The notes below the pieces were generated by a model, which worked only from the letters and a program-made list of their open reading frames with translations, ran no database searches and had not been told where the DNA came from. Of a DNA stretch of 54,288 bases, positions 1 through 54,288 are shown in pieces. Within the stretch, counting starts at the first letter, position 1. Each line of letters begins with the position of its first letter. Location: assembly GCA_043819555.1 (NCBI GenBank), contig JBDREQ010000024.1, forward strand, positions 1 to 54,288, read 5' to 3'. This stretch comes from Candidatus Zixiibacteriota bacterium (GTDB lineage: Bacteria; Zixibacteria; MSB-5A5; GN15; JAAZOE01). The position numbers and the translations under genes are program-made.

Positions 1-1713
1 TTCGCCGTTGGCGATGGTACGCGAACAGTACATGTCAGGGTAATGGATCGGGCTGGAAATGAAGCCAATGGTTCCGCCAGTATAATTCTCGACCGTGAGA
101 AACCAACTGGTGTTCTGGAAATTGTAGGTGATCCCGCTTGCGGCGCGGCCGCCGGATATACCTGCTCACAGACCAATAATATTCTTAATGTCACCGGTAT
201 TTCCGCTGACGCGGTACAGGTTAGATATCGCAACTGCGCTCCTTCCATGCAGACAGCATGGATGACCATAACTCCCACAAGTGATTCCTATAGCCCCTGG
301 ACATTGCATAATGCGGTTAATGGAACCAAGTGTGTGGAGATGCAACTGAAAGACGATGCCGGTAATGTATCGGCATGGATTTCAGATGATGTTATCCTTG
401 ACACTTCGCCACCGCTCTGGTCGTCAATGGGAGGCCCGACATTCACCGCGGTTCCGACCGAAGCTAACGGCAGCAAGAATGGCTGGCCGGCGAGTGTTGA
501 TCTGGAATGGTCGGCGCATACGAATGCTCAGATGTATGGAATAAACTGGCAGCGGACGAACGATTACCCGCAATATAATGACGTTCTTCCGACCTATCCG
601 CCAACCATTATTTCCGACTTTATGGGCGCTCATGACATTACCGGATTAGAGCACACTTTTGTTGCCACAGATATGCTTCCGGATATCTATTACTTCAGCC
701 TCTTCGTCAGAGACATGGCTGGAAACTGGAGTACTGATTATCTGACAGTCAAAGGTCAAAACTACTTTGGCGCTGACTTCAACACTGATGGTGAAATTGA
801 ATTTTCAGAATTCGTCACCATGGCCAATGCTTTCTATGCTCTTGAGGCCAAGACAGGTGTCTGGAATGATACTACCGATATCGGTCCGACATCGACCGGT
901 GATTACCTGGGTTATACTACGGTTGACGGTAAGATCGATTTTGATGACTTCCTGATCTTCCTCTTTACATTCGATGCTATGGCTGCCGACAAGAGAATCG
1001 GTGGCCAGCCAGTGCTGAAACCAACTGTTGGAGATGTCACCGTTTCGGCTGAAATTCCTCAGGAATTCAAAGCCGGTGATGATGTCTATGCCGTGATTCG
1101 CGTCACCGAACCCGCATCGGTCAAGGCTCTCAGCCTGACAATGACCTATGATACGGATTTATTGGAAGCGATCTCTATTGAATCCGGTGAGATGTTTAAT
1201 AACGACCGGGCAGTTTTGATTAACCAGATTAATGGTTCCACATTTAATATTGATGGCGCCATATTTGGTCGGGATAACCATTTTGAATCATCCGAAATCG
1301 CGGTTGTCAAATTCCGCGCCAAGCAGGATGGCAGCTTCGAATTCTCAGATCCCGCAATGGATTTGAGAGACTTCGATAATAATCACATCGACGTTGCCTT
1401 TAGCTCGGTTTACTCTTCGGGTGCGTTACCTGAAGTATTCTCGATATCTCAAAACTATCCTAACCCGTTTAACCCAACAACCAGTATTGATTTGGCTCTT
1501 GCTAATTCCACCGAATGGCGAGTTGAAATATTCAATATTGTTGGGCAATCGGTTATGACTTTCTCTGGTAATGACGGTCCCGGCGTGGTTAACATAACCT
1601 GGGATGGCTGCGACCATAATGGTGAAAAGGTTGCTTCCGGTGTTTACTTCTATCGGGCCATCGCGAATAACGACGCTTTTGTCAAGACACAGAAAATGGT
1701 TTTGATGAAGTAA
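1..1713 (+). CDS. 5'-truncated large secreted protein: Ig-like repeats, dockerin-like duplicated Ca-binding motif, cohesin-like domain, FlgD-Ig/T9SS type A-like C-terminal sorting domain
   Basis: Frame is open from base 1 (FAVGDGTRTVHVRVMDRAGN), so the start lies outside the window. Ig-end motifs DxAGN occur three times. Paired motifs ADFNTDGEIEFSEF / DGKIDFDDF. Cohesin-like segment 'KAGDDVYAVIRV..VKALSLTMTYDTDLL..IAVVKFRAK'. C-terminus QNYPNPFNPTTSI...WDG...SGVYFYR...KMVLMK. Confidence 0.85.
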   Translation, partial: FAVGDGTRTVHVRVMDRAGNEANGSASIILDREKPTGVLEIVGDPACGAAAGYTCSQTNNILNVTGISADAVQVRYRNCAPSMQTAWMTITPTSDSYSPWTLHNAVNGTKCVEMQLKDDAGNVSAWISDDVILDTSPPLWSSMGGPTFTAVPTEANGSKNGWPASVDLEWSAHTNAQMYGINWQRTNDYPQYNDVLPTYPPTIISDFMGAHDITGLEHTFVATDMLPDIYYFSLFVRDMAGNWSTDYLTVKGQNYFGADFNTDGEIEFSEFVTMANAFYALEAKTGVWNDTTDIGPTSTGDYLGYTTVDGKIDFDDFLIFLFTFDAMAADKRIGGQPVLKPTVGDVTVSAEIPQEFKAGDDVYAVIRVTEPASVKALSLTMTYDTDLLEAISIESGEMFNNDRAVLINQINGSTFNIDGAIFGRDNHFESSEIAVVKFRAKQDGSFEFSDPAMDLRDFDNNHIDVAFSSVYSSGALPEVFSISQNYPNPFNPTTSIDLALANSTEWRVEIFNIVGQSVMTFSGNDGPGVVNITWDGCDHNGEKVASGVYFYRAIANNDAFVKTQKMVLMK

Positions 1714-1756
1714 GTAATTCACATAATTGATCAAAGCCTTGATGAGGGGTTTTGAA

Positions 1757-1802
1757 GCGGGTGAAGCGGTACGGCACAGAAAAAGCCGTACCGCTTCGCC
1801 GC
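1757..1802 (+). other. Strong intergenic stem-loop without U-tract
   Basis: GAAGCGGTACGGC (1763-1775) is the exact reverse complement of GCCGTACCGCTTC (1785-1797); 9-nt loop; no poly-T follows on the + strand. Confidence 0.7.
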
Positions 1803-1850
1803 AAAATTGGGAAAGAATTGACTACTTTTTTGGTTTCTGGAGGAAAGACA

Positions 1851-4205
1851 ATGTTAACAAAGAAATTTCTGATTATTGTCCCAATTGTTCTTTTACTGGG
1901 GACAATTATGTGGGCGAGCGGGGATGTTGCGGCTCAATCATTATATCTGGCGCCCGATTCAGTCAAAATCTCAAGCGGTCAGTCAGAAACATTTGATATC
2001 GAACTTTGGGCCGATGATGCGGTATCAGGAATGAACCTTTATACCGTATATATAAATTTCAATAAAGAACTCGTAGAGTTATCTTATCTGGCCGATACAA
2101 CCTTTTGGATTTGCTCGGTTTTTGATGTCGATACTACCTGCCTTGACTCATTTTGCACCGATTGGATATATGATTCAATACCCACCGATTCACTCTGCTT
2201 ATCGTATTCAGAAGATTCAACTTGCGTTGATTCTTTGTATTTCGAGTGGTTGGTCGATTCATTATGCATTGATTCAATTTTTATAACTGAAATCTATGAC
2301 TCTACCTGTATGGATTCAGTTTTTCTTGAATGGTGGGTTGATTCTACGGCCATTGACTCGGCCTGTATTGAATGGCGAATAATTGATTATACCTGTATCG
2401 ATTCCATGTTCGTGGAATGGCAGATTGATTCTTCGGCGATAGATTCTCTTTTCATAGAATGGAATGTTGATTCGACTGGTATTGATTCAGCCTGTACGGA
2501 ATGGCAAGTTGATACATCCTGCATCGGAACCTGGACATGTATAGAATGGGATGGGGAGACATGTATAGACTCAGTCTGTTCAGAAGAACAGATTGATTCG
2601 ACATGTATCGGATTATGGGAATATACCGCCTGGGATTTGGATTCCACTTACATAAATGACTGGGTGATCATCGAATGGTTTGTGGATTCCATTTATGTTA
2701 ACGATTGGATATGCCTGGCATGGGATCCTGTTCAGGAATGTGTCGCCTGGGAAGCCTCAGCCTGGGATCTCGATTCAACTTTATATAATGATTGGCATTG
2801 TACCGTTTGGGATGTCGATACCACAGCCATTGATGCGTGGGAATGTACGGAGTATCAGGTAGACTCGACCTATTTTGACGGCTGGATTTGCCAGGCCTGG
2901 GATCCGGTGCATATCTATACTTGCCTGGAATGGCAATACACGGTCTGGAATGTTGATACGATATGCGCTGGGGGTTATGAATGCACCTCTGCGGCCTACG
3001 ATTCTACCTGTGTTGGTGATTCGATAGAATCAGATCCTTATGCATATAATTTGTTGAATGTTGATACGATTCAATATCCTGTAAATGAGGGACCATTAAT
3101 GCACCCGCCGAATGCCGTTACGGTTCCTTTTTATTCTCGGTTTAATGATGATACGACAAAGCTTCTTATCGAATCATTGATATTCTGGGAGCGTATCGCG
3201 GTCGACGGTCCGGGTCTTTTGGCAACTATCCATTTGAGAAGTATTGGCAATGGCATTCATCATATGACTATTGACTCGATTTATGTTTCTGATATTGATG
3301 GCGTTCAATTGCCGGTATCGGGAGAAGGGGATGTATTGCTTCTCAATGCCCCGCCTCAGGAATTTGACCTAATTGGGCCGATTAACCTGTTTGAATTGGA
3401 ATTCGAATTAGGAGATTCAATTAGTTTTTCGTGGGCCGAAGCGGTTTCGTATTATGAAATGGATCTGATTACATACGAGCTTCAAATTTCGGATACTCCT
3501 GATTTTACTCCCGGTCCGGATACAAAGGTTTTTTCCGGAATTATGGGCACCTCAATAAAACTCGACGCGACGTCGGATTTGGGTGTGGGGCAATTGTATT
3601 GGAGAGTAAAGGCGATAAGCAGCTTTGGCGCGGGACGATTTTCAACTCAAACCGACTGGTCGATTATATTAAGCAGCCTAATGCTCCCTCCCGGTGAATT
3701 CGATTTAGTAATTCCCGATAATGACAATTATATAAACACTATTGATGATGAGGATGAAGAGTTTAACTGGACCAAACCCGCCTCAAGTATTCCCGATGAT
3801 ACACTCATTTACTTATTACATATTTGGCCGGAGGAAGTCGATCCTGGGGTCCAGGAAATAATTCTCGATAATCTGGATACAAACTACGCCGCGATTCCAT
3901 TGACTAATTTTGACCTCTATGCAGCCTACAACTGGAGAACCAAATGCACTAATCGCGTGGGATTATCAACCTGGTCCAATCAAACCTTCCGGATGAATTT
4001 CTACCTGAGAGGCGACGCCAATGGAGACGGCCATGTAAATGTTGGTGATGCTGTTTTTATAATTAATAATGTTTTTAAAGGCGGGCCAGCGCCGGCCCGA
4101 ACTCAATATGGAGACGCAAACTGCGATGGGCAGCTCAATGTGGGGGACGCCGTCTATTTAATAAATCATGTGTTTAAGGGAGGCCCGGCGCCTTGCTCGA
4201 GTTAA
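1851..4205 (+). CDS. Secreted protein: cohesin-like domain split by a Cys/Trp/Asp-Ser repeat insert, two Fn3/Ig-like domains, C-terminal type I dockerin
   Basis: ATG 1851 follows GGAGG (1839-1843). Signal peptide MLTKKFLIIVPIVLLLGTIMWASG. 14-15-aa repeats at ~2091-3020. Two 'PPxEFDL..FxW..Y.L.I..Y.WR.K' domains. C-terminal duplicated GDANxDGxxNVGDAVxxINxVFKGGPAP. Confidence 0.85.
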   Translation: MLTKKFLIIVPIVLLLGTIMWASGDVAAQSLYLAPDSVKISSGQSETFDIELWADDAVSGMNLYTVYINFNKELVELSYLADTTFWICSVFDVDTTCLDSFCTDWIYDSIPTDSLCLSYSEDSTCVDSLYFEWLVDSLCIDSIFITEIYDSTCMDSVFLEWWVDSTAIDSACIEWRIIDYTCIDSMFVEWQIDSSAIDSLFIEWNVDSTGIDSACTEWQVDTSCIGTWTCIEWDGETCIDSVCSEEQIDSTCIGLWEYTAWDLDSTYINDWVIIEWFVDSIYVNDWICLAWDPVQECVAWEASAWDLDSTLYNDWHCTVWDVDTTAIDAWECTEYQVDSTYFDGWICQAWDPVHIYTCLEWQYTVWNVDTICAGGYECTSAAYDSTCVGDSIESDPYAYNLLNVDTIQYPVNEGPLMHPPNAVTVPFYSRFNDDTTKLLIESLIFWERIAVDGPGLLATIHLRSIGNGIHHMTIDSIYVSDIDGVQLPVSGEGDVLLLNAPPQEFDLIGPINLFELEFELGDSISFSWAEAVSYYEMDLITYELQISDTPDFTPGPDTKVFSGIMGTSIKLDATSDLGVGQLYWRVKAISSFGAGRFSTQTDWSIILSSLMLPPGEFDLVIPDNDNYINTIDDEDEEFNWTKPASSIPDDTLIYLLHIWPEEVDPGVQEIILDNLDTNYAAIPLTNFDLYAAYNWRTKCTNRVGLSTWSNQTFRMNFYLRGDANGDGHVNVGDAVFIINNVFKGGPAPARTQYGDANCDGQLNVGDAVYLINHVFKGGPAPCSS
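2091..3020 (+). repeat. Degenerate 42-45-nt (14-15 aa) coding tandem repeat, about 22 units in two mirrored halves
   Basis: First-half units resemble DSTCIDSxxxEWxV (14 aa); second-half units resemble DSTYxNDWxCxxWDV (15 aa); the halves are joined by CIEWDGETC. Confidence 0.85.
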
Positions 4206-4276
4206 CACTTTGCAAAATTAGGGATTAACGTCCCTAACCCGCCCCTCGCAATTCCTGGTTTTGTCTTTCCCCAGGA

Positions 4277-4326
4277 AAGCCCCTTTCGGCACCGAATCAC
4301 CATTCGGTGCCAGAGGGGCCTTTTTA
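4277..4326 (+). terminator. Rho-independent terminator of the cohesin/dockerin gene pair
   Basis: GCCCCT-ttc-GGCACCGAAT-cacc-ATTCGGTGCC-ag-AGGGGC followed by a T-run. Confidence 0.8.
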
Positions 4327-4474
4327 AAATATCGGGCATTTTTCCATCAAAATTAGTCGGTTTGGCAATAAACTTTGTAATTTAATCTGCCGAATTTATA
4401 ATATAAGGATTATTGGAAAACCGCCAAAGCGTTGTAAAATAAAGGTTCTATATATTTATGCGCTAATAAGAACC

Positions 4475-4503
4475 TTGACAGAATCGAGTTTCGATGTTAA
4501 AAT
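4475..4503 (+). promoter_or_regulatory. Near-consensus sigma70 promoter with extended -10
   Basis: TTGACA-17 nt-TAAAAT, with TG one base upstream of the -10 box. Confidence 0.7.
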
Positions 4504-4570
4504 GGCAATACGATCCTGAAAATTTGACGGCATGCATGGGGTTTCAATACTTCCTAATGACGTTCCCAGG

Positions 4571-4714
4571 TTAGGTGAGAGACCTCCGCATGCCTTTAAT
4601 AAAGTATGGATAAGTATATTCAATCGTCAAAAGCTCGACAACATTCCTAAAATCATCAAATTCCATTAAAAAAACATCCGGATCAAAATAATGACAGATA
4701 TTGATAATGTTCAT
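4571..4714 (-). CDS. Candidate 47-aa small protein (absent from the ORF track)
   Basis: Manual translation MNIINICHYFDPDVFLMEFDDFRNVVELLTIEYTYPYFIKGMRRSLT*; GAGGA lies 12 nt upstream of the ATG; it fills an otherwise empty intergenic gap. Confidence 0.4.
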   Translation of the reverse strand: MNIINICHYFDPDVFLMEFDDFRNVVELLTIEYTYPYFIKGMRRSLT

Positions 4715-4799
4715 TTTATGGCCCCGTCCTCGATTATGCGCTCTACCTGAAAAATTACGGTCGCCGAAATCAAAACATGATTATTCCAATTTTATGTTC

Positions 4800-4813
4800 T
4801 TGATTTAAGTCAA
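4800..4813. promoter_or_regulatory. FNR/Crp-family-like box upstream of the porin-cytochrome genes
   Basis: TTGAT-TTAA-GTCAA versus consensus TTGAT-N4-ATCAA (1 mismatch). Confidence 0.4.
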
Positions 4814-4909
4814 TTACAGAAATTGAAGTTTTTTGTTGATTGGAGACAAATATAGTATTCATTATCAAAGATATGAAACAGAAAATTGAAGCGAATAGAG
4901 CTACGATTT

Positions 4910-6125
4910 ATGAATAGAGTTTTACCCATATTCAAGTTTTTAATATTGATATTTATATCCTTTTTTCCTTCCTCAATCGATTGCCGCGATGGAATTCAAT
5001 GGCAGTTTTTCAGCGGATTTATATAATTGGGAGTCAGGCGATCAGGAGCATTTGCAATCTTATTTTTCACTTAAATCGAATCTTACGGCTTGGAAATCCG
5101 GACTAACAAAAAGTGTTTCACTTCATTCCTATTTCCGCTGGAGAACGGATTTGGCAGATAAATCCGAAAATGATCCACAGATATTCGTATATGATACATA
5201 CATGAGGCTAAAAAGTATAGCTCCTCATACGACGATGTATATTGGACGCCAGTTTGTATATTCGTCGGCGGGCAGTCTTCATTTAGATGGCGTTCGAGGC
5301 TCTATTTCATTTCAAAAACTTGATCTTGAATTCTTCGGCGGCAGCTCCGTTAGCCGTATTAATCCTGAAAAGATTCGTTCGTTTTCCGATTTTTCTGCGT
5401 TCGGCGGCCGTTTGTACTATCAGCCTCGGTTGACTACACGGCTGGGGATAGGGTGGATTTTGCGTGAAACCGATAATCAAGTTGACTATCATCGATTAGG
5501 TTTTGATATCACTCACGCAATTCGGAACCTGGCGATACTTTCACGCGCCTCCATGAATCCGGCAACTCTGCAATTAAGCGAGGTTTTGTTGCGAGCGCGG
5601 ATTAATTTATCACAATGGTATTTTTCCGGAGAATATACGACAAGAGAACCAAGCGTCTCTTATAATTCAATATTTTCATTGATAGATTTAAATCGATACC
5701 GGGAAATTAGATTTGAAGCCGTCCGAAAGCTCACGTCGATTATTACGGCTTATGGTACTATCCGGACTGACATAAATCCCATTGAAAGTTCATGGACCGG
5801 TCAATTGGGGATACGCACGCGTTTTGCATCCGTTTCGTGGGTTCATCAAAACGGATATGGCGGCGATTCTGAAGGGATTCGCGGAAATGCCCTGCTTACT
5901 TATGGAAAAAGCTGGTCTTTTTATGGAATTATTAATCTAAGCCGGTATCGAGTACAGCAAGAGCAAATTGATAAAAGCGATTCCTATTCAACAATGGTGG
6001 GTTTCAGAAAGAGTTTTCAAAACAATATTATGGTCGGTATGGAGTGGCAGTATTTGCGAAACGCAATTCAATCTTATGATTCGAGATTTCGCTTGAGAAT
6101 TTCCAAAGGATTTTCAAATAAATAA
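4910..6125 (+). CDS. Outer-membrane beta-barrel, putative porin of a porin-cytochrome complex; signal peptide separated by an apparent +1 frameshift
   Basis: ORF 4989-6125 shows alternating amphipathic beta-strands, a GRQF motif and a terminal strand RLRISKGF. A signal-peptide-like frame from ATG 4910 joins it if one base (e.g. a T of T6 at 4961-4966) is removed. Confidence 0.7.
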
Positions 6126-6136
6126 GTGTGGGTAAG

Positions 6137-7201
6137 ATGCCAATTAGAAATTTACAAGTATTTTTCCTTTTTCTCCTGAGTTTTGGGGTCATTTATGTCT
6201 TTGCCAAACCGTCCCCTTATGAATTGACTGTTTCCGAGAGCGACATTCAATTTTCTCATAAATTACATGTTGGTGAAAACGAAATCGAATGCGATGCATG
6301 CCATACTGCAATAAACACCAGTGAATTATCAGCCGATAAAAACTTTCCGGCCATGGATGATTGCGGTCAATGCCATGATATCGAAGGAGAGGACAACTGC
6401 GGCCAATGCCACAAAAATGCTGATGATCCCGGTGCTCTTGCAAATCCCGATCGCGAATTGGTATTTAATCACAAAAACCACCTGGATTTGGATATTGATT
6501 GCCGCCGCTGCCACATCAATATCGAATACAGTCCGCGTTCAAGACCGGAAAATATGCCGAAAATGAGTTTGTGCTTCGATTGTCATGACGGCTCGAAAGC
6601 CGAAAGAGAATGCGATTTGTGTCACAGCGACGCCCAGATACTTTCACAAATACATCCCGAACAATGGCTCCATGAACATGGCAATCGTGCCGCTTCGGAA
6701 CCAGATTGGTGCAATGACTGTCACGGGGGCCAGCATTTTTGTCTCGAATGCCATCGCGGAGATAATCTATCAGGTGAAATACATGATTTGAATTATTTTT
6801 TCACGCATGGACTCGACGCCAAAAGTAATGAAGAAGATTGTCGCCGCTGTCATGATAATAAATTGTTTTGCGTTGAATGCCATGAGAAAAACCAGCGAAT
6901 GCCGCTTCGGCATTCAACCCTGGCATGGCTGGATGAACATGGACGTTTTGCCCGCGAGGATGTGGAAAACTGCGCTGCCTGCCATGAATCAGATGATCCG
7001 ACTTGTGCCCGTGGGGGATGTCATAGTGATTTTGACGGGCTCCGGGGAACCGATACGCGGATTCATAATGCCGATGCGCCCCGATTCAATTTCGGGGGGA
7101 ACTGGCATGGAGATGAAAGCTATTTTTGCTATCAATGCCACATATCCACCGGCGTTCCGGGCAACGGCTTCTGTGGCTATTGCCATGGCGGTAAAGAATA
7201 G
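6137..7201 (+). CDS. Periplasmic multiheme c-type cytochrome (13 CxxCH + 1 CxxxxCH)
   Basis: Sec signal ending VFA; FSHKLH and FNHKNH c3/c7-type His motifs; manual heme-motif count. Start is ATG 6137 or GTG 6128. Confidence 0.92.
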   Translation: MPIRNLQVFFLFLLSFGVIYVFAKPSPYELTVSESDIQFSHKLHVGENEIECDACHTAINTSELSADKNFPAMDDCGQCHDIEGEDNCGQCHKNADDPGALANPDRELVFNHKNHLDLDIDCRRCHINIEYSPRSRPENMPKMSLCFDCHDGSKAERECDLCHSDAQILSQIHPEQWLHEHGNRAASEPDWCNDCHGGQHFCLECHRGDNLSGEIHDLNYFFTHGLDAKSNEEDCRRCHDNKLFCVECHEKNQRMPLRHSTLAWLDEHGRFAREDVENCAACHESDDPTCARGGCHSDFDGLRGTDTRIHNADAPRFNFGGNWHGDESYFCYQCHISTGVPGNGFCGYCHGGKE

Positions 7202-7206
7202 ATGAT

Positions 7207-9267
7207 ATGCCGGGAATAATTGGAAACAAGATGACTATCTGCCGATTAATATTGGCCGCGTTTGCAATAACTGTACTTATCGCGTTATTTGGATGCAGCA
7301 ATCAGAAAACAAAAAGTACTATGCCGCCTACGCATCCGGCTGAATGGATAAATCCCGATTCGGAAGATTTTCATGGTCATATCGTCAATTCGCGGGGATT
7401 CAAAAGCTGTCAGGTCTGTCATGGCATAGATCTAAATGGAGGGCAAAGCCATATTTCCTGTATCGAATGCCACTTGGAATCAAATGTATGTAATGCTTGT
7501 CATGGCGGGTACGATAACAAGTCCGGAGCTCCTCCGTATGGCCTGCATGGCGAAATATCCGATACTGCTCTGGCGGTTGGCGCACATACGGCCCATATAG
7601 ATTCATCATCCATTTCGGGAAGTGTCCCCTGCCAGACATGTCATTTGGTGCCGTTAGTGATTCTTGACGAGGCTCATTTCGACACCAGTTCCGCGATTCT
7701 TGATTCCATTGCCGAAATTACCTGGCAGGGACTGGAAACCGACGGATCGGCCGTTTGGGATCGCCAATTGAGAGAATGTTCCAAAACTTATTGCCACGGC
7801 AATTTTTATGGCGGAGATACGACTAATGTTCCAATCTGGACGGCGACCGACCAGGCTGTTTGCGGCTCGTGCCACGATATAGGCGATGATCCTGCTTTGC
7901 TTCTCGGGGCTCATAAGTTTCATGTGGACATAATGAGTTTTAATTGTTCTCAATGCCATGGCAGTGTTGTGGATGATGGCTTGAATATTACGGTAGCCTC
8001 GCTTCATGTGAACGGAATAATTAACACGGCGATAACCAATCCGGAAATTTGCGAAAGATGCCATGGGCCGAATGCCTCGCCATGTTCCGGTTGTCACGGC
8101 GGACTGGATAATGATACTGGCGCCCCGCCTTATGATTTGCGCGGCGATTCGGCGAATACTTTGTTAGGAGTAGGCGCCCATACCGCGCATCTGACCGACT
8201 CGCCCTTGGCGGCGGCTCTGGAATGCGGCACATGCCATATAGTCCCGGATGATATTATTGACTCGCTGCATCTTGATCTGGGAACCGAATCGATCGATTC
8301 AATTGCCGAAATAACCTGGAGTGGTCTGGCCGATAATGGGGAATCAATCTGGGATAGAAATGCCGCAGAATGTTCCAATTCTTATTGCCACGGCAATTTC
8401 ATCGGTGGAAATGTTGCCAATACTCCCGTTTGGACTGCCGTCAATCAGGCCGAGTGCGGCACATGCCATGACGATGGTTCAGCTCCTTTGAATCTTTCGT
8501 CAGTACATTATTTTCATGTCGGCACGGCAGCCATCAGATGTTCATTATGTCACAGCGAAGTAATTGATAATCAAAAAGAAATAGTATCCAATCAACTCCA
8601 CGTCAATGGCATTAAGAATTGGGATGAAAATTCCTGCGATGATTGCCATGAACCGTCTGGCTCAAGATGCGTTATCTGTCACGGCGGACTTGATAATCAA
8701 TCCGGCGCTCCGCCATATGACATTGATGGCGAATCGGCAGCCAGCCTGATTAGCGTCGGGGCTCATACCGCCCACATAGATGGCAATTTGATTTCAGACG
8801 GCATTGATTGTGATGAATGCCATGTTGTGCCAGTGTTTGCTCTTGCTGTCGGCCATCTTGATTCCGACGGAATTCCCGATATTGATTTTGGACCATTGGC
8901 AGGATCTTCATCAACATGGAATAGAAATACCAGGCTCTGTTCCGATTCTTACTGTCATGGAAATTTCTCAGGCGGATACTTCAATAATACTCCTGACTGG
9001 ACCGGAGGTGAAGTTGAAGCGGGTTGCGGCTCGTGTCATGACGATGGTACAAATCCGCGAAATCTTTCCGGCAGACATGATGACCATGTTGCTGAAGGTA
9101 TTGAATGTTATCGATGCCATGCTTCAACGGTCAACGTAAATATGTCAATCACCGGTCTCGGTCAGCATGTCAATGGCTCAATCGAAATTGTTTTTTCAAG
9201 CGGCAGCGGGACTTTTTCTGGCGGTCGGTGCAACAACGTCGGCTGTCACGACTCTGAAGACTGGTAA
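7207..9267 (+). CDS. Lipoprotein multiheme cytochrome of the Geobacter CxxxxCH...CxxCH type (16 CxxCH + 4 CxxxxCH), three internal repeats
   Basis: Lipobox LFG-C; CSxxYCHG...W...CGxCH modules; three copies of CHGGxDNxxGAPPYxxxG...VGAHTAH starting at 7489, 8083 and 8668. Confidence 0.92.
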   Translation: MPGIIGNKMTICRLILAAFAITVLIALFGCSNQKTKSTMPPTHPAEWINPDSEDFHGHIVNSRGFKSCQVCHGIDLNGGQSHISCIECHLESNVCNACHGGYDNKSGAPPYGLHGEISDTALAVGAHTAHIDSSSISGSVPCQTCHLVPLVILDEAHFDTSSAILDSIAEITWQGLETDGSAVWDRQLRECSKTYCHGNFYGGDTTNVPIWTATDQAVCGSCHDIGDDPALLLGAHKFHVDIMSFNCSQCHGSVVDDGLNITVASLHVNGIINTAITNPEICERCHGPNASPCSGCHGGLDNDTGAPPYDLRGDSANTLLGVGAHTAHLTDSPLAAALECGTCHIVPDDIIDSLHLDLGTESIDSIAEITWSGLADNGESIWDRNAAECSNSYCHGNFIGGNVANTPVWTAVNQAECGTCHDDGSAPLNLSSVHYFHVGTAAIRCSLCHSEVIDNQKEIVSNQLHVNGIKNWDENSCDDCHEPSGSRCVICHGGLDNQSGAPPYDIDGESAASLISVGAHTAHIDGNLISDGIDCDECHVVPVFALAVGHLDSDGIPDIDFGPLAGSSSTWNRNTRLCSDSYCHGNFSGGYFNNTPDWTGGEVEAGCGSCHDDGTNPRNLSGRHDDHVAEGIECYRCHASTVNVNMSITGLGQHVNGSIEIVFSSGSGTFSGGRCNNVGCHDSEDW

Positions 9268-9500
9268 TCTCTTCAAATAAATTCGGAAATGAATAAATTC
9301 ATTTTCAATTCATGGATTTGGTTGGTTTGTATCAAATTCCCGTTCAACAACTTAATTTGAATTGTGTTCTCAATAATCGAGACTTCACTTTTATAATCAC
9401 TTCATGTTACAAATAAAATCGCTTGCATGTTTAGAGAATTATCAATAATTTGGAAAATGCTTCGCACTATCCTCGAACCATTTTTTAGACTGGATTAAGT

Positions 9501-12500
9501 ATGAATCAATTTATCAATCTATCAATAGGACAATCCATTGGGATGGCACGCAAACTGGGGTTGATATTTTTTGCGTTGATGACTTTCGGGTTAATCGGAT
9601 CGGCAATATCGCAGACGACGCCGGTCATAGGTATCCGCGATAAGACGCCGGATTTAAAAGTGTTCATAAACGCCAGAATAGTCGTTTCTCCCGAAATGTC
9701 AATTGACAGCGCAAAGATGATTATTAAAGACGGCAAGATTCTCGTTATCGGCTCTTCTAATGTCAAAATACCCGATGAGGCTGATATTATTGATGTCATG
9801 GGGAAAACTATTTATCCCGGGTTTATTGAAACCGTTTCCGACTATGGATTACCGAAGGAAAGAGACGATCGCCCCTCGGGAAGAGGTGATTCGCGTCCGC
9901 CCCAATATGAGGGAGAGCGTATCGGCGGTGATGCATGGAATGACGCCATCCATGCCGAAAAAAATTGGGGGCAGTCTTTCCGTCCATCCGCTGACGATTC
10001 CAAGGAGTTAATGTCACTGGGATTTTCGATGGTTCAATCTGTCAAACTCGACGGCGTATTTCGAGGACGCTCGTTTGTCGTACTGCTCGGCGATGGGTTG
10101 CCCAATGATTTGCTGATTAAACCTTATGGCTCTCATTTTGCGTCATTTGACAAAGGCATTTCTCAGCAGCAGTACCCAGGTTCTCTATTCGGAATAATCG
10201 CGATGATTCGCCAAACATTCTATGACGTTGATTGGTACCAGAAAGCGCATCAGGCTTACTTGCTAAATAATAATCAAAAGATGACTGAATTCAATTCTGC
10301 CATCGAAGCCCTAAGCAATATAAAGAATGAAAAATTGATCTTTGAGGGTAATACCGAGAGTCAGACAGTGATGCGTTCTGATCGAATCGCCGATGAATTT
10401 GGATATAATTTTGTGCATATCGCCGGCGGCCGCGAATACGCATGGCTGGACGAAGTCAAAAATACCGGCGGGACATTAATCGTTCCTCTTGACTTCCCTG
10501 AAGAACCCAAGTTGGAAAATCCTATCGATGGCCTGGATTATTCATTATATACGTTACGACATTGGGAAACGGCGCCTTCCAATCCGGCCCGACTGGAATC
10601 AAAAGATATTACGTTTGCATTAACCACACATCGTCTGGAAAAGAAAAAATCATTCTGGACCAACCTCCGCACAGCCATGGAGAGAGGCTTGACCAAAGAA
10701 AAAGCCTTTGCTGCTTTGACGACAGTTCCCGCAGAAATTTGCGGTGTTTCCAATCTTGTGGGTACATTAGAAAAGGGTAAACTGGCAAACTTTTTCATAT
10801 GCGACGGCGATATTTTCGATAAGGAATGTGATATTTATTCAGTCTGGGTGGCTGGCAAGAAATATGATATTTCTCCTTTTCCGGTCACAGAATTTTCGGG
10901 CGAATATAGCCTTACGGTTAACGAGCAGACACTGACTTTGATTCTGGAAGGAAAACCTGCGGAACTGTCCGGAAAAGTCCAATTGGATGAATGGAAAGAA
11001 AAAATAAAAAGCATCGACACAGAGCGCAATTTTATTTCCTTCACAACTGTAATTGACAGCATTAAAGATTCGGGCGTGGCGCATTTCACCGGTCGCAAGG
11101 AAAACGATCAAATTTCAGGGAAGTGCACTTTGCCGAACGGAGCATTTGTCGATTGGAACGCGAATAGAATCGGCGATGTCCCCGAAGAAGAGCCGGAATC
11201 TGATTCGACAACTACGGACGAGAGTAAAGTTGGGAAACCGGGAAAAAGGGATAGGAAAGACGAGGATAAAAAGGAAGAATTGGTCGCCGGTTTCAGTTAT
11301 CCGAATATGGCCTTCGGTTATGAGTCTCCGCCTGTTCAAGAGGATGTTATCATAAAAAATACCACGATCTGGACGGCAGAAGATGCCGGGATTTTGGAAA
11401 GAACAGATATCCTCGTTAAGGGCGGGAAATTCGCGAAGATCGGCCAGAATCTGGAAATCCCTTCCGGAATCAGAGTTATTGATGCCTCCGGAAAGCACGT
11501 TACTCCCGGAATTATCGATGACCATGGTCACATCGCGGCATCGGGCGATATAAACGAAGGAACCTTTGCGATAACTCCCGAAGTAAGAATCAGTGATGTC
11601 GTTAATCCTGAGGACATTTCAATATATCGACAATTGGCGGGAGGCGTGACAACGGTTATGTGTCTGCACGGTTCGGCCAATCCAATCGGCGGTCAAAACC
11701 AAACGATGAAATTGCGCTGGGGCTCAAACGCCGAAAATCTGAAATTTAAAAATGCGGCTCCTACTATAAAATTCGCTCTTGGTGAAAACGTCAAACAAAG
11801 TAACTGGGGCGATAATATGAGGAGCCGCTATCCGCAATCTCGGATGGGCGTTGAATCAATTATGCGGGATGTGTTTCAGGCGGCTCGAGAATATGAGCAG
11901 GATTGGGAAAACTATAATAACCTGCCCAAAAAAGAAAGGGCGCGCATTGTGCCGCCGCGTAAAGATATCGGTCTGGATGCTATAGTCGAAGTTTTAAATT
12001 CGGAGAGGATGGTTCATTGCCATTCATACGTCCAAAGCGAAACTCTGATGATGATGCGATTGGCTGAGCAATTCGGATTTACGCTTGATGTTTTTATTCA
12101 TATTCTGGAAGGTTACAAAGTAGCCGACGAAATGGCCCGACATGGGGCGATGGCCACGACATTCTCGGATTGGTGGGCATATAAATTCGAGGTTTATGAT
12201 GCCATACCTTACGGCGGAGCTTTAATGGCCGCAAAAGGAGTAAACACATCCTTCAACTCAGACAGTCCGGATGTGGCTCGGCGATTAAATCAGGAAGCCG
12301 GGAAGGCGATTTTATACGGAGGCATGGCGCCGGAGGAAGCCATCAAATTGGTTACTATTAATCCAGCAAAACATTTAGGCGCTGACCAGTATGTTGGAAG
12401 CATTGCCGAAGGTAAAGACGCGGATTTCGCGATTTGGAACGATTACCCGCTTTCAATCTATGCCAAAGCTGAACAAACATGGATTGACGGTAAAAAATAT

Positions 12501-12605
12501 TTTGATCTCGAAACCGACAAAAGGCTTCGCGAGGCGGTCAAAACGGAAAGAAATAGATTAATACAAAAAATCCTAACATCCTCTAAAAAAGGCGGAGGCA
12601 GGTAA
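9501..12605 (+). CDS. Secreted double-domain amidohydrolase-family protein
   Basis: Signal peptide (start may be ATG 9543). Two 'ID..GK...PG.I' to 'G....GK.A.F' amidohydrolase units; only the second has metal ligands (DDHGH, HCH, FIH, NSD). Confidence 0.85.
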   Translation: MNQFINLSIGQSIGMARKLGLIFFALMTFGLIGSAISQTTPVIGIRDKTPDLKVFINARIVVSPEMSIDSAKMIIKDGKILVIGSSNVKIPDEADIIDVMGKTIYPGFIETVSDYGLPKERDDRPSGRGDSRPPQYEGERIGGDAWNDAIHAEKNWGQSFRPSADDSKELMSLGFSMVQSVKLDGVFRGRSFVVLLGDGLPNDLLIKPYGSHFASFDKGISQQQYPGSLFGIIAMIRQTFYDVDWYQKAHQAYLLNNNQKMTEFNSAIEALSNIKNEKLIFEGNTESQTVMRSDRIADEFGYNFVHIAGGREYAWLDEVKNTGGTLIVPLDFPEEPKLENPIDGLDYSLYTLRHWETAPSNPARLESKDITFALTTHRLEKKKSFWTNLRTAMERGLTKEKAFAALTTVPAEICGVSNLVGTLEKGKLANFFICDGDIFDKECDIYSVWVAGKKYDISPFPVTEFSGEYSLTVNEQTLTLILEGKPAELSGKVQLDEWKEKIKSIDTERNFISFTTVIDSIKDSGVAHFTGRKENDQISGKCTLPNGAFVDWNANRIGDVPEEEPESDSTTTDESKVGKPGKRDRKDEDKKEELVAGFSYPNMAFGYESPPVQEDVIIKNTTIWTAEDAGILERTDILVKGGKFAKIGQNLEIPSGIRVIDASGKHVTPGIIDDHGHIAASGDINEGTFAITPEVRISDVVNPEDISIYRQLAGGVTTVMCLHGSANPIGGQNQTMKLRWGSNAENLKFKNAAPTIKFALGENVKQSNWGDNMRSRYPQSRMGVESIMRDVFQAAREYEQDWENYNNLPKKERARIVPPRKDIGLDAIVEVLNSERMVHCHSYVQSETLMMMRLAEQFGFTLDVFIHILEGYKVADEMARHGAMATTFSDWWAYKFEVYDAIPYGGALMAAKGVNTSFNSDSPDVARRLNQEAGKAILYGGMAPEEAIKLVTINPAKHLGADQYVGSIAEGKDADFAIWNDYPLSIYAKAEQTWIDGKKYFDLETDKRLREAVKTERNRLIQKILTSSKKGGGR

Positions 12606-12606
12606 A

Positions 12607-13950
12607 ATGAAAACAGCATACAAAATTAGAGGATTTATAAAATCCGCCAGTCTGGCAAAAGCCATTGCGATATCCTTAATCGTTATTATGGCTATTTGTA
12701 CCGGTATAGCCGCGCATGATTATGTGCCGGGTGAAAGACAATCGCATCCAATCCTGCTTAAAGGCGGCAATCTTCATACAATCAGCAATGGTCTTATGGA
12801 ACATTCTGATATTCTTTTTGAAAATGGTCGAATTACGAATATCGGAATTAATTTAACATTGCCCGATAATACTGAGATAATTGACGTGACCGGCCAAGAA
12901 GTTTATCCAGGCATTATCGCCCCGGCAACAAGTATTGGGCTTTCGGAAATAGGGGCGGTAAGAGCCACAAATGATACTCGCGAGATAGGCGTGATAAACC
13001 CCAATGTCAAATCTCGCATCGCTTATAATCCGGATTCGGAGATTATTCCTTCGGTCAGAGCCCATGGTATTACTACCGTTTTGGTTGTACCTGGCGGTTC
13101 GGTCATTACCGGTATATCCAGCCTGATTAATCTCGATGGATGGACGGTTGAAGATGCTGCCGAAAAAATCGATCTTGGCCTGCATGTCAACTGGCCCGGT
13201 GTTTCGGGTGGGGGCGGGCGATATGGAAGACGGCAGAATCCTGAGCAACAGCGAGAAAGGCAAATGCAGGCCCGCGAGGACTTATATCAAATTTTCAGAG
13301 ATGCCCGAACCTATTACAACGCCCGTCAGACCGATGCCGAGATGAAAATTGATGAACGCTGGGAAGCGATGATGCCGATTTTTTCCGAAGGAATGCCGGT
13401 TTTTATAACAGCCAACGATTATCGTCAGATTGAACAAGCCGTAAGCTTCTCAAAGGAATTCGGCCTCAAAATAATCATATCTGGAGGCGGTGATGCCTGG
13501 ATGTGTACTGAATTACTTAAAGAAAACGATATACCCGTTATTACTCGTTATGTGGAAGGGACACCTCAACGATCAGATGAAGCTTACGATATGGCCTTCA
13601 CTTTGCCGGCTATGTTGGCCGAGGGCGGCGTTAAATTCTGCATCGGCCAAACTGGAGGGACAGGCACAAGAAACTTGCCATTTCAGGCAGGGCGAGCGGC
13701 AGGCAATGGTTTGACCAGGGAAGAAGCTTTGAGAGCCATAACTCTCTCTACTGCTGAAATCCTGGGTGTTGCCGATGATCTCGGTTCGCTCGAAATCGGC
13801 AAGAAAGCGACGATTGTTATATCAGAAGGCGATATTATGGACATGATAACTCAAAATGTCATCCTTGAATATATCGAGGGCCGCAAGGTTGATCTGAATA
13901 ATAAACACAAAGAACTATATGAAAAATACCGTCAAAAATCATTGAATTGA
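12607..13950 (+). CDS. Secreted amidohydrolase-family protein lacking the HxH metal motif
   Basis: IDVTGQEVYPGII, IGLSEIGAV, ALRAITLSTAEILG, GSLEIGKKAT; starts 1 nt after the upstream stop. Confidence 0.85.
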   Translation: MKTAYKIRGFIKSASLAKAIAISLIVIMAICTGIAAHDYVPGERQSHPILLKGGNLHTISNGLMEHSDILFENGRITNIGINLTLPDNTEIIDVTGQEVYPGIIAPATSIGLSEIGAVRATNDTREIGVINPNVKSRIAYNPDSEIIPSVRAHGITTVLVVPGGSVITGISSLINLDGWTVEDAAEKIDLGLHVNWPGVSGGGGRYGRRQNPEQQRERQMQAREDLYQIFRDARTYYNARQTDAEMKIDERWEAMMPIFSEGMPVFITANDYRQIEQAVSFSKEFGLKIIISGGGDAWMCTELLKENDIPVITRYVEGTPQRSDEAYDMAFTLPAMLAEGGVKFCIGQTGGTGTRNLPFQAGRAAGNGLTREEALRAITLSTAEILGVADDLGSLEIGKKATIVISEGDIMDMITQNVILEYIEGRKVDLNNKHKELYEKYRQKSLN

Positions 13951-13970
13951 TTTAGTGGATTATTTAAAAT

Positions 13971-14001
13971 GAGGCCGCCTGTTTTCGGGCGGTCTTTTTT
14001 T
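13971..14001 (+). terminator. Rho-independent terminator
   Basis: AGGCCGCCTG-tttt-CGGGCGGTCT followed by a T-run. Confidence 0.8.
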
Positions 14002-14186
14002 ATCATGCTTCTGTCAGAAATATTTAATTCCCATTCCCATTGATATGACTTGGGTAAATTAATCGATGCGGCGACCAAATCCTAAACAGCATTTCACGCC
14101 GATTTTATATTTGTAAATGAAAATCAAAAATTATATTGTCATTTACCGGGTTAAGCTAAACTAAAATCCAAAGGATAGGTGGGGAT

Positions 14187-14774
14187 ATGAAAAATAGATG
14201 CACCTGGGCGGGCGATGATCCTATGATGCGAGCCTATCATGATGAAGAATGGGGCATCCCGTTATATGATGATCAAAAACTCTTTGAATTTTTAATCCTT
14301 GAAGGGATGCAGGCCGGGCTCAGCTGGTCAACAATTCTGAAAAAAAGAGATAATTTTCGAAATGCGTTCGATAATTTCGATGCTGTCAAAATCGCCCGCT
14401 ACCGCAATGCGAAAATCGAAAAATTGATGAGTGAAGCTGGTATAATTCGTAATCGACTGAAAATCAAAGCCGCTATTTCCGGCGCCAAAGCCTATTTGAA
14501 TGTCCAAAAAGAATTTGGTTCTTTTCACAATTATATCTGGCAGTTTACTGGTGGCAAACCGATTGTAAACAAATGGAAAACACTCAAAGATATCCCCGTT
14601 TTTACGCCGGAAGCGGAAGTGATGAGTAAAGATCTTAAGAGGCGCGGATTCAATTTTGTGGGGCCGACGATATGCTACGCCTTTATGCAGGCCACCGGAA
14701 TGGTCAACGATCACACTACCGATTGCTTTCGTTATAAGCAAGTTCTTAAAGAGAAGAGGCGATCAATGAAATAA
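14187..14774 (+). CDS. tag: DNA-3-methyladenine glycosylase I
   Basis: RCxW, YHDEEWG, LEGMQAGLSW, IIRNRLKI, FVGPTICYAFMQATGMVNDHxxxC. Confidence 0.97.
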   Translation: MKNRCTWAGDDPMMRAYHDEEWGIPLYDDQKLFEFLILEGMQAGLSWSTILKKRDNFRNAFDNFDAVKIARYRNAKIEKLMSEAGIIRNRLKIKAAISGAKAYLNVQKEFGSFHNYIWQFTGGKPIVNKWKTLKDIPVFTPEAEVMSKDLKRRGFNFVGPTICYAFMQATGMVNDHTTDCFRYKQVLKEKRRSMK

Positions 14775-14819
14775 GATATTGTATTGTCTCAATATCATAT
14801 ATTTATTACCGAGGCGCTT

Positions 14820-15329
14820 ATGGAAAGTAAGATTCTCCGGAATAGGATTAAATATCTACTTGTTTTTTTTATCACTGCTTTGACATTAAGTGGGTTAACG
14901 GCATTCCCCATAGAAACAGGTCTTAAATTTCTAAATTCAAATTTCGATCAGGGCACTTCTTTGGGAAATTTGTGGCCGGCGATGTCTCAATGGATTGCTC
15001 AGGTATATTCAGGAGTAGTTAATACATATCAAGCATATCCGTTTATCGCCTACGGTACCGATTGGCTGGCCTTCGCTCATATCGTTATAGCAATCGCGTT
15101 TATTGGACCGTTACGCGATCCGGTCAAAAATATCTGGGTTGTGGAATTTGGTCTGATCGCCTGTATTCTCATTCTGCCGTTAGCGCTAATATGCGGACTT
15201 ATCAGGGGCATACCCTTTTTCTGGATTCTGATAGATTGTTCATTTGGCATTTTCGGATTTGTTCCACTCTGGATTACTCGAAAATATATTTTGAGATTAC
15301 AAGCATTGTCCTCACCTAACGATCAATGA
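14820..15329 (+). CDS. Conserved hypothetical membrane protein
   Basis: About four hydrophobic segments; LSGLTAFP, YGTDWLAFAH, GPLRDPVKNIW, IDCSFG; ATG 14820 preceded by GAGG. Confidence 0.75.
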   Translation: MESKILRNRIKYLLVFFITALTLSGLTAFPIETGLKFLNSNFDQGTSLGNLWPAMSQWIAQVYSGVVNTYQAYPFIAYGTDWLAFAHIVIAIAFIGPLRDPVKNIWVVEFGLIACILILPLALICGLIRGIPFFWILIDCSFGIFGFVPLWITRKYILRLQALSSPNDQ

Positions 15330-16020
15330 TGTTTTGCAGGAATCGATATAACGGTTTTAAAAGCAGAAATTGCTCAATTAGGTATTCTGCCAGCTTTGAT
15401 GATACTAATAATGAGTCAGGGCGTTTATACTGAACCAGATAAAAACTCTTTTTCTGATACCACTCCTGCAACCAGTCCGGGATGTCCGAACTCATAGGCC
15501 GTTTATAATTCTCACCAGCCAAATCAAACGCTTTCCTGCGAACAAATGGAGCGATAACTTTTTTAAAAGCCTTAGGATTAGCTTCTAATTGGCCGCGAAA
15601 TCTATTCATAATATCACTTGACGCTCGATAGAATCCCATCCCATAACGATACACATTATCCTCCGACATTAATTCAAAGAAAAATCCGGGATAATTCTGC
15701 CATTGTTTGCCGTTTCTTTTAAACACTAACCACATGTTTTTTTTGAACAGAGATTTATCCTTTGAAAACCGAGTGTCACGATAAATTTTAGTAATAGTCT
15801 TATTGATATTCGGGCGGGTCTCAATTTTGGGATCGATTTCAAGCATTGTCCCGCTCAATTCAGAAACCAGGCTTCGAAATGGCGTTAATATATATTCATC
15901 ATACCTCACCCGATTATCTTCAAACCATTTTTTATCATTATTTTTCCTATTGTCCCTTAGAAATGATATGGTTTGCTTATGAAAACCTTCGAATCTTATT
16001 TCGTTATTGTCGCTTTTCAC
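15316..16020 (-). CDS. DUF2461 family protein
   Basis: FL..NNDKKWF..N...Y and IYRDTRFSKDKS motifs; GTG 16020 after GGAG (ORF open to 16044). Confidence 0.85.
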   Translation of the reverse strand: MKSDNNEIRFEGFHKQTISFLRDNRKNNDKKWFEDNRVRYDEYILTPFRSLVSELSGTMLEIDPKIETRPNINKTITKIYRDTRFSKDKSLFKKNMWLVFKRNGKQWQNYPGFFFELMSEDNVYRYGMGFYRASSDIMNRFRGQLEANPKAFKKVIAPFVRRKAFDLAGENYKRPMSSDIPDWLQEWYQKKSFYLVQYKRPDSLLVSSKLAEYLIEQFLLLKPLYRFLQNIIDR

Positions 16021-16147
16021 TATTGAGACTCCAGTCCTATACAATTGAAGATATAATTAACAATGAATGCAGGATAAGGCAATCACATTTTATTTACTGG
16101 GTGGACTCTTTACATCCTAAAAATTATTTGGTATATACCGGCCACCT

Positions 16148-16945
16148 ATGAGCAAGTGGCGACTTATTATAGATAGGGAATGTTCAGCTTCATTCAATAT
16201 GGCGGCTGATAAATATTTATTTGATTCTGCGGGGGATGATTCGCACATTCCCGTCCTCAGGATTTATGGCTGGAAAGAGCCTTCTATAACAATTGGACAT
16301 CACCAGTCAATTGAGCGGGCATTGGAAAGATCCCGTTTGGATCTAACGCCGGTCGTCAAACGAATCACCGGTGGGCGGGCTCTTTTGCATGAGACTGACG
16401 AAATCACATACGCCATTGCGGGTGCTTTTCTGAAATACAAGCAATTGGGAAATACGTTATACGAATCGTATAATAATATTTCCAACGCCATTGTAAATTT
16501 CTATAACTCTTTTGGCTGGGAGGCGGAGATTAATCGACGCGATAATCCCATTTCGTTGAATAAAACCGGCACAGTACAAAAGGGGTGTATGGCCGCTGTG
16601 TCACATTATGAAGTGATTATCAACGGCCAAAAAATGGCGGCTGGATCGCAGCGACGGACAACGCATTATTTTTTGCAGCACGGGGCAATTAAACTATTCC
16701 CGCCGCGCTCGCACCCTGCAATTTTATGCAGCACGGAAGTTGTTGCCTTAAAAGAGATTGAAAGGCCAGTGCCTGAATGCGATGATTTGATATATAAGTT
16801 GGTAGTGGCGTTTGAGCGCGAATTTAACATAGAGTTTGAAAATCATAATTGGGATTTGCGTGAAAGAAACTTTATTGCTGAAATAGAATCGGATTTTGGT
16901 AATTTGAACTCCGTGCAAATTGATTTAAACAGACGGGTTAGTTAA
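16148..16945 (+). CDS. Lipoate-protein ligase A / LipM-like octanoyltransferase family
   Basis: NMAAD, LRIYGW, RITGGRALLH, KMAAGSQRR, LQHGAI. Confidence 0.88.
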   Translation: MSKWRLIIDRECSASFNMAADKYLFDSAGDDSHIPVLRIYGWKEPSITIGHHQSIERALERSRLDLTPVVKRITGGRALLHETDEITYAIAGAFLKYKQLGNTLYESYNNISNAIVNFYNSFGWEAEINRRDNPISLNKTGTVQKGCMAAVSHYEVIINGQKMAAGSQRRTTHYFLQHGAIKLFPPRSHPAILCSTEVVALKEIERPVPECDDLIYKLVVAFEREFNIEFENHNWDLRERNFIAEIESDFGNLNSVQIDLNRRVS

Positions 16946-17191
16946 GGAGTCATTATATTGTAGAGTTGAATTTATTGGGAAAAATCGCTTGACTCCAGGG
17001 CGTGTTTTGTTGTATTTTTGATTTCTGCCTATCCGTGTAAATAAGCGGATGCGTGGCATATGTTAATTAGGGTTGAGATTGGAAAGGTTTGGGTATAGGA
17101 TTTGAAGATTGATAATAAATCTCGAATCAAATTTATCCCTCACATAAAAACAAATCGCATTGACACTTATCCCAGTGAGGAGGGTCTCTGT

Positions 17192-20100
17192 ATGTCGAGC
17201 CGTGGTACAAAACCAATTCTTTGGGTTTTTATGGTATTCCTGATTACTGTTCTTATGGCGTCTTCAATATATTGTGCGTCAGTGGGCCGTATTAAAGGAA
17301 CTGTAACTGACGAAAAAACCGGAGAGCCGTTGTACGGTGTTTCCATTCAAATCAAAGGCACTAATAGCGGCGCCAAAACTGATATGGATGGGAACTTCGT
17401 TATTTTATCGGTTCCGCCCGGTACTTACACCTTATCATTTTCATCAGTGGGTTATCAAAGCATTGATTTGACTGATGTGGAAGTCAGTACTGACCAGACT
17501 ACCGAGAGGAATCAGCAGCTTAAAGAATCAGTTCTTGAAACTGGTCAGGTTACAACTGTAACTGGCAGGAGAAAAGGGATTGATTTTAACCAAACCGGGA
17601 CGGTTTCGGTTAAAACGCAAGAAGCCATTCAGCAAGCGCCCGTACAGACGGTTGATGATTTGCTGGCCCGCGAAACGGGAATCACCGTTGATCAGGAGGG
17701 GAAATTGCATATTCGCGGCGGCCGCGCCGGCGAAACTAACTATCTTGTTGACGGCGTTAGCTACTCAGACCCTCTTGGAGGACGAGCTCCAGTTGATGCC
17801 GGCATCAATATTTCGTCATCGGCGGTTTTGGAGCTGAAGGTTATTAAAGATGGCTTTGATCCCGAATATGGCGAGGCTCTCTCGGGCGTTGTGACGATCA
17901 CTTCCCCGGAAGGTTCATCCCAAAAAACTCGCTCGCGTGTACAGTTTTATACCGACGATTTCGGCAGCAAAGACCTCAATAAGTATTCCGAAAATTACGA
18001 TATCCTTGAGTTTATCATGAGCGGCCCCGACCCTTTATTAACCAGCCGCATTTTACCGGCCATCGGGATAAATTATTTCGAGGATAAATCGTTTACATTC
18101 TATATGTACAGTCGGGCCTATAAAACCGATTCACGTTTGGCATATTGGAAATACAATACTCCCGGCACCCAGAAGGCTTATCCGGACTATAGTATTTTAG
18201 GACTTGACATACCGGAAAGACAGCAAAACATATATAATCTCGATTTTACTCTAGCATACGATCCAACGAGCAATATGCACGTTAAGGGTCTTTATAAGGG
18301 TACCTGGAGAAAATATACTAATTTCTCATGGGTACATCGCTATACTCCAGCCACGGCGGCTGTCAGCACCCAGAATACCAAAACCTTTTCGCTGCAAATG
18401 AAACAGGTTCTTTCAAAATCAACCGATTACGAGATAAATCTATCCTACTTTGGAACCGATTACATTCAAAAACCGGGCGACCCCAATCATCCGGGCGAGG
18501 GACTTGATCCCGATCAGTTTTTATTCACCGATGAATATGAGACTTACGATGATTTGAATGCAAATAATCAGTTTGACAGCTATGAACCGTTTTTGAATAT
18601 TTTTCCCGATTCGGTCAGACAGGGAACGATATATATACCCAACAGAAATGCAACCGATATCTTATTTTCAACAGACGATCAAATCGGTGGATTTTGGCAG
18701 GCCGAATTTGATCTGAATAACAATGGAATTATTGACGGTTATGAAGGTGAGCCGTATGTCGATATGAACGGCAACGGTATTTATGATATTGGTGATCGCC
18801 TCACAAAAGATGTAAACGGCAATCGCACTTATGATGAGATATATCGCGACGTTACTTCACCAACGGCGACAACTCGCAGCGAACCTTATATTGACGGTGA
18901 CTCGTGCCTTGGTGAGAAATTTATCGACATTAATCGAAATGGTATCTATGACCTTGGCATAGATAGATTTGTTACGGCTCTTGACCCGGCAATTAATATG
19001 GACCTTAACCGGAATAACCGATACGATGGTCCTAATGATCTCTGGGAGCCGGGCATTCCTTATATTGATTATAATGGGAATGGCATCTACGATCTTCCAA
19101 ATAATCGCTATGATCCAGGAGAACCATTTGTTGACCTAAATAAAAATGGAAAGCACGATTTGGGCGGAGATAATAATACCGCCTTTCTGAATTATGGATT
19201 TTTGCAGTCGGGTTCCTCAAATGAATGGGCCCATGAGAAAGTCGATAGATATACGGCCAAGGGTAACTTCAAAAAAGCAATCGGACGAGCCCACGAAATA
19301 AAAGCCGGTTTCGAATTTCGTGATGAAAAAGTAGGTGTATCGGTTATCGAAGGATTGCAGAGGAGAAACGACGATACTCTCGACACCAATCCGTATACTG
19401 GCCGCGGCCGCGTTAGAGACTTTTATTCTCGCACCCCCAAAGTTTTCGTTCTATATTTCCGTGATAAGATTGAGTATGGTTCGTTAGTCGCTTCGCTGGG
19501 AATGCGCGCCGATTTATTCTTCCAGTCCGATTTGAAGGGCACGCCTACAATTCAGGATCAAACCGGTCACCACATTCAGGATATTCGCAATAAGTTTTCA
19601 CCGCGAGTTTCAATAAACTACCCGATTTCTGAAAGAGCCATGGTACGCTTTAATTATGGCCACTTCTACGAACTTGCCAACTATGATCGCATGTTCAGAA
19701 GTGCCAATCCCTTCCAGAGCGGCAACGTGCCGGTAATTGGCAATCCAAATCTGGATTATACGAAAACTGTAAATTATACTTTTGGCGTTAATTACGCCTT
19801 TACCGACGAGTACTCAATTAAACTCTCCGGTTTTTATAAGGATTACTTTGATATAGTTGCCACATCGTCTTATGAACGCTCCGGTATAACGCTGTTTCAA
19901 TACTACGACAACACCGATTATGCCCGAGTTCGTGGATTCGAAATGGAACTGGGCCGAGAAGCGGCCCGCTTTGTAAATGGTATTCTCAGCTATGAATATT
20001 CCTTCGCATATGGAAAATCGTCATCTGATTCAGAGAATTATCAGCGTCTGGTGGCAGGCGATGATATCTCGATTGATGAAAATCCTTTAAATTGGGATAT

Positions 20101-20554
20101 TCGACATCGTGTTGGCCTCTGGCTCCAATTGTATTTCACAAATCGTGATCACCCCAAGCTATTCGGGATAGGCATACCAAATGATTGGGATATGTCGGTT
20201 TATTGGCGGTTCCAGAGCGGCTCTCCGTACACTCCGTCCCGTTCCTTCCCGAATATGTTCCTGGATGTTGGCGAAAGTCCTCTAACTAATTCAATGCGTA
20301 TGCCTTCGACTTCGAATACGGATATCAAGTTCCGTAAGCGGTTCCGTATTTCAGGCATGCAATATACATTTGAAGCCGAAGTAAAAAATCTTTTCGATAA
20401 TGAGAATATCGCATACGTGAGCAGCTCTACCGGCCGTCCCGACACCAATAATAATCAAAGCGGTATCATCGGCGGAGGGACTGAGTATGACGCAAATCCC
20501 GGTAATTGGGCACGCGGGCGTCAAATTGTACTGGGCTTTGGAGTTCAATTCTAA
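17192..20554 (+). CDS. TonB-dependent receptor with N-terminal carboxypeptidase-regulatory-like domain and Ca-binding repeat insert
   Basis: ATG 17192 after GAGGAGG; G.I.G.VTD..TGEPL domain; plug HIRGGRAGE..YLVDG; FSPRVS, GNPNL, RGFE; C-terminal Phe. Confidence 0.9.
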   Translation: MSSRGTKPILWVFMVFLITVLMASSIYCASVGRIKGTVTDEKTGEPLYGVSIQIKGTNSGAKTDMDGNFVILSVPPGTYTLSFSSVGYQSIDLTDVEVSTDQTTERNQQLKESVLETGQVTTVTGRRKGIDFNQTGTVSVKTQEAIQQAPVQTVDDLLARETGITVDQEGKLHIRGGRAGETNYLVDGVSYSDPLGGRAPVDAGINISSSAVLELKVIKDGFDPEYGEALSGVVTITSPEGSSQKTRSRVQFYTDDFGSKDLNKYSENYDILEFIMSGPDPLLTSRILPAIGINYFEDKSFTFYMYSRAYKTDSRLAYWKYNTPGTQKAYPDYSILGLDIPERQQNIYNLDFTLAYDPTSNMHVKGLYKGTWRKYTNFSWVHRYTPATAAVSTQNTKTFSLQMKQVLSKSTDYEINLSYFGTDYIQKPGDPNHPGEGLDPDQFLFTDEYETYDDLNANNQFDSYEPFLNIFPDSVRQGTIYIPNRNATDILFSTDDQIGGFWQAEFDLNNNGIIDGYEGEPYVDMNGNGIYDIGDRLTKDVNGNRTYDEIYRDVTSPTATTRSEPYIDGDSCLGEKFIDINRNGIYDLGIDRFVTALDPAINMDLNRNNRYDGPNDLWEPGIPYIDYNGNGIYDLPNNRYDPGEPFVDLNKNGKHDLGGDNNTAFLNYGFLQSGSSNEWAHEKVDRYTAKGNFKKAIGRAHEIKAGFEFRDEKVGVSVIEGLQRRNDDTLDTNPYTGRGRVRDFYSRTPKVFVLYFRDKIEYGSLVASLGMRADLFFQSDLKGTPTIQDQTGHHIQDIRNKFSPRVSINYPISERAMVRFNYGHFYELANYDRMFRSANPFQSGNVPVIGNPNLDYTKTVNYTFGVNYAFTDEYSIKLSGFYKDYFDIVATSSYERSGITLFQYYDNTDYARVRGFEMELGREAARFVNGILSYEYSFAYGKSSSDSENYQRLVAGDDISIDENPLNWDIRHRVGLWLQLYFTNRDHPKLFGIGIPNDWDMSVYWRFQSGSPYTPSRSFPNMFLDVGESPLTNSMRMPSTSNTDIKFRKRFRISGMQYTFEAEVKNLFDNENIAYVSSSTGRPDTNNNQSGIIGGGTEYDANPGNWARGRQIVLGFGVQF

Positions 20555-20597
20555 TTATGAAAAAGAATCTGCCGTTTGATATAGAAGCAATGGGAGA

Positions 20598-21563
20598 ATG
20601 CAGATGAAAGTTGAAAGAAAAATATCGGCATATAAACTTACCCTATTATGCTTTGTGGTAATGTTAGCGATCTATTTGCCGGCTGATGTTTACGGCCAGG
20701 CAAAGGTGGGTACCGCTGGGGCTAAATTCCTTGATATCGGAGTATCGGCCAGGGCAATGGGGATGGGCGAGGCTTATTCAGCTATCGCCAATGATGTTTC
20801 GGCCATTTATTACAATCCGGCCGGTTTGACTCAGATGTTTTCCCGGGAGGCAATGTTTACCCGGATAGATTATCCCGCTGGAATAACTTATGATTTCATG
20901 GCCGTGGCTTTCCCGGTTGAAATGATATCGGGAGTATTGGGATTCGGTTTTTATACTCTGAATTCAGGGGAAATACCATATACGACCTATGCTAATCCGG
21001 ATGGTACGGGAGAAATGTTTTTCGCCAATGATTATGCAGCGACGCTTACTTACGCCCGAAGTCTTACAGAGCATTTTTCACTGGGCATAACATTTAAGAT
21101 GCTGGGTGAATACTATGACAATGAATCCGCAAATGGCTGGGCGGCCGATGTGGGAACGCTGTATGATACTGGTTATCGAGGATTCAAAATTGCCATGAGT
21201 ATTGTAAATTTCGGCCCGGATATGACAATGATTGATCAATCATATCCTGTACCGATTAATTTCAAGTTTGGCAGTTCATTCAATTTTATTGAGGATCCGG
21301 ATCATTTGGCGGTATTTGCCCTTGAGGGAGCTCATCCTTCGGATAATTTGGAGCAGTACAATGCCGGTGTGGAATACTGGTATCTCGAGAAATTCTCCCT
21401 CAGAATCGGAAATAGATTCAATTATGACTCGGACGGACTAACTTTTGGCGGCGGTCTGAAATGGCCGCTGGGTGAAACCAGCGAATTAAGAATCGATTAC
21501 AGTTACCAGGATATGCGCTTTCTGCGAGAGATTCATAGATTTTCGTTTTCGATGGCCTTTTAA
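20598..21563 (+). CDS. PorV/PorQ-family (FadL-like) outer-membrane barrel
   Basis: GTAGAKFLDIGVSARAMGMGEA...A..YNPAGL; C-terminal HRFSFSMAF. Confidence 0.85.
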   Translation: MQMKVERKISAYKLTLLCFVVMLAIYLPADVYGQAKVGTAGAKFLDIGVSARAMGMGEAYSAIANDVSAIYYNPAGLTQMFSREAMFTRIDYPAGITYDFMAVAFPVEMISGVLGFGFYTLNSGEIPYTTYANPDGTGEMFFANDYAATLTYARSLTEHFSLGITFKMLGEYYDNESANGWAADVGTLYDTGYRGFKIAMSIVNFGPDMTMIDQSYPVPINFKFGSSFNFIEDPDHLAVFALEGAHPSDNLEQYNAGVEYWYLEKFSLRIGNRFNYDSDGLTFGGGLKWPLGETSELRIDYSYQDMRFLREIHRFSFSMAF

Positions 21564-21600
21564 GGAGTAAAGCATGTTTAGAAATTCTGGAGGATATAAA

Positions 21601-23706
21601 ATGTCTGCGATTCGTCTGCCGATTATCTTGGGCCTGGCCGCGATTGTCCTGGCATTGATAATTAATATCGGATGTTCACCCGATCGGACCGGAACGGCCA
21701 CACCAAATTCGGCGCCGCAAGTATTTATAGTAAATACTCCACCCGATAGCGCCCAATTCTCGCGTAACCCGGAACTAAACTGGTACGCGACCGATATAGA
21801 TGGATACATCGCATTCTTCCGTTTTGCGGTTATTATTGATACCAACTTAATCCTGAATGGCCAATTGGTTGCGCCGGAAATTTTCATTGAGCAAGCGACT
21901 GATGCCGATTTTGGATGGGATACTTTGGAGGTTACCCTTGATCGTCCGCAATCAACAGCTACAATCAGGCTTTACGGAGATACTCTTGATCCCGTCAATG
22001 TTTTCACCAAGCAGTATTTCTTTGTACAGGCGGAAGATGATCAGGGCGCTTTGTCTGAAATCCAGTACCGGATGTATTCGCGAAACAACAATTATCCTAA
22101 TACACATATAGGTGGAGGTACTACCTTCATTAATGCCATTGATGCCAATTCCCCAGCCCCCGGAGTTCGCATGTCATGGTGGGGCGCCGATTCAACCGAC
22201 TGGGGTCGAGCCGATCCGCCGCTCGAATATGAATGGCGGCTATATGGTCCGTTTGACGTGAACGATGATGTGATCGTTAATTTGGTCGAGGAAAACTGTA
22301 CATATGATCCGACCACCAATAGTTACATCAATTGTGAGGAAGTCCATGTCCTGGATTTAACGACAATTCCCGATACTATCTATGTCAATGTCGGAACCGC
22401 GCAAAATCCTCAGTATATCGGTAAAGCGCAGCCCGTAATCAGATCGAGAGGTCCCAATTACGCAATCGATAAATCCGACGTTTGGGTCACTGATCGGGAA
22501 ACAAGACTATATAATGTTTTCGAAGGATTAGATCTGGCCCTTAGTAATAGATTTAAGTTCATCTTCTGGGTCCGATGCCGGGATGACGGTTTTGTCCCTG
22601 ATCCATCTCCTTCATTCGGTCAGTTTTACCTATATGAAGCGAAATTTGAACGTAACGTTCTATTATTTGATGAAAGCGGATATACTTCTACCGATGGCCG
22701 CTGGCACCCTAAAGCAATGGATACGACCAAAGCCGTTTATTACAACCTAATACAAAATGCGGGCTTCACTAGTTTTGATACATTGCAGTCTGGAAAAGAC
22801 TTTTTCAATAGGAGTGCTTATGGTGGTCCGACGTTGAATTATATTGGCGTTAAGAAGCCAAACCTTGTGGATTTATTATCACACAAAATTATCGTCTATA
22901 ATGCTGATTATGCATCCGGCGGGCTCGATGAAAGCGGTGCCGGTGCACTCAATGGAAACGGCGGATTCGGGATCTATTTTGCTCTCGATATGGGGGCGAG
23001 TGGGGTTGTCTTTGCCCGAAATATCGGCAATGTTCCTGAAGGTGAAAGTGAACCTTATGCCCGTTATGAAATGAGTCTCAATTTTCGACAGCGTTTTGGG
23101 ATCATTGCTACGAATATAGAACCATGGCTTTATTATGTTGTAAGCCGGGACTACATTATGAATCCATTGTTTACAGAGGAATTTATTGGTGTCTATTCTA
23201 ATCATGGTGATTATCCGAGTATTGATTTAAGTTATGGTGAAGGATCTCTGCAGGATAAGCGCTATCTCAGATGGCTATTTAGCCCTAATTATATTTTGGA
23301 CGGTTCGCCTGAAATTGGTGTTTGCGAAAAGACGCAATATGCCGCTCCTCTTTATCTTTATCTGTCAAAATATGGTGATGAGTCCAGATTTCACGGCAAA
23401 GTTTGCGCAGTTCGTCAGCAAATCGGCGATATGAGAACGGCCGCGTTTTTGTTTACGCCTTTGGCAATGGATCCCGAACCCATGCAGGAAACCTTTAGCA
23501 CTACTATGGATTGGCTTTATGAGAAATTCGCTGCCGATGAATCAGCGACAAGCCAAAGTTCTTCCGGACCTCAATCATCATATTCCGACATTGCCGAGCG
23601 ACGCGAACGGATCAATCAATTCTTGTATTATCTTGATAATTTCGCGACCCCGGAAGAGAGAGAGATGTATGGGGTTAATATCAGGCCGGTGGTTGTCAAG
23701 CAGTAG
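21601..23706 (+). CDS. Large hypothetical lipoprotein (Ig-like domains plus C-terminal alpha/beta domain)
   Basis: ATG 21601 after GGAGG; lipobox NIG-C; NxxP..W...D.DG and F.V...DD.G Ig-type motifs twice. Confidence 0.75.
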   Translation: MSAIRLPIILGLAAIVLALIINIGCSPDRTGTATPNSAPQVFIVNTPPDSAQFSRNPELNWYATDIDGYIAFFRFAVIIDTNLILNGQLVAPEIFIEQATDADFGWDTLEVTLDRPQSTATIRLYGDTLDPVNVFTKQYFFVQAEDDQGALSEIQYRMYSRNNNYPNTHIGGGTTFINAIDANSPAPGVRMSWWGADSTDWGRADPPLEYEWRLYGPFDVNDDVIVNLVEENCTYDPTTNSYINCEEVHVLDLTTIPDTIYVNVGTAQNPQYIGKAQPVIRSRGPNYAIDKSDVWVTDRETRLYNVFEGLDLALSNRFKFIFWVRCRDDGFVPDPSPSFGQFYLYEAKFERNVLLFDESGYTSTDGRWHPKAMDTTKAVYYNLIQNAGFTSFDTLQSGKDFFNRSAYGGPTLNYIGVKKPNLVDLLSHKIIVYNADYASGGLDESGAGALNGNGGFGIYFALDMGASGVVFARNIGNVPEGESEPYARYEMSLNFRQRFGIIATNIEPWLYYVVSRDYIMNPLFTEEFIGVYSNHGDYPSIDLSYGEGSLQDKRYLRWLFSPNYILDGSPEIGVCEKTQYAAPLYLYLSKYGDESRFHGKVCAVRQQIGDMRTAAFLFTPLAMDPEPMQETFSTTMDWLYEKFAADESATSQSSSGPQSSYSDIAERRERINQFLYYLDNFATPEEREMYGVNIRPVVVKQ

Positions 23707-23729
23707 TTCCTGTCAATAAAAGTAACAAC

Positions 23730-23757
23730 AAAAAGCCCGCTTTGGAGCGGGCTTTTT
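23730..23757. terminator. Bidirectional intrinsic terminator between convergent genes
   Basis: AAAAA-GCCCGCT-ttgg-AGCGGGC-TTTTT. Confidence 0.88.
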
Positions 23758-23772
23758 ATTTAACCACTTTGA

Positions 23773-25896
23773 TTAATTATCAGGCCATTTTCCGATGTAA
23801 ATCTCAGCCAAAGAATCCGCTTCGCGATTTTGCCCCAGAGAGCGGTACCCTGAAATCAAATTAATGAAAGCTTCCTTAAAATCCGAATCTAATTCAATCG
23901 CATTTCGGGAAAATTGAATAGATTTATTGAATTCTCCGCTCATTCCGAATAAATATCCGAGTTGATAATTTGCCAGCTTCAATATTTTTGCATTTTCAAA
24001 ATCCTCATCGCCAATAGCCTGCTTAAATGAAATGCTGCGTGGCTGCTCATTAATAGATTCAATCGCCTGTAAATGATTATTAATCGCCTCTGATATACGC
24101 CCGAGATTAGACAAATACAATGCTTCTTCGAACAAATAAAAGGGATTTTTGTAAAGATAACGCCTACTCGTCTTACGAGTTTCTTCGGCCATATTCCTGG
24201 CGGATTCATCTTCAACGTCCACCACCGCCCGCAGTAGATTAACGGCAGCTTCTTTATAATATGGTTTTTCCTTTAATGCCATTGTCGCATAATAAAGAGC
24301 CGAATCATATGATTGGTTTATCAAATGCATTGCCGCCAGATTATTTGCCGCCTCCGATGATTTGGGATTATAAAGCAACTCCTTATCAAAACAGCGTATC
24401 GCTTCCTGAGTATTCCCCGTTTTTAAATTTGCGATGCCAAGGTTAACATAGCCGTTTTTAAACAGAGGATTAATATTCACCAGAGAATCAAATCTTGATA
24501 TGGCGGTTTGGTAATCGCCGGCCCGCAGGGATTGATTGCCCCGTATATAGAGAGCCTGATTATCATCTCTCCTGACCGTCACGGGAGAAAGGCCGGATGA
24601 TGCGAATATGAATAGAAGCATCGCCACAATCGAAATCACGGATCGCGATATCTTTTTACCCAGCCGAAAATTGTCATAGATGGAACTTATGCCACATCCC
24701 CCAATGATGCATAGCAAGGGTACAACTGGCATCCTGAAGCGTGAACTGATAAAGAAAAATGATATCGCCATCCCAAAGAGCACAATTAATAAATACAAAG
24801 GCATTACAGATTTGCGAGCGTTATCGAAAAATAAAGGCACAATTGCCAATCCCAGAATGAATACCAGCGATACTGGAAATTTTGATAATATCTTATTATC
24901 AAACACCGTTATTCCCAGGGGAACATTATTGGATATTTCATTTCCAGAAAAGAAAAGCAGTAATTTCCTGAAATACGATTTGGCAAATTGGCCCGGATGC
25001 GATAAAATATAATCAATTCCCTTGCCCAGCCAATATCTTGATTGAGCGCCGTATTTAATCTCTTCTCCAGTTTCATTTTGTGAGATATAATCAGCATCTT
25101 CCAAAGTCCACTCTCTGCCAAATGGCGGCAATATGGCCGAGACACCGTCGGCCCCAGGATTATTGCCAATATAGAAGTTTATGCCGCCCTGATATGAAAT
25201 TGGAATTAACTGATTTGACGTGATGTTGTTAATTATGGTAACAGGTGCGATTGTAATCAATCCCACCATAATAAATACTGACACCGGTTTTAGATTTAAT
25301 CGATCAGTTTTTTCTCGTCTGGCTAGTTTAAAATATCCATAGATTATTACAGGCAAAAATATAAGTATAGTCGGCCGGGTGATTGCCGCAAGTCCGAAAA
25401 ACAATCCGGCCAATAACGCGGATTTAATATCATTCTCCCTCAAATAAAAATAATAAACAAGCATTGATAGCAGGGTGAATAGCGAATCCAGAAGCAATTC
25501 GCCTTCGAAATAAGTGGTCAGTGGGTAGGCCAAATAAATCAACGAAGCGCAAACCGCGGACGCTTTGTTTGACATCTTATTCCCGATCTTAAAAATAATC
25601 CCGATTGTCAGGCACCCCAACGCCAGCTGGATGATTCGCACGAAAATTAAAGATCCGGATGATACTTTTAGAAGTATGGCCAGAAAATAGGAGTAAAAAG
25701 GCGCTCGGAAATAGGGCGCATTGGTTAGTAAATCGCCCTGACTGATTGCCATCGCCCATTTATAATGATAAAGCTCATCTATCGATAATGCCGCGGGCAA
25801 ATTCGCGTCCTGAATGCCCCATAATAGATATATCGATTTTACAGTGATCGATATCCCGAAAATTATAATCAATAGTCTGTCAAATCGATTTTCCAT
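23773..25896 (-). CDS. GT-C fold (PMT/ArnT, GT39/83-like) membrane glycosyltransferase with C-terminal TPRs
   Basis: DE motif after TM1 (SIDELYH), RAPFYSYFLA, ITRPT, GGINFYIGNNP, SRFRMP; many TM helices; TPR-like repeats (GYVNLG, AANNLA, ANYQLG, AFINL). Confidence 0.82.
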   Translation of the reverse strand: MENRFDRLLIIIFGISITVKSIYLLWGIQDANLPAALSIDELYHYKWAMAISQGDLLTNAPYFRAPFYSYFLAILLKVSSGSLIFVRIIQLALGCLTIGIIFKIGNKMSNKASAVCASLIYLAYPLTTYFEGELLLDSLFTLLSMLVYYFYLRENDIKSALLAGLFFGLAAITRPTILIFLPVIIYGYFKLARREKTDRLNLKPVSVFIMVGLITIAPVTIINNITSNQLIPISYQGGINFYIGNNPGADGVSAILPPFGREWTLEDADYISQNETGEEIKYGAQSRYWLGKGIDYILSHPGQFAKSYFRKLLLFFSGNEISNNVPLGITVFDNKILSKFPVSLVFILGLAIVPLFFDNARKSVMPLYLLIVLFGMAISFFFISSRFRMPVVPLLCIIGGCGISSIYDNFRLGKKISRSVISIVAMLLFIFASSGLSPVTVRRDDNQALYIRGNQSLRAGDYQTAISRFDSLVNINPLFKNGYVNLGIANLKTGNTQEAIRCFDKELLYNPKSSEAANNLAAMHLINQSYDSALYYATMALKEKPYYKEAAVNLLRAVVDVEDESARNMAEETRKTSRRYLYKNPFYLFEEALYLSNLGRISEAINNHLQAIESINEQPRSISFKQAIGDEDFENAKILKLANYQLGYLFGMSGEFNKSIQFSRNAIELDSDFKEAFINLISGYRSLGQNREADSLAEIYIGKWPDN

Positions 25897-26128
25897 CAAA
25901 GAAGTATAATAACACCTCCAAAGATTCAGCAAGGATTAAACATGATCCTATATGCAATATCCATCATTTATGAAAAACTTTGCAGAACCAGGGCAGTTTC
26001 AGACCAACCGTACCCATAATTCATTCACTCTGGTTAACTCGTTGTCGTACAATTAAATTGATTGGCAAGCGTTTAATTCTTGCACAGATATCCACATGGC
26101 AAATCCCATAAATGCACTCAAAAATCAA

Positions 26129-26144
26129 TGGCATATCAATTGCA
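26129..26144 (+). promoter_or_regulatory. sigma54 (-24/-12) promoter upstream of the protease pair
   Basis: TGGCATATCAATTGCA matches TGGCAC-N5-TTGCW with exact GG-N10-GC spacing, about 40 nt upstream of a GGAGG-preceded ATG. Confidence 0.65.
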
Positions 26145-26182
26145 CGAACACGAGTGGAACCACTTTTTGAGGAGGCAAGAAG

Positions 26183-29101
26183 ATGAAGCCTGCCGCCATT
26201 AAACTACTAAAGATTATACTATTTGGATTTATTATAACCGGCATATCCGTTGCTGAAGTCACCGTACCTGAATCTGTGAATAATCGATTGCTATCTACTC
26301 CCCCGACTTCGGAAATAGAAATAATCCTCAGCTTTGAAAACGATCTGGTTACACCTGATTATTTTAATTTTAAATCTGGAAAGAGAACCGTTCGAATTGA
26401 TAGATACCGCCAGGTGGTCAATCAGCTGAATCAAAATATATGCTCTTTGGAAAATGATCTCAGACCGCAACTGGAACTCATGCGGGTGGAGGGGAAAATT
26501 ACGGATTATAAATTTTTCACCGTTTCAAAATCTTTATTTATCAAAACTACAAATGATCACGTTGATGAAATTATAAATCTGCCGGGAGTAAGACTGGTCA
26601 ATTTGAATTCAGAGATATCGCTTGTTGAACCGGTTTCTCAAAAGGCGCCTTCATTTATGGCGGCATCCTCTCTGGCTAATTCGGCGCTGGCCAATATCAA
26701 AGTCCCATATTTATGGTCCCGGGGTCTTACTGGTAAGGGCAGTTTGATTTGTTCATTTGATACCGGGGTTGACGGCGACCACCCGGCATTATCCGATAAA
26801 TGGCGAGGCAATTATACTCAATCAGCATCAGCCGCATGGTTTGCGCCGCGCGGAGATTCCTTGCCTTTTGATAATCTCGGGCATGGCTCTCATAGCATGG
26901 GTATCATGATTGGCTCGACCGATACCGATACCATCGGCGTTGCTCCAGATGCCCAATGGATTTCAGCGGCTGTAATTGATCAGGGAGCCAATCTTAGCGC
27001 GACGATTTCTGATATACTTAGCGCCTTTGATTGGGTGATAAATCCGGACGGCGATATGAGCACCATGGATGATGTCCCGGATGTATTGAATAACAGCTGG
27101 GGCGTGCCTCAAACCATTTATAGTGACTGCAACAACACTTTCTGGACAGCCATTGAAAATATCGAAGCGGCTGGAATCTTCGCGATTTTTGCCGCGGGAA
27201 ATGAGGGTCCAAATCCTCAAACATTGAGGAACCCGGCCGATCTGGCCGGTTCGCCGCTGAATTCTCTGGCGGTAGGTTCAGTCAATCAAAACACAAATAT
27301 TATTGCCGATTTTTCCAGCCGCGGACCGTCTTCATGCGGAGGCGCCATCAAGCCTGATATCGTGGCTCCGGGTGTGAATATCTACTCCTCCTTTAAAGAT
27401 GGCACTTATCGCCTGATGTCGGGTACTTCTATGTCAGCGCCCTTTATTAGTGGTCTCGTAGCCTTAATGCGCCAGTATAATCCCGAAGCGACCGTCCCCG
27501 AAATCAAAGCGGCCTTATTATCCGCCACAACCGATTTAGGGACCTCCGGGGCTGATAATGTCTACGGTCACGGATTGATTGATGCTTCAAAAATCCTTGA
27601 TTATTTGCCGACTCCAAGTATTCCTCATTTTTCAATTGTCAACTATTCCATTTCCGCCGGTGGAGATATCTATGCGGATCCCGGGGAAAATGCTGGAATA
27701 TCTTTAACAATAAATGAACCGACCGGCCAGACTGATTCCGTTAATGTCTGGATGATTTCACAATCAGATGATATAACTATTTTGCCTGATACTATCCGGT
27801 TTTATTTCGCTCAAGGCTCTATTTATGCCACCAATCATTCTCTTTTCTCCGCCTTGATTTCAACCAATGCAATTTCTGGTGAGCTAGCGCCAGTGAGAAT
27901 ATTTATGAATATTCCGGGAGTTTCGCAAATTGATACGGCAGCTATATCCATTATGATCGGTCAAGATATGCCGGGCCAGGTTTTTGACGTTAATTCAGAA
28001 AACGTTCATTTTTCAATTTCTGATTTTGGCCAATTTGGTTTTGGACTGGGTTCGATCTATCAGGCTGGCGGTCAAGGATTTACGTTTAAGAACAGTCCGA
28101 ATCTGCTCTATGAAGCCGGTTTAATTATTGGTCGCAATCCCCAGTTGATTTCAGATGGCATTCGCGACGAAAACGGAAAATTCAGGAAAAGTGATTTTTT
28201 ACCGGGAACGGAATTCTCAACATATCAAAACAAATTTGGTGTAGATGCTGTCGAAAGCAATTTTTACGATGGCGCCTCATATCCACCGATACCGGTTGAA
28301 GTAAGGCAGACTGCCTGGACAACAAATCATAATTATTCAATTCTTGTTTTTGACATATACAATCCATCTCCGGAACGGCTTGAAAATCTTTCGGCCGGTT
28401 TCTTTTGCGATTTCGATATCGCTCATTTCAATGATGAACTTGGTTACGATAGCATGACCAGTATTATATATCAATATGATCCCGGCTCCCAAATTTATGT
28501 CGGGATGGTAGGCATAAGTCCGGCCGAATTTATTATTGCCGCCGGTCAAAACGGAATTGATGCAAAGTCAGGTTTCACGCCGGAACAAAAATACAATTTG
28601 CTGACCTCAAATGCTCCCGTTCCGGTAAATGAACCGAATGGCGACTGGTACTTTTCCATTTCGCAAAACTCAGGCACAATCGATGCCTTTTCAAGCTCGA
28701 CCTTCGCCGTCGCCATTATTGCCGGAAATTCTCTGCAGGAACTTCGTGAAGCCGCCCTGTTTGCGCAGAGTGATTACGGCCTGATTTTGGACGCGAACGA
28801 TGAGACAGCGTTGCTGCCGCAAGTACTCGAGCTATCCCAAAACCACCCCAATCCTTTTAATCCGGAGACTTCAATTCGATTCGTACTGAAGTCCACCCAG
28901 CATGCGACTCTTGACGTATATAATATAATCGGGCAAAGTGTTCGGAATTTATTTGACGAAATTGCGTCTGCCGGGGAACATAATGTGATTTGGGATGGTA
29001 CTGATAATAATGGTCAACAAGTCGCGTCGGGAGTTTACTTCTACCGTTTGACTGCTGCTGATGGAGTTTCCCAGACTAAAAAGATGATTTTGATGAAATA
29101 G
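26183..29101 (+). CDS. S8 (subtilisin-like) serine peptidase with FlgD-Ig/T9SS-type C-terminal domain
   Basis: Triad motifs FDTGV, HGSH, GTSMS; AAGNEG; FSSRGP; QNHPNPFNP tail. Confidence 0.93.
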   Translation: MKPAAIKLLKIILFGFIITGISVAEVTVPESVNNRLLSTPPTSEIEIILSFENDLVTPDYFNFKSGKRTVRIDRYRQVVNQLNQNICSLENDLRPQLELMRVEGKITDYKFFTVSKSLFIKTTNDHVDEIINLPGVRLVNLNSEISLVEPVSQKAPSFMAASSLANSALANIKVPYLWSRGLTGKGSLICSFDTGVDGDHPALSDKWRGNYTQSASAAWFAPRGDSLPFDNLGHGSHSMGIMIGSTDTDTIGVAPDAQWISAAVIDQGANLSATISDILSAFDWVINPDGDMSTMDDVPDVLNNSWGVPQTIYSDCNNTFWTAIENIEAAGIFAIFAAGNEGPNPQTLRNPADLAGSPLNSLAVGSVNQNTNIIADFSSRGPSSCGGAIKPDIVAPGVNIYSSFKDGTYRLMSGTSMSAPFISGLVALMRQYNPEATVPEIKAALLSATTDLGTSGADNVYGHGLIDASKILDYLPTPSIPHFSIVNYSISAGGDIYADPGENAGISLTINEPTGQTDSVNVWMISQSDDITILPDTIRFYFAQGSIYATNHSLFSALISTNAISGELAPVRIFMNIPGVSQIDTAAISIMIGQDMPGQVFDVNSENVHFSISDFGQFGFGLGSIYQAGGQGFTFKNSPNLLYEAGLIIGRNPQLISDGIRDENGKFRKSDFLPGTEFSTYQNKFGVDAVESNFYDGASYPPIPVEVRQTAWTTNHNYSILVFDIYNPSPERLENLSAGFFCDFDIAHFNDELGYDSMTSIIYQYDPGSQIYVGMVGISPAEFIIAAGQNGIDAKSGFTPEQKYNLLTSNAPVPVNEPNGDWYFSISQNSGTIDAFSSSTFAVAIIAGNSLQELREAALFAQSDYGLILDANDETALLPQVLELSQNHPNPFNPETSIRFVLKSTQHATLDVYNIIGQSVRNLFDEIASAGEHNVIWDGTDNNGQQVASGVYFYRLTAADGVSQTKKMILMK

Positions 29102-29170
29102 ACTTGAAAAATAAATCAGATATTTTATCTTTAGGATTGATTGAAATACATGAAAGGTACTGGTGATAGA

Positions 29171-31849
29171 ATGAACTGGTCTGGATTTAAGATAATAGCT
29201 GGAATGTTGCTCGCGTTTATTCTCCTGCATGGAGTTACTCTGGCTGTCGCTCCCTCGGAAGAAGTGATAGCTCGCCTCAAAGAATCAGGTCAACTTGATT
29301 CATATATGCAACGACTGCGCCAAATGCGCGAAGCGGGAGCCGATACACCGGACAAACTTCTTTTGGGGCAAAGGTTGGCCGCAAATAGCCAGGCCATAGA
29401 TACCCATCAAGTCGTGGTTCTCTTGATTGATTTTTCCGACATGCCCTATACCGTCGGTAACGCCGCTCCCACCGCGGATGAGTTCGATTCCCTGCTTTTT
29501 TCCGATAGCCTCAAAAACCCGACCGGCTCAATGAAAGAATTTTATTATGAGAATTCCTATGGCCAGTATGTCATTGAAGGCGATGTTTATGGATGGTATT
29601 CTTCAACGCTTGGGCACGATGATTTCACATCTATATTTAATGCCGCGACGTTGGTTGGCATGGCCGTAAATGCTGCCGATAATGACGTGGATTTCAGTAA
29701 ATATGACAATGACGACGATGGTTTTGTTGAAGGTGTAATCGTAATTCATGCCGGTACAGGCGCAGAAGAATCAGGCGATTTAACCGATATTCATTCCCAC
29801 TGTGCCAATCTCGGTCAGTCAATTCTTGTTGACGGTGTGAGAGTGTTTCGATACACTATTCAGCCGGAAGAATCCTATGTAACCGGCTCCATTATTCAAA
29901 TTGGCGTTTTCTGCCACGAATGGGGTCACATCCTGGGCCTCCCTGATTTATATGATATCGATGAGGGCGACGATAATGAGGGCGTTGGCCGCTGGTCGCT
30001 AATGGGTTCCGGCAATTATAATAACTTGTCCAAATCACCATCCCATTTCGATGCCTGGTCCAAATATCAATTGGGTTGGCTTGATCCTATTCGGGTAATG
30101 CAAAATACGTCAAACGTTGATATCCCGGCGATAGAATTTAATCCGGTCGCGTATTTACTTGCCAGAGACGGAAGCGGAACTTCCGAATATTTCCTTATCG
30201 AGAATCGCCAAAAACTCGGCTTTGATGTTGGGCTTATGGGGGCCGGTATCATAATCTATCACGTTGATGAATCGCGTACGAGCAATCGAAGCGATTGGCA
30301 TCCATTGATTTTTGTTGAACAGGCCGATGGAAATTATGATTTGCAGTACGGTCGAAACAGGGGCGACTTTAACGATCCCTGGCCATATAAGGACAAAATA
30401 GATTTTCATGATAAAACCGATCCGGGCTCCAAATACTATAGCTTTGTCTCATCCCAGGTCGCGCTCTGGAATATGTCCGCTTCCGATTCAATTATGTATG
30501 CCGATATTGACGTTACGTTTTCGCGGCCATGGCTGACAGCCACATCGGTAATTTTTTCCGACCTTGCCTACGGAAATCAAAACGACATAATTGAAGCCGG
30601 TGAGACAATACAGGTACTTCTTGCCCTGCAAAACGACTGGGGTGATGCCGAAAATGTTGTCGCCACATTGAGCGCCGACGATCCTTTATTAACGATAAAG
30701 GAGGAAACAGCCGAATACGGTTTGATTGCCACCGGAACGAGTGCGGTCAACGCGCCTCCATTTGAATTTACAGTTCCGTCCGAATATGCTTCGCGTATTG
30801 ATTCTTTCTATTTTGAAGTCAGTTCCAATGGGGGTTCTTATACGATTTCATTCGCAGATGAAGCAAGTGTTGGCAAACCCCAGATTTTAATCGTCGATGC
30901 TGATGATCAAAACGCGGATAGCCTTGAAAAAGTGATTACTGATTTTATGTATAATAGCCGCAAACCGGTCAGGGTATGGGATCGTACTGCCCAGGGAACT
31001 CCCTTGCCATCCACGACTTTTGATTACTCCATGATGATCTGGCAGACCGGCGATTATCGAGAAGATTTGCTATCCACTGAGGATATTGCCACCATGAAAG
31101 TCTATATGGACCAAAACGACGGCAATGTGTTCCTAACCGGCGAAGGATTGGCCAAACAGTTATCGACCCAGGATCCTGATTTTCTGAATAATTATCTCGG
31201 AGCAGAATATATTGATGTGCAATATGCCGGATCTTCACTTCTAAATCCATCCGAAGGTCCGATTTCATCCGGATTAAAATGGATGTTTATAAATTCTCAA
31301 TTGGTTGTTGACCACATAAGTCCTATCGGAGGCGGTGTTGGGGAATGGGAATATTACAATATGACGGGAGAATATGGCGGTGTTTCAAATATTAGTGGAA
31401 ATTACAAATCCGTGTTTTTTGCATTCAAAATGGAGAGCGTAAGGAATACAGATACTTTATTTACTCCTGCAAGGGTGATGCTGGACCGTATTATGGAATT
31501 CTTTGGCGCAATTCCTACCGATGTGGAAAACCCGGGAGAGATGGCCGTTAATCTGCCCCAACGATTCAAACTCAATCAGAATTATCCCAATCCATTTAAT
31601 CCCATAACGAAAATTAACTATCTTGTTACCGGTGCCGGAACCCGCTTTGATCGTACTCGTATCGATGTTTTCAATATAATTGGCCAGCATGTTTTGACAT
31701 TAGTGGATCGATACGAGATGCCGGGAGAATATCAGGTCACCTGGGACGGCTGCGGCCAGAATGGCGAGTCAGTAGCCTCGGGCATATATTATTATCGATT
31801 AACCAGGGGAGATCAAAGCGAAACGAAAAAAATGGTATTTTTGAAGTAG
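29171..31849 (+). CDS. M6 (immune inhibitor A-like) metalloprotease with FlgD-Ig/T9SS-type C-terminal domain
   Basis: GSMKEFYYENSYG, HAGTGAE, HEWGHILGLPDLYD, WSLMGSG, EYFLIENRQ; QNYPNPFNP tail; start 29150 or 29171. Confidence 0.93.
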   Translation: MNWSGFKIIAGMLLAFILLHGVTLAVAPSEEVIARLKESGQLDSYMQRLRQMREAGADTPDKLLLGQRLAANSQAIDTHQVVVLLIDFSDMPYTVGNAAPTADEFDSLLFSDSLKNPTGSMKEFYYENSYGQYVIEGDVYGWYSSTLGHDDFTSIFNAATLVGMAVNAADNDVDFSKYDNDDDGFVEGVIVIHAGTGAEESGDLTDIHSHCANLGQSILVDGVRVFRYTIQPEESYVTGSIIQIGVFCHEWGHILGLPDLYDIDEGDDNEGVGRWSLMGSGNYNNLSKSPSHFDAWSKYQLGWLDPIRVMQNTSNVDIPAIEFNPVAYLLARDGSGTSEYFLIENRQKLGFDVGLMGAGIIIYHVDESRTSNRSDWHPLIFVEQADGNYDLQYGRNRGDFNDPWPYKDKIDFHDKTDPGSKYYSFVSSQVALWNMSASDSIMYADIDVTFSRPWLTATSVIFSDLAYGNQNDIIEAGETIQVLLALQNDWGDAENVVATLSADDPLLTIKEETAEYGLIATGTSAVNAPPFEFTVPSEYASRIDSFYFEVSSNGGSYTISFADEASVGKPQILIVDADDQNADSLEKVITDFMYNSRKPVRVWDRTAQGTPLPSTTFDYSMMIWQTGDYREDLLSTEDIATMKVYMDQNDGNVFLTGEGLAKQLSTQDPDFLNNYLGAEYIDVQYAGSSLLNPSEGPISSGLKWMFINSQLVVDHISPIGGGVGEWEYYNMTGEYGGVSNISGNYKSVFFAFKMESVRNTDTLFTPARVMLDRIMEFFGAIPTDVENPGEMAVNLPQRFKLNQNYPNPFNPITKINYLVTGAGTRFDRTRIDVFNIIGQHVLTLVDRYEMPGEYQVTWDGCGQNGESVASGIYYYRLTRGDQSETKKMVFLK

Positions 31850-31876
31850 AAGTGGTTCCAGCTTCGTCTTCATTCC

Positions 31877-31903
31877 AAAGGCCGGCGTCTACCGGCCTTT
31901 TTT
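31877..31903 (+). terminator. Rho-independent terminator
   Basis: AAAGGCCGG-cgtcta-CCGGCCTTTTTT. Confidence 0.85.
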
Positions 31904-31969
31904 ATTGACTTAATTTTCTCCAAAGGCAATCCTGACCATCTGAATTTTCAACCCATCTGATTATCGGTA

Positions 31970-31998
31970 TTGACACTCGATTAAAAACGGCTTACTAT
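31970..31998 (+). promoter_or_regulatory. sigma70 promoter of the ecfT-truA operon
   Basis: TTGACA-17 nt-TACTAT. Confidence 0.6.
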
Positions 31999-32018
31999 TC
32001 AATCTTCTGGAGTGTTCT

Positions 32019-32831
32019 ATGCTGAGTACGGATAAACTAATTATTGGCCAATATCAACCCGGTCAGGGATTCACTTATCGACTCGATCCGCGTACGAAAA
32101 TTTTAGTAATCTTTATGATTATGATTTGGGTATTGGCGATTACTGATTTGGTCTTTTATATCTCTTTAATATTAGGGCTTTTTTCCTGGCTGCTATCTTG
32201 CCGTCTGGGAATCGCCCGAATATTAAAAAACCTGACGCCAATCATCTGGTTTGTAGCTTTTACAGTTCTTATTCATTCTATCTTTTCTGGAAAAAACGAT
32301 CCGGTCAAAGTATTCCAAATCGGAGGATTTAGCATTAGCGAGACAGCGCTCAAACTAGCCTCGATTTATTCGGCCCGCATCATTATTTTTGTCCTGGCCA
32401 CATTTGTAATTTCTCTGACAACCAGCCCTCTGGCGATTTCGGAAGGAATCGTATCTCTAATAAAGCCTTTGCGCTGGCTGAAAGCCCCGGTCTATGATCT
32501 GGGCATGATTCTATTCATAGCATTGCGTTTTATCCCGGTTTTAACCGGTGAATTTGAAATGATCAGGAAGGCCCAATATATTCGAGGAATAAGTTTGTCG
32601 GGGAATCTGTTTTTTCGAATCAAAAAATCTATCGCGCTCGTCCTTCCGGTGTTTTTTGGCGCCATGCGGAGGGCCGATGAATTATCGATTGCAATTGAGA
32701 CACGCGGCTATAGAAGCGGTCATCCGCGCAGTTCATTGCGGCCTCTCCGTTTTTCGATGGCCGATATTTCTATTCTTTGCCTGTCGGTTATCATTACGCT
32801 TGGCTATATTGTAATCGGGAATTTGGCCTAA
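32019..32831 (+). CDS. ecfT: Energy-coupling factor transporter transmembrane T component
   Basis: LDPRTK, LTTSP, IALRFIP, AQxxRG, AIETRGY. Confidence 0.93.
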   Translation: MLSTDKLIIGQYQPGQGFTYRLDPRTKILVIFMIMIWVLAITDLVFYISLILGLFSWLLSCRLGIARILKNLTPIIWFVAFTVLIHSIFSGKNDPVKVFQIGGFSISETALKLASIYSARIIIFVLATFVISLTTSPLAISEGIVSLIKPLRWLKAPVYDLGMILFIALRFIPVLTGEFEMIRKAQYIRGISLSGNLFFRIKKSIALVLPVFFGAMRRADELSIAIETRGYRSGHPRSSLRPLRFSMADISILCLSVIITLGYIVIGNLA

Positions 32832-33562
32832 TGGAAAGAAATATAAAACTGAAAATAGAATATAACGGCGCCGGCTATGCCGGCTGGCAATACCAGCCAA
32901 AGCAAAAAACAGTACAAGGCGAACTTGAAAACGCCATTAGGAAAATAATTTCCAAAAAAGCAACACTTTACGCAGCAGGCCGTACTGACGCCGGAGTTCA
33001 CGCCCGGGGCCAAATCGCCAATTTCCGAACCGAATCAAAATTAACGCCATCTAAATTACGAGATGCCTTGAATTTTCATCTGCCGAATGATATATTGATA
33101 GTCTCGGCGCAAGAAGTTCCAATTGGTTTTCATGCCCGATTTGACGCTATATATAGGCGCTATTGCTATAACATTGCCAGCGAACAGTCGGCTTTTGACA
33201 ATGAAAGAATATGGCGGATGCGCATGTCTTTGAACAGAACGGCTCTTGAAAGGGCGGCCGATTATATAATCGGAGATCATGATTTCGCTTCATTTTGCGT
33301 ATCAAGTTCTTTGAAAGAAAATAATCATTGTCTGGTCTACCGCTCGCGTTGGGCTGCTAATAACGAGTGTTTGCAATATGAAATAACAGCCGACAGATTT
33401 TTACATACAATGATCAGATCATTGGTTGGGTTAATGATAGAATTCGCGCGCGGCGCGATTACATTTAAAGGCTTTAAGGAAATATTTAACGACGGTGATC
33501 ATTCTGCTTTGCCCCGCGTAGCTCCGGCTCAAGGCTTGTGTCTGGTTGAAGTCGGATATTAA
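32831..33562 (+). CDS. truA: tRNA pseudouridine(38-40) synthase
   Basis: GWQYQ, AGRTDAGVHA, FHARF, FLHTMIR, APAQGL; ATG overlaps the ecfT stop. Confidence 0.96.
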   Translation: MERNIKLKIEYNGAGYAGWQYQPKQKTVQGELENAIRKIISKKATLYAAGRTDAGVHARGQIANFRTESKLTPSKLRDALNFHLPNDILIVSAQEVPIGFHARFDAIYRRYCYNIASEQSAFDNERIWRMRMSLNRTALERAADYIIGDHDFASFCVSSSLKENNHCLVYRSRWAANNECLQYEITADRFLHTMIRSLVGLMIEFARGAITFKGFKEIFNDGDHSALPRVAPAQGLCLVEVGY

Positions 33563-33581
33563 ATATATAGGGAGATAAAAA

Positions 33582-34229
33582 ATGAAGTTTTTTATTGATA
33601 CGGCCAATCTGGATGAGATCAGACAGGCGGCCGAAATGGGGATTTTGGATGGGGTGACGACAAATCCATCATTATTGGCGAAGGAAAAAGGTACCTACAA
33701 GGATATTCTGACGGAAATTTGTAAAATCGTTCCGGGTTCTGTTTCGGCCGAAGTTGTCGCAATTGATGCTGCAGGAATGGTCAAAGAAGGCAAAGAGTTG
33801 GCCAAAATCGCGGACAATATAACTATCAAAATACCAACTATTCTGGAAGGTCTCAAGGCGATTAAATCTCTTACTGCCGAAGGCATTATGACCAACGCAA
33901 CGCTTATTTTTAATCCTATGCAGGCTTTGATGGTTGCCAAAGCGGGAGCGACCTTTGCTTCTCCGTTTATCGGCCGCATTGACGATATGTCACATGATGG
34001 AATGCGATTGATTGAAAAAATAGTCATTATCTACGAGAATTACGGATACGAGACACAGGTTCTGGCCGCGTCGATCCGCACCACGCAGCATGTTATCCAG
34101 TCGGCCTTATTAGGCGCTCATGTATGTACCATGCCGCTTAGTGTTATCGCTCAGTTAATCAAGCACCCGCTGACCGATATTGGTCTTAAAAAATTCCTCG
34201 AAGACTGGGAAAAAGTGAATAAGGGTTAA
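33582..34229 (+). CDS. fsa: Transaldolase / fructose-6-phosphate aldolase (short TalC type)
   Basis: [41 protein letters not shown]. Confidence 0.92.
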
Positions 34230-34231
34230 AG

Positions 34232-35524
34232 ATGATAGAACGATATACTCTCCCGGAAATGGGAAACATCTGGACGGAGCAAAATAAATTCGAGAGCTGG
34301 CTCAAAGTTGAAATCGCGGCCAGTCGAGCGTTAGCCGATTTGGGAATTATCCCCAGAAAGGCATTTCGGGTTATCGAAAAGAAAGCCGCTTTTAGCCTCA
34401 AGCGGATCGAAAAGATTGAGGCCAAAGTTGATCATGATGTGATTGCCTTTTTGACGTCCGTGGCCGAGAAGGTTGGCCCCGAAGCCAAATACATTCATTT
34501 CGGCATGACCTCTTCTGATGTTCTTGATACGGCGACGGCATTGCGCTTAAAACAGGCATCCGAGCTTATAGATAATAAATTAGTCCGTGCTCTTTCGGCT
34601 ATCCGCTCTCTGGCCAAACGGTATAAACTGACACCGATTATCGGGCGTACACACGGCGTCTTCGCCGAACCGACCAGCCTTGGTTTGAAATTTGCGATGT
34701 GGTACACCGAATTGAAGCGGGGACATGAGAGATTCAAGGCGGCCGCCAGGGAAGTCGCAGTTGGCAAAATTTCAGGAGCAGTCGGCAACTTTGCCAATCT
34801 TGATCCGATTGTAGAAATGAAAGTCTGCCGGGAACTAAAACTTACACCCGCGGAAGTTTCTACTCAAATCGTTCAGCGCGATCGCTATGCCGCATATTTG
34901 AATGCCATCGCGTTATTGGCGTCATCCCTGGAGAAATTCGCGACTGAAATAAGAAACCTCCAACGGACTGAAGTAGGAGAGCTTCAGGAGGGATTTGCCA
35001 AAGGCCAAAAGGGCTCTTCGGCCATGCCTCATAAGAAAAACCCGATTACTGCCGAGCGTATTGCCGGACTTTCTCGGGTTCTTCGAGGCAACGCCCTGGC
35101 CGGGATGGAAAATGTCGCCCTGTGGCATGAACGGGATATTACTCACAGCTCGGTCGAACGAGTGATTGTCCCGGATAGCTGTATCCTAATCGATTATATG
35201 CTGGAGAAATTTATTGGCGTTCTGAAAAATCTAGTCGTCAACAAGAAACGCATGAAAGAGAATATTTATATGACCGGCGGCCTTGTTTTTTCACAGCGCC
35301 TGCTGCTTAAGTTAACTGGTCTGGTGGGCAGCCGCGAAAAGGCGTATCAAATTGTCCAAAGCAATGCCATGGACGCCCATCAGGGCAAGGAGACATTTAT
35401 AAGCCTTGTCAAATCCGATCCGCGTGTGACCGCTCATTTATCGGTTAAAGAAATTGACGAGTGTTTCGCCCTGGACTATTATTTGCGAAATGTTTCCAAA
35501 ATATTCAAAAGGGTATTTGGATGA
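34232..35524 (+). CDS. purB: Adenylosuccinate lyase
   Basis: MIERY, HDVIAF, GRTHG, GSSAMPHKKNP, WHERDITHSS. Confidence 0.97.
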   Translation: MIERYTLPEMGNIWTEQNKFESWLKVEIAASRALADLGIIPRKAFRVIEKKAAFSLKRIEKIEAKVDHDVIAFLTSVAEKVGPEAKYIHFGMTSSDVLDTATALRLKQASELIDNKLVRALSAIRSLAKRYKLTPIIGRTHGVFAEPTSLGLKFAMWYTELKRGHERFKAAAREVAVGKISGAVGNFANLDPIVEMKVCRELKLTPAEVSTQIVQRDRYAAYLNAIALLASSLEKFATEIRNLQRTEVGELQEGFAKGQKGSSAMPHKKNPITAERIAGLSRVLRGNALAGMENVALWHERDITHSSVERVIVPDSCILIDYMLEKFIGVLKNLVVNKKRMKENIYMTGGLVFSQRLLLKLTGLVGSREKAYQIVQSNAMDAHQGKETFISLVKSDPRVTAHLSVKEIDECFALDYYLRNVSKIFKRVFG

Positions 35525-36162
35525 CTATAGCCAGAGACGGATTGCCATTCATTTTTGGAACTCTGATTCCGGGAATCATAATTATCGCATTGTTTCCATC
35601 ATATCCGCGATGGTGGTTTATGGCTCTTGGCATTTTATTGACGCTTTTTGGACTGTTCTGCATTGTTTTTTTTCGCAATCCTAAACGCAAGATTCCAAAT
35701 GACAATTCATCAATTGTTTCTCCCGCTGATGGAAAAGTGATTAAGATTCTGGAAGTCGAAGATGAATATGTGGGAATGGCTTACCGGGTCGATATTTTTC
35801 TTTCCGTTTTTGATGTTCACCTGAATCGCATTCCTTTTAATGGTCGCGTTGATTTTGTAAAGTACCGTCCGGGGAAATTTTTCTCCGCCTTCAAAGATAA
35901 AGCTTCTGAAGATAACGAACGAACGGATATCGGGATAGAAAGCGATTTCGGCAAATTCCGTGTGGCGCAGATAGCCGGTCTTATCGCACGGCGCATTGTT
36001 TGCCGCCTCAAAAAAAATGATTCCGTAAACATGGGTCAGCTCTTTGGCCTGATAAGATTTGGTTCCCGGACAGAAATTACCTTTCAGCGAACCTTCACGC
36101 CTATTGTAAAAGTAGGCCAGCATGTTAAAGGCGGAGAATCAATTATCGGGAGAATCATTTGA
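35521..36162 (+). CDS. psd: Phosphatidylserine decarboxylase proenzyme
   Basis: FFRNP, SPADGKV, DVHLNR, QIAGLIARRI, FGS cleavage motif; ATGA overlap with purB. Confidence 0.94.
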   Translation: MTIARDGLPFIFGTLIPGIIIIALFPSYPRWWFMALGILLTLFGLFCIVFFRNPKRKIPNDNSSIVSPADGKVIKILEVEDEYVGMAYRVDIFLSVFDVHLNRIPFNGRVDFVKYRPGKFFSAFKDKASEDNERTDIGIESDFGKFRVAQIAGLIARRIVCRLKKNDSVNMGQLFGLIRFGSRTEITFQRTFTPIVKVGQHVKGGESIIGRII

Positions 36163-36163
36163 A

Positions 36164-36868
36164 ATGCCGAATTATCGCCCCATATTTCCTAATATCTTTA
36201 CCGCCGGTAATATTTTTTGCGGTTTTTTATCTTTAATCTACGCCGCTGAAGGAAAGCCAATGGCCGCCGCCTGGCTTATTGTATTTGCCGGAATTCTCGA
36301 CGCCTTCGATGGCAAAGTCGCCCGTTTATCCGGAGGTGCAACGGAATTGGGCAAAGAACTGGATTCACTTGCTGATTTCATATCTTTCGGCATTGCTCCC
36401 GCATTTCTTATTCATACGTTCAAGCTCAATGTTTTTGGCGAAGGGGGCTTGATTGTTGGATTTATGTACATAACCGCTTCCGGTTACCGCCTGGCTCGAT
36501 TTAATCTGCTGTCATCGTCTGATGAGAAACAGAATTTTCTCGGCCTTCCGGTTCCCATAGCCGCTATGGGTCTGATCGGCTATATAATTTTTTGCCATCA
36601 TATATGGGGTCAAATTGAATATGCTGAATATCTTATCGTAATGATGATTCTATTTTCGGCCCTGATGGTTTCTCAGATTGAATATTATGCTTTGCCAGAT
36701 AATTTTAATACTCGCGAAAACAGAATCAAATTGTTATATATAATTGCGCTGGCGATAGCCGGTTTGATTAAACCGAGATTATTAATGTTCCCGATGTTTC
36801 TTATATATATCTTGGGAGGATTAATACTGGAAGGCATCAGAATTATAAAAAACAGTAAGAATGAGTAA
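36164..36868 (+). CDS. pssA: CDP-diacylglycerol--serine O-phosphatidyltransferase
   Basis: PNIFT, DxxDGxxAR...GxxLDSLAD, RLARFN, FLGLP. Confidence 0.93.
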   Translation: MPNYRPIFPNIFTAGNIFCGFLSLIYAAEGKPMAAAWLIVFAGILDAFDGKVARLSGGATELGKELDSLADFISFGIAPAFLIHTFKLNVFGEGGLIVGFMYITASGYRLARFNLLSSSDEKQNFLGLPVPIAAMGLIGYIIFCHHIWGQIEYAEYLIVMMILFSALMVSQIEYYALPDNFNTRENRIKLLYIIALAIAGLIKPRLLMFPMFLIYILGGLILEGIRIIKNSKNE

Positions 36869-36906
36869 GGATATGACCAGCATATGTTGTCTGAAAGGAA
36901 TATAAA

Positions 36907-37152
36907 TTGAGCAAATCAAAAGCGGTTGTATATATTCGCCTCAAAGACGGAGTCTTGGATCCCCAGGGTAAAACTATCGCTCATGCGATGAGCAATATGG
37001 GATATAGTGAATTTGATTCCGTTCGGAGCGGCAGATTTTTTGAGTTGGAATGCGATTCGCGCCCCGATTTAGAACAAAGAATTGACGAAATTTGCCGCAA
37101 GCTTCTGGCCAATCCAGTTATAGAAAACTATGAAGTGGAAATGATGGCATGA
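36907..37152 (+). CDS. purS: Phosphoribosylformylglycinamidine synthase subunit PurS
   Basis: VLDPQG, LLANPVIENY; TTG start after AAGGA. Confidence 0.95.
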   Translation: MSKSKAVVYIRLKDGVLDPQGKTIAHAMSNMGYSEFDSVRSGRFFELECDSRPDLEQRIDEICRKLLANPVIENYEVEMMA

Positions 37153-37859
37153 AATTCGGTGTTGTGACATTTCCCGGTTCCAATGGCGATTATGATTCCT
37201 ATACTGCCGCCAAATTCGCCCTCGGAGAAGAAACAACCTTTTTGTGGCACAAATCAAGTTCTCTGGAGGGATGCGATGTTATCATCCTGCCCGGGGGATT
37301 TTCATACGGCGATTACCTGCGCAGCGGCTCGATCGCGAGGTTTTCTCCCATTATGAAAGCGGTCATCGAATTCGCGCATTCCGGAGGCATTGTAATCGGC
37401 TTCTGCAACGGATTTCAAGTCCTGGTAGAATCCGGACTGCTTCCTGGGGCTTTAATGCGCAATTCTCATTTACGTTTTCGCCATAGATACATATATCTCA
37501 AAGTTGAAGATTACAGTACGCCGTTTACCAACTCATGCCCGCCGGGAAAAACGCTGAAGATTCCAATTGCTCATGGCGACGGCAACTACTATAATTTTCA
37601 GTCGGAAATTGATGAACTCGAGAAAAACGGACAAATAGTTTTTAGATATGCGGAACAGGACGGAACGATTTCTAAGGAATCAAATCCCAACGGATCGCTT
37701 CAAAATATCGCCGGAATTTGCAACATAGAAGGCAATGTATTGGGGATGATGCCCCATCCGGAACGAGCCGCTGAAAAAATCCTTAATTCCGATGACGGCC
37801 TTTATATCTTTAAATCAATGGCCGCTCATTTTGAAAAGGAACCGGTTAAATCTGGCTGA
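37149..37859 (+). CDS. purQ: Phosphoribosylformylglycinamidine synthase subunit PurQ
   Basis: FPGSN, PGGFSYGDYLR, CNGFQ, MMPHPER. Confidence 0.97.
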   Translation: MKFGVVTFPGSNGDYDSYTAAKFALGEETTFLWHKSSSLEGCDVIILPGGFSYGDYLRSGSIARFSPIMKAVIEFAHSGGIVIGFCNGFQVLVESGLLPGALMRNSHLRFRHRYIYLKVEDYSTPFTNSCPPGKTLKIPIAHGDGNYYNFQSEIDELEKNGQIVFRYAEQDGTISKESNPNGSLQNIAGICNIEGNVLGMMPHPERAAEKILNSDDGLYIFKSMAAHFEKEPVKSG

Positions 37860-37879
37860 ATGCCATATTTTGGTAAGTT

Positions 37880-38146
37880 ATGAAAAGACGTGAAGTAATC
37901 TTTATTGTCACCAGTTTGGTATTGGGGGCCGTTATCGGCGGACTTGTGGGAGACATAATCGCGACGTATCTTCCGCCTGGAGCGGCCAAAACCTTATTTT
38001 CCAAATCAATTCAAATCGGAGTCGACACATTCCGATTTGATTTTTACGCGATCGCCTTTACTTTTGGACTTATGATAAAAATAAACTTTTTATCGGTCCT
38101 GACCGTAATATTAGTGATCGTTTATTTTCGCTGGTGGTACCTATAA
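37880..38146 (+). CDS. Small membrane protein (DUF4321-like)
   Basis: Two hydrophobic segments, G..IG..VG and TFG..IKIN motifs. Confidence 0.65.
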   Translation: MKRREVIFIVTSLVLGAVIGGLVGDIIATYLPPGAAKTLFSKSIQIGVDTFRFDFYAIAFTFGLMIKINFLSVLTVILVIVYFRWWYL

Positions 38147-38170
38147 TCGGCGACTAAAGGAGATTATATT

Positions 38171-38374
38171 ATGTTAAGTATGCCCGGATGGGGCGAATTA
38201 CTGGTAGTTTTTTTGCTGATTTTACTCTTTTTTGGCGCCAAGAGGATTCCTGATATCGCGACTGGATTGGGAAGAGGAATCCGCGATTTCAAAAAGGCTC
38301 TAAAAGATACAAAGGATGAGATTACCAAGGATAATTCGACGACCGAAAAACTGGAAGACAAAAAAGATGATTGA
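38171..38374 (+). CDS. tatA: Twin-arginine translocase TatA/E subunit
   Basis: G..EL...LLFFGAKRIP....LGRGIRDFKK. Confidence 0.94.
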   Translation: MLSMPGWGELLVVFLLILLFFGAKRIPDIATGLGRGIRDFKKALKDTKDEITKDNSTTEKLEDKKDD

Positions 38375-38828
38375 ATTTACTGATAGTGACATGCAGAGGG
38401 TAATTGATGTCCTGGGGGCCGATAGGTTTACTTTTGCCGAGGATCACTATCGGGTCAAGCTTGAAAACCGTGAAGAACTACGCCTATTGACGCTTGAAAT
38501 TTACCCCAAAATTAAATTGGGTGATAAAGATGGCATGCTGGTTGTAGTCTATACGGCCAGCGCTCATCTGCAAATCCACAATTGCAGCGGGTACGTTTGC
38601 AGTAAGGAATTGGGCGAGGTAACCTTTATTGCAGAAACTTATGGGACCCTTTCGGGACTGGTTGTCGAACAGGGGGCGGCCTGTTCCTTTTACGCCGGAA
38701 TCGATCGTAAACTTATCTCATCGGATTTTACTAAATTGGGAGTAGAGGTAATGCTATCGGGAGTTGCCCTCTCTCTGGCAGAAGAAATAATTAATAAGGA
38801 TACTCCGGATAGTACCAGAGAAGAATAA
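38367..38828 (+). CDS. Hypothetical protein
   Basis: ATG overlaps the tatA 3' end; 153-aa globular-looking ORF filling the gap. Confidence 0.7.
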   Translation: MIEFTDSDMQRVIDVLGADRFTFAEDHYRVKLENREELRLLTLEIYPKIKLGDKDGMLVVVYTASAHLQIHNCSGYVCSKELGEVTFIAETYGTLSGLVVEQGAACSFYAGIDRKLISSDFTKLGVEVMLSGVALSLAEEIINKDTPDSTREE

Positions 38829-38857
38829 TCCCCAAAGGGCTGATCGACTCAGCCCTC

Positions 38858-41338
38858 TTATCGTGCCATACTGAATGATTCCACAAAATCAATCAATAAT
38901 TTCTTAATATCTGTGGCCTTTTGGTATCTTTCGACCGGATTTTTCTTGAGTGCATTCAAAACGATATGATCATATATCGCCGGAATACTATCATTAATGG
39001 TCGATGGGGGCACCGGATCCTTATTGATGATGCTGTATATCAGGGCGGTCATGTTCTCACCCTTGAATGGCCGGCGTCCGGTCAGCATTTCATAAATCAC
39101 TACACCCAGGGAGAATATATCACAGCGGCGATCTACCACTTTCCCTTGTAGAAGTTCCGGCGAAATATAATTGGGGGTGCCCATGGCGATGCCGGTTTTG
39201 GTCATCGAAGATGAATCGACGCGAGCGATACCAAAATCCATGACCTTAACTGTATAATCCTTGAGAACCATAATATTCGCGGGCTTGATATCTCTATGGA
39301 CAATTCCCTGATCATGAGCGTAATCCAAGGCGTTACAAATCTGAATAATAATGTTGGCAATGATCTTATAGGAAAACTGAACTTTTTTATTAATCAAATC
39401 TTCCAATACTTGACCATCGAGGCATTCCATAGCGATATACTGCATTGTTCCTTCCGAGCCCACATCGTATATCGTCACGATATTTGGATGCGATAACTTT
39501 CCGGCGGCTTGAGCCTCGCGGAACAAACGATCCCTCAATTCGGCCAATTCTTTTTCATCGGATACAAAATCCAGGCGAATTGTTTTTAAAGCGACCGGTC
39601 GGTTTATTGCCGGATCAACCCCCTTAAAAACCGTTCCCATGGCTCCTTTGCCAAGAACACCGGTAACTTTGTAACGTCCCAAGCTTTCAATTCTATTGGC
39701 GTCCCTGAACATTTGAGCGCTAGCGCCCGGAGATTCATTGGCCAAACCGGAAAGCGGCTCCATAGTTGCCGGTTCGATTTCCGCATCCTGTGCCGGCTCG
39801 TTTGTAGAGGGAGCTGGGATAATCTGATCGGAAATTGATGCTCCCTGGTATTGATCATAATCAGCCGATTCTTCAATACCTGCATTTTTATTTGAACCTA
39901 TTGCTTTGGTTTCGGCATTAGCCATACCAGTCACAGATTTTTTATGAATATCGGCGGGTAATATCTCGGTTTTTTGGAATTCAGGTTCATAACCGGTATC
40001 TTTCAACTCTCTTACCGGTATATTTGTATTTTGACCTGCCGCATGACTTCCTTCTTTTAATGTTCCAAAGAAACTGAATATTTTAGATAATTCAAGACTG
40101 CCGCCTGCGCCTACTTTAGAATCATCCAGCAACGGCGCGGCCATCATCATCAGTAATATTTCAAGGCCAAAGTACAAAAATCGTGGCATCAATTGATAAG
40201 AATTGAATAATACATAATTGAGATTGGCTATGATAATGAGGCCGACCAAAAGTATAATCATTCGATACATTAAGGTTACGCGCGGCAGCATAAACGCGAA
40301 CATTATTCCCAATCCAACAAGTACGAGTATATCAAGCCCGGTCGAAAAACTCAAAGTTTCGACATAATTGGCATGAATGATATTTTCGAATATATTGGCC
40401 ATCAGCTCGCCTTGAGACATTTGCTCCGCAACGGGCGTTTTGAAACTGTTGGCTGTCCCGATTGCCGAAAGATTTATTATGACCGCCCTGCCTTTAAGAT
40501 TCGATAGATTAATTTTTTCATCAATTAAATCAATGGCGCTGTATTCTCTGAAAGTTGATCCCTGAGTATTGTAATTTATCAAAACGCGGCCGTTTTTATC
40601 AGTAGGCACGACATAGGGACCAAATTTTACAGATTCACCGCCCATAATTTTGATTTGATTGGCAGAATATCCAAGGTGCAGAGCGGCCGCCATTAGCGTT
40701 GCCGAAGGATAATAAAAGCTGTTATAATTGGCGATAATCGGCGACCAGCGTACCGATCTGTCTTCGGCGTATTCAGTATATACAAATCCTAATCCATCAG
40801 CGTATTCGCAAATCAGGCCGGAGGGTAAAAACGGCTTGCGAACGTTTAGGGCATGATGCTCATCCAAAAGTCCCAAATCTGAATCGACCAGAATTGAGCT
40901 CTTGTATAAATACTGCGGACGCGACATTTTCTGATTGGAATAATCCGATAGAGCAATATCATATGTCAGGACAATATTGTTGGCCCATGATACTTGATTG
41001 GCTAATATCTTTGTTCTTCCTGTCGTATCTTCAGCTACGAGGGATGGCAACTCAAGGTTCACCAGCATTGATTTAGGTTCGGCAGAAATGCACGCCGCCA
41101 CCAAATCAGCGACCGATTCATAATTCCATGGCCATTCACCGATAGCATCCACCGATTTGTCATCGATATTAACCAGTATAATATCCGAAGCGGGATTGCT
41201 GCTTCCTCTTACGGCATACATGAGATCATCGATTTTCCATTGCAGTTTTTTCATTCCGGCAAAATCGCCGAGATACAGGCTGATTACCAGAACCGCAATC
41301 AAAGTGTAAAGCAAATATGACGATAAATTCTTTGGCAT
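38858..41338 (-). CDS. Membrane Ser/Thr protein kinase with extracytoplasmic CHASE2 sensor
   Basis: IDDKS...GEWPW CHASE2 start, three TM helices, then GKGAMG, VALK, HRDIKPAN, DFG, GTPNYISPE; ATG 41338 after GAGGCGG. Confidence 0.93.
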   Translation of the reverse strand: MPKNLSSYLLYTLIAVLVISLYLGDFAGMKKLQWKIDDLMYAVRGSSNPASDIILVNIDDKSVDAIGEWPWNYESVADLVAACISAEPKSMLVNLELPSLVAEDTTGRTKILANQVSWANNIVLTYDIALSDYSNQKMSRPQYLYKSSILVDSDLGLLDEHHALNVRKPFLPSGLICEYADGLGFVYTEYAEDRSVRWSPIIANYNSFYYPSATLMAAALHLGYSANQIKIMGGESVKFGPYVVPTDKNGRVLINYNTQGSTFREYSAIDLIDEKINLSNLKGRAVIINLSAIGTANSFKTPVAEQMSQGELMANIFENIIHANYVETLSFSTGLDILVLVGLGIMFAFMLPRVTLMYRMIILLVGLIIIANLNYVLFNSYQLMPRFLYFGLEILLMMMAAPLLDDSKVGAGGSLELSKIFSFFGTLKEGSHAAGQNTNIPVRELKDTGYEPEFQKTEILPADIHKKSVTGMANAETKAIGSNKNAGIEESADYDQYQGASISDQIIPAPSTNEPAQDAEIEPATMEPLSGLANESPGASAQMFRDANRIESLGRYKVTGVLGKGAMGTVFKGVDPAINRPVALKTIRLDFVSDEKELAELRDRLFREAQAAGKLSHPNIVTIYDVGSEGTMQYIAMECLDGQVLEDLINKKVQFSYKIIANIIIQICNALDYAHDQGIVHRDIKPANIMVLKDYTVKVMDFGIARVDSSSMTKTGIAMGTPNYISPELLQGKVVDRRCDIFSLGVVIYEMLTGRRPFKGENMTALIYSIINKDPVPPSTINDSIPAIYDHIVLNALKKNPVERYQKATDIKKLLIDFVESFSMAR

Positions 41339-41353
41339 AACCGCCTCATCCAT

Positions 41354-42085
41354 CTATTTTCCATTGGCCAGACGACTGGCTAAAAATTCAGGTAACTGGG
41401 CTTTTCGCAGTTTTTTCTGCGCCCGTTCCAAATCGTATTTCGTACGGCAAAAATCAATTTGGTTTTTATCCGTATTAGCAATTACAAAACAAGCGTCGGC
41501 ATTGCCATCACGAGGCTGTCCGACTGAACCTACATTTATGATATATCTGCAATCAGGTTTGGCCTCAAATGAAGTGATCGTATCGGTCATTAAAACCGAA
41601 CCGTCCGGATGCAGGCAAAACACGCACGGCAAATGAGAGTGTCCCACAAAACAAATCTGTTGATTGAAATGCTCAAAACCCTCCTTGGCATCATCGGGGG
41701 TCAGTAAATAATTCCAGTCTGAGGGACAATCAGGCGTGCCATGAACAAAATAATAATCAAGAAATGTAGCCTCCATGTCAAAATTGGACAAAGTCTCAAT
41801 TGTTTTTCGCTTGATCCTGTTTTGTGTCCACCTCATTGATTCTTTGGCAATAGGATTGAAATTATCCGAATCCTCCAATCCCAGGGCGACATAATCATGG
41901 TTTCCCAGGAGTTTTATATCGCATAACTTATCAATGATTTTTACGCATTTGTTTGGATCAGCGCCATAACCAACAGCATCTCCCAGAAAAAATATCTTTT
42001 CGGCTCTTTGTCTCTCTATTTCCGCGAGAGTAGCGTTTAAGGCCTCAAGATTGGCATGTACATCAGATAGTATGGCCAGTTTCAT
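41354..42085 (-). CDS. Calcineurin-like metallophosphoesterase (YfcE/MJ0912-like)
   Basis: SDVHAN, LGDAVGYG, GNHD, VHG, GHSH, NVGSVGQPRDG. Confidence 0.92.
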   Translation of the reverse strand: MKLAILSDVHANLEALNATLAEIERQRAEKIFFLGDAVGYGADPNKCVKIIDKLCDIKLLGNHDYVALGLEDSDNFNPIAKESMRWTQNRIKRKTIETLSNFDMEATFLDYYFVHGTPDCPSDWNYLLTPDDAKEGFEHFNQQICFVGHSHLPCVFCLHPDGSVLMTDTITSFEAKPDCRYIINVGSVGQPRDGNADACFVIANTDKNQIDFCRTKYDLERAQKKLRKAQLPEFLASRLANGK

Positions 42086-42088
42086 TTA

Positions 42089-42778
42089 TTAGTTCCCTTC
42101 AACAAATCGGAATGTCGATTTCCCAACCTGAATAATATCACTATTTTTGAGAGATGTACGCGTTACCACATCTCCATTAACTTTGGTTTTGCCGCGCCGC
42201 CCGAGATTGACAATGTAATGATCATTGCCTTCCTTGATAATCTTGGCCTGAATTCCGGAAATCATAAATCCTCTGGCTTGGATATGAACGAATTTGGCCT
42301 TTCCGATAGTCGTGACATCGCGGTCAATCTTAAATTCTGATGTCCTTGTGTTTTCCAGACCCAAAATGACCGTCCCGCCTACCCGAGTAACTATTTCGCG
42401 TTCCTTGCGGTCATTGTCAACCAGCTTCCGTTGCTGCTTGGTGTTCAATATCATGGTGCCATCCATCTGCCCGGCATGGTCCGGCTTATCGGTTTCCTGA
42501 TTAAACTCCAATGAATACTTCCCAATCGTTATTATATCATGGTCCCGCAACATCTCTTCAGATATCCTGCGGTTATTAACGAATACACCGTTTAGTGATT
42601 CATTGTCGATGATAATGGCGTTATCACCATTAAATTCGATTTGAGCGTGCTTGCGTGAAACCCCGCGATTTTCCAAAACGATATCATTATCTTTGGTGCG
42701 TCCGATACTGATTCGTTTTTTCTCTGTCACTACCTTTTCAATGACTTTTTCATTGAATTTTACGACTAATTCGGGCAT
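42089..42778 (-). CDS. Double FHA-domain protein
   Basis: IGR..DNDI...VSRKHA...SLNGVFVN; second degenerate FHA IGK...ISGIQA...TKVNG. Confidence 0.9.
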   Translation of the reverse strand: MPELVVKFNEKVIEKVVTEKKRISIGRTKDNDIVLENRGVSRKHAQIEFNGDNAIIIDNESLNGVFVNNRRISEEMLRDHDIITIGKYSLEFNQETDKPDHAGQMDGTMILNTKQQRKLVDNDRKEREIVTRVGGTVILGLENTRTSEFKIDRDVTTIGKAKFVHIQARGFMISGIQAKIIKEGNDHYIVNLGRRGKTKVNGDVVTRTSLKNSDIIQVGKSTFRFVEGN

Positions 42779-42896
42779 AGAAATCTCCTCTCGATATTAC
42801 TTCGCTCGAAAAAATAAAATTCCAATCATAATTCCCTAACGGTAAATAAACTTACCCGGTGTTGCCAAAACTATGCTCTTTTGTTATTTTGTCGGC

Positions 42897-43886
42897 ATGA
42901 TGATTGGAAACTTAAATGTAAAGGGGAATGTCTTTTGCGCCCCCATGGCAGGAATTTCCAATCCTGCATACAGATTGCTTGCCCGGCGCTTTGGAGCCGC
43001 CGTTGTTTATACGGAAATGGTTTCCAGCCATGGACTTGCTTACGGAGGAGAAAAAACTGCGAAACTACTGAGTTTTGGACCGGAGGAAAAGCCAATCGGA
43101 ATCCAGCTTTTTGGCGCCGATCCCGACATTATGTACCGCGCCGCACAAATCGTTTCAAAACTAAATCCGGATATAATTGATTTGAATTTTGGCTGTCCCG
43201 CCAAAAAAGTTGTTAGAAAAAACGGGGGTGCGGCAGTTCTCAAAGATATGGAATTAACCCGATCTTTGGTTGAAGCGGCCGTGAGCGGCAGTAGCCGCCC
43301 TGTGACCGTAAAGTTGCGGTCCGGCTGGGATGAAACAACAAAGAATTTTATTGAAGCCGGGCAAATATGCGAACAAGCCGGGGCTGCAGCCATTACCCTG
43401 CACGCCCGCACCAAAAGCAAACAATTCAGCGGCAATGCGTGTTGGGATGACATAAGGAGGCTTAAACAATCGGTGTCGATTCCAGTCATAGGCAACGGCG
43501 ACATATGTTCCGGTCCTGATGCTCAAAAAATACTGGATTCAACCGGCTGCGATGCAGTTATGATTGGTCGGGCAGCGCTGGGAAATCCCTGGATTTTCCG
43601 AGAAATAAATCATTATCTTATGCATAAAGATGTCTTCCCCCCTCCGGGTTTGAATGAAAAGGCAGAAATCATTTTGGAGCACACCCGTTTTCTGGCATTA
43701 CATATTGGTGAAGGGCGGGCTGTTTTTCAAATGAGAAAACACGTCGCCTGGTACGTAAAGGGCATGATCGGCAGCAGCGAAATAAGAAGGAGGGTTAACA
43801 AAATTGATTCCTTCCCGGAATTGGTTAGTTTACTTTCTGATATAGCCAATGATAAAACAGGTCAATTCTGCATTGAAACCGGATAA
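42897..43886 (+). CDS. dusB: tRNA-dihydrouridine synthase B
   Basis: APMAG, TEMVS, QLFG, NFGCP, HART, GNGDI, MIGR...GNPWIF. Confidence 0.95.
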   Translation: MMIGNLNVKGNVFCAPMAGISNPAYRLLARRFGAAVVYTEMVSSHGLAYGGEKTAKLLSFGPEEKPIGIQLFGADPDIMYRAAQIVSKLNPDIIDLNFGCPAKKVVRKNGGAAVLKDMELTRSLVEAAVSGSSRPVTVKLRSGWDETTKNFIEAGQICEQAGAAAITLHARTKSKQFSGNACWDDIRRLKQSVSIPVIGNGDICSGPDAQKILDSTGCDAVMIGRAALGNPWIFREINHYLMHKDVFPPPGLNEKAEIILEHTRFLALHIGEGRAVFQMRKHVAWYVKGMIGSSEIRRRVNKIDSFPELVSLLSDIANDKTGQFCIETG

Positions 43887-43998
43887 TTAACTCACGACTT
43901 AAGTTTTTGGTTAAAAATTGGTTGCCCGAACTGCCAGATGATTTTATATTCCCTCAAATTACTCAGACAATCACTTTAGAAAGGATCAAATCTCGACC

Positions 43999-44955
43999 AT
44001 GAAAATTCTAACGATTGCCGAGCAAAAAGGAAATGAATTATCAAATATAAGCTTTGAGTCTATTGGCGCAGCCAAAGCTCTTGACGGCGATATTATGACC
44101 TTATTAATCTGCGGCGACGCCGGGGGTATGGGGGATAAATTGGCGGCCAGAGGAGCTAAAGTCCGTGTCTTCGCCGATCCTCAACTGGAAAATTTCAACG
44201 ATGAATCGTACGCGAGAATTGTGAAATATTTGATTGATAAAGAAACCCCAGATCTTATCATTGGTTCGGCAACCTTTTATGGCAAGGCTTTGATGGGTCG
44301 TCTGGCCGCACTTTGCGGAGGAGGGCTCGCATCTGATTGTACCGGACTTTCAATGGATAATGATGCAGTCACGGCAGTCAGACCCTCTTATGGTGGGAAT
44401 GTTTTCTTCTCCGTTCAAAATAATTCGTCCGCGCCATTTTTTGTGTCTCTGCGCCCCAAAGCGTTTCCGGAAGCAGGCGCTGGAGATGGCGGCCAGATTA
44501 CAATTATGGAAATTGATCAGGGCCTTTTGACTACTAAGGCCAAAGTCACCGGACGAGTTACATCCGCTGCGGGCAAAGTTAATCTTACGGAAGCCGATAT
44601 TATAGTTTCCGCCGGACGAGGTATCCGAGGCGCGGAGAATCTAAACATCATTCAGGAAATGGCCGATACGGTTGGAGCAGCCATGGGTGCGTCGCGGGCC
44701 ATTGTTGATGCCGGATGGATTGATTACTCGTATCAAGTCGGCCAGACCGGCAAGACCGTTAATCCCAAACTTTATTTTGCGATTGGCATTTCGGGAGCAA
44801 TTCAACACCTGGTTGGAATGCGTTCTTCAAAAACGATTGTAGCCATTAACCGTGACAAAGATGCCCCGATTTTCAATATTGCCAACTATGGCATTGTTGG
44901 GGATCTCTTTGAAATTGTCCCGGCGTTAACCGCAAAACTCAAAGAGGTCATGTAA
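43999..44955 (+). CDS. etfA: Electron transfer flavoprotein alpha subunit
   Basis: LTEADIIVSAGRG, GASRAIVDAGW, QVGQTGKTV, GISGAIQHLVGM. Confidence 0.96.
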   Translation: MKILTIAEQKGNELSNISFESIGAAKALDGDIMTLLICGDAGGMGDKLAARGAKVRVFADPQLENFNDESYARIVKYLIDKETPDLIIGSATFYGKALMGRLAALCGGGLASDCTGLSMDNDAVTAVRPSYGGNVFFSVQNNSSAPFFVSLRPKAFPEAGAGDGGQITIMEIDQGLLTTKAKVTGRVTSAAGKVNLTEADIIVSAGRGIRGAENLNIIQEMADTVGAAMGASRAIVDAGWIDYSYQVGQTGKTVNPKLYFAIGISGAIQHLVGMRSSKTIVAINRDKDAPIFNIANYGIVGDLFEIVPALTAKLKEVM

Positions 44956-45010
44956 GCCCCAAATCTTAAAAATTCCTCCGAAAGGATGGATTCATCTTGC
45001 GGACAAATTC

Positions 45011-45934
45011 ATGAAGAAATTATCTGTAATTGATATTGGAACCAATTCAGTCCTTTTCTCGATTTTCGACATTAAGGATGATGCCAGGGAAATTCATTTC
45101 GAACGGTTTTCTCCTCGAATCGGTGAAAATCTGAGAGACAAAAAAAATCCTCGTATCAGCGACGAGAATTACAAAAATCTCTTGAAAATTATTAGGCGAT
45201 TGAGGGAATTTTCCATCAAACAAGGTGTTGGCAAAATCATAATTGCCGCGACTAATCCGTTAAGGTTGGCTCAAAATGGCCAGGCAATAATTCGCAGGCT
45301 TGAAACCGACCTGGAAAACGAAGTACGAGTTCTATCTCCCGAAGAAGAAGCTCATCTTTCTTTTATCGGAGCGGTCGGATATCACCGGGGCAATAAATTT
45401 GCCGGCGTTATCGACCTTGGCGGCGGCTCGACCGAGTTGATTTCATTTAAAGGGGCAAATAGAATAGCCTTTATTTCGCTTCCGGAAGGGGCGGTAAGTT
45501 TAACTGAAATATTCGATGCCGGCTCAAAAATCAATGAAAACAGATTCTACGAATTTGATAATTATCTGTCTCGATATAACAAAGCCATTGCTTCCGTCAA
45601 GCCATTTATGGCCGGGCGCATACACCTGGTTGGCGGGACTTCATCGGCCCTGGCTTACCTGATTGATAATCAGTTCTTCAAACTAAAAGGCGGGTTAGAT
45701 ATTTCACGGGACAGCCTAAATGACATGGTCATAAATCTTGCTGCCCAAAACCTGGCCTCCCGTCGTAAATCGCTTCCGGTAGATAAAAAACGAGCCGATA
45801 TTATTTTTGCGGGAGCTTTTTGGCTGCTTTATTTGTTTAAACAATTGAATATAAAAACAGCAATTGCCAGCCCGTTCGGTCTCAGGCACGGCTTGGCCCG
45901 TGAATTTGTCAGGAGACGTTCTTTTACGGCTTGA
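45011..45934 (+). CDS. ppx: Ppx/GppA phosphatase family protein (short form)
   Basis: IDIGTNS, AT..LR.A.N, EEA, DLGGGSTE, GGT, RAD, GLRHG. Confidence 0.85.
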   Translation: MKKLSVIDIGTNSVLFSIFDIKDDAREIHFERFSPRIGENLRDKKNPRISDENYKNLLKIIRRLREFSIKQGVGKIIIAATNPLRLAQNGQAIIRRLETDLENEVRVLSPEEEAHLSFIGAVGYHRGNKFAGVIDLGGGSTELISFKGANRIAFISLPEGAVSLTEIFDAGSKINENRFYEFDNYLSRYNKAIASVKPFMAGRIHLVGGTSSALAYLIDNQFFKLKGGLDISRDSLNDMVINLAAQNLASRRKSLPVDKKRADIIFAGAFWLLYLFKQLNIKTAIASPFGLRHGLAREFVRRRSFTA

Positions 45935-46097
45935 CTTTGATATACGATTAAGTAGATTGGTGTGGCACTGGAGGATTATGTAAATTTTCGCTAATGTGCG
46001 TGGAGTAAATGAAATATTTAACGATTTGAATCAAACGGCCGCCGCCCCGTCCGGTGTTTTAGGGTGTGCGGTATTTTTATTGGCGGGAAGGAATTAA

Positions 46098-48623
46098 ATG
46101 TTTTCAAAGTCATTATGTTCACTGACAATCATTTTAATCCTGATACTATCGCATCCGGCGTTGGGTCGTATGCTATATTCTGTAGAAAATGCGGATTCGG
46201 GCCTAACGTCTAATTCATATATTGAGGTTCTGCATCATGAGGATTATCTCTGGATGGCAGGGGGCAGAGGTCTGAGCTATTCTCCCGACGGGGGATTGTC
46301 ATGGTTTACTTATGATGCCGAAACCGGATTAAACGCGGATGAGCCATCGGCGATTTTTGGCCGCCCGGGACAGTTATGGGTAGCAACTTCGCATACCGAA
46401 CCTTATCAGGGGATGAATTTTCCCTTTGGGGACGGATTTAATTTGACCTATGACAAGGGCCAAAACTGGGAAAGCATGGCACCTTATGAAGCTTCAGGAT
46501 TTGGTCGTATTTGCTACGATCTGGCCGGCAATCAGCAGAGTACTTATGCCGCCTGTTTCCATGGCGGTTTAATTGTTAACCATGATTCTGATAATGCCGA
46601 CGCTTGGTCTCACATGTTCTTTTCAGTTATTGATTCGGCCGATTGGGCCGCCGATAATTGGGCCGATCTGGTGTCGGGACGGTATTATGCCTGCTACGTT
46701 GATACTTTTCATGCCGATACGATGGTTGTTTACGGAGGTACTGCCAAAGGTGTCCAGAAATTCCTCTATATTCCTAAGCGGGTAAAGCAGGGAGGTAATA
46801 ACATAACAGCCATTGCCGGAAACGATGATTTTATTTATATCGCCCATGAAAACGGAGTAAGTCAGACCGACACCGCTCTTAATATTTTTCATACTTCCGG
46901 GCTTGATACCGGAATACCCAGCCATTGGATTCGAGAAATGTTCATTTTTGGAAATAAAATCTGGGTGGCTCCCTTTAAGCAGATTGATACTTCCGGACTC
47001 GGTCTTTATTATGTGGACAATGCCGATCAGCTCTGGAGCATTTTTGATTCCACGCTATCCGGTCCCGACGATTTCTGGACAAAACTTCCGGCGACATATT
47101 TTGAGGGCGACGGCTCAGGAATTTACGATTTCAAAAACTTTAACGATTCCATATTATATGTTGCGGCCGGAGATAGCGGCGTTTTCCGAACCATCGATTT
47201 CGGCTTGACCTGGGAGAGGTTCTTCGTTGATTCTTCCGATATGAATTCTACTTCGCTCCGCAACCAGATACTTTCGATTGACGTAACCGAAGACACCGTT
47301 TTTCTTGGAACTCGGGCAGGATTGGTTAAAGCTTCTTATATACCTCCCTTCACCTTTGATTTCGATACGCTGATAACATTTGAAGAAAACGATTCTACCG
47401 GTTCGGTTGTCTCTATCGTTCGGCATCATCATGTTACTGATACTTTAGGAGATTATTCGTTCAAATGGATTGCTGTAGAACCGATCAATCCCGGTTCTGG
47501 CTCGGGTAATTACGCCGCCATCCAGATTCTTGATCAGGCCGATAAAACCCTGCATATACTTTACAGTAATAATCCAGCTACAATAATTAATGATATCGCT
47601 GTATCTGATTCGTTTACGACTTTTGCTACCTCTACTGGCCTAAGCGGGAACTACAATAAAAACCTGACTTCGATAAGCAACTTCTCCTTTATAACAAATG
47701 ATAATTCTACCGGTCAAACCCTGGTCAGCTACAGGTTTCAATCCGCCGATTGGATTGGTGATCGGCTTTTTGCCGGCTCGACGGGAGGATTCGGATATAG
47801 ATTAAACAATACTTCATGGCGTGTTTTCAAAACCAATACTAATCCCTTGAAACATGATTTGGCTGTAGTGCGTACCCGCGCCAATTCAGGCTTGCCTGGC
47901 GAATGGGTTGTAGCGCTGGATCAACAAGTCACCGGTTCCGATACTGTCCTCTGGGCAGCCTGCCGGGGAATTACGGATACTGTTCAACAGTACAATTCGG
48001 TCGCGTACAGCACTGATTTCGGAAATAGCTGGACGCGCGCTTTAACCAATGAAATGGTTTGGAACTTCGCTTTTGATAAGAACGGAGTTGTTTACGCCGC
48101 CGCGTCTGGCGGATTGTTTTATGCCCCCGATTCTCGGGACGAATGGCACAAAGCCGAAATTATTGATCCTTTTTCCAAAGATACAATCTGGACAGAAACG
48201 GAAATCTATTCGGTCGAGGTTGTTGATTCAATTCTCTGGGTGGGAACGTCATTTGGTATTGCCTACCGACCAATCGATAATATTGACAATTGGAATATCA
48301 TCAGGGTTTTTAAGAGAACCGACTCCGTCGATGACGTTTTTGCCGCTCCAGTGCCATTTTCACCTCTTAATCCAAACGGCCGCCTGACGCTTCATTATCG
48401 TGTAGAACAAAGCGCATATATAACTGTTGAGATTTACGATTTTGCCATGAACCTCGTCGCCGTCCCGACTGAAAATAGATTTCGCGAAGGCGGTGCGGAT
48501 TATTTCGAAACCTGGGACGGCTATAACCAGAATGATATGGTTGTCGCTACCGGGATGTACTTCTTTAAGGTTTCTTATTCCACCGGCCAGGAGTACTGGG
48601 GCCGTTTAGCTGTCATTCCTTGA
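46098..48623 (+). CDS. Secreted beta-propeller protein with FlgD-Ig-type C-terminal domain (PorZ-like architecture)
   Basis: Signal peptide; SxDxGxxW Asp-box repeats and LWxxT blades; C-terminal APVPFSP...WDG...GMYFFKV...WGRLAVIP. Confidence 0.72.
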   Translation: MFSKSLCSLTIILILILSHPALGRMLYSVENADSGLTSNSYIEVLHHEDYLWMAGGRGLSYSPDGGLSWFTYDAETGLNADEPSAIFGRPGQLWVATSHTEPYQGMNFPFGDGFNLTYDKGQNWESMAPYEASGFGRICYDLAGNQQSTYAACFHGGLIVNHDSDNADAWSHMFFSVIDSADWAADNWADLVSGRYYACYVDTFHADTMVVYGGTAKGVQKFLYIPKRVKQGGNNITAIAGNDDFIYIAHENGVSQTDTALNIFHTSGLDTGIPSHWIREMFIFGNKIWVAPFKQIDTSGLGLYYVDNADQLWSIFDSTLSGPDDFWTKLPATYFEGDGSGIYDFKNFNDSILYVAAGDSGVFRTIDFGLTWERFFVDSSDMNSTSLRNQILSIDVTEDTVFLGTRAGLVKASYIPPFTFDFDTLITFEENDSTGSVVSIVRHHHVTDTLGDYSFKWIAVEPINPGSGSGNYAAIQILDQADKTLHILYSNNPATIINDIAVSDSFTTFATSTGLSGNYNKNLTSISNFSFITNDNSTGQTLVSYRFQSADWIGDRLFAGSTGGFGYRLNNTSWRVFKTNTNPLKHDLAVVRTRANSGLPGEWVVALDQQVTGSDTVLWAACRGITDTVQQYNSVAYSTDFGNSWTRALTNEMVWNFAFDKNGVVYAAASGGLFYAPDSRDEWHKAEIIDPFSKDTIWTETEIYSVEVVDSILWVGTSFGIAYRPIDNIDNWNIIRVFKRTDSVDDVFAAPVPFSPLNPNGRLTLHYRVEQSAYITVEIYDFAMNLVAVPTENRFREGGADYFETWDGYNQNDMVVATGMYFFKVSYSTGQEYWGRLAVIP

Positions 48624-48633
48624 TCGGAGAAAT

Positions 48634-49611
48634 ATGATGAGAATATCCATAAAAAATATAGCTCTCTTTTTTATTCTAATTCTGTTGGCTTCGACTGCCC
48701 TCGGTGATGGTAACGGGGGCCAACCGGCCGCCTTTAAGACTATGGCGCTGGGAGGCCGCCCTTCAGCCATGGGCGGAGCATTTACCGCGATTGCCGAAGG
48801 CGGGGCGGCTCTATTATATAATCCGGCTGGAATTACTCAAACCAGAAAACACATTATTTCTTTTTCATATCGAGCTATGCATCTTGACCGCAGGCTGGGG
48901 TATGCCAATTTTCAGATGCCCACCAGAGAAATGGCCGCATTTGGCGTAACCTGGGTTCATGCCGGTACATCGCCATTGGAAGAACGGGATAATCAAGGCA
49001 ATATTCTCCCTGGTTTTGAAACAACCTATAGTGAAAATCTTTTAGGTGCGACCTTCGCAAAATTAATCGGCAGGAGTCTTTCTATTGGGGGCAAAGCGTA
49101 TTATATCCAAAACACAGTTTCAAATATAAACGCCTATACTGTCGGAATTGATTTCGGCGGTCTGTACAAAATGGATGTACGAAAAACTTCCCTGAAAAAT
49201 ATCTTTCCGCTGTTGAGATTTGGCCTGGTTGTTGAAAATTTGGGTGCGTCTTACAAATGGACTACCGGTAACTATTGGCTAACGCGAGGCTCTGAACGAG
49301 GTGCGACATACGAGGAAAAATTCCCTATAAATTATCGCGCTGGAATAGCTTTTGAAAACCCTGATAAATATATTCTGTCGGCCGATTTTGAAGTGAACTC
49401 GGAGTCGCAGTCCAAATTTCATGTGGGTGGAGAATATTCTTATCAAAAAATGTTATTTTTGAGGGCAGGCCTGAACGATGGTCGACCGACATTTGGAAGC
49501 GGGTTTCTTAAGAGATTTACATCTTTTGCACTTGCTATAGATATCTCGTATCTTACCGATCGAGTTGGGGAAGGCGATGATATACTGGTTTCTTTTGACG
49601 TAATTCTTTAA
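48634..49611 (+). CDS. PorV/PorQ-family outer-membrane barrel
   Basis: GGRPSAMGGAFTA.....YNPAG; beta-strand pattern; LRAG motif. Confidence 0.8.
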   Translation: MMRISIKNIALFFILILLASTALGDGNGGQPAAFKTMALGGRPSAMGGAFTAIAEGGAALLYNPAGITQTRKHIISFSYRAMHLDRRLGYANFQMPTREMAAFGVTWVHAGTSPLEERDNQGNILPGFETTYSENLLGATFAKLIGRSLSIGGKAYYIQNTVSNINAYTVGIDFGGLYKMDVRKTSLKNIFPLLRFGLVVENLGASYKWTTGNYWLTRGSERGATYEEKFPINYRAGIAFENPDKYILSADFEVNSESQSKFHVGGEYSYQKMLFLRAGLNDGRPTFGSGFLKRFTSFALAIDISYLTDRVGEGDDILVSFDVIL

Positions 49612-49626
49612 TGATGGATTGAGACT

Positions 49627-50523
49627 ATGACAAACAGGAATTTTCGATATTCGACAATAATCGCGATTATGGTTTTACTTACAGTTGCAATGCCGGTATT
49701 TGCGGGAACAGGACTCCTCAATATGCTCAACTTAACCGGATCTCGTCAATCGGCAATGGGCGAAACGGCAATGCTTGCTAGTCCCGATCCATTTAACCTG
49801 GAATATAATTCATCTTCTATTACGGGAATGACACGAGGAAAATTGGGTGTTTCATATAATAACTTTATTCAAAACCGAAGCACGAGTACATTGGCGATGA
49901 TATTTCCTGCGGCTGGGATCGATTTCGGGGTACATCTGCGACTCTCTTCCATTAATGGTATTGAAGCCCGCGATGAAACTGCCAGCGCCGACCCATTGTA
50001 CACTTTCAGCGCCCATGATTTCGCGATTAAAACATATGGGGCTTTTGATATCTCAGGTAGATTTTCCGCCGGAGTATCGCTAGGCTATTTACTCGAAAAG
50101 ATTGATGTTGATCGAGTTTCCACAGTAGTGATGGGGCTCAGTTCACGATATAAATTTGACCATGGTTTTAACGCTTATGCCTCCGTCGAAAATTTGGGTG
50201 GTAAATTTAAATATATCACCGAAGAGATGGATGCTCCGACAATTATAAGAATCGGGTCTCAATATCAGAAAAACTCCCTGGGATTCGCAATTGATTATAT
50301 CAATATCAAAAGCGGGGAGAGTCATATTCATATCGGAACCGAATATTTATACAATGAAATTTTGTATCTGCGGGCAGGATACCAAACCGGATACGACAAT
50401 AAAGATATTAGCGCCGGTTTGGGTTTTGTCTACAGAAATATGCGGATTGACTACGCTTTCATACCATACAAATCAGATTTGGGTAATTCTCATCGCTTCT
50501 CGTTTGTTTTGGATGTCAAATGA
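49627..50523 (+). CDS. PorV/PorQ-family outer-membrane barrel
   Basis: RQSAMGE, LRAGY, G.GF, IDYAF, LGNSHRFS. Confidence 0.8.
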   Translation: MTNRNFRYSTIIAIMVLLTVAMPVFAGTGLLNMLNLTGSRQSAMGETAMLASPDPFNLEYNSSSITGMTRGKLGVSYNNFIQNRSTSTLAMIFPAAGIDFGVHLRLSSINGIEARDETASADPLYTFSAHDFAIKTYGAFDISGRFSAGVSLGYLLEKIDVDRVSTVVMGLSSRYKFDHGFNAYASVENLGGKFKYITEEMDAPTIIRIGSQYQKNSLGFAIDYINIKSGESHIHIGTEYLYNEILYLRAGYQTGYDNKDISAGLGFVYRNMRIDYAFIPYKSDLGNSHRFSFVLDVK

Positions 50524-50619
50524 CACTATAGATAATTTCCGCTATTATTTCGAATTATGATTTGCATATCGTCAGATACATTGGATAATATGGCCGATAA
50601 CGAGTATGCTAGAGTCTTG

Positions 50620-51855
50620 TTAAGAACCGGAATTTCGAATGATTTCACCATTATGAATAACTAAACGCACATTTTTCAGATTGTCAATATCTTCAATTGG
50701 ATCACCATTGACTACGAGTATATCGGCTATTTTCCCTGCCTCAAGAGTGCCCAAATCGGATGATCGGTTGCAGGTGCAGGCTGCGTTTTTGGTACCGGCA
50801 ACTATAATCTGCATGGATGACATCCCTGCCTGAGCCATCCATTTCATTTCGTTGATCGGCATTCCAATTTGGAAAACAGCGTTATAGCCATCATAGTCCG
50901 TTCCAAGAGCGACCACTCCTCCAGACAGTACAAATTTCCGCAAATTGCTAATTGCCGAATCTCTAAGATTAGTATTAACATGGTGCCATGGTTCCAAAGT
51001 TGGTACCCAGAAAACGCTGTCTCCAATCATTACATCGATAAGTGATTTAGGAAGACTGCCTACTACCATGTGAGCGATATCATCAACGCAGGCCGCCAGC
51101 GCCTTTGCCAAATCGCCGGAAACGAGAATATGAGCAGAAGCAACTGTCCCGTTACTGTGCACAGTATTAACAACTGCCAGCGCCTCTTCCGGCGAAAGAG
51201 TGGGAATGACACGCCCGAAACTTGCGCCGGATTCTAACGCTAACTTAACAATATCGGCTCCGGCATTGAGTAACTCGGTAACTTTAGTTTGAGCATCTTC
51301 GGCAGAATCGACAGTAATCATGTTTAAACTTCCCCAGGGAACCAGAGGATATCCACCGGGCACACTGACCATTGGTCCGGCGGCTACAAGTCGCGCACAC
51401 GAATTATCTTTTGACATTTCTTCTTTCCAACCGAATAATGACGGACCTCCCAAATCGCGAACGGTTGTCACTCCGGCCTGTGCCCAGGCCTGGAGGTTTT
51501 CTTTATTAAATCCACTATGAATATGGGCATTGATAAAACCAGGTAAAACAGTCGCTCCTTCAACATCTATTATCTGGGCATTCTCCGGGACTACCGTCGA
51601 ATTCGCCGGACCAACTGCTACAATTACTCCTTCGCTTATAACGATTATTGCGTTTGGTATTGGGGCATCGCCCGTTCCGTCGATTATAACGCAATTAGTG
51701 ATAGCAAGGGCGTCTTTTAGAGGATCTTTAGGGGAATCTTTGGGCTCAACCACTTTGCCACAAGCAGAAAATACCCAGATTGTTGCAAGTATGAATGCTG
51801 CCAAGCCCTTTAGGTTGATATGGTCCGAAATTATTTTTTTTGCTGTGATGTCCAT
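50620..51855 (-). CDS. Amidohydrolase-family lipoprotein
   Basis: Lipobox FSA-C; PGFINAHIH, GVTTVRD, IAH, GTD, GTLEAGKIAD. Confidence 0.88.
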   Translation of the reverse strand: MDITAKKIISDHINLKGLAAFILATIWVFSACGKVVEPKDSPKDPLKDALAITNCVIIDGTGDAPIPNAIIVISEGVIVAVGPANSTVVPENAQIIDVEGATVLPGFINAHIHSGFNKENLQAWAQAGVTTVRDLGGPSLFGWKEEMSKDNSCARLVAAGPMVSVPGGYPLVPWGSLNMITVDSAEDAQTKVTELLNAGADIVKLALESGASFGRVIPTLSPEEALAVVNTVHSNGTVASAHILVSGDLAKALAACVDDIAHMVVGSLPKSLIDVMIGDSVFWVPTLEPWHHVNTNLRDSAISNLRKFVLSGGVVALGTDYDGYNAVFQIGMPINEMKWMAQAGMSSMQIIVAGTKNAACTCNRSSDLGTLEAGKIADILVVNGDPIEDIDNLKNVRLVIHNGEIIRNSGS

Positions 51856-51910
51856 ATCTTTAAGACGGATTTTACGGCGATTTGTTTATCCTGGTTAATG
51901 ACGGTGAACT

Positions 51911-52029
51911 GTTGCGAAGGAGCCTGAAAGGTTCCTGCTAAAAAGTAGGTCAGGCGCCCTACGCTCCTGACTATCGCGCAAGGCGCGATAAATAAATTAT
52001 ATGGCGGCATCGCAGGGATGCCGCCCTAC
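51911..52029. repeat. Cluster of REP-like palindromes (GTAG type)
   Basis: AGGAGCC-tgaaa-GGTTCCT; GTAG-GTCAGG..CCTGAC (51945-51971); TATCGCGC-aag-GCGCGATA; GGCGGCATC-gcagg-GATGCCGCC-CTAC (inverted GTAG). Confidence 0.65.
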
Positions 52030-52100
52030 TTACTAATCCTTTTCATGCATCGGCAAAAAAATATGTGTTAATGTAGCTTGACGGGAATCCATTCCAAAAA

Positions 52101-53660
52101 TTACCAAAAGATCTGAATCCCATCCTTTATTGAAAAAATACGTTCCTCGCGTCCGCCGTCCGATAATCTCAGCCAATAAAGTCCTCCCGAAGGGATCCCT
52201 TCGACGATGACAGAGCTTTTGTCGGCTTCGAATTCTTTTATGTCCTGCCAGCCGTTATCCCAATAAGAAAGCATATATGTCGCGCCAATTGTCAAATTAC
52301 CCAGTTTGCTGGTTTCGGTAGAAGCGGCCATTGCTCTCGTAGTTATTCCCGTCAATTTTACCGATAATCTGTTGTTCGTATCAGGCGTCAAAAATTCAAC
52401 CTGGCAATCTTCGGTCAAAATATACGGCGAGGCCAAAGGAACAACTTCTTCATTTTGATAACTGGCGGGAAGATAAACAATTCCGATTCCCATGTCGGTA
52501 AATGTAACACTGCCGTTTTCGATTCTGCCCCAGTGTATCGGTTGAAATTTGCCGCTGTTAAAAACGCAAATATAACCGATGTCGATGGAATCGGGAATCT
52601 CTTCGGTGCAGGATACCGTCACATCGCATACATTCATATAGTCGGCAGTGACGTCGGTATAATGTTTCCGGTTCAGCCATCTCGGTGCAGTATCCTGCTT
52701 GTTTGGCTGGAAAGCGAGATTTTGCAACTGCTTATCAAAGGTCTTTCGATATACCTTGGCGGCTTTATTGTGCAGTTCGTAATGTCCCGGATCGGCTTCG
52801 GCGCCCATAAACGGAACGACTGTACCTTCGGATGTGAGGATGGCATTCCAGGCATGGTTATTTCCGGTGTTAGCCCAAAATGGCGTAAAATCTGATGTTA
52901 CCGCCAGAGCATTAGCCCTGAGGGCAAATATTGCCATGTTGGTCATATCTTCACACCGACCCAGTCCCGATTCGAGCATTTCGGCCATGCCCTGATCAGT
53001 CGGATGAAAGTAATAGCGCGGATCGAAACCGAACCATTCGCGGACGTCCTTGTTGATATATCCAGCTGCTTCGACCGGGTCGGCGGGATTTTCCAGAAGC
53101 GTATCGATACCTTTGTATTTCTTTATGAAATGCGAGCGCCAATCTTCCAGCGGCTCGTTGCTTCCTCGATACGGCAAAACATAACGGCAGAAATCATCGA
53201 AACTCAAATGCGCCGCCCATGGTTTTTCCCGCCATGCGGCGAATGCCAGATCGATTTGATTAATCAAAAAATCAGCAGTGATTGTCTTGATATCCATAAT
53301 TTTATCGGTTGATTCATAATCCAGTTCGCCCCGGGCCTTTTCTATCGAATCGACGGCAACTGTCAGGATATCATAATTTTCATATGACAAAGGATCTATT
53401 TCGACCGTGTTTTTGGAAGTGTCGAACAGGCGGTAAGTAACATAGCAGTGATCTTCCATGTTGCCTATGAGAAAATATGCTGCCTGCAGTTTGAGTGAAT
53501 CACCGCTTTCCTTATAATGATCAATTACACGCACTAGCTCGGTTTTGTTATCGCCGGCCAAATCCAGCGCATCGGATACGTTTTGAGGAAAATTATTTTT
53601 CGAGCAGGCCGATAAAATAATCGCCAGGCTTATTGCCAATAGAGTCGTTACTTTTTTCAT
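52101..53660 (-). CDS. Transglutaminase-like domain lipoprotein
   Basis: Lipobox LSA-C; AGDNxxEL, AAYFLIGNM, YVLPYR..EPLE.WR; putative catalytic G.CED and NHAWN. Confidence 0.85.
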   Translation of the reverse strand: MKKVTTLLAISLAIILSACSKNNFPQNVSDALDLAGDNKTELVRVIDHYKESGDSLKLQAAYFLIGNMEDHCYVTYRLFDTSKNTVEIDPLSYENYDILTVAVDSIEKARGELDYESTDKIMDIKTITADFLINQIDLAFAAWREKPWAAHLSFDDFCRYVLPYRGSNEPLEDWRSHFIKKYKGIDTLLENPADPVEAAGYINKDVREWFGFDPRYYFHPTDQGMAEMLESGLGRCEDMTNMAIFALRANALAVTSDFTPFWANTGNNHAWNAILTSEGTVVPFMGAEADPGHYELHNKAAKVYRKTFDKQLQNLAFQPNKQDTAPRWLNRKHYTDVTADYMNVCDVTVSCTEEIPDSIDIGYICVFNSGKFQPIHWGRIENGSVTFTDMGIGIVYLPASYQNEEVVPLASPYILTEDCQVEFLTPDTNNRLSVKLTGITTRAMAASTETSKLGNLTIGATYMLSYWDNGWQDIKEFEADKSSVIVEGIPSGGLYWLRLSDGGREERIFSIKDGIQIFW

Positions 53661-53794
53661 TTTTAAATCTCCCAATGGTAAGAGTCAAAAGTACGCAATG
53701 CTCGCAATTCAGTCAATATCAAGGGAAGGAAATTAAGGCACAGATTGCAACCCCGTTTTGTTCACTCGCGGTAACTAAGATTATTACTTAAATT

Positions 53795-53866
53795 GTAGGG
53801 AAGGAGCCTGAAGGGCTCCTGCCAATCCTGCCATCGCGAGGAGGCCAAAGGCCGACGTGGCGATCT
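53795..53866. repeat. REP-like palindrome plus a second short intergenic repeat element
   Basis: GTAG-GGAAGGAGCC-tgaag-GGCTCCTGCC, a near copy of 51916-51938. It is followed by GCCATCGCGAGGAGGCC-aaa-GGCCGACGTGGCGATCT, resembling the widespread GTCATTGCGAGGAG...CGACGTGGCAATC element. Confidence 0.6.
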
Positions 53867-54162
53867 GTGGTTTTTTCAAAGTTATCCACATTTTCATTTA
53901 TGAAAATTCCTTGTAATTGCGTGGTTTGTTTTAGGTTGCCGGGAATTGGGTTCGTTTTGTCGTTTTTACTATTTTCTAAAAGCCTTCATCTCATTAATCG
54001 AAGACACTCATTGCTAAACCATTCTGTTCAGTAATGCGATTGAATTCTGAAATTGCATCGAATTTGATGGGCAATTGTTGATGCTCTTATGCGGGAACCC
54101 ACCCGAAAAAACGCTTCGCTTATTTTTCGGACGGGCCACCGAGGCAGAACAATAATTGATTT

Positions 54163-54186
54163 GTAGGGGCGGCTCGCGAGCCGCCC
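54163..54186. repeat. GTAG-type REP-like palindrome
   Basis: GTAG-GGGCGGCTC-gc-GAGCCGCCC. Confidence 0.65.
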
Positions 54187-54288
54187 GCGGGCGCCGCGCG
54201 ACCAGCCCCAACCGCGGATTGAGGTGATTTAAATTAATTTTATAAAAATAAAAGAATTTGTTGGATATTTTTTTTTTTTTTTATATGT

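Follow-up and report, generated by a model that had tools for sequence, protein, structure and literature searches.

The window, a stretch of 54,288 nucleotides, carries on its forward strand a gene (1851..4205) that encodes P0001, a protein of 784 aa. The longest open reading frame begins at a TTG at 1752; the ATG at 1851, which we took as the start, leads directly into a typical signal peptide, and the ortholog P0002, also of 784 aa and 84% identical, begins at the identical Met. The signal peptide was read from the sequence as aa 1-29 (MLTKK...DVAAQ; 1851..1937), and this region is modelled by AF2 as a helix at residues 4-22. Homolog alignments and structural matches assign aa 30-81 (1938..2093) to the N-terminal part of a cohesin fold, comprising strands 1-3 and the first half of strand 4, and aa 405-500 (VNEGPLM...VLLLN; 3063..3350) to its C-terminal part. 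Between these two parts lies a long insert, made up of an outgoing strand (aa 82-230; 2094..2540), a tip loop, C230-IEWDGET-C238 (2538..2564), recognised from the sequence and from the AF2 turn at the equivalent place in the homolog P0007, and a returning strand (aa 238-404; 2562..3062), the end of which was set by alignment to the insert-less homolog P0019. Two FN3-like beta-sandwich domains follow at about aa 501-719 (3351..4007), as indicated by tandem-FN3 matches in Foldseek, by FN3 profile matches and by VIA rows that span residues 375-485 and 487-595 of the P0007 model. The protein ends in a type I dockerin (4011..4202) with two conserved Cys (C758 and C782), which matches Pfam PF00404 at aa 721-774 (35.9 bits, gathering cut-off 22.9 bits) and in which the duplicated Ca-loop/helix arrangement is visible as two D-A-N-x-D-G-x-x-N-V-G-D segments; PDB dockerins match the P0007 model at Z 10.8 and 10.2. 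P0001 is a secreted protein of an uncultured Zixibacteria bacterium, in which a signal peptide is followed by a cohesin in two pieces, a pair of FN3-like domains and, at the C-terminus, a dockerin.

Upstream on the same strand, the 3' part of another gene (1..1713) encodes a T9SS C-terminal sorting domain at about nt 1456-1686, preceded by a cohesin at nt 1057-1338. The two genes are found as a pair in all insert-bearing genomes (3/3, including G140 and G151), and the upstream protein is likely the surface socket for the P0001 dockerin. Nothing on Zixibacteria with dockerin or with cohesin was found in the literature searched.

The original prediction had read the flanks of the insert as the two halves of one cohesin-like domain, and this was borne out by P0019 (46% identity), in which they are joined directly. 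When 20 insert-less homologs were combined into a profile, hhalign aligned it, junction included, to the Pfam-positive cohesin encoded upstream (probability 88.9%, E 2.4e-6), and the profile also matched 4uyp_A, a cohesin in the PDB, at E 0.0037. The flanks of P0007 as modelled by AF2 (pLDDT 73-87) form a complete cohesin, a fold characterised by a nine-stranded jelly-roll beta-sandwich, and the best 20 VIA matches (Z 16.4-11.8) were cohesins by title except for rank 18, a 'protein-protein interaction module'; the best of them, 6kgc_A, had Z 16.4 and an rmsd of 2.4 Å over 136/144 residues, with a model range (25..378) that spans the insert. The flanks of P0001 itself were modelled at pLDDT of only 50-70, and the Foldseek match list against the PDB was filled by tandem FN3, which makes it uninformative on the cohesin. 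PF00963 gave no match in the three insert-bearing proteins searched (P0001 at E<=1; P0007 and P0004 at E<=0.1), while four of eight insert-less or short-insert homologs were listed at 16.2-24.5 bits, one of them above the 24.1-bit cut-off. The junction lies within a segment aligned to a single strand of the insert-less homologs (between LLAVD and SVIEG in P0019), and in the AF2 model of P0007 the insert comes after the fourth strand.

The insert had been placed at nt 2091-3020 (aa 81-390), with its turn, CIEWDGETC, at nt 2538-2564 (aa 230-238), and these coordinates are correct, as is the count of 12 Cys before the turn and 12 after it, which together account for 24 of the 27 Cys of P0001. Parsing reproduced 11 outgoing units, mostly of 14 aa (D-S-T-C-x-D-S-x-x-x-E-W-x-V), and about 11 returning units, mostly of 15 aa (D-S-T-x-x-N-D-W-x-C-x-x-W-x-V). 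The outgoing Cys lie at residues 88, 97, 102, 116, 125, 139, 153, 172, 182, 215, 224 and 230 and the returning Cys at 238, 243, 252, 288, 297, 317, 332, 347, 358, 372, 378 and 387, so that pairing the first with the last gives nearly constant sums, i+j = 475, 475, 474, 474, 472, 471, 470, 469, 470, 467, 467 and 468. Shuffles of all inter-Cys gaps attained this constancy at p ~1e-4, and shuffles of only the order of the returning-half gaps at p = 3.9e-4, which indicates that the palindrome in P0001 is beyond chance. Adjacent units differ in their Cys state (position 4 only, position 9 only, both or none), and the complement of each sits on its mirror unit; the pairs cited in the original prediction are seen in a folded display (C97/C378, C102/C372, C182/C288 and C215/C252), and the sole Cys-free outgoing unit (193-206) lies opposite the sole Cys-free returning unit (264-278). 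The non-Cys pairings proposed earlier (F/Y etc.) are visible by eye in the same display. The strongly acidic character of the insert was also confirmed, with 45 D, 21 E, no K and one R giving a net charge of -65 in 331 aa; it is further rich in aromatics, 26 of them Trp, with hydrophobics on both faces, Asp/Ser clusters that oppose each other at unit positions 6-7, and no conserved His. At the DNA level, Tandem Repeats Finder returned no rows, and the repeats detected were limited to diverged direct ones (71% over 79 nt), with no inverted repeat of any significance; the mirrored protein does not derive from an inverted DNA repeat, which would not yield a mirrored protein in any case.

Ten full-length insert-bearing homologs were found, and the near-constant nested i+j recurs in all of them (10/10), with a spread of 1-3 in the family and of 8 in P0001 and P0002. 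All 11 members have an even number of insert Cys (18, 22 or 24) and share the tip loop C-[IT]-E-[WY]-[DN]-x3-C; they fall into four length classes, with inserts of 185-331 residues and net charges of -35 to -65 in host proteins of 637-784 aa. The insert of P0007 has 207 aa. Across the family, shuffles of all gaps gave p of 5e-6 to 1.8e-4 and shuffles of the returning-half order p of 8e-5 to 2.5e-3. The two halves vary in step, as had been asked of a hairpin: the outgoing and returning spans are 71/74 residues in P0006, 83-84/84 in P0003 and P0007, 109/111 in P0004 and 142/149 in P0001, and P0004 carries an extra block in each half, one of 26 aa and the other of 27 aa. Shifts in Cys position are likewise always paired: an outgoing Cys at position 9 (in P0006 and in the extra units of P0004) is accompanied by a Cys at position 4 of the facing unit. 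The idea that the two extra blocks of P0004 are copies of each other was not demonstrated; they are 59% identical, but another pair of blocks reaches 61%.

The mirror pattern is kept at 40-48% identity. Compared with the G151 ortholog, the insert has a dN/dS of 0.08-0.09, equal to that of the dockerin, FN3 and cohesin regions; at a dS of about 1, no Cys has changed position, the 24 of the insert included. The insert is under purifying selection and is as constrained as the globular domains. Three distant homologs (P0035, P0036 and P0070) carry short, Cys-free D[ST] inserts at the same cohesin site and are read as precursors. Within the phylum the insert was found in only 3 of 285 genomes and is thus not a general solution; a profile search over 1.84 billion representatives placed it in only 2 clusters, and a word-index search with the family alignment recovered the same 10 homologs. 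A search with the insert alone gave no matches, Pfam and NCBIfam contain no family within it, phmmer against the PDB returned nothing at E<=10, and the ESM Atlas search with the P0007 insert gave no feature match and structural rows of TM 0.22-0.28 only. The earlier statement that no described family has this architecture thus holds for Pfam, NCBIfam, the PDB and the ESM Atlas, and no such arm is described in the portions of the literature on disulfide ladders, two-stranded beta-ribbon stalks and cystine-ladder beta-hairpins that were available. The insert is a real, rare and lineage-specific structural novelty.

We consider it probable that the insert is a repeat-built antiparallel hairpin arm in strand 4 of the cohesin, held by a nested ladder of disulfides. 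An overgrown loop would interrupt strand 4 of the beta-sandwich, where some cohesins have a small beta-flap, and a single family of 14-15-residue repeats would build both arrays, which would pair antiparallel over their full length. Position 4 of each unit would then stand opposite position 9-10 of the facing unit, each such site holding either two Cys or none, and the arm would grow by the addition of units on both strands. The 9-12 Cys pairs would most likely oxidise to nested cross-strand disulfides, as the palindromic spacing and its co-variation suggest, and a loop of 7-8 residues would close the tip. The product may be a stiff, protease-resistant, polyanionic and Trp-rich arm that projects from the edge of the cohesin and reaches no more than about 24-50 nm, or less if it kinks or coils. 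The C-terminal dockerin of the same chain would plug into a cohesin of the T9SS-anchored beta-helix protein encoded upstream.

Structure prediction bears on the proposal of a single giant hairpin in part. For the P0007 insert, AF2 drew strands at 84-121 and 131-173, a turn at 174-178 and strands at 179-223 and 232-268, with matched strand breaks at 122-130 and 224-231; the turn falls exactly in the predicted loop, although the confidence of the model is low (pLDDT 35-63). For P0001, modelled from an 11-row alignment, the insert had a pLDDT of about 20 and no usable model was obtained, a local hairpin being drawn at 165-176/181-192. Prediction of the outgoing half (78-175) and returning half (176-290) of P0007 as a complex scored 0.06-0.07 against a mark of 0.32 and is uninformative either way. 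In a regular antiparallel ribbon, cross-strand disulfides need even spacing, at non-hydrogen-bonded pairs; in every length class the rungs are spaced by 5, 9 and 13 residues, equally on both strands, with 14 also occurring, and the odd values do not fit such a ribbon. Kinks would therefore be needed, so that the arm may deviate from a straight line and fall short of full extension, and the proposed length of 45-50 nm is an upper bound. In a lone two-stranded ribbon, the hydrophobics on both faces would be exposed.

The same hairpin might instead keep its facing Cys reduced, as bis-thiolate metal sites or as four-Cys sites at the two C-x4-C / C-x4-C rungs at which each arm brings four Cys together, and so form a metal-binding or redox-active rod. 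In favour of this, no DsbA (PF01323), DsbB (PF02600), VKOR (PF07884) or Thioredoxin_4 (PF13462) was found in the 97% complete genome, and exported-like ORFs show no even-Cys bias: in a crude test that used rough gene calls and our own signal-peptide rule, even counts made up a fraction of 0.477 among 614 Cys-containing exported-like ORFs, compared with 0.463 among 1161 cytoplasmic-like ones. The facing Asp/Ser clusters, and multihaem cytochrome genes 2-5 kb downstream of the insert gene, point the same way. However, the cytochrome genes are not kept beside the gene in G140 or G151, two thiols are all that most rungs would provide, and a conserved His is absent. The genome also encodes COX1 (519 bits) and a bd-type oxidase, which implies that the organism meets oxygen and makes exposure to it plausible, and 34 of its 65 dockerin-like matches show both Cys motifs, which suggests that its secreted domains use Cys pairs. 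We regard a reduced rod as unlikely.

If the repeats folded compactly, with sequential disulfides between nearby Cys, as in a beta-solenoid like that of the 12-residue insect antifreeze repeats or in a meander of short hairpins, the mirror would simply follow from the repeat lattice. Topology allows sequential pairing, as all consecutive Cys gaps measure 5-36 residues, a 14-residue repeat with a 4/9 lattice is mirror-symmetric in its own right, and both the local hairpin in the P0001 model and the odd rung spacings, which disfavour a regular ribbon, lend this reading some support. Yet it is the occupancy of the lattice that is mirrored as well, and shuffling unit order in one half destroys the mirror at the p-values given above for the returning half. 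Stacked coils would leave unpaired Cys in P0001, where adjacent units differ, outgoing units 4-6 of P0007 carry Cys at position 4 only with no position-9 partner in neighbouring units, the matched indels of the two halves would have no reason, and AF2 drew P0007 as a global hairpin; such a fold seems to us quite improbable. Intermolecular pairing, in which the outgoing strand of one chain joins the returning strand of another and the resulting dimers or filaments cross-link a surface layer, would satisfy the mirror rule equally well, and further association is suggested by the two-faced hydrophobics; the presence of cohesin and dockerin on one chain already implies assembly. The tight, Cys-closed tip loop of 7-8 residues in 11/11 members favours an intramolecular turn, though, and AF2 folded the P0007 insert back on itself, so that we give a domain swap little credence. 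That the insert is merely an unstructured, acidic, low-complexity linker with a structurally meaningless Cys pattern could be argued from the very low AF2 confidence and the extreme composition, but the strong constraint on the sequence, the complete conservation of its Cys (24/24) against the ortholog, the persistence of the mirror in divergent homologs and the wealth of Trp and other aromatics make this reading hardly credible.

Among known systems, the Tenebrio antifreeze protein is a Cys-rich beta-solenoid of 12-residue coils, in which Cys recur at equivalent positions from coil to coil and pair locally. Both it and the insert are built of short repeats, 12-15 residues long and rich in Ser/Thr and Cys, but units that are neighbours in the insert differ, and each is matched by its mirror unit. 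In streptococcal antigen I/II (SpaP), a protein of the cell surface, two separate repeat arrays of one chain pair antiparallel into a long thin stalk, and their repeat numbers must match; there an alpha-helix is wound with a polyproline helix and a domain is presented at the tip, whereas both arrays of the insert come from one beta-type repeat family, there is no tip domain, and the rungs are Cys pairs. The antigen I/II C-terminal domain 3opu appears among the VIA matches only as a row of unrelated fold. Theta-defensins, protegrin, tachyplesin and gomesin are cationic peptides of 17-25 residues with 2-3 disulfides at even spacing. These cystine-ladder hairpins resemble the proposed arm in their two antiparallel strands, their turn and the nested order of their cross-strand Cys pairs; the insert differs in having 71-149 residues per strand, a strongly acidic character and 9-12 rungs at spacings of 5, 9, 13 and 14, and in being embedded in a domain. 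Given its length, its net negative charge and its large host protein, it is not a small cationic host-defence peptide.

The closest precedent for the site is the beta-flap, a short excursion that interrupts strand 4 or 8 of type II and III cohesins (PMC5934362, PMC5141474). The host fold is shared, and both the alignment and the order of strands in the AF2 model put the insertion at what looks like the flap site (strand 4, at the sheet edge). The flaps described in the parts of these papers available are short, whereas the insert has 185-331 residues, repeat-built, with 18-24 Cys. A two-stranded beta-ribbon that projects far from a beta-sandwich loop is also seen in the bovine ultralong CDR H3, whose stalk, as far as the available text describes it, has about a dozen residues per strand, no ladder and a disulfide-rich knob (PMC8602281, PMC10523490). 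By comparison, the arm would be 6-12 times longer, with its Cys in the stalk and only a small loop at the tip.

The fullest form of the preferred hairpin is a free-standing two-stranded beta-ribbon rod of 24-50 nm with 9-12 nested disulfides, lengthened by one 14-15-residue unit per strand and displayed by a cohesin-dockerin assembly on a Gram-negative surface, where it would serve as a molecular ruler or polyanionic spike, a reading that we put forward only tentatively. It could act there as an antenna or stalk, as a projecting spacer or as an adhesive arm. A real ladder would far exceed every known cross-strand Cys ladder in length, and no longer two-stranded arm within a single chain would be known. 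Two arrays of one repeat, paired with each other, would give a rod whose length evolves stepwise and, if the rod reading is true, a novel category of protein rods that are rigid and tunable in length, of interest to designers of stiff, thin, length-programmable spacers and to structural biologists studying the stability of beta-ribbons. The four natural lengths under a single pairing rule provide a testable case of covariation on which structure predictors largely fail. The arm belongs to a cohesin-dockerin display system, unreported in the literature searched, of an uncultured Gram-negative phylum.

The insert region is covered by a sole long frame on the plus strand (window 1752/1851-4205), which from the ATG at 1851 encodes P0001, a 784-aa protein with a typical signal peptide, in which a type I dockerin at aa 721-774 (35.9 bits vs a cut-off of 22.9) was all that Pfam recognized and NCBIfam gave no match. 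The stretch singled out in the original prediction maps to aa 81-390 and its turn to aa 230-238 (CIEWDGETC). The 12 Cys predicted on each side of the turn were confirmed by count: P0001 has 27 Cys, of which the insert accounts for 24, half of them at or before C230 and the other half at or after C238. The insert is also as acidic as had been claimed, with 45 Asp and 21 Glu against no Lys and 1 Arg, and it contains 26 Trp.

When the Cys of P0001 were paired outermost to outermost, the residue-number sum of the nested pairs (i+j) was 467-475 across all 12 pairs, and a folded display of the protein reproduced every example of facing Cys that had been put forward, while its two Cys-free units (14-15-residue repeats) again faced each other. 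The number of insert Cys is even in 11/11 proteins (18, 22 or 24), the i+j spread is 1-3 residues across the family and 8 in P0001 and its homolog P0002, and the inter-Cys gap lists of the 11 proteins are palindromes to within one residue, as in the homolog P0007 (9,14,5,10,14,13,14,5 / 9 / 5,14,14,14,9,5,14,9). Shuffling all gaps (200,000 shuffles for each protein) gave the observed constancy at p 5e-6 to 1.8e-4 per protein. A second control, in which the outgoing half was held fixed and the returning gaps were merely reordered, gave p values of 3.9e-4 (P0001), 8e-5 (P0004), 2.5e-3 (P0007), 2.3e-3 (P0003) and 1.4e-3 (P0006); the shuffle p values are not mutually independent, the proteins being relatives.

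Ten insert-bearing full-length homologs were found, the same ten being recovered by a second, alignment-based search; one is called a Zixibacteria dockerin protein by its source. Their inserts fall into four length classes (185, 207-208, 260 and 331 aa), in which the outgoing and returning halves vary together, as had been anticipated, with first-to-innermost Cys spans of 71/74, 83-84/84, 109/111 and 142/149 residues; P0004 carries one extra block in each half (26 aa outgoing, 27 aa returning). Changes in Cys are likewise matched on the facing unit: in two units of P0006 and one extra unit of P0004 the outgoing Cys is at position 9 rather than 4, and the units opposite have theirs at position 4 rather than 9. 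The differences between classes are thus all paired across the two halves, despite family kinship. The outgoing blocks of P0001 starting at residues 150, 164, 179 and 193 are 59-62% identical, which looks like within-strand tandem duplication, and its returning strand consists of a distinct 15-residue unit subtype; therefore, the two strands seem to have grown separately, yet they still match. The insert form is present in 3 of the 285 genomes of the phylum, and a further three have a match to the post-insert segment only, in ORFs of 458-481 aa.

At the DNA level, Tandem Repeats Finder reported nothing, and the repeats detected by a repeat finder were direct and diverged (71% over 79 nt), apart from a single trivial inverted pair of 20 nt. 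An origin of the mirror pattern as a DNA artefact was rejected, since there is no substantial inverted repeat and a DNA inversion cannot mirror a protein. Against the ortholog in G151, a genome of the same genus (84% identity, dS ~1), the outgoing and returning halves had dN/dS values of 0.08 and 0.09, the cohesin, FN3 and dockerin parts had values of 0.07-0.12, and all Cys positions were identical; the insert is under selection.

We also investigated the domain that hosts the insert. Among 1.84 billion cluster representatives, a profile search returned many homologs of 430-520 aa that align from the post-insert segment onward. One of these, the insert-less P0019 (431 aa; 46% identity over 366 residues, 43% over the N-terminal 66), has both flanks directly joined (...KTLLAVDSVIEGPLF...). 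Pfam Cohesin was listed in 4/8 insert-less or short-insert homologs scanned, above the cut-off in P0042 alone (24.5 vs 24.1 bits), and in 0/3 insert-bearing proteins scanned. A profile of 20 insert-less homologs matched PDB dockerins and FN3 domains clearly and PDB cohesins weakly (4uyp_A, E 0.0037; 1g1k_A and 2vn5_A, ~0.1), and hhalign aligned the insert-less profile with the cohesin that Pfam recognizes in the upstream gene over 99 columns that include the insert junction (probability 88.9%, E 2.4e-6). The strongest evidence for a cohesin host comes from an AF2 model of P0007 (26-row alignment; flank pLDDT 73-87), which was compared with 48,161 PDB representatives in an exhaustive VIA-align search. 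The best 20 rows were cohesins, rank 18 being titled only 'protein-protein interaction module', and were led by 6kgc_A (Z 16.4, rmsd 2.4 Å, 136/144 residues, model range 25-378), with 2xdh_A, 2vo8_A and 1ohz_A at Z 16.0, 15.9 and 15.1. Because these rows are cohesins, the modelled flanks are taken to form one cohesin assembled around the insert, which, together with the direct join in P0019, agrees with the original prediction. The junction lies after strand 4 of the model, inside a segment that is one strand in insert-less homologs; at the strand level, this appears to be the place at which many cohesins have their fourth strand broken by 'beta-flaps', as described in PMC5934362 (section 6) and PMC5141474 (sections 5 and 8). 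Three distant homologs (P0035, P0036 and P0070) carry D[ST]-containing inserts of ~10-35 aa, lacking the Cys ladder, at the same site, and may be forerunners from which the long arm evolved. The FN3-like pair that follows the cohesin occurs in 18-32 tandem copies in P0015-P0018 (3221-5222 aa).

In our view the insert is fairly probably an overgrown flap of strand 4, in which two arrays of one repeat family would pair antiparallel to form a Cys-laddered projecting arm. For P0007, AF2 placed strands at 84-121, 131-173, 179-223 and 232-268 with matched breaks between the halves and a turn (174-178) within the C170...C179 loop; with pLDDT rising from 35-47 along the arm to 51-63 close to the tip, this is weak evidence for a hairpin. 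For the P0001 insert, AF2 (pLDDT ~20) drew a single local hairpin (165-176/181-192), the ESM Atlas model of P0007 had a pTM of 0.38, and no structural neighbour of its insert was found there above TM 0.28. The single antiparallel ribbon originally proposed is partly supported, as a probable hairpin but not as a regular ribbon. In a regular antiparallel ribbon, equal-length rung spacings of 5, 9 and 13 residues cannot all be non-hydrogen-bonded pairs; the rungs of the insert have these spacings, equal on both strands, and therefore cannot all occupy such pairs. Hydrophobic residues on both faces also count against a simple ribbon, and there are probably kinks at the conserved Asp-Ser of unit positions 1-2 and 6-7. 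A compact, locally disulfide-bonded fold, to which the local hairpin drawn for P0001 might be likened, is unlikely beside the mirrored gaps; intermolecular swapping, which would keep the facing Cys, is quite improbable; and a disordered linker, for all the low pLDDT, is very improbable for a sequence with such dN/dS values.

The oxidation state of the Cys bears on a further alternative, the same topology with thiolate metal sites instead of disulfides, which has a small but real chance. DsbA, DsbB, VKOR and Thioredoxin_4 had no match in the 97%-complete genome, control genomes being positive for each family, and in a rough test (ad hoc ORF calls and a signal-peptide rule) the even-Cys fraction was 0.477 for 614 exported-like ORFs with Cys vs 0.463 for 1161 cytoplasmic-like ORFs. 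On the other side, the genome encodes oxidases of the haem-copper (519 bits) and bd types, and 34/65 of its dockerin-like matches have both conserved Cys motifs, so secreted domains could plausibly contain oxidised Cys pairs even without Dsb. In the favoured hairpin arm, each rung would be occupied by a pair of Cys or by no Cys at all, the pairs most probably being oxidised into a nested ladder, with a pseudo-dyad in every rung setting position 4 opposite position 9-10. The arm would lengthen by units added on both strands, reaching at most ~24, 28, 37 and 47-50 nm if fully extended at 0.33 nm per residue.

The ORF upstream of the P0001 gene (window 1-1713, its 5′ end beyond the window) encodes a cohesin and a T9SS sorting domain. 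In G151 and in G140, from another genus of the same family, the gene directly upstream (L018 1156-6009 and L019 1300-6432) encodes a giant surface protein of 1617-1710 aa with a beta-helix/NosD region, Ig-like domains, two cohesin stretches and a T9SS tail. The gene pair is thus present in 3/3 insert-bearing genomes, while the downstream genes differ. The arm would project from the cohesin of a protein docked, via its own dockerin, to this T9SS-anchored scaffold. The 3.35-Mb source genome has 65 dockerin-like ORFs (71 raw matches), 58 with the domain at the C-terminus, many of these with 2-6 conserved Cys (e.g. window 4011-4202), and 13 cohesin matches, 8 above the cut-off; its gene content indicates a T9SS-bearing bacterium with a large non-cellulosomal cohesin-dockerin display system. 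Elsewhere in the window, the stretch 4989-9267 has a 378-aa ORF that belongs to no Pfam family and, after it, two multihaem cytochromes (Cytochrome_C7 and the Geobacter CxxxxCH motif), possibly together an outer-membrane porin-cytochrome module serving extracellular electron transfer; this arrangement does not adjoin the insert-bearing gene in G140 or G151. A TonB-dependent-receptor-like gene (CarboxypepD_reg domain), a PorV-like gene and two T9SS-tailed proteases, of subtilase S8 and M6 immune-inhibitor-A type, occupy 17102-31849, which looks like a T9SS cargo neighbourhood.

In line with the original prediction, searches of Pfam, NCBIfam, PDB sequences and ESM Atlas clusters brought up no relative of the insert, and no paper in the library searched connects Zixibacteria with dockerin or cohesin. 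Among the closest known structures are the AgI/II hairpin stalk and the beta-ribbon stalk of the bovine ultralong CDR H3. Cystine-ladder hairpin peptides share the cross-link logic but are evenly spaced, cationic and under 25 aa, and cohesin beta-flaps appear to occupy the same site but are tens of times smaller. The insert would combine a cohesin flap with a Cys-laddered hairpin at an unprecedented scale and with a repeat organisation. Its composition and context suggest a role as a stiff, polyanionic spacer or as a spike for adhesion, and, were experiments to confirm it, the arm would be a rod of an altogether new category.
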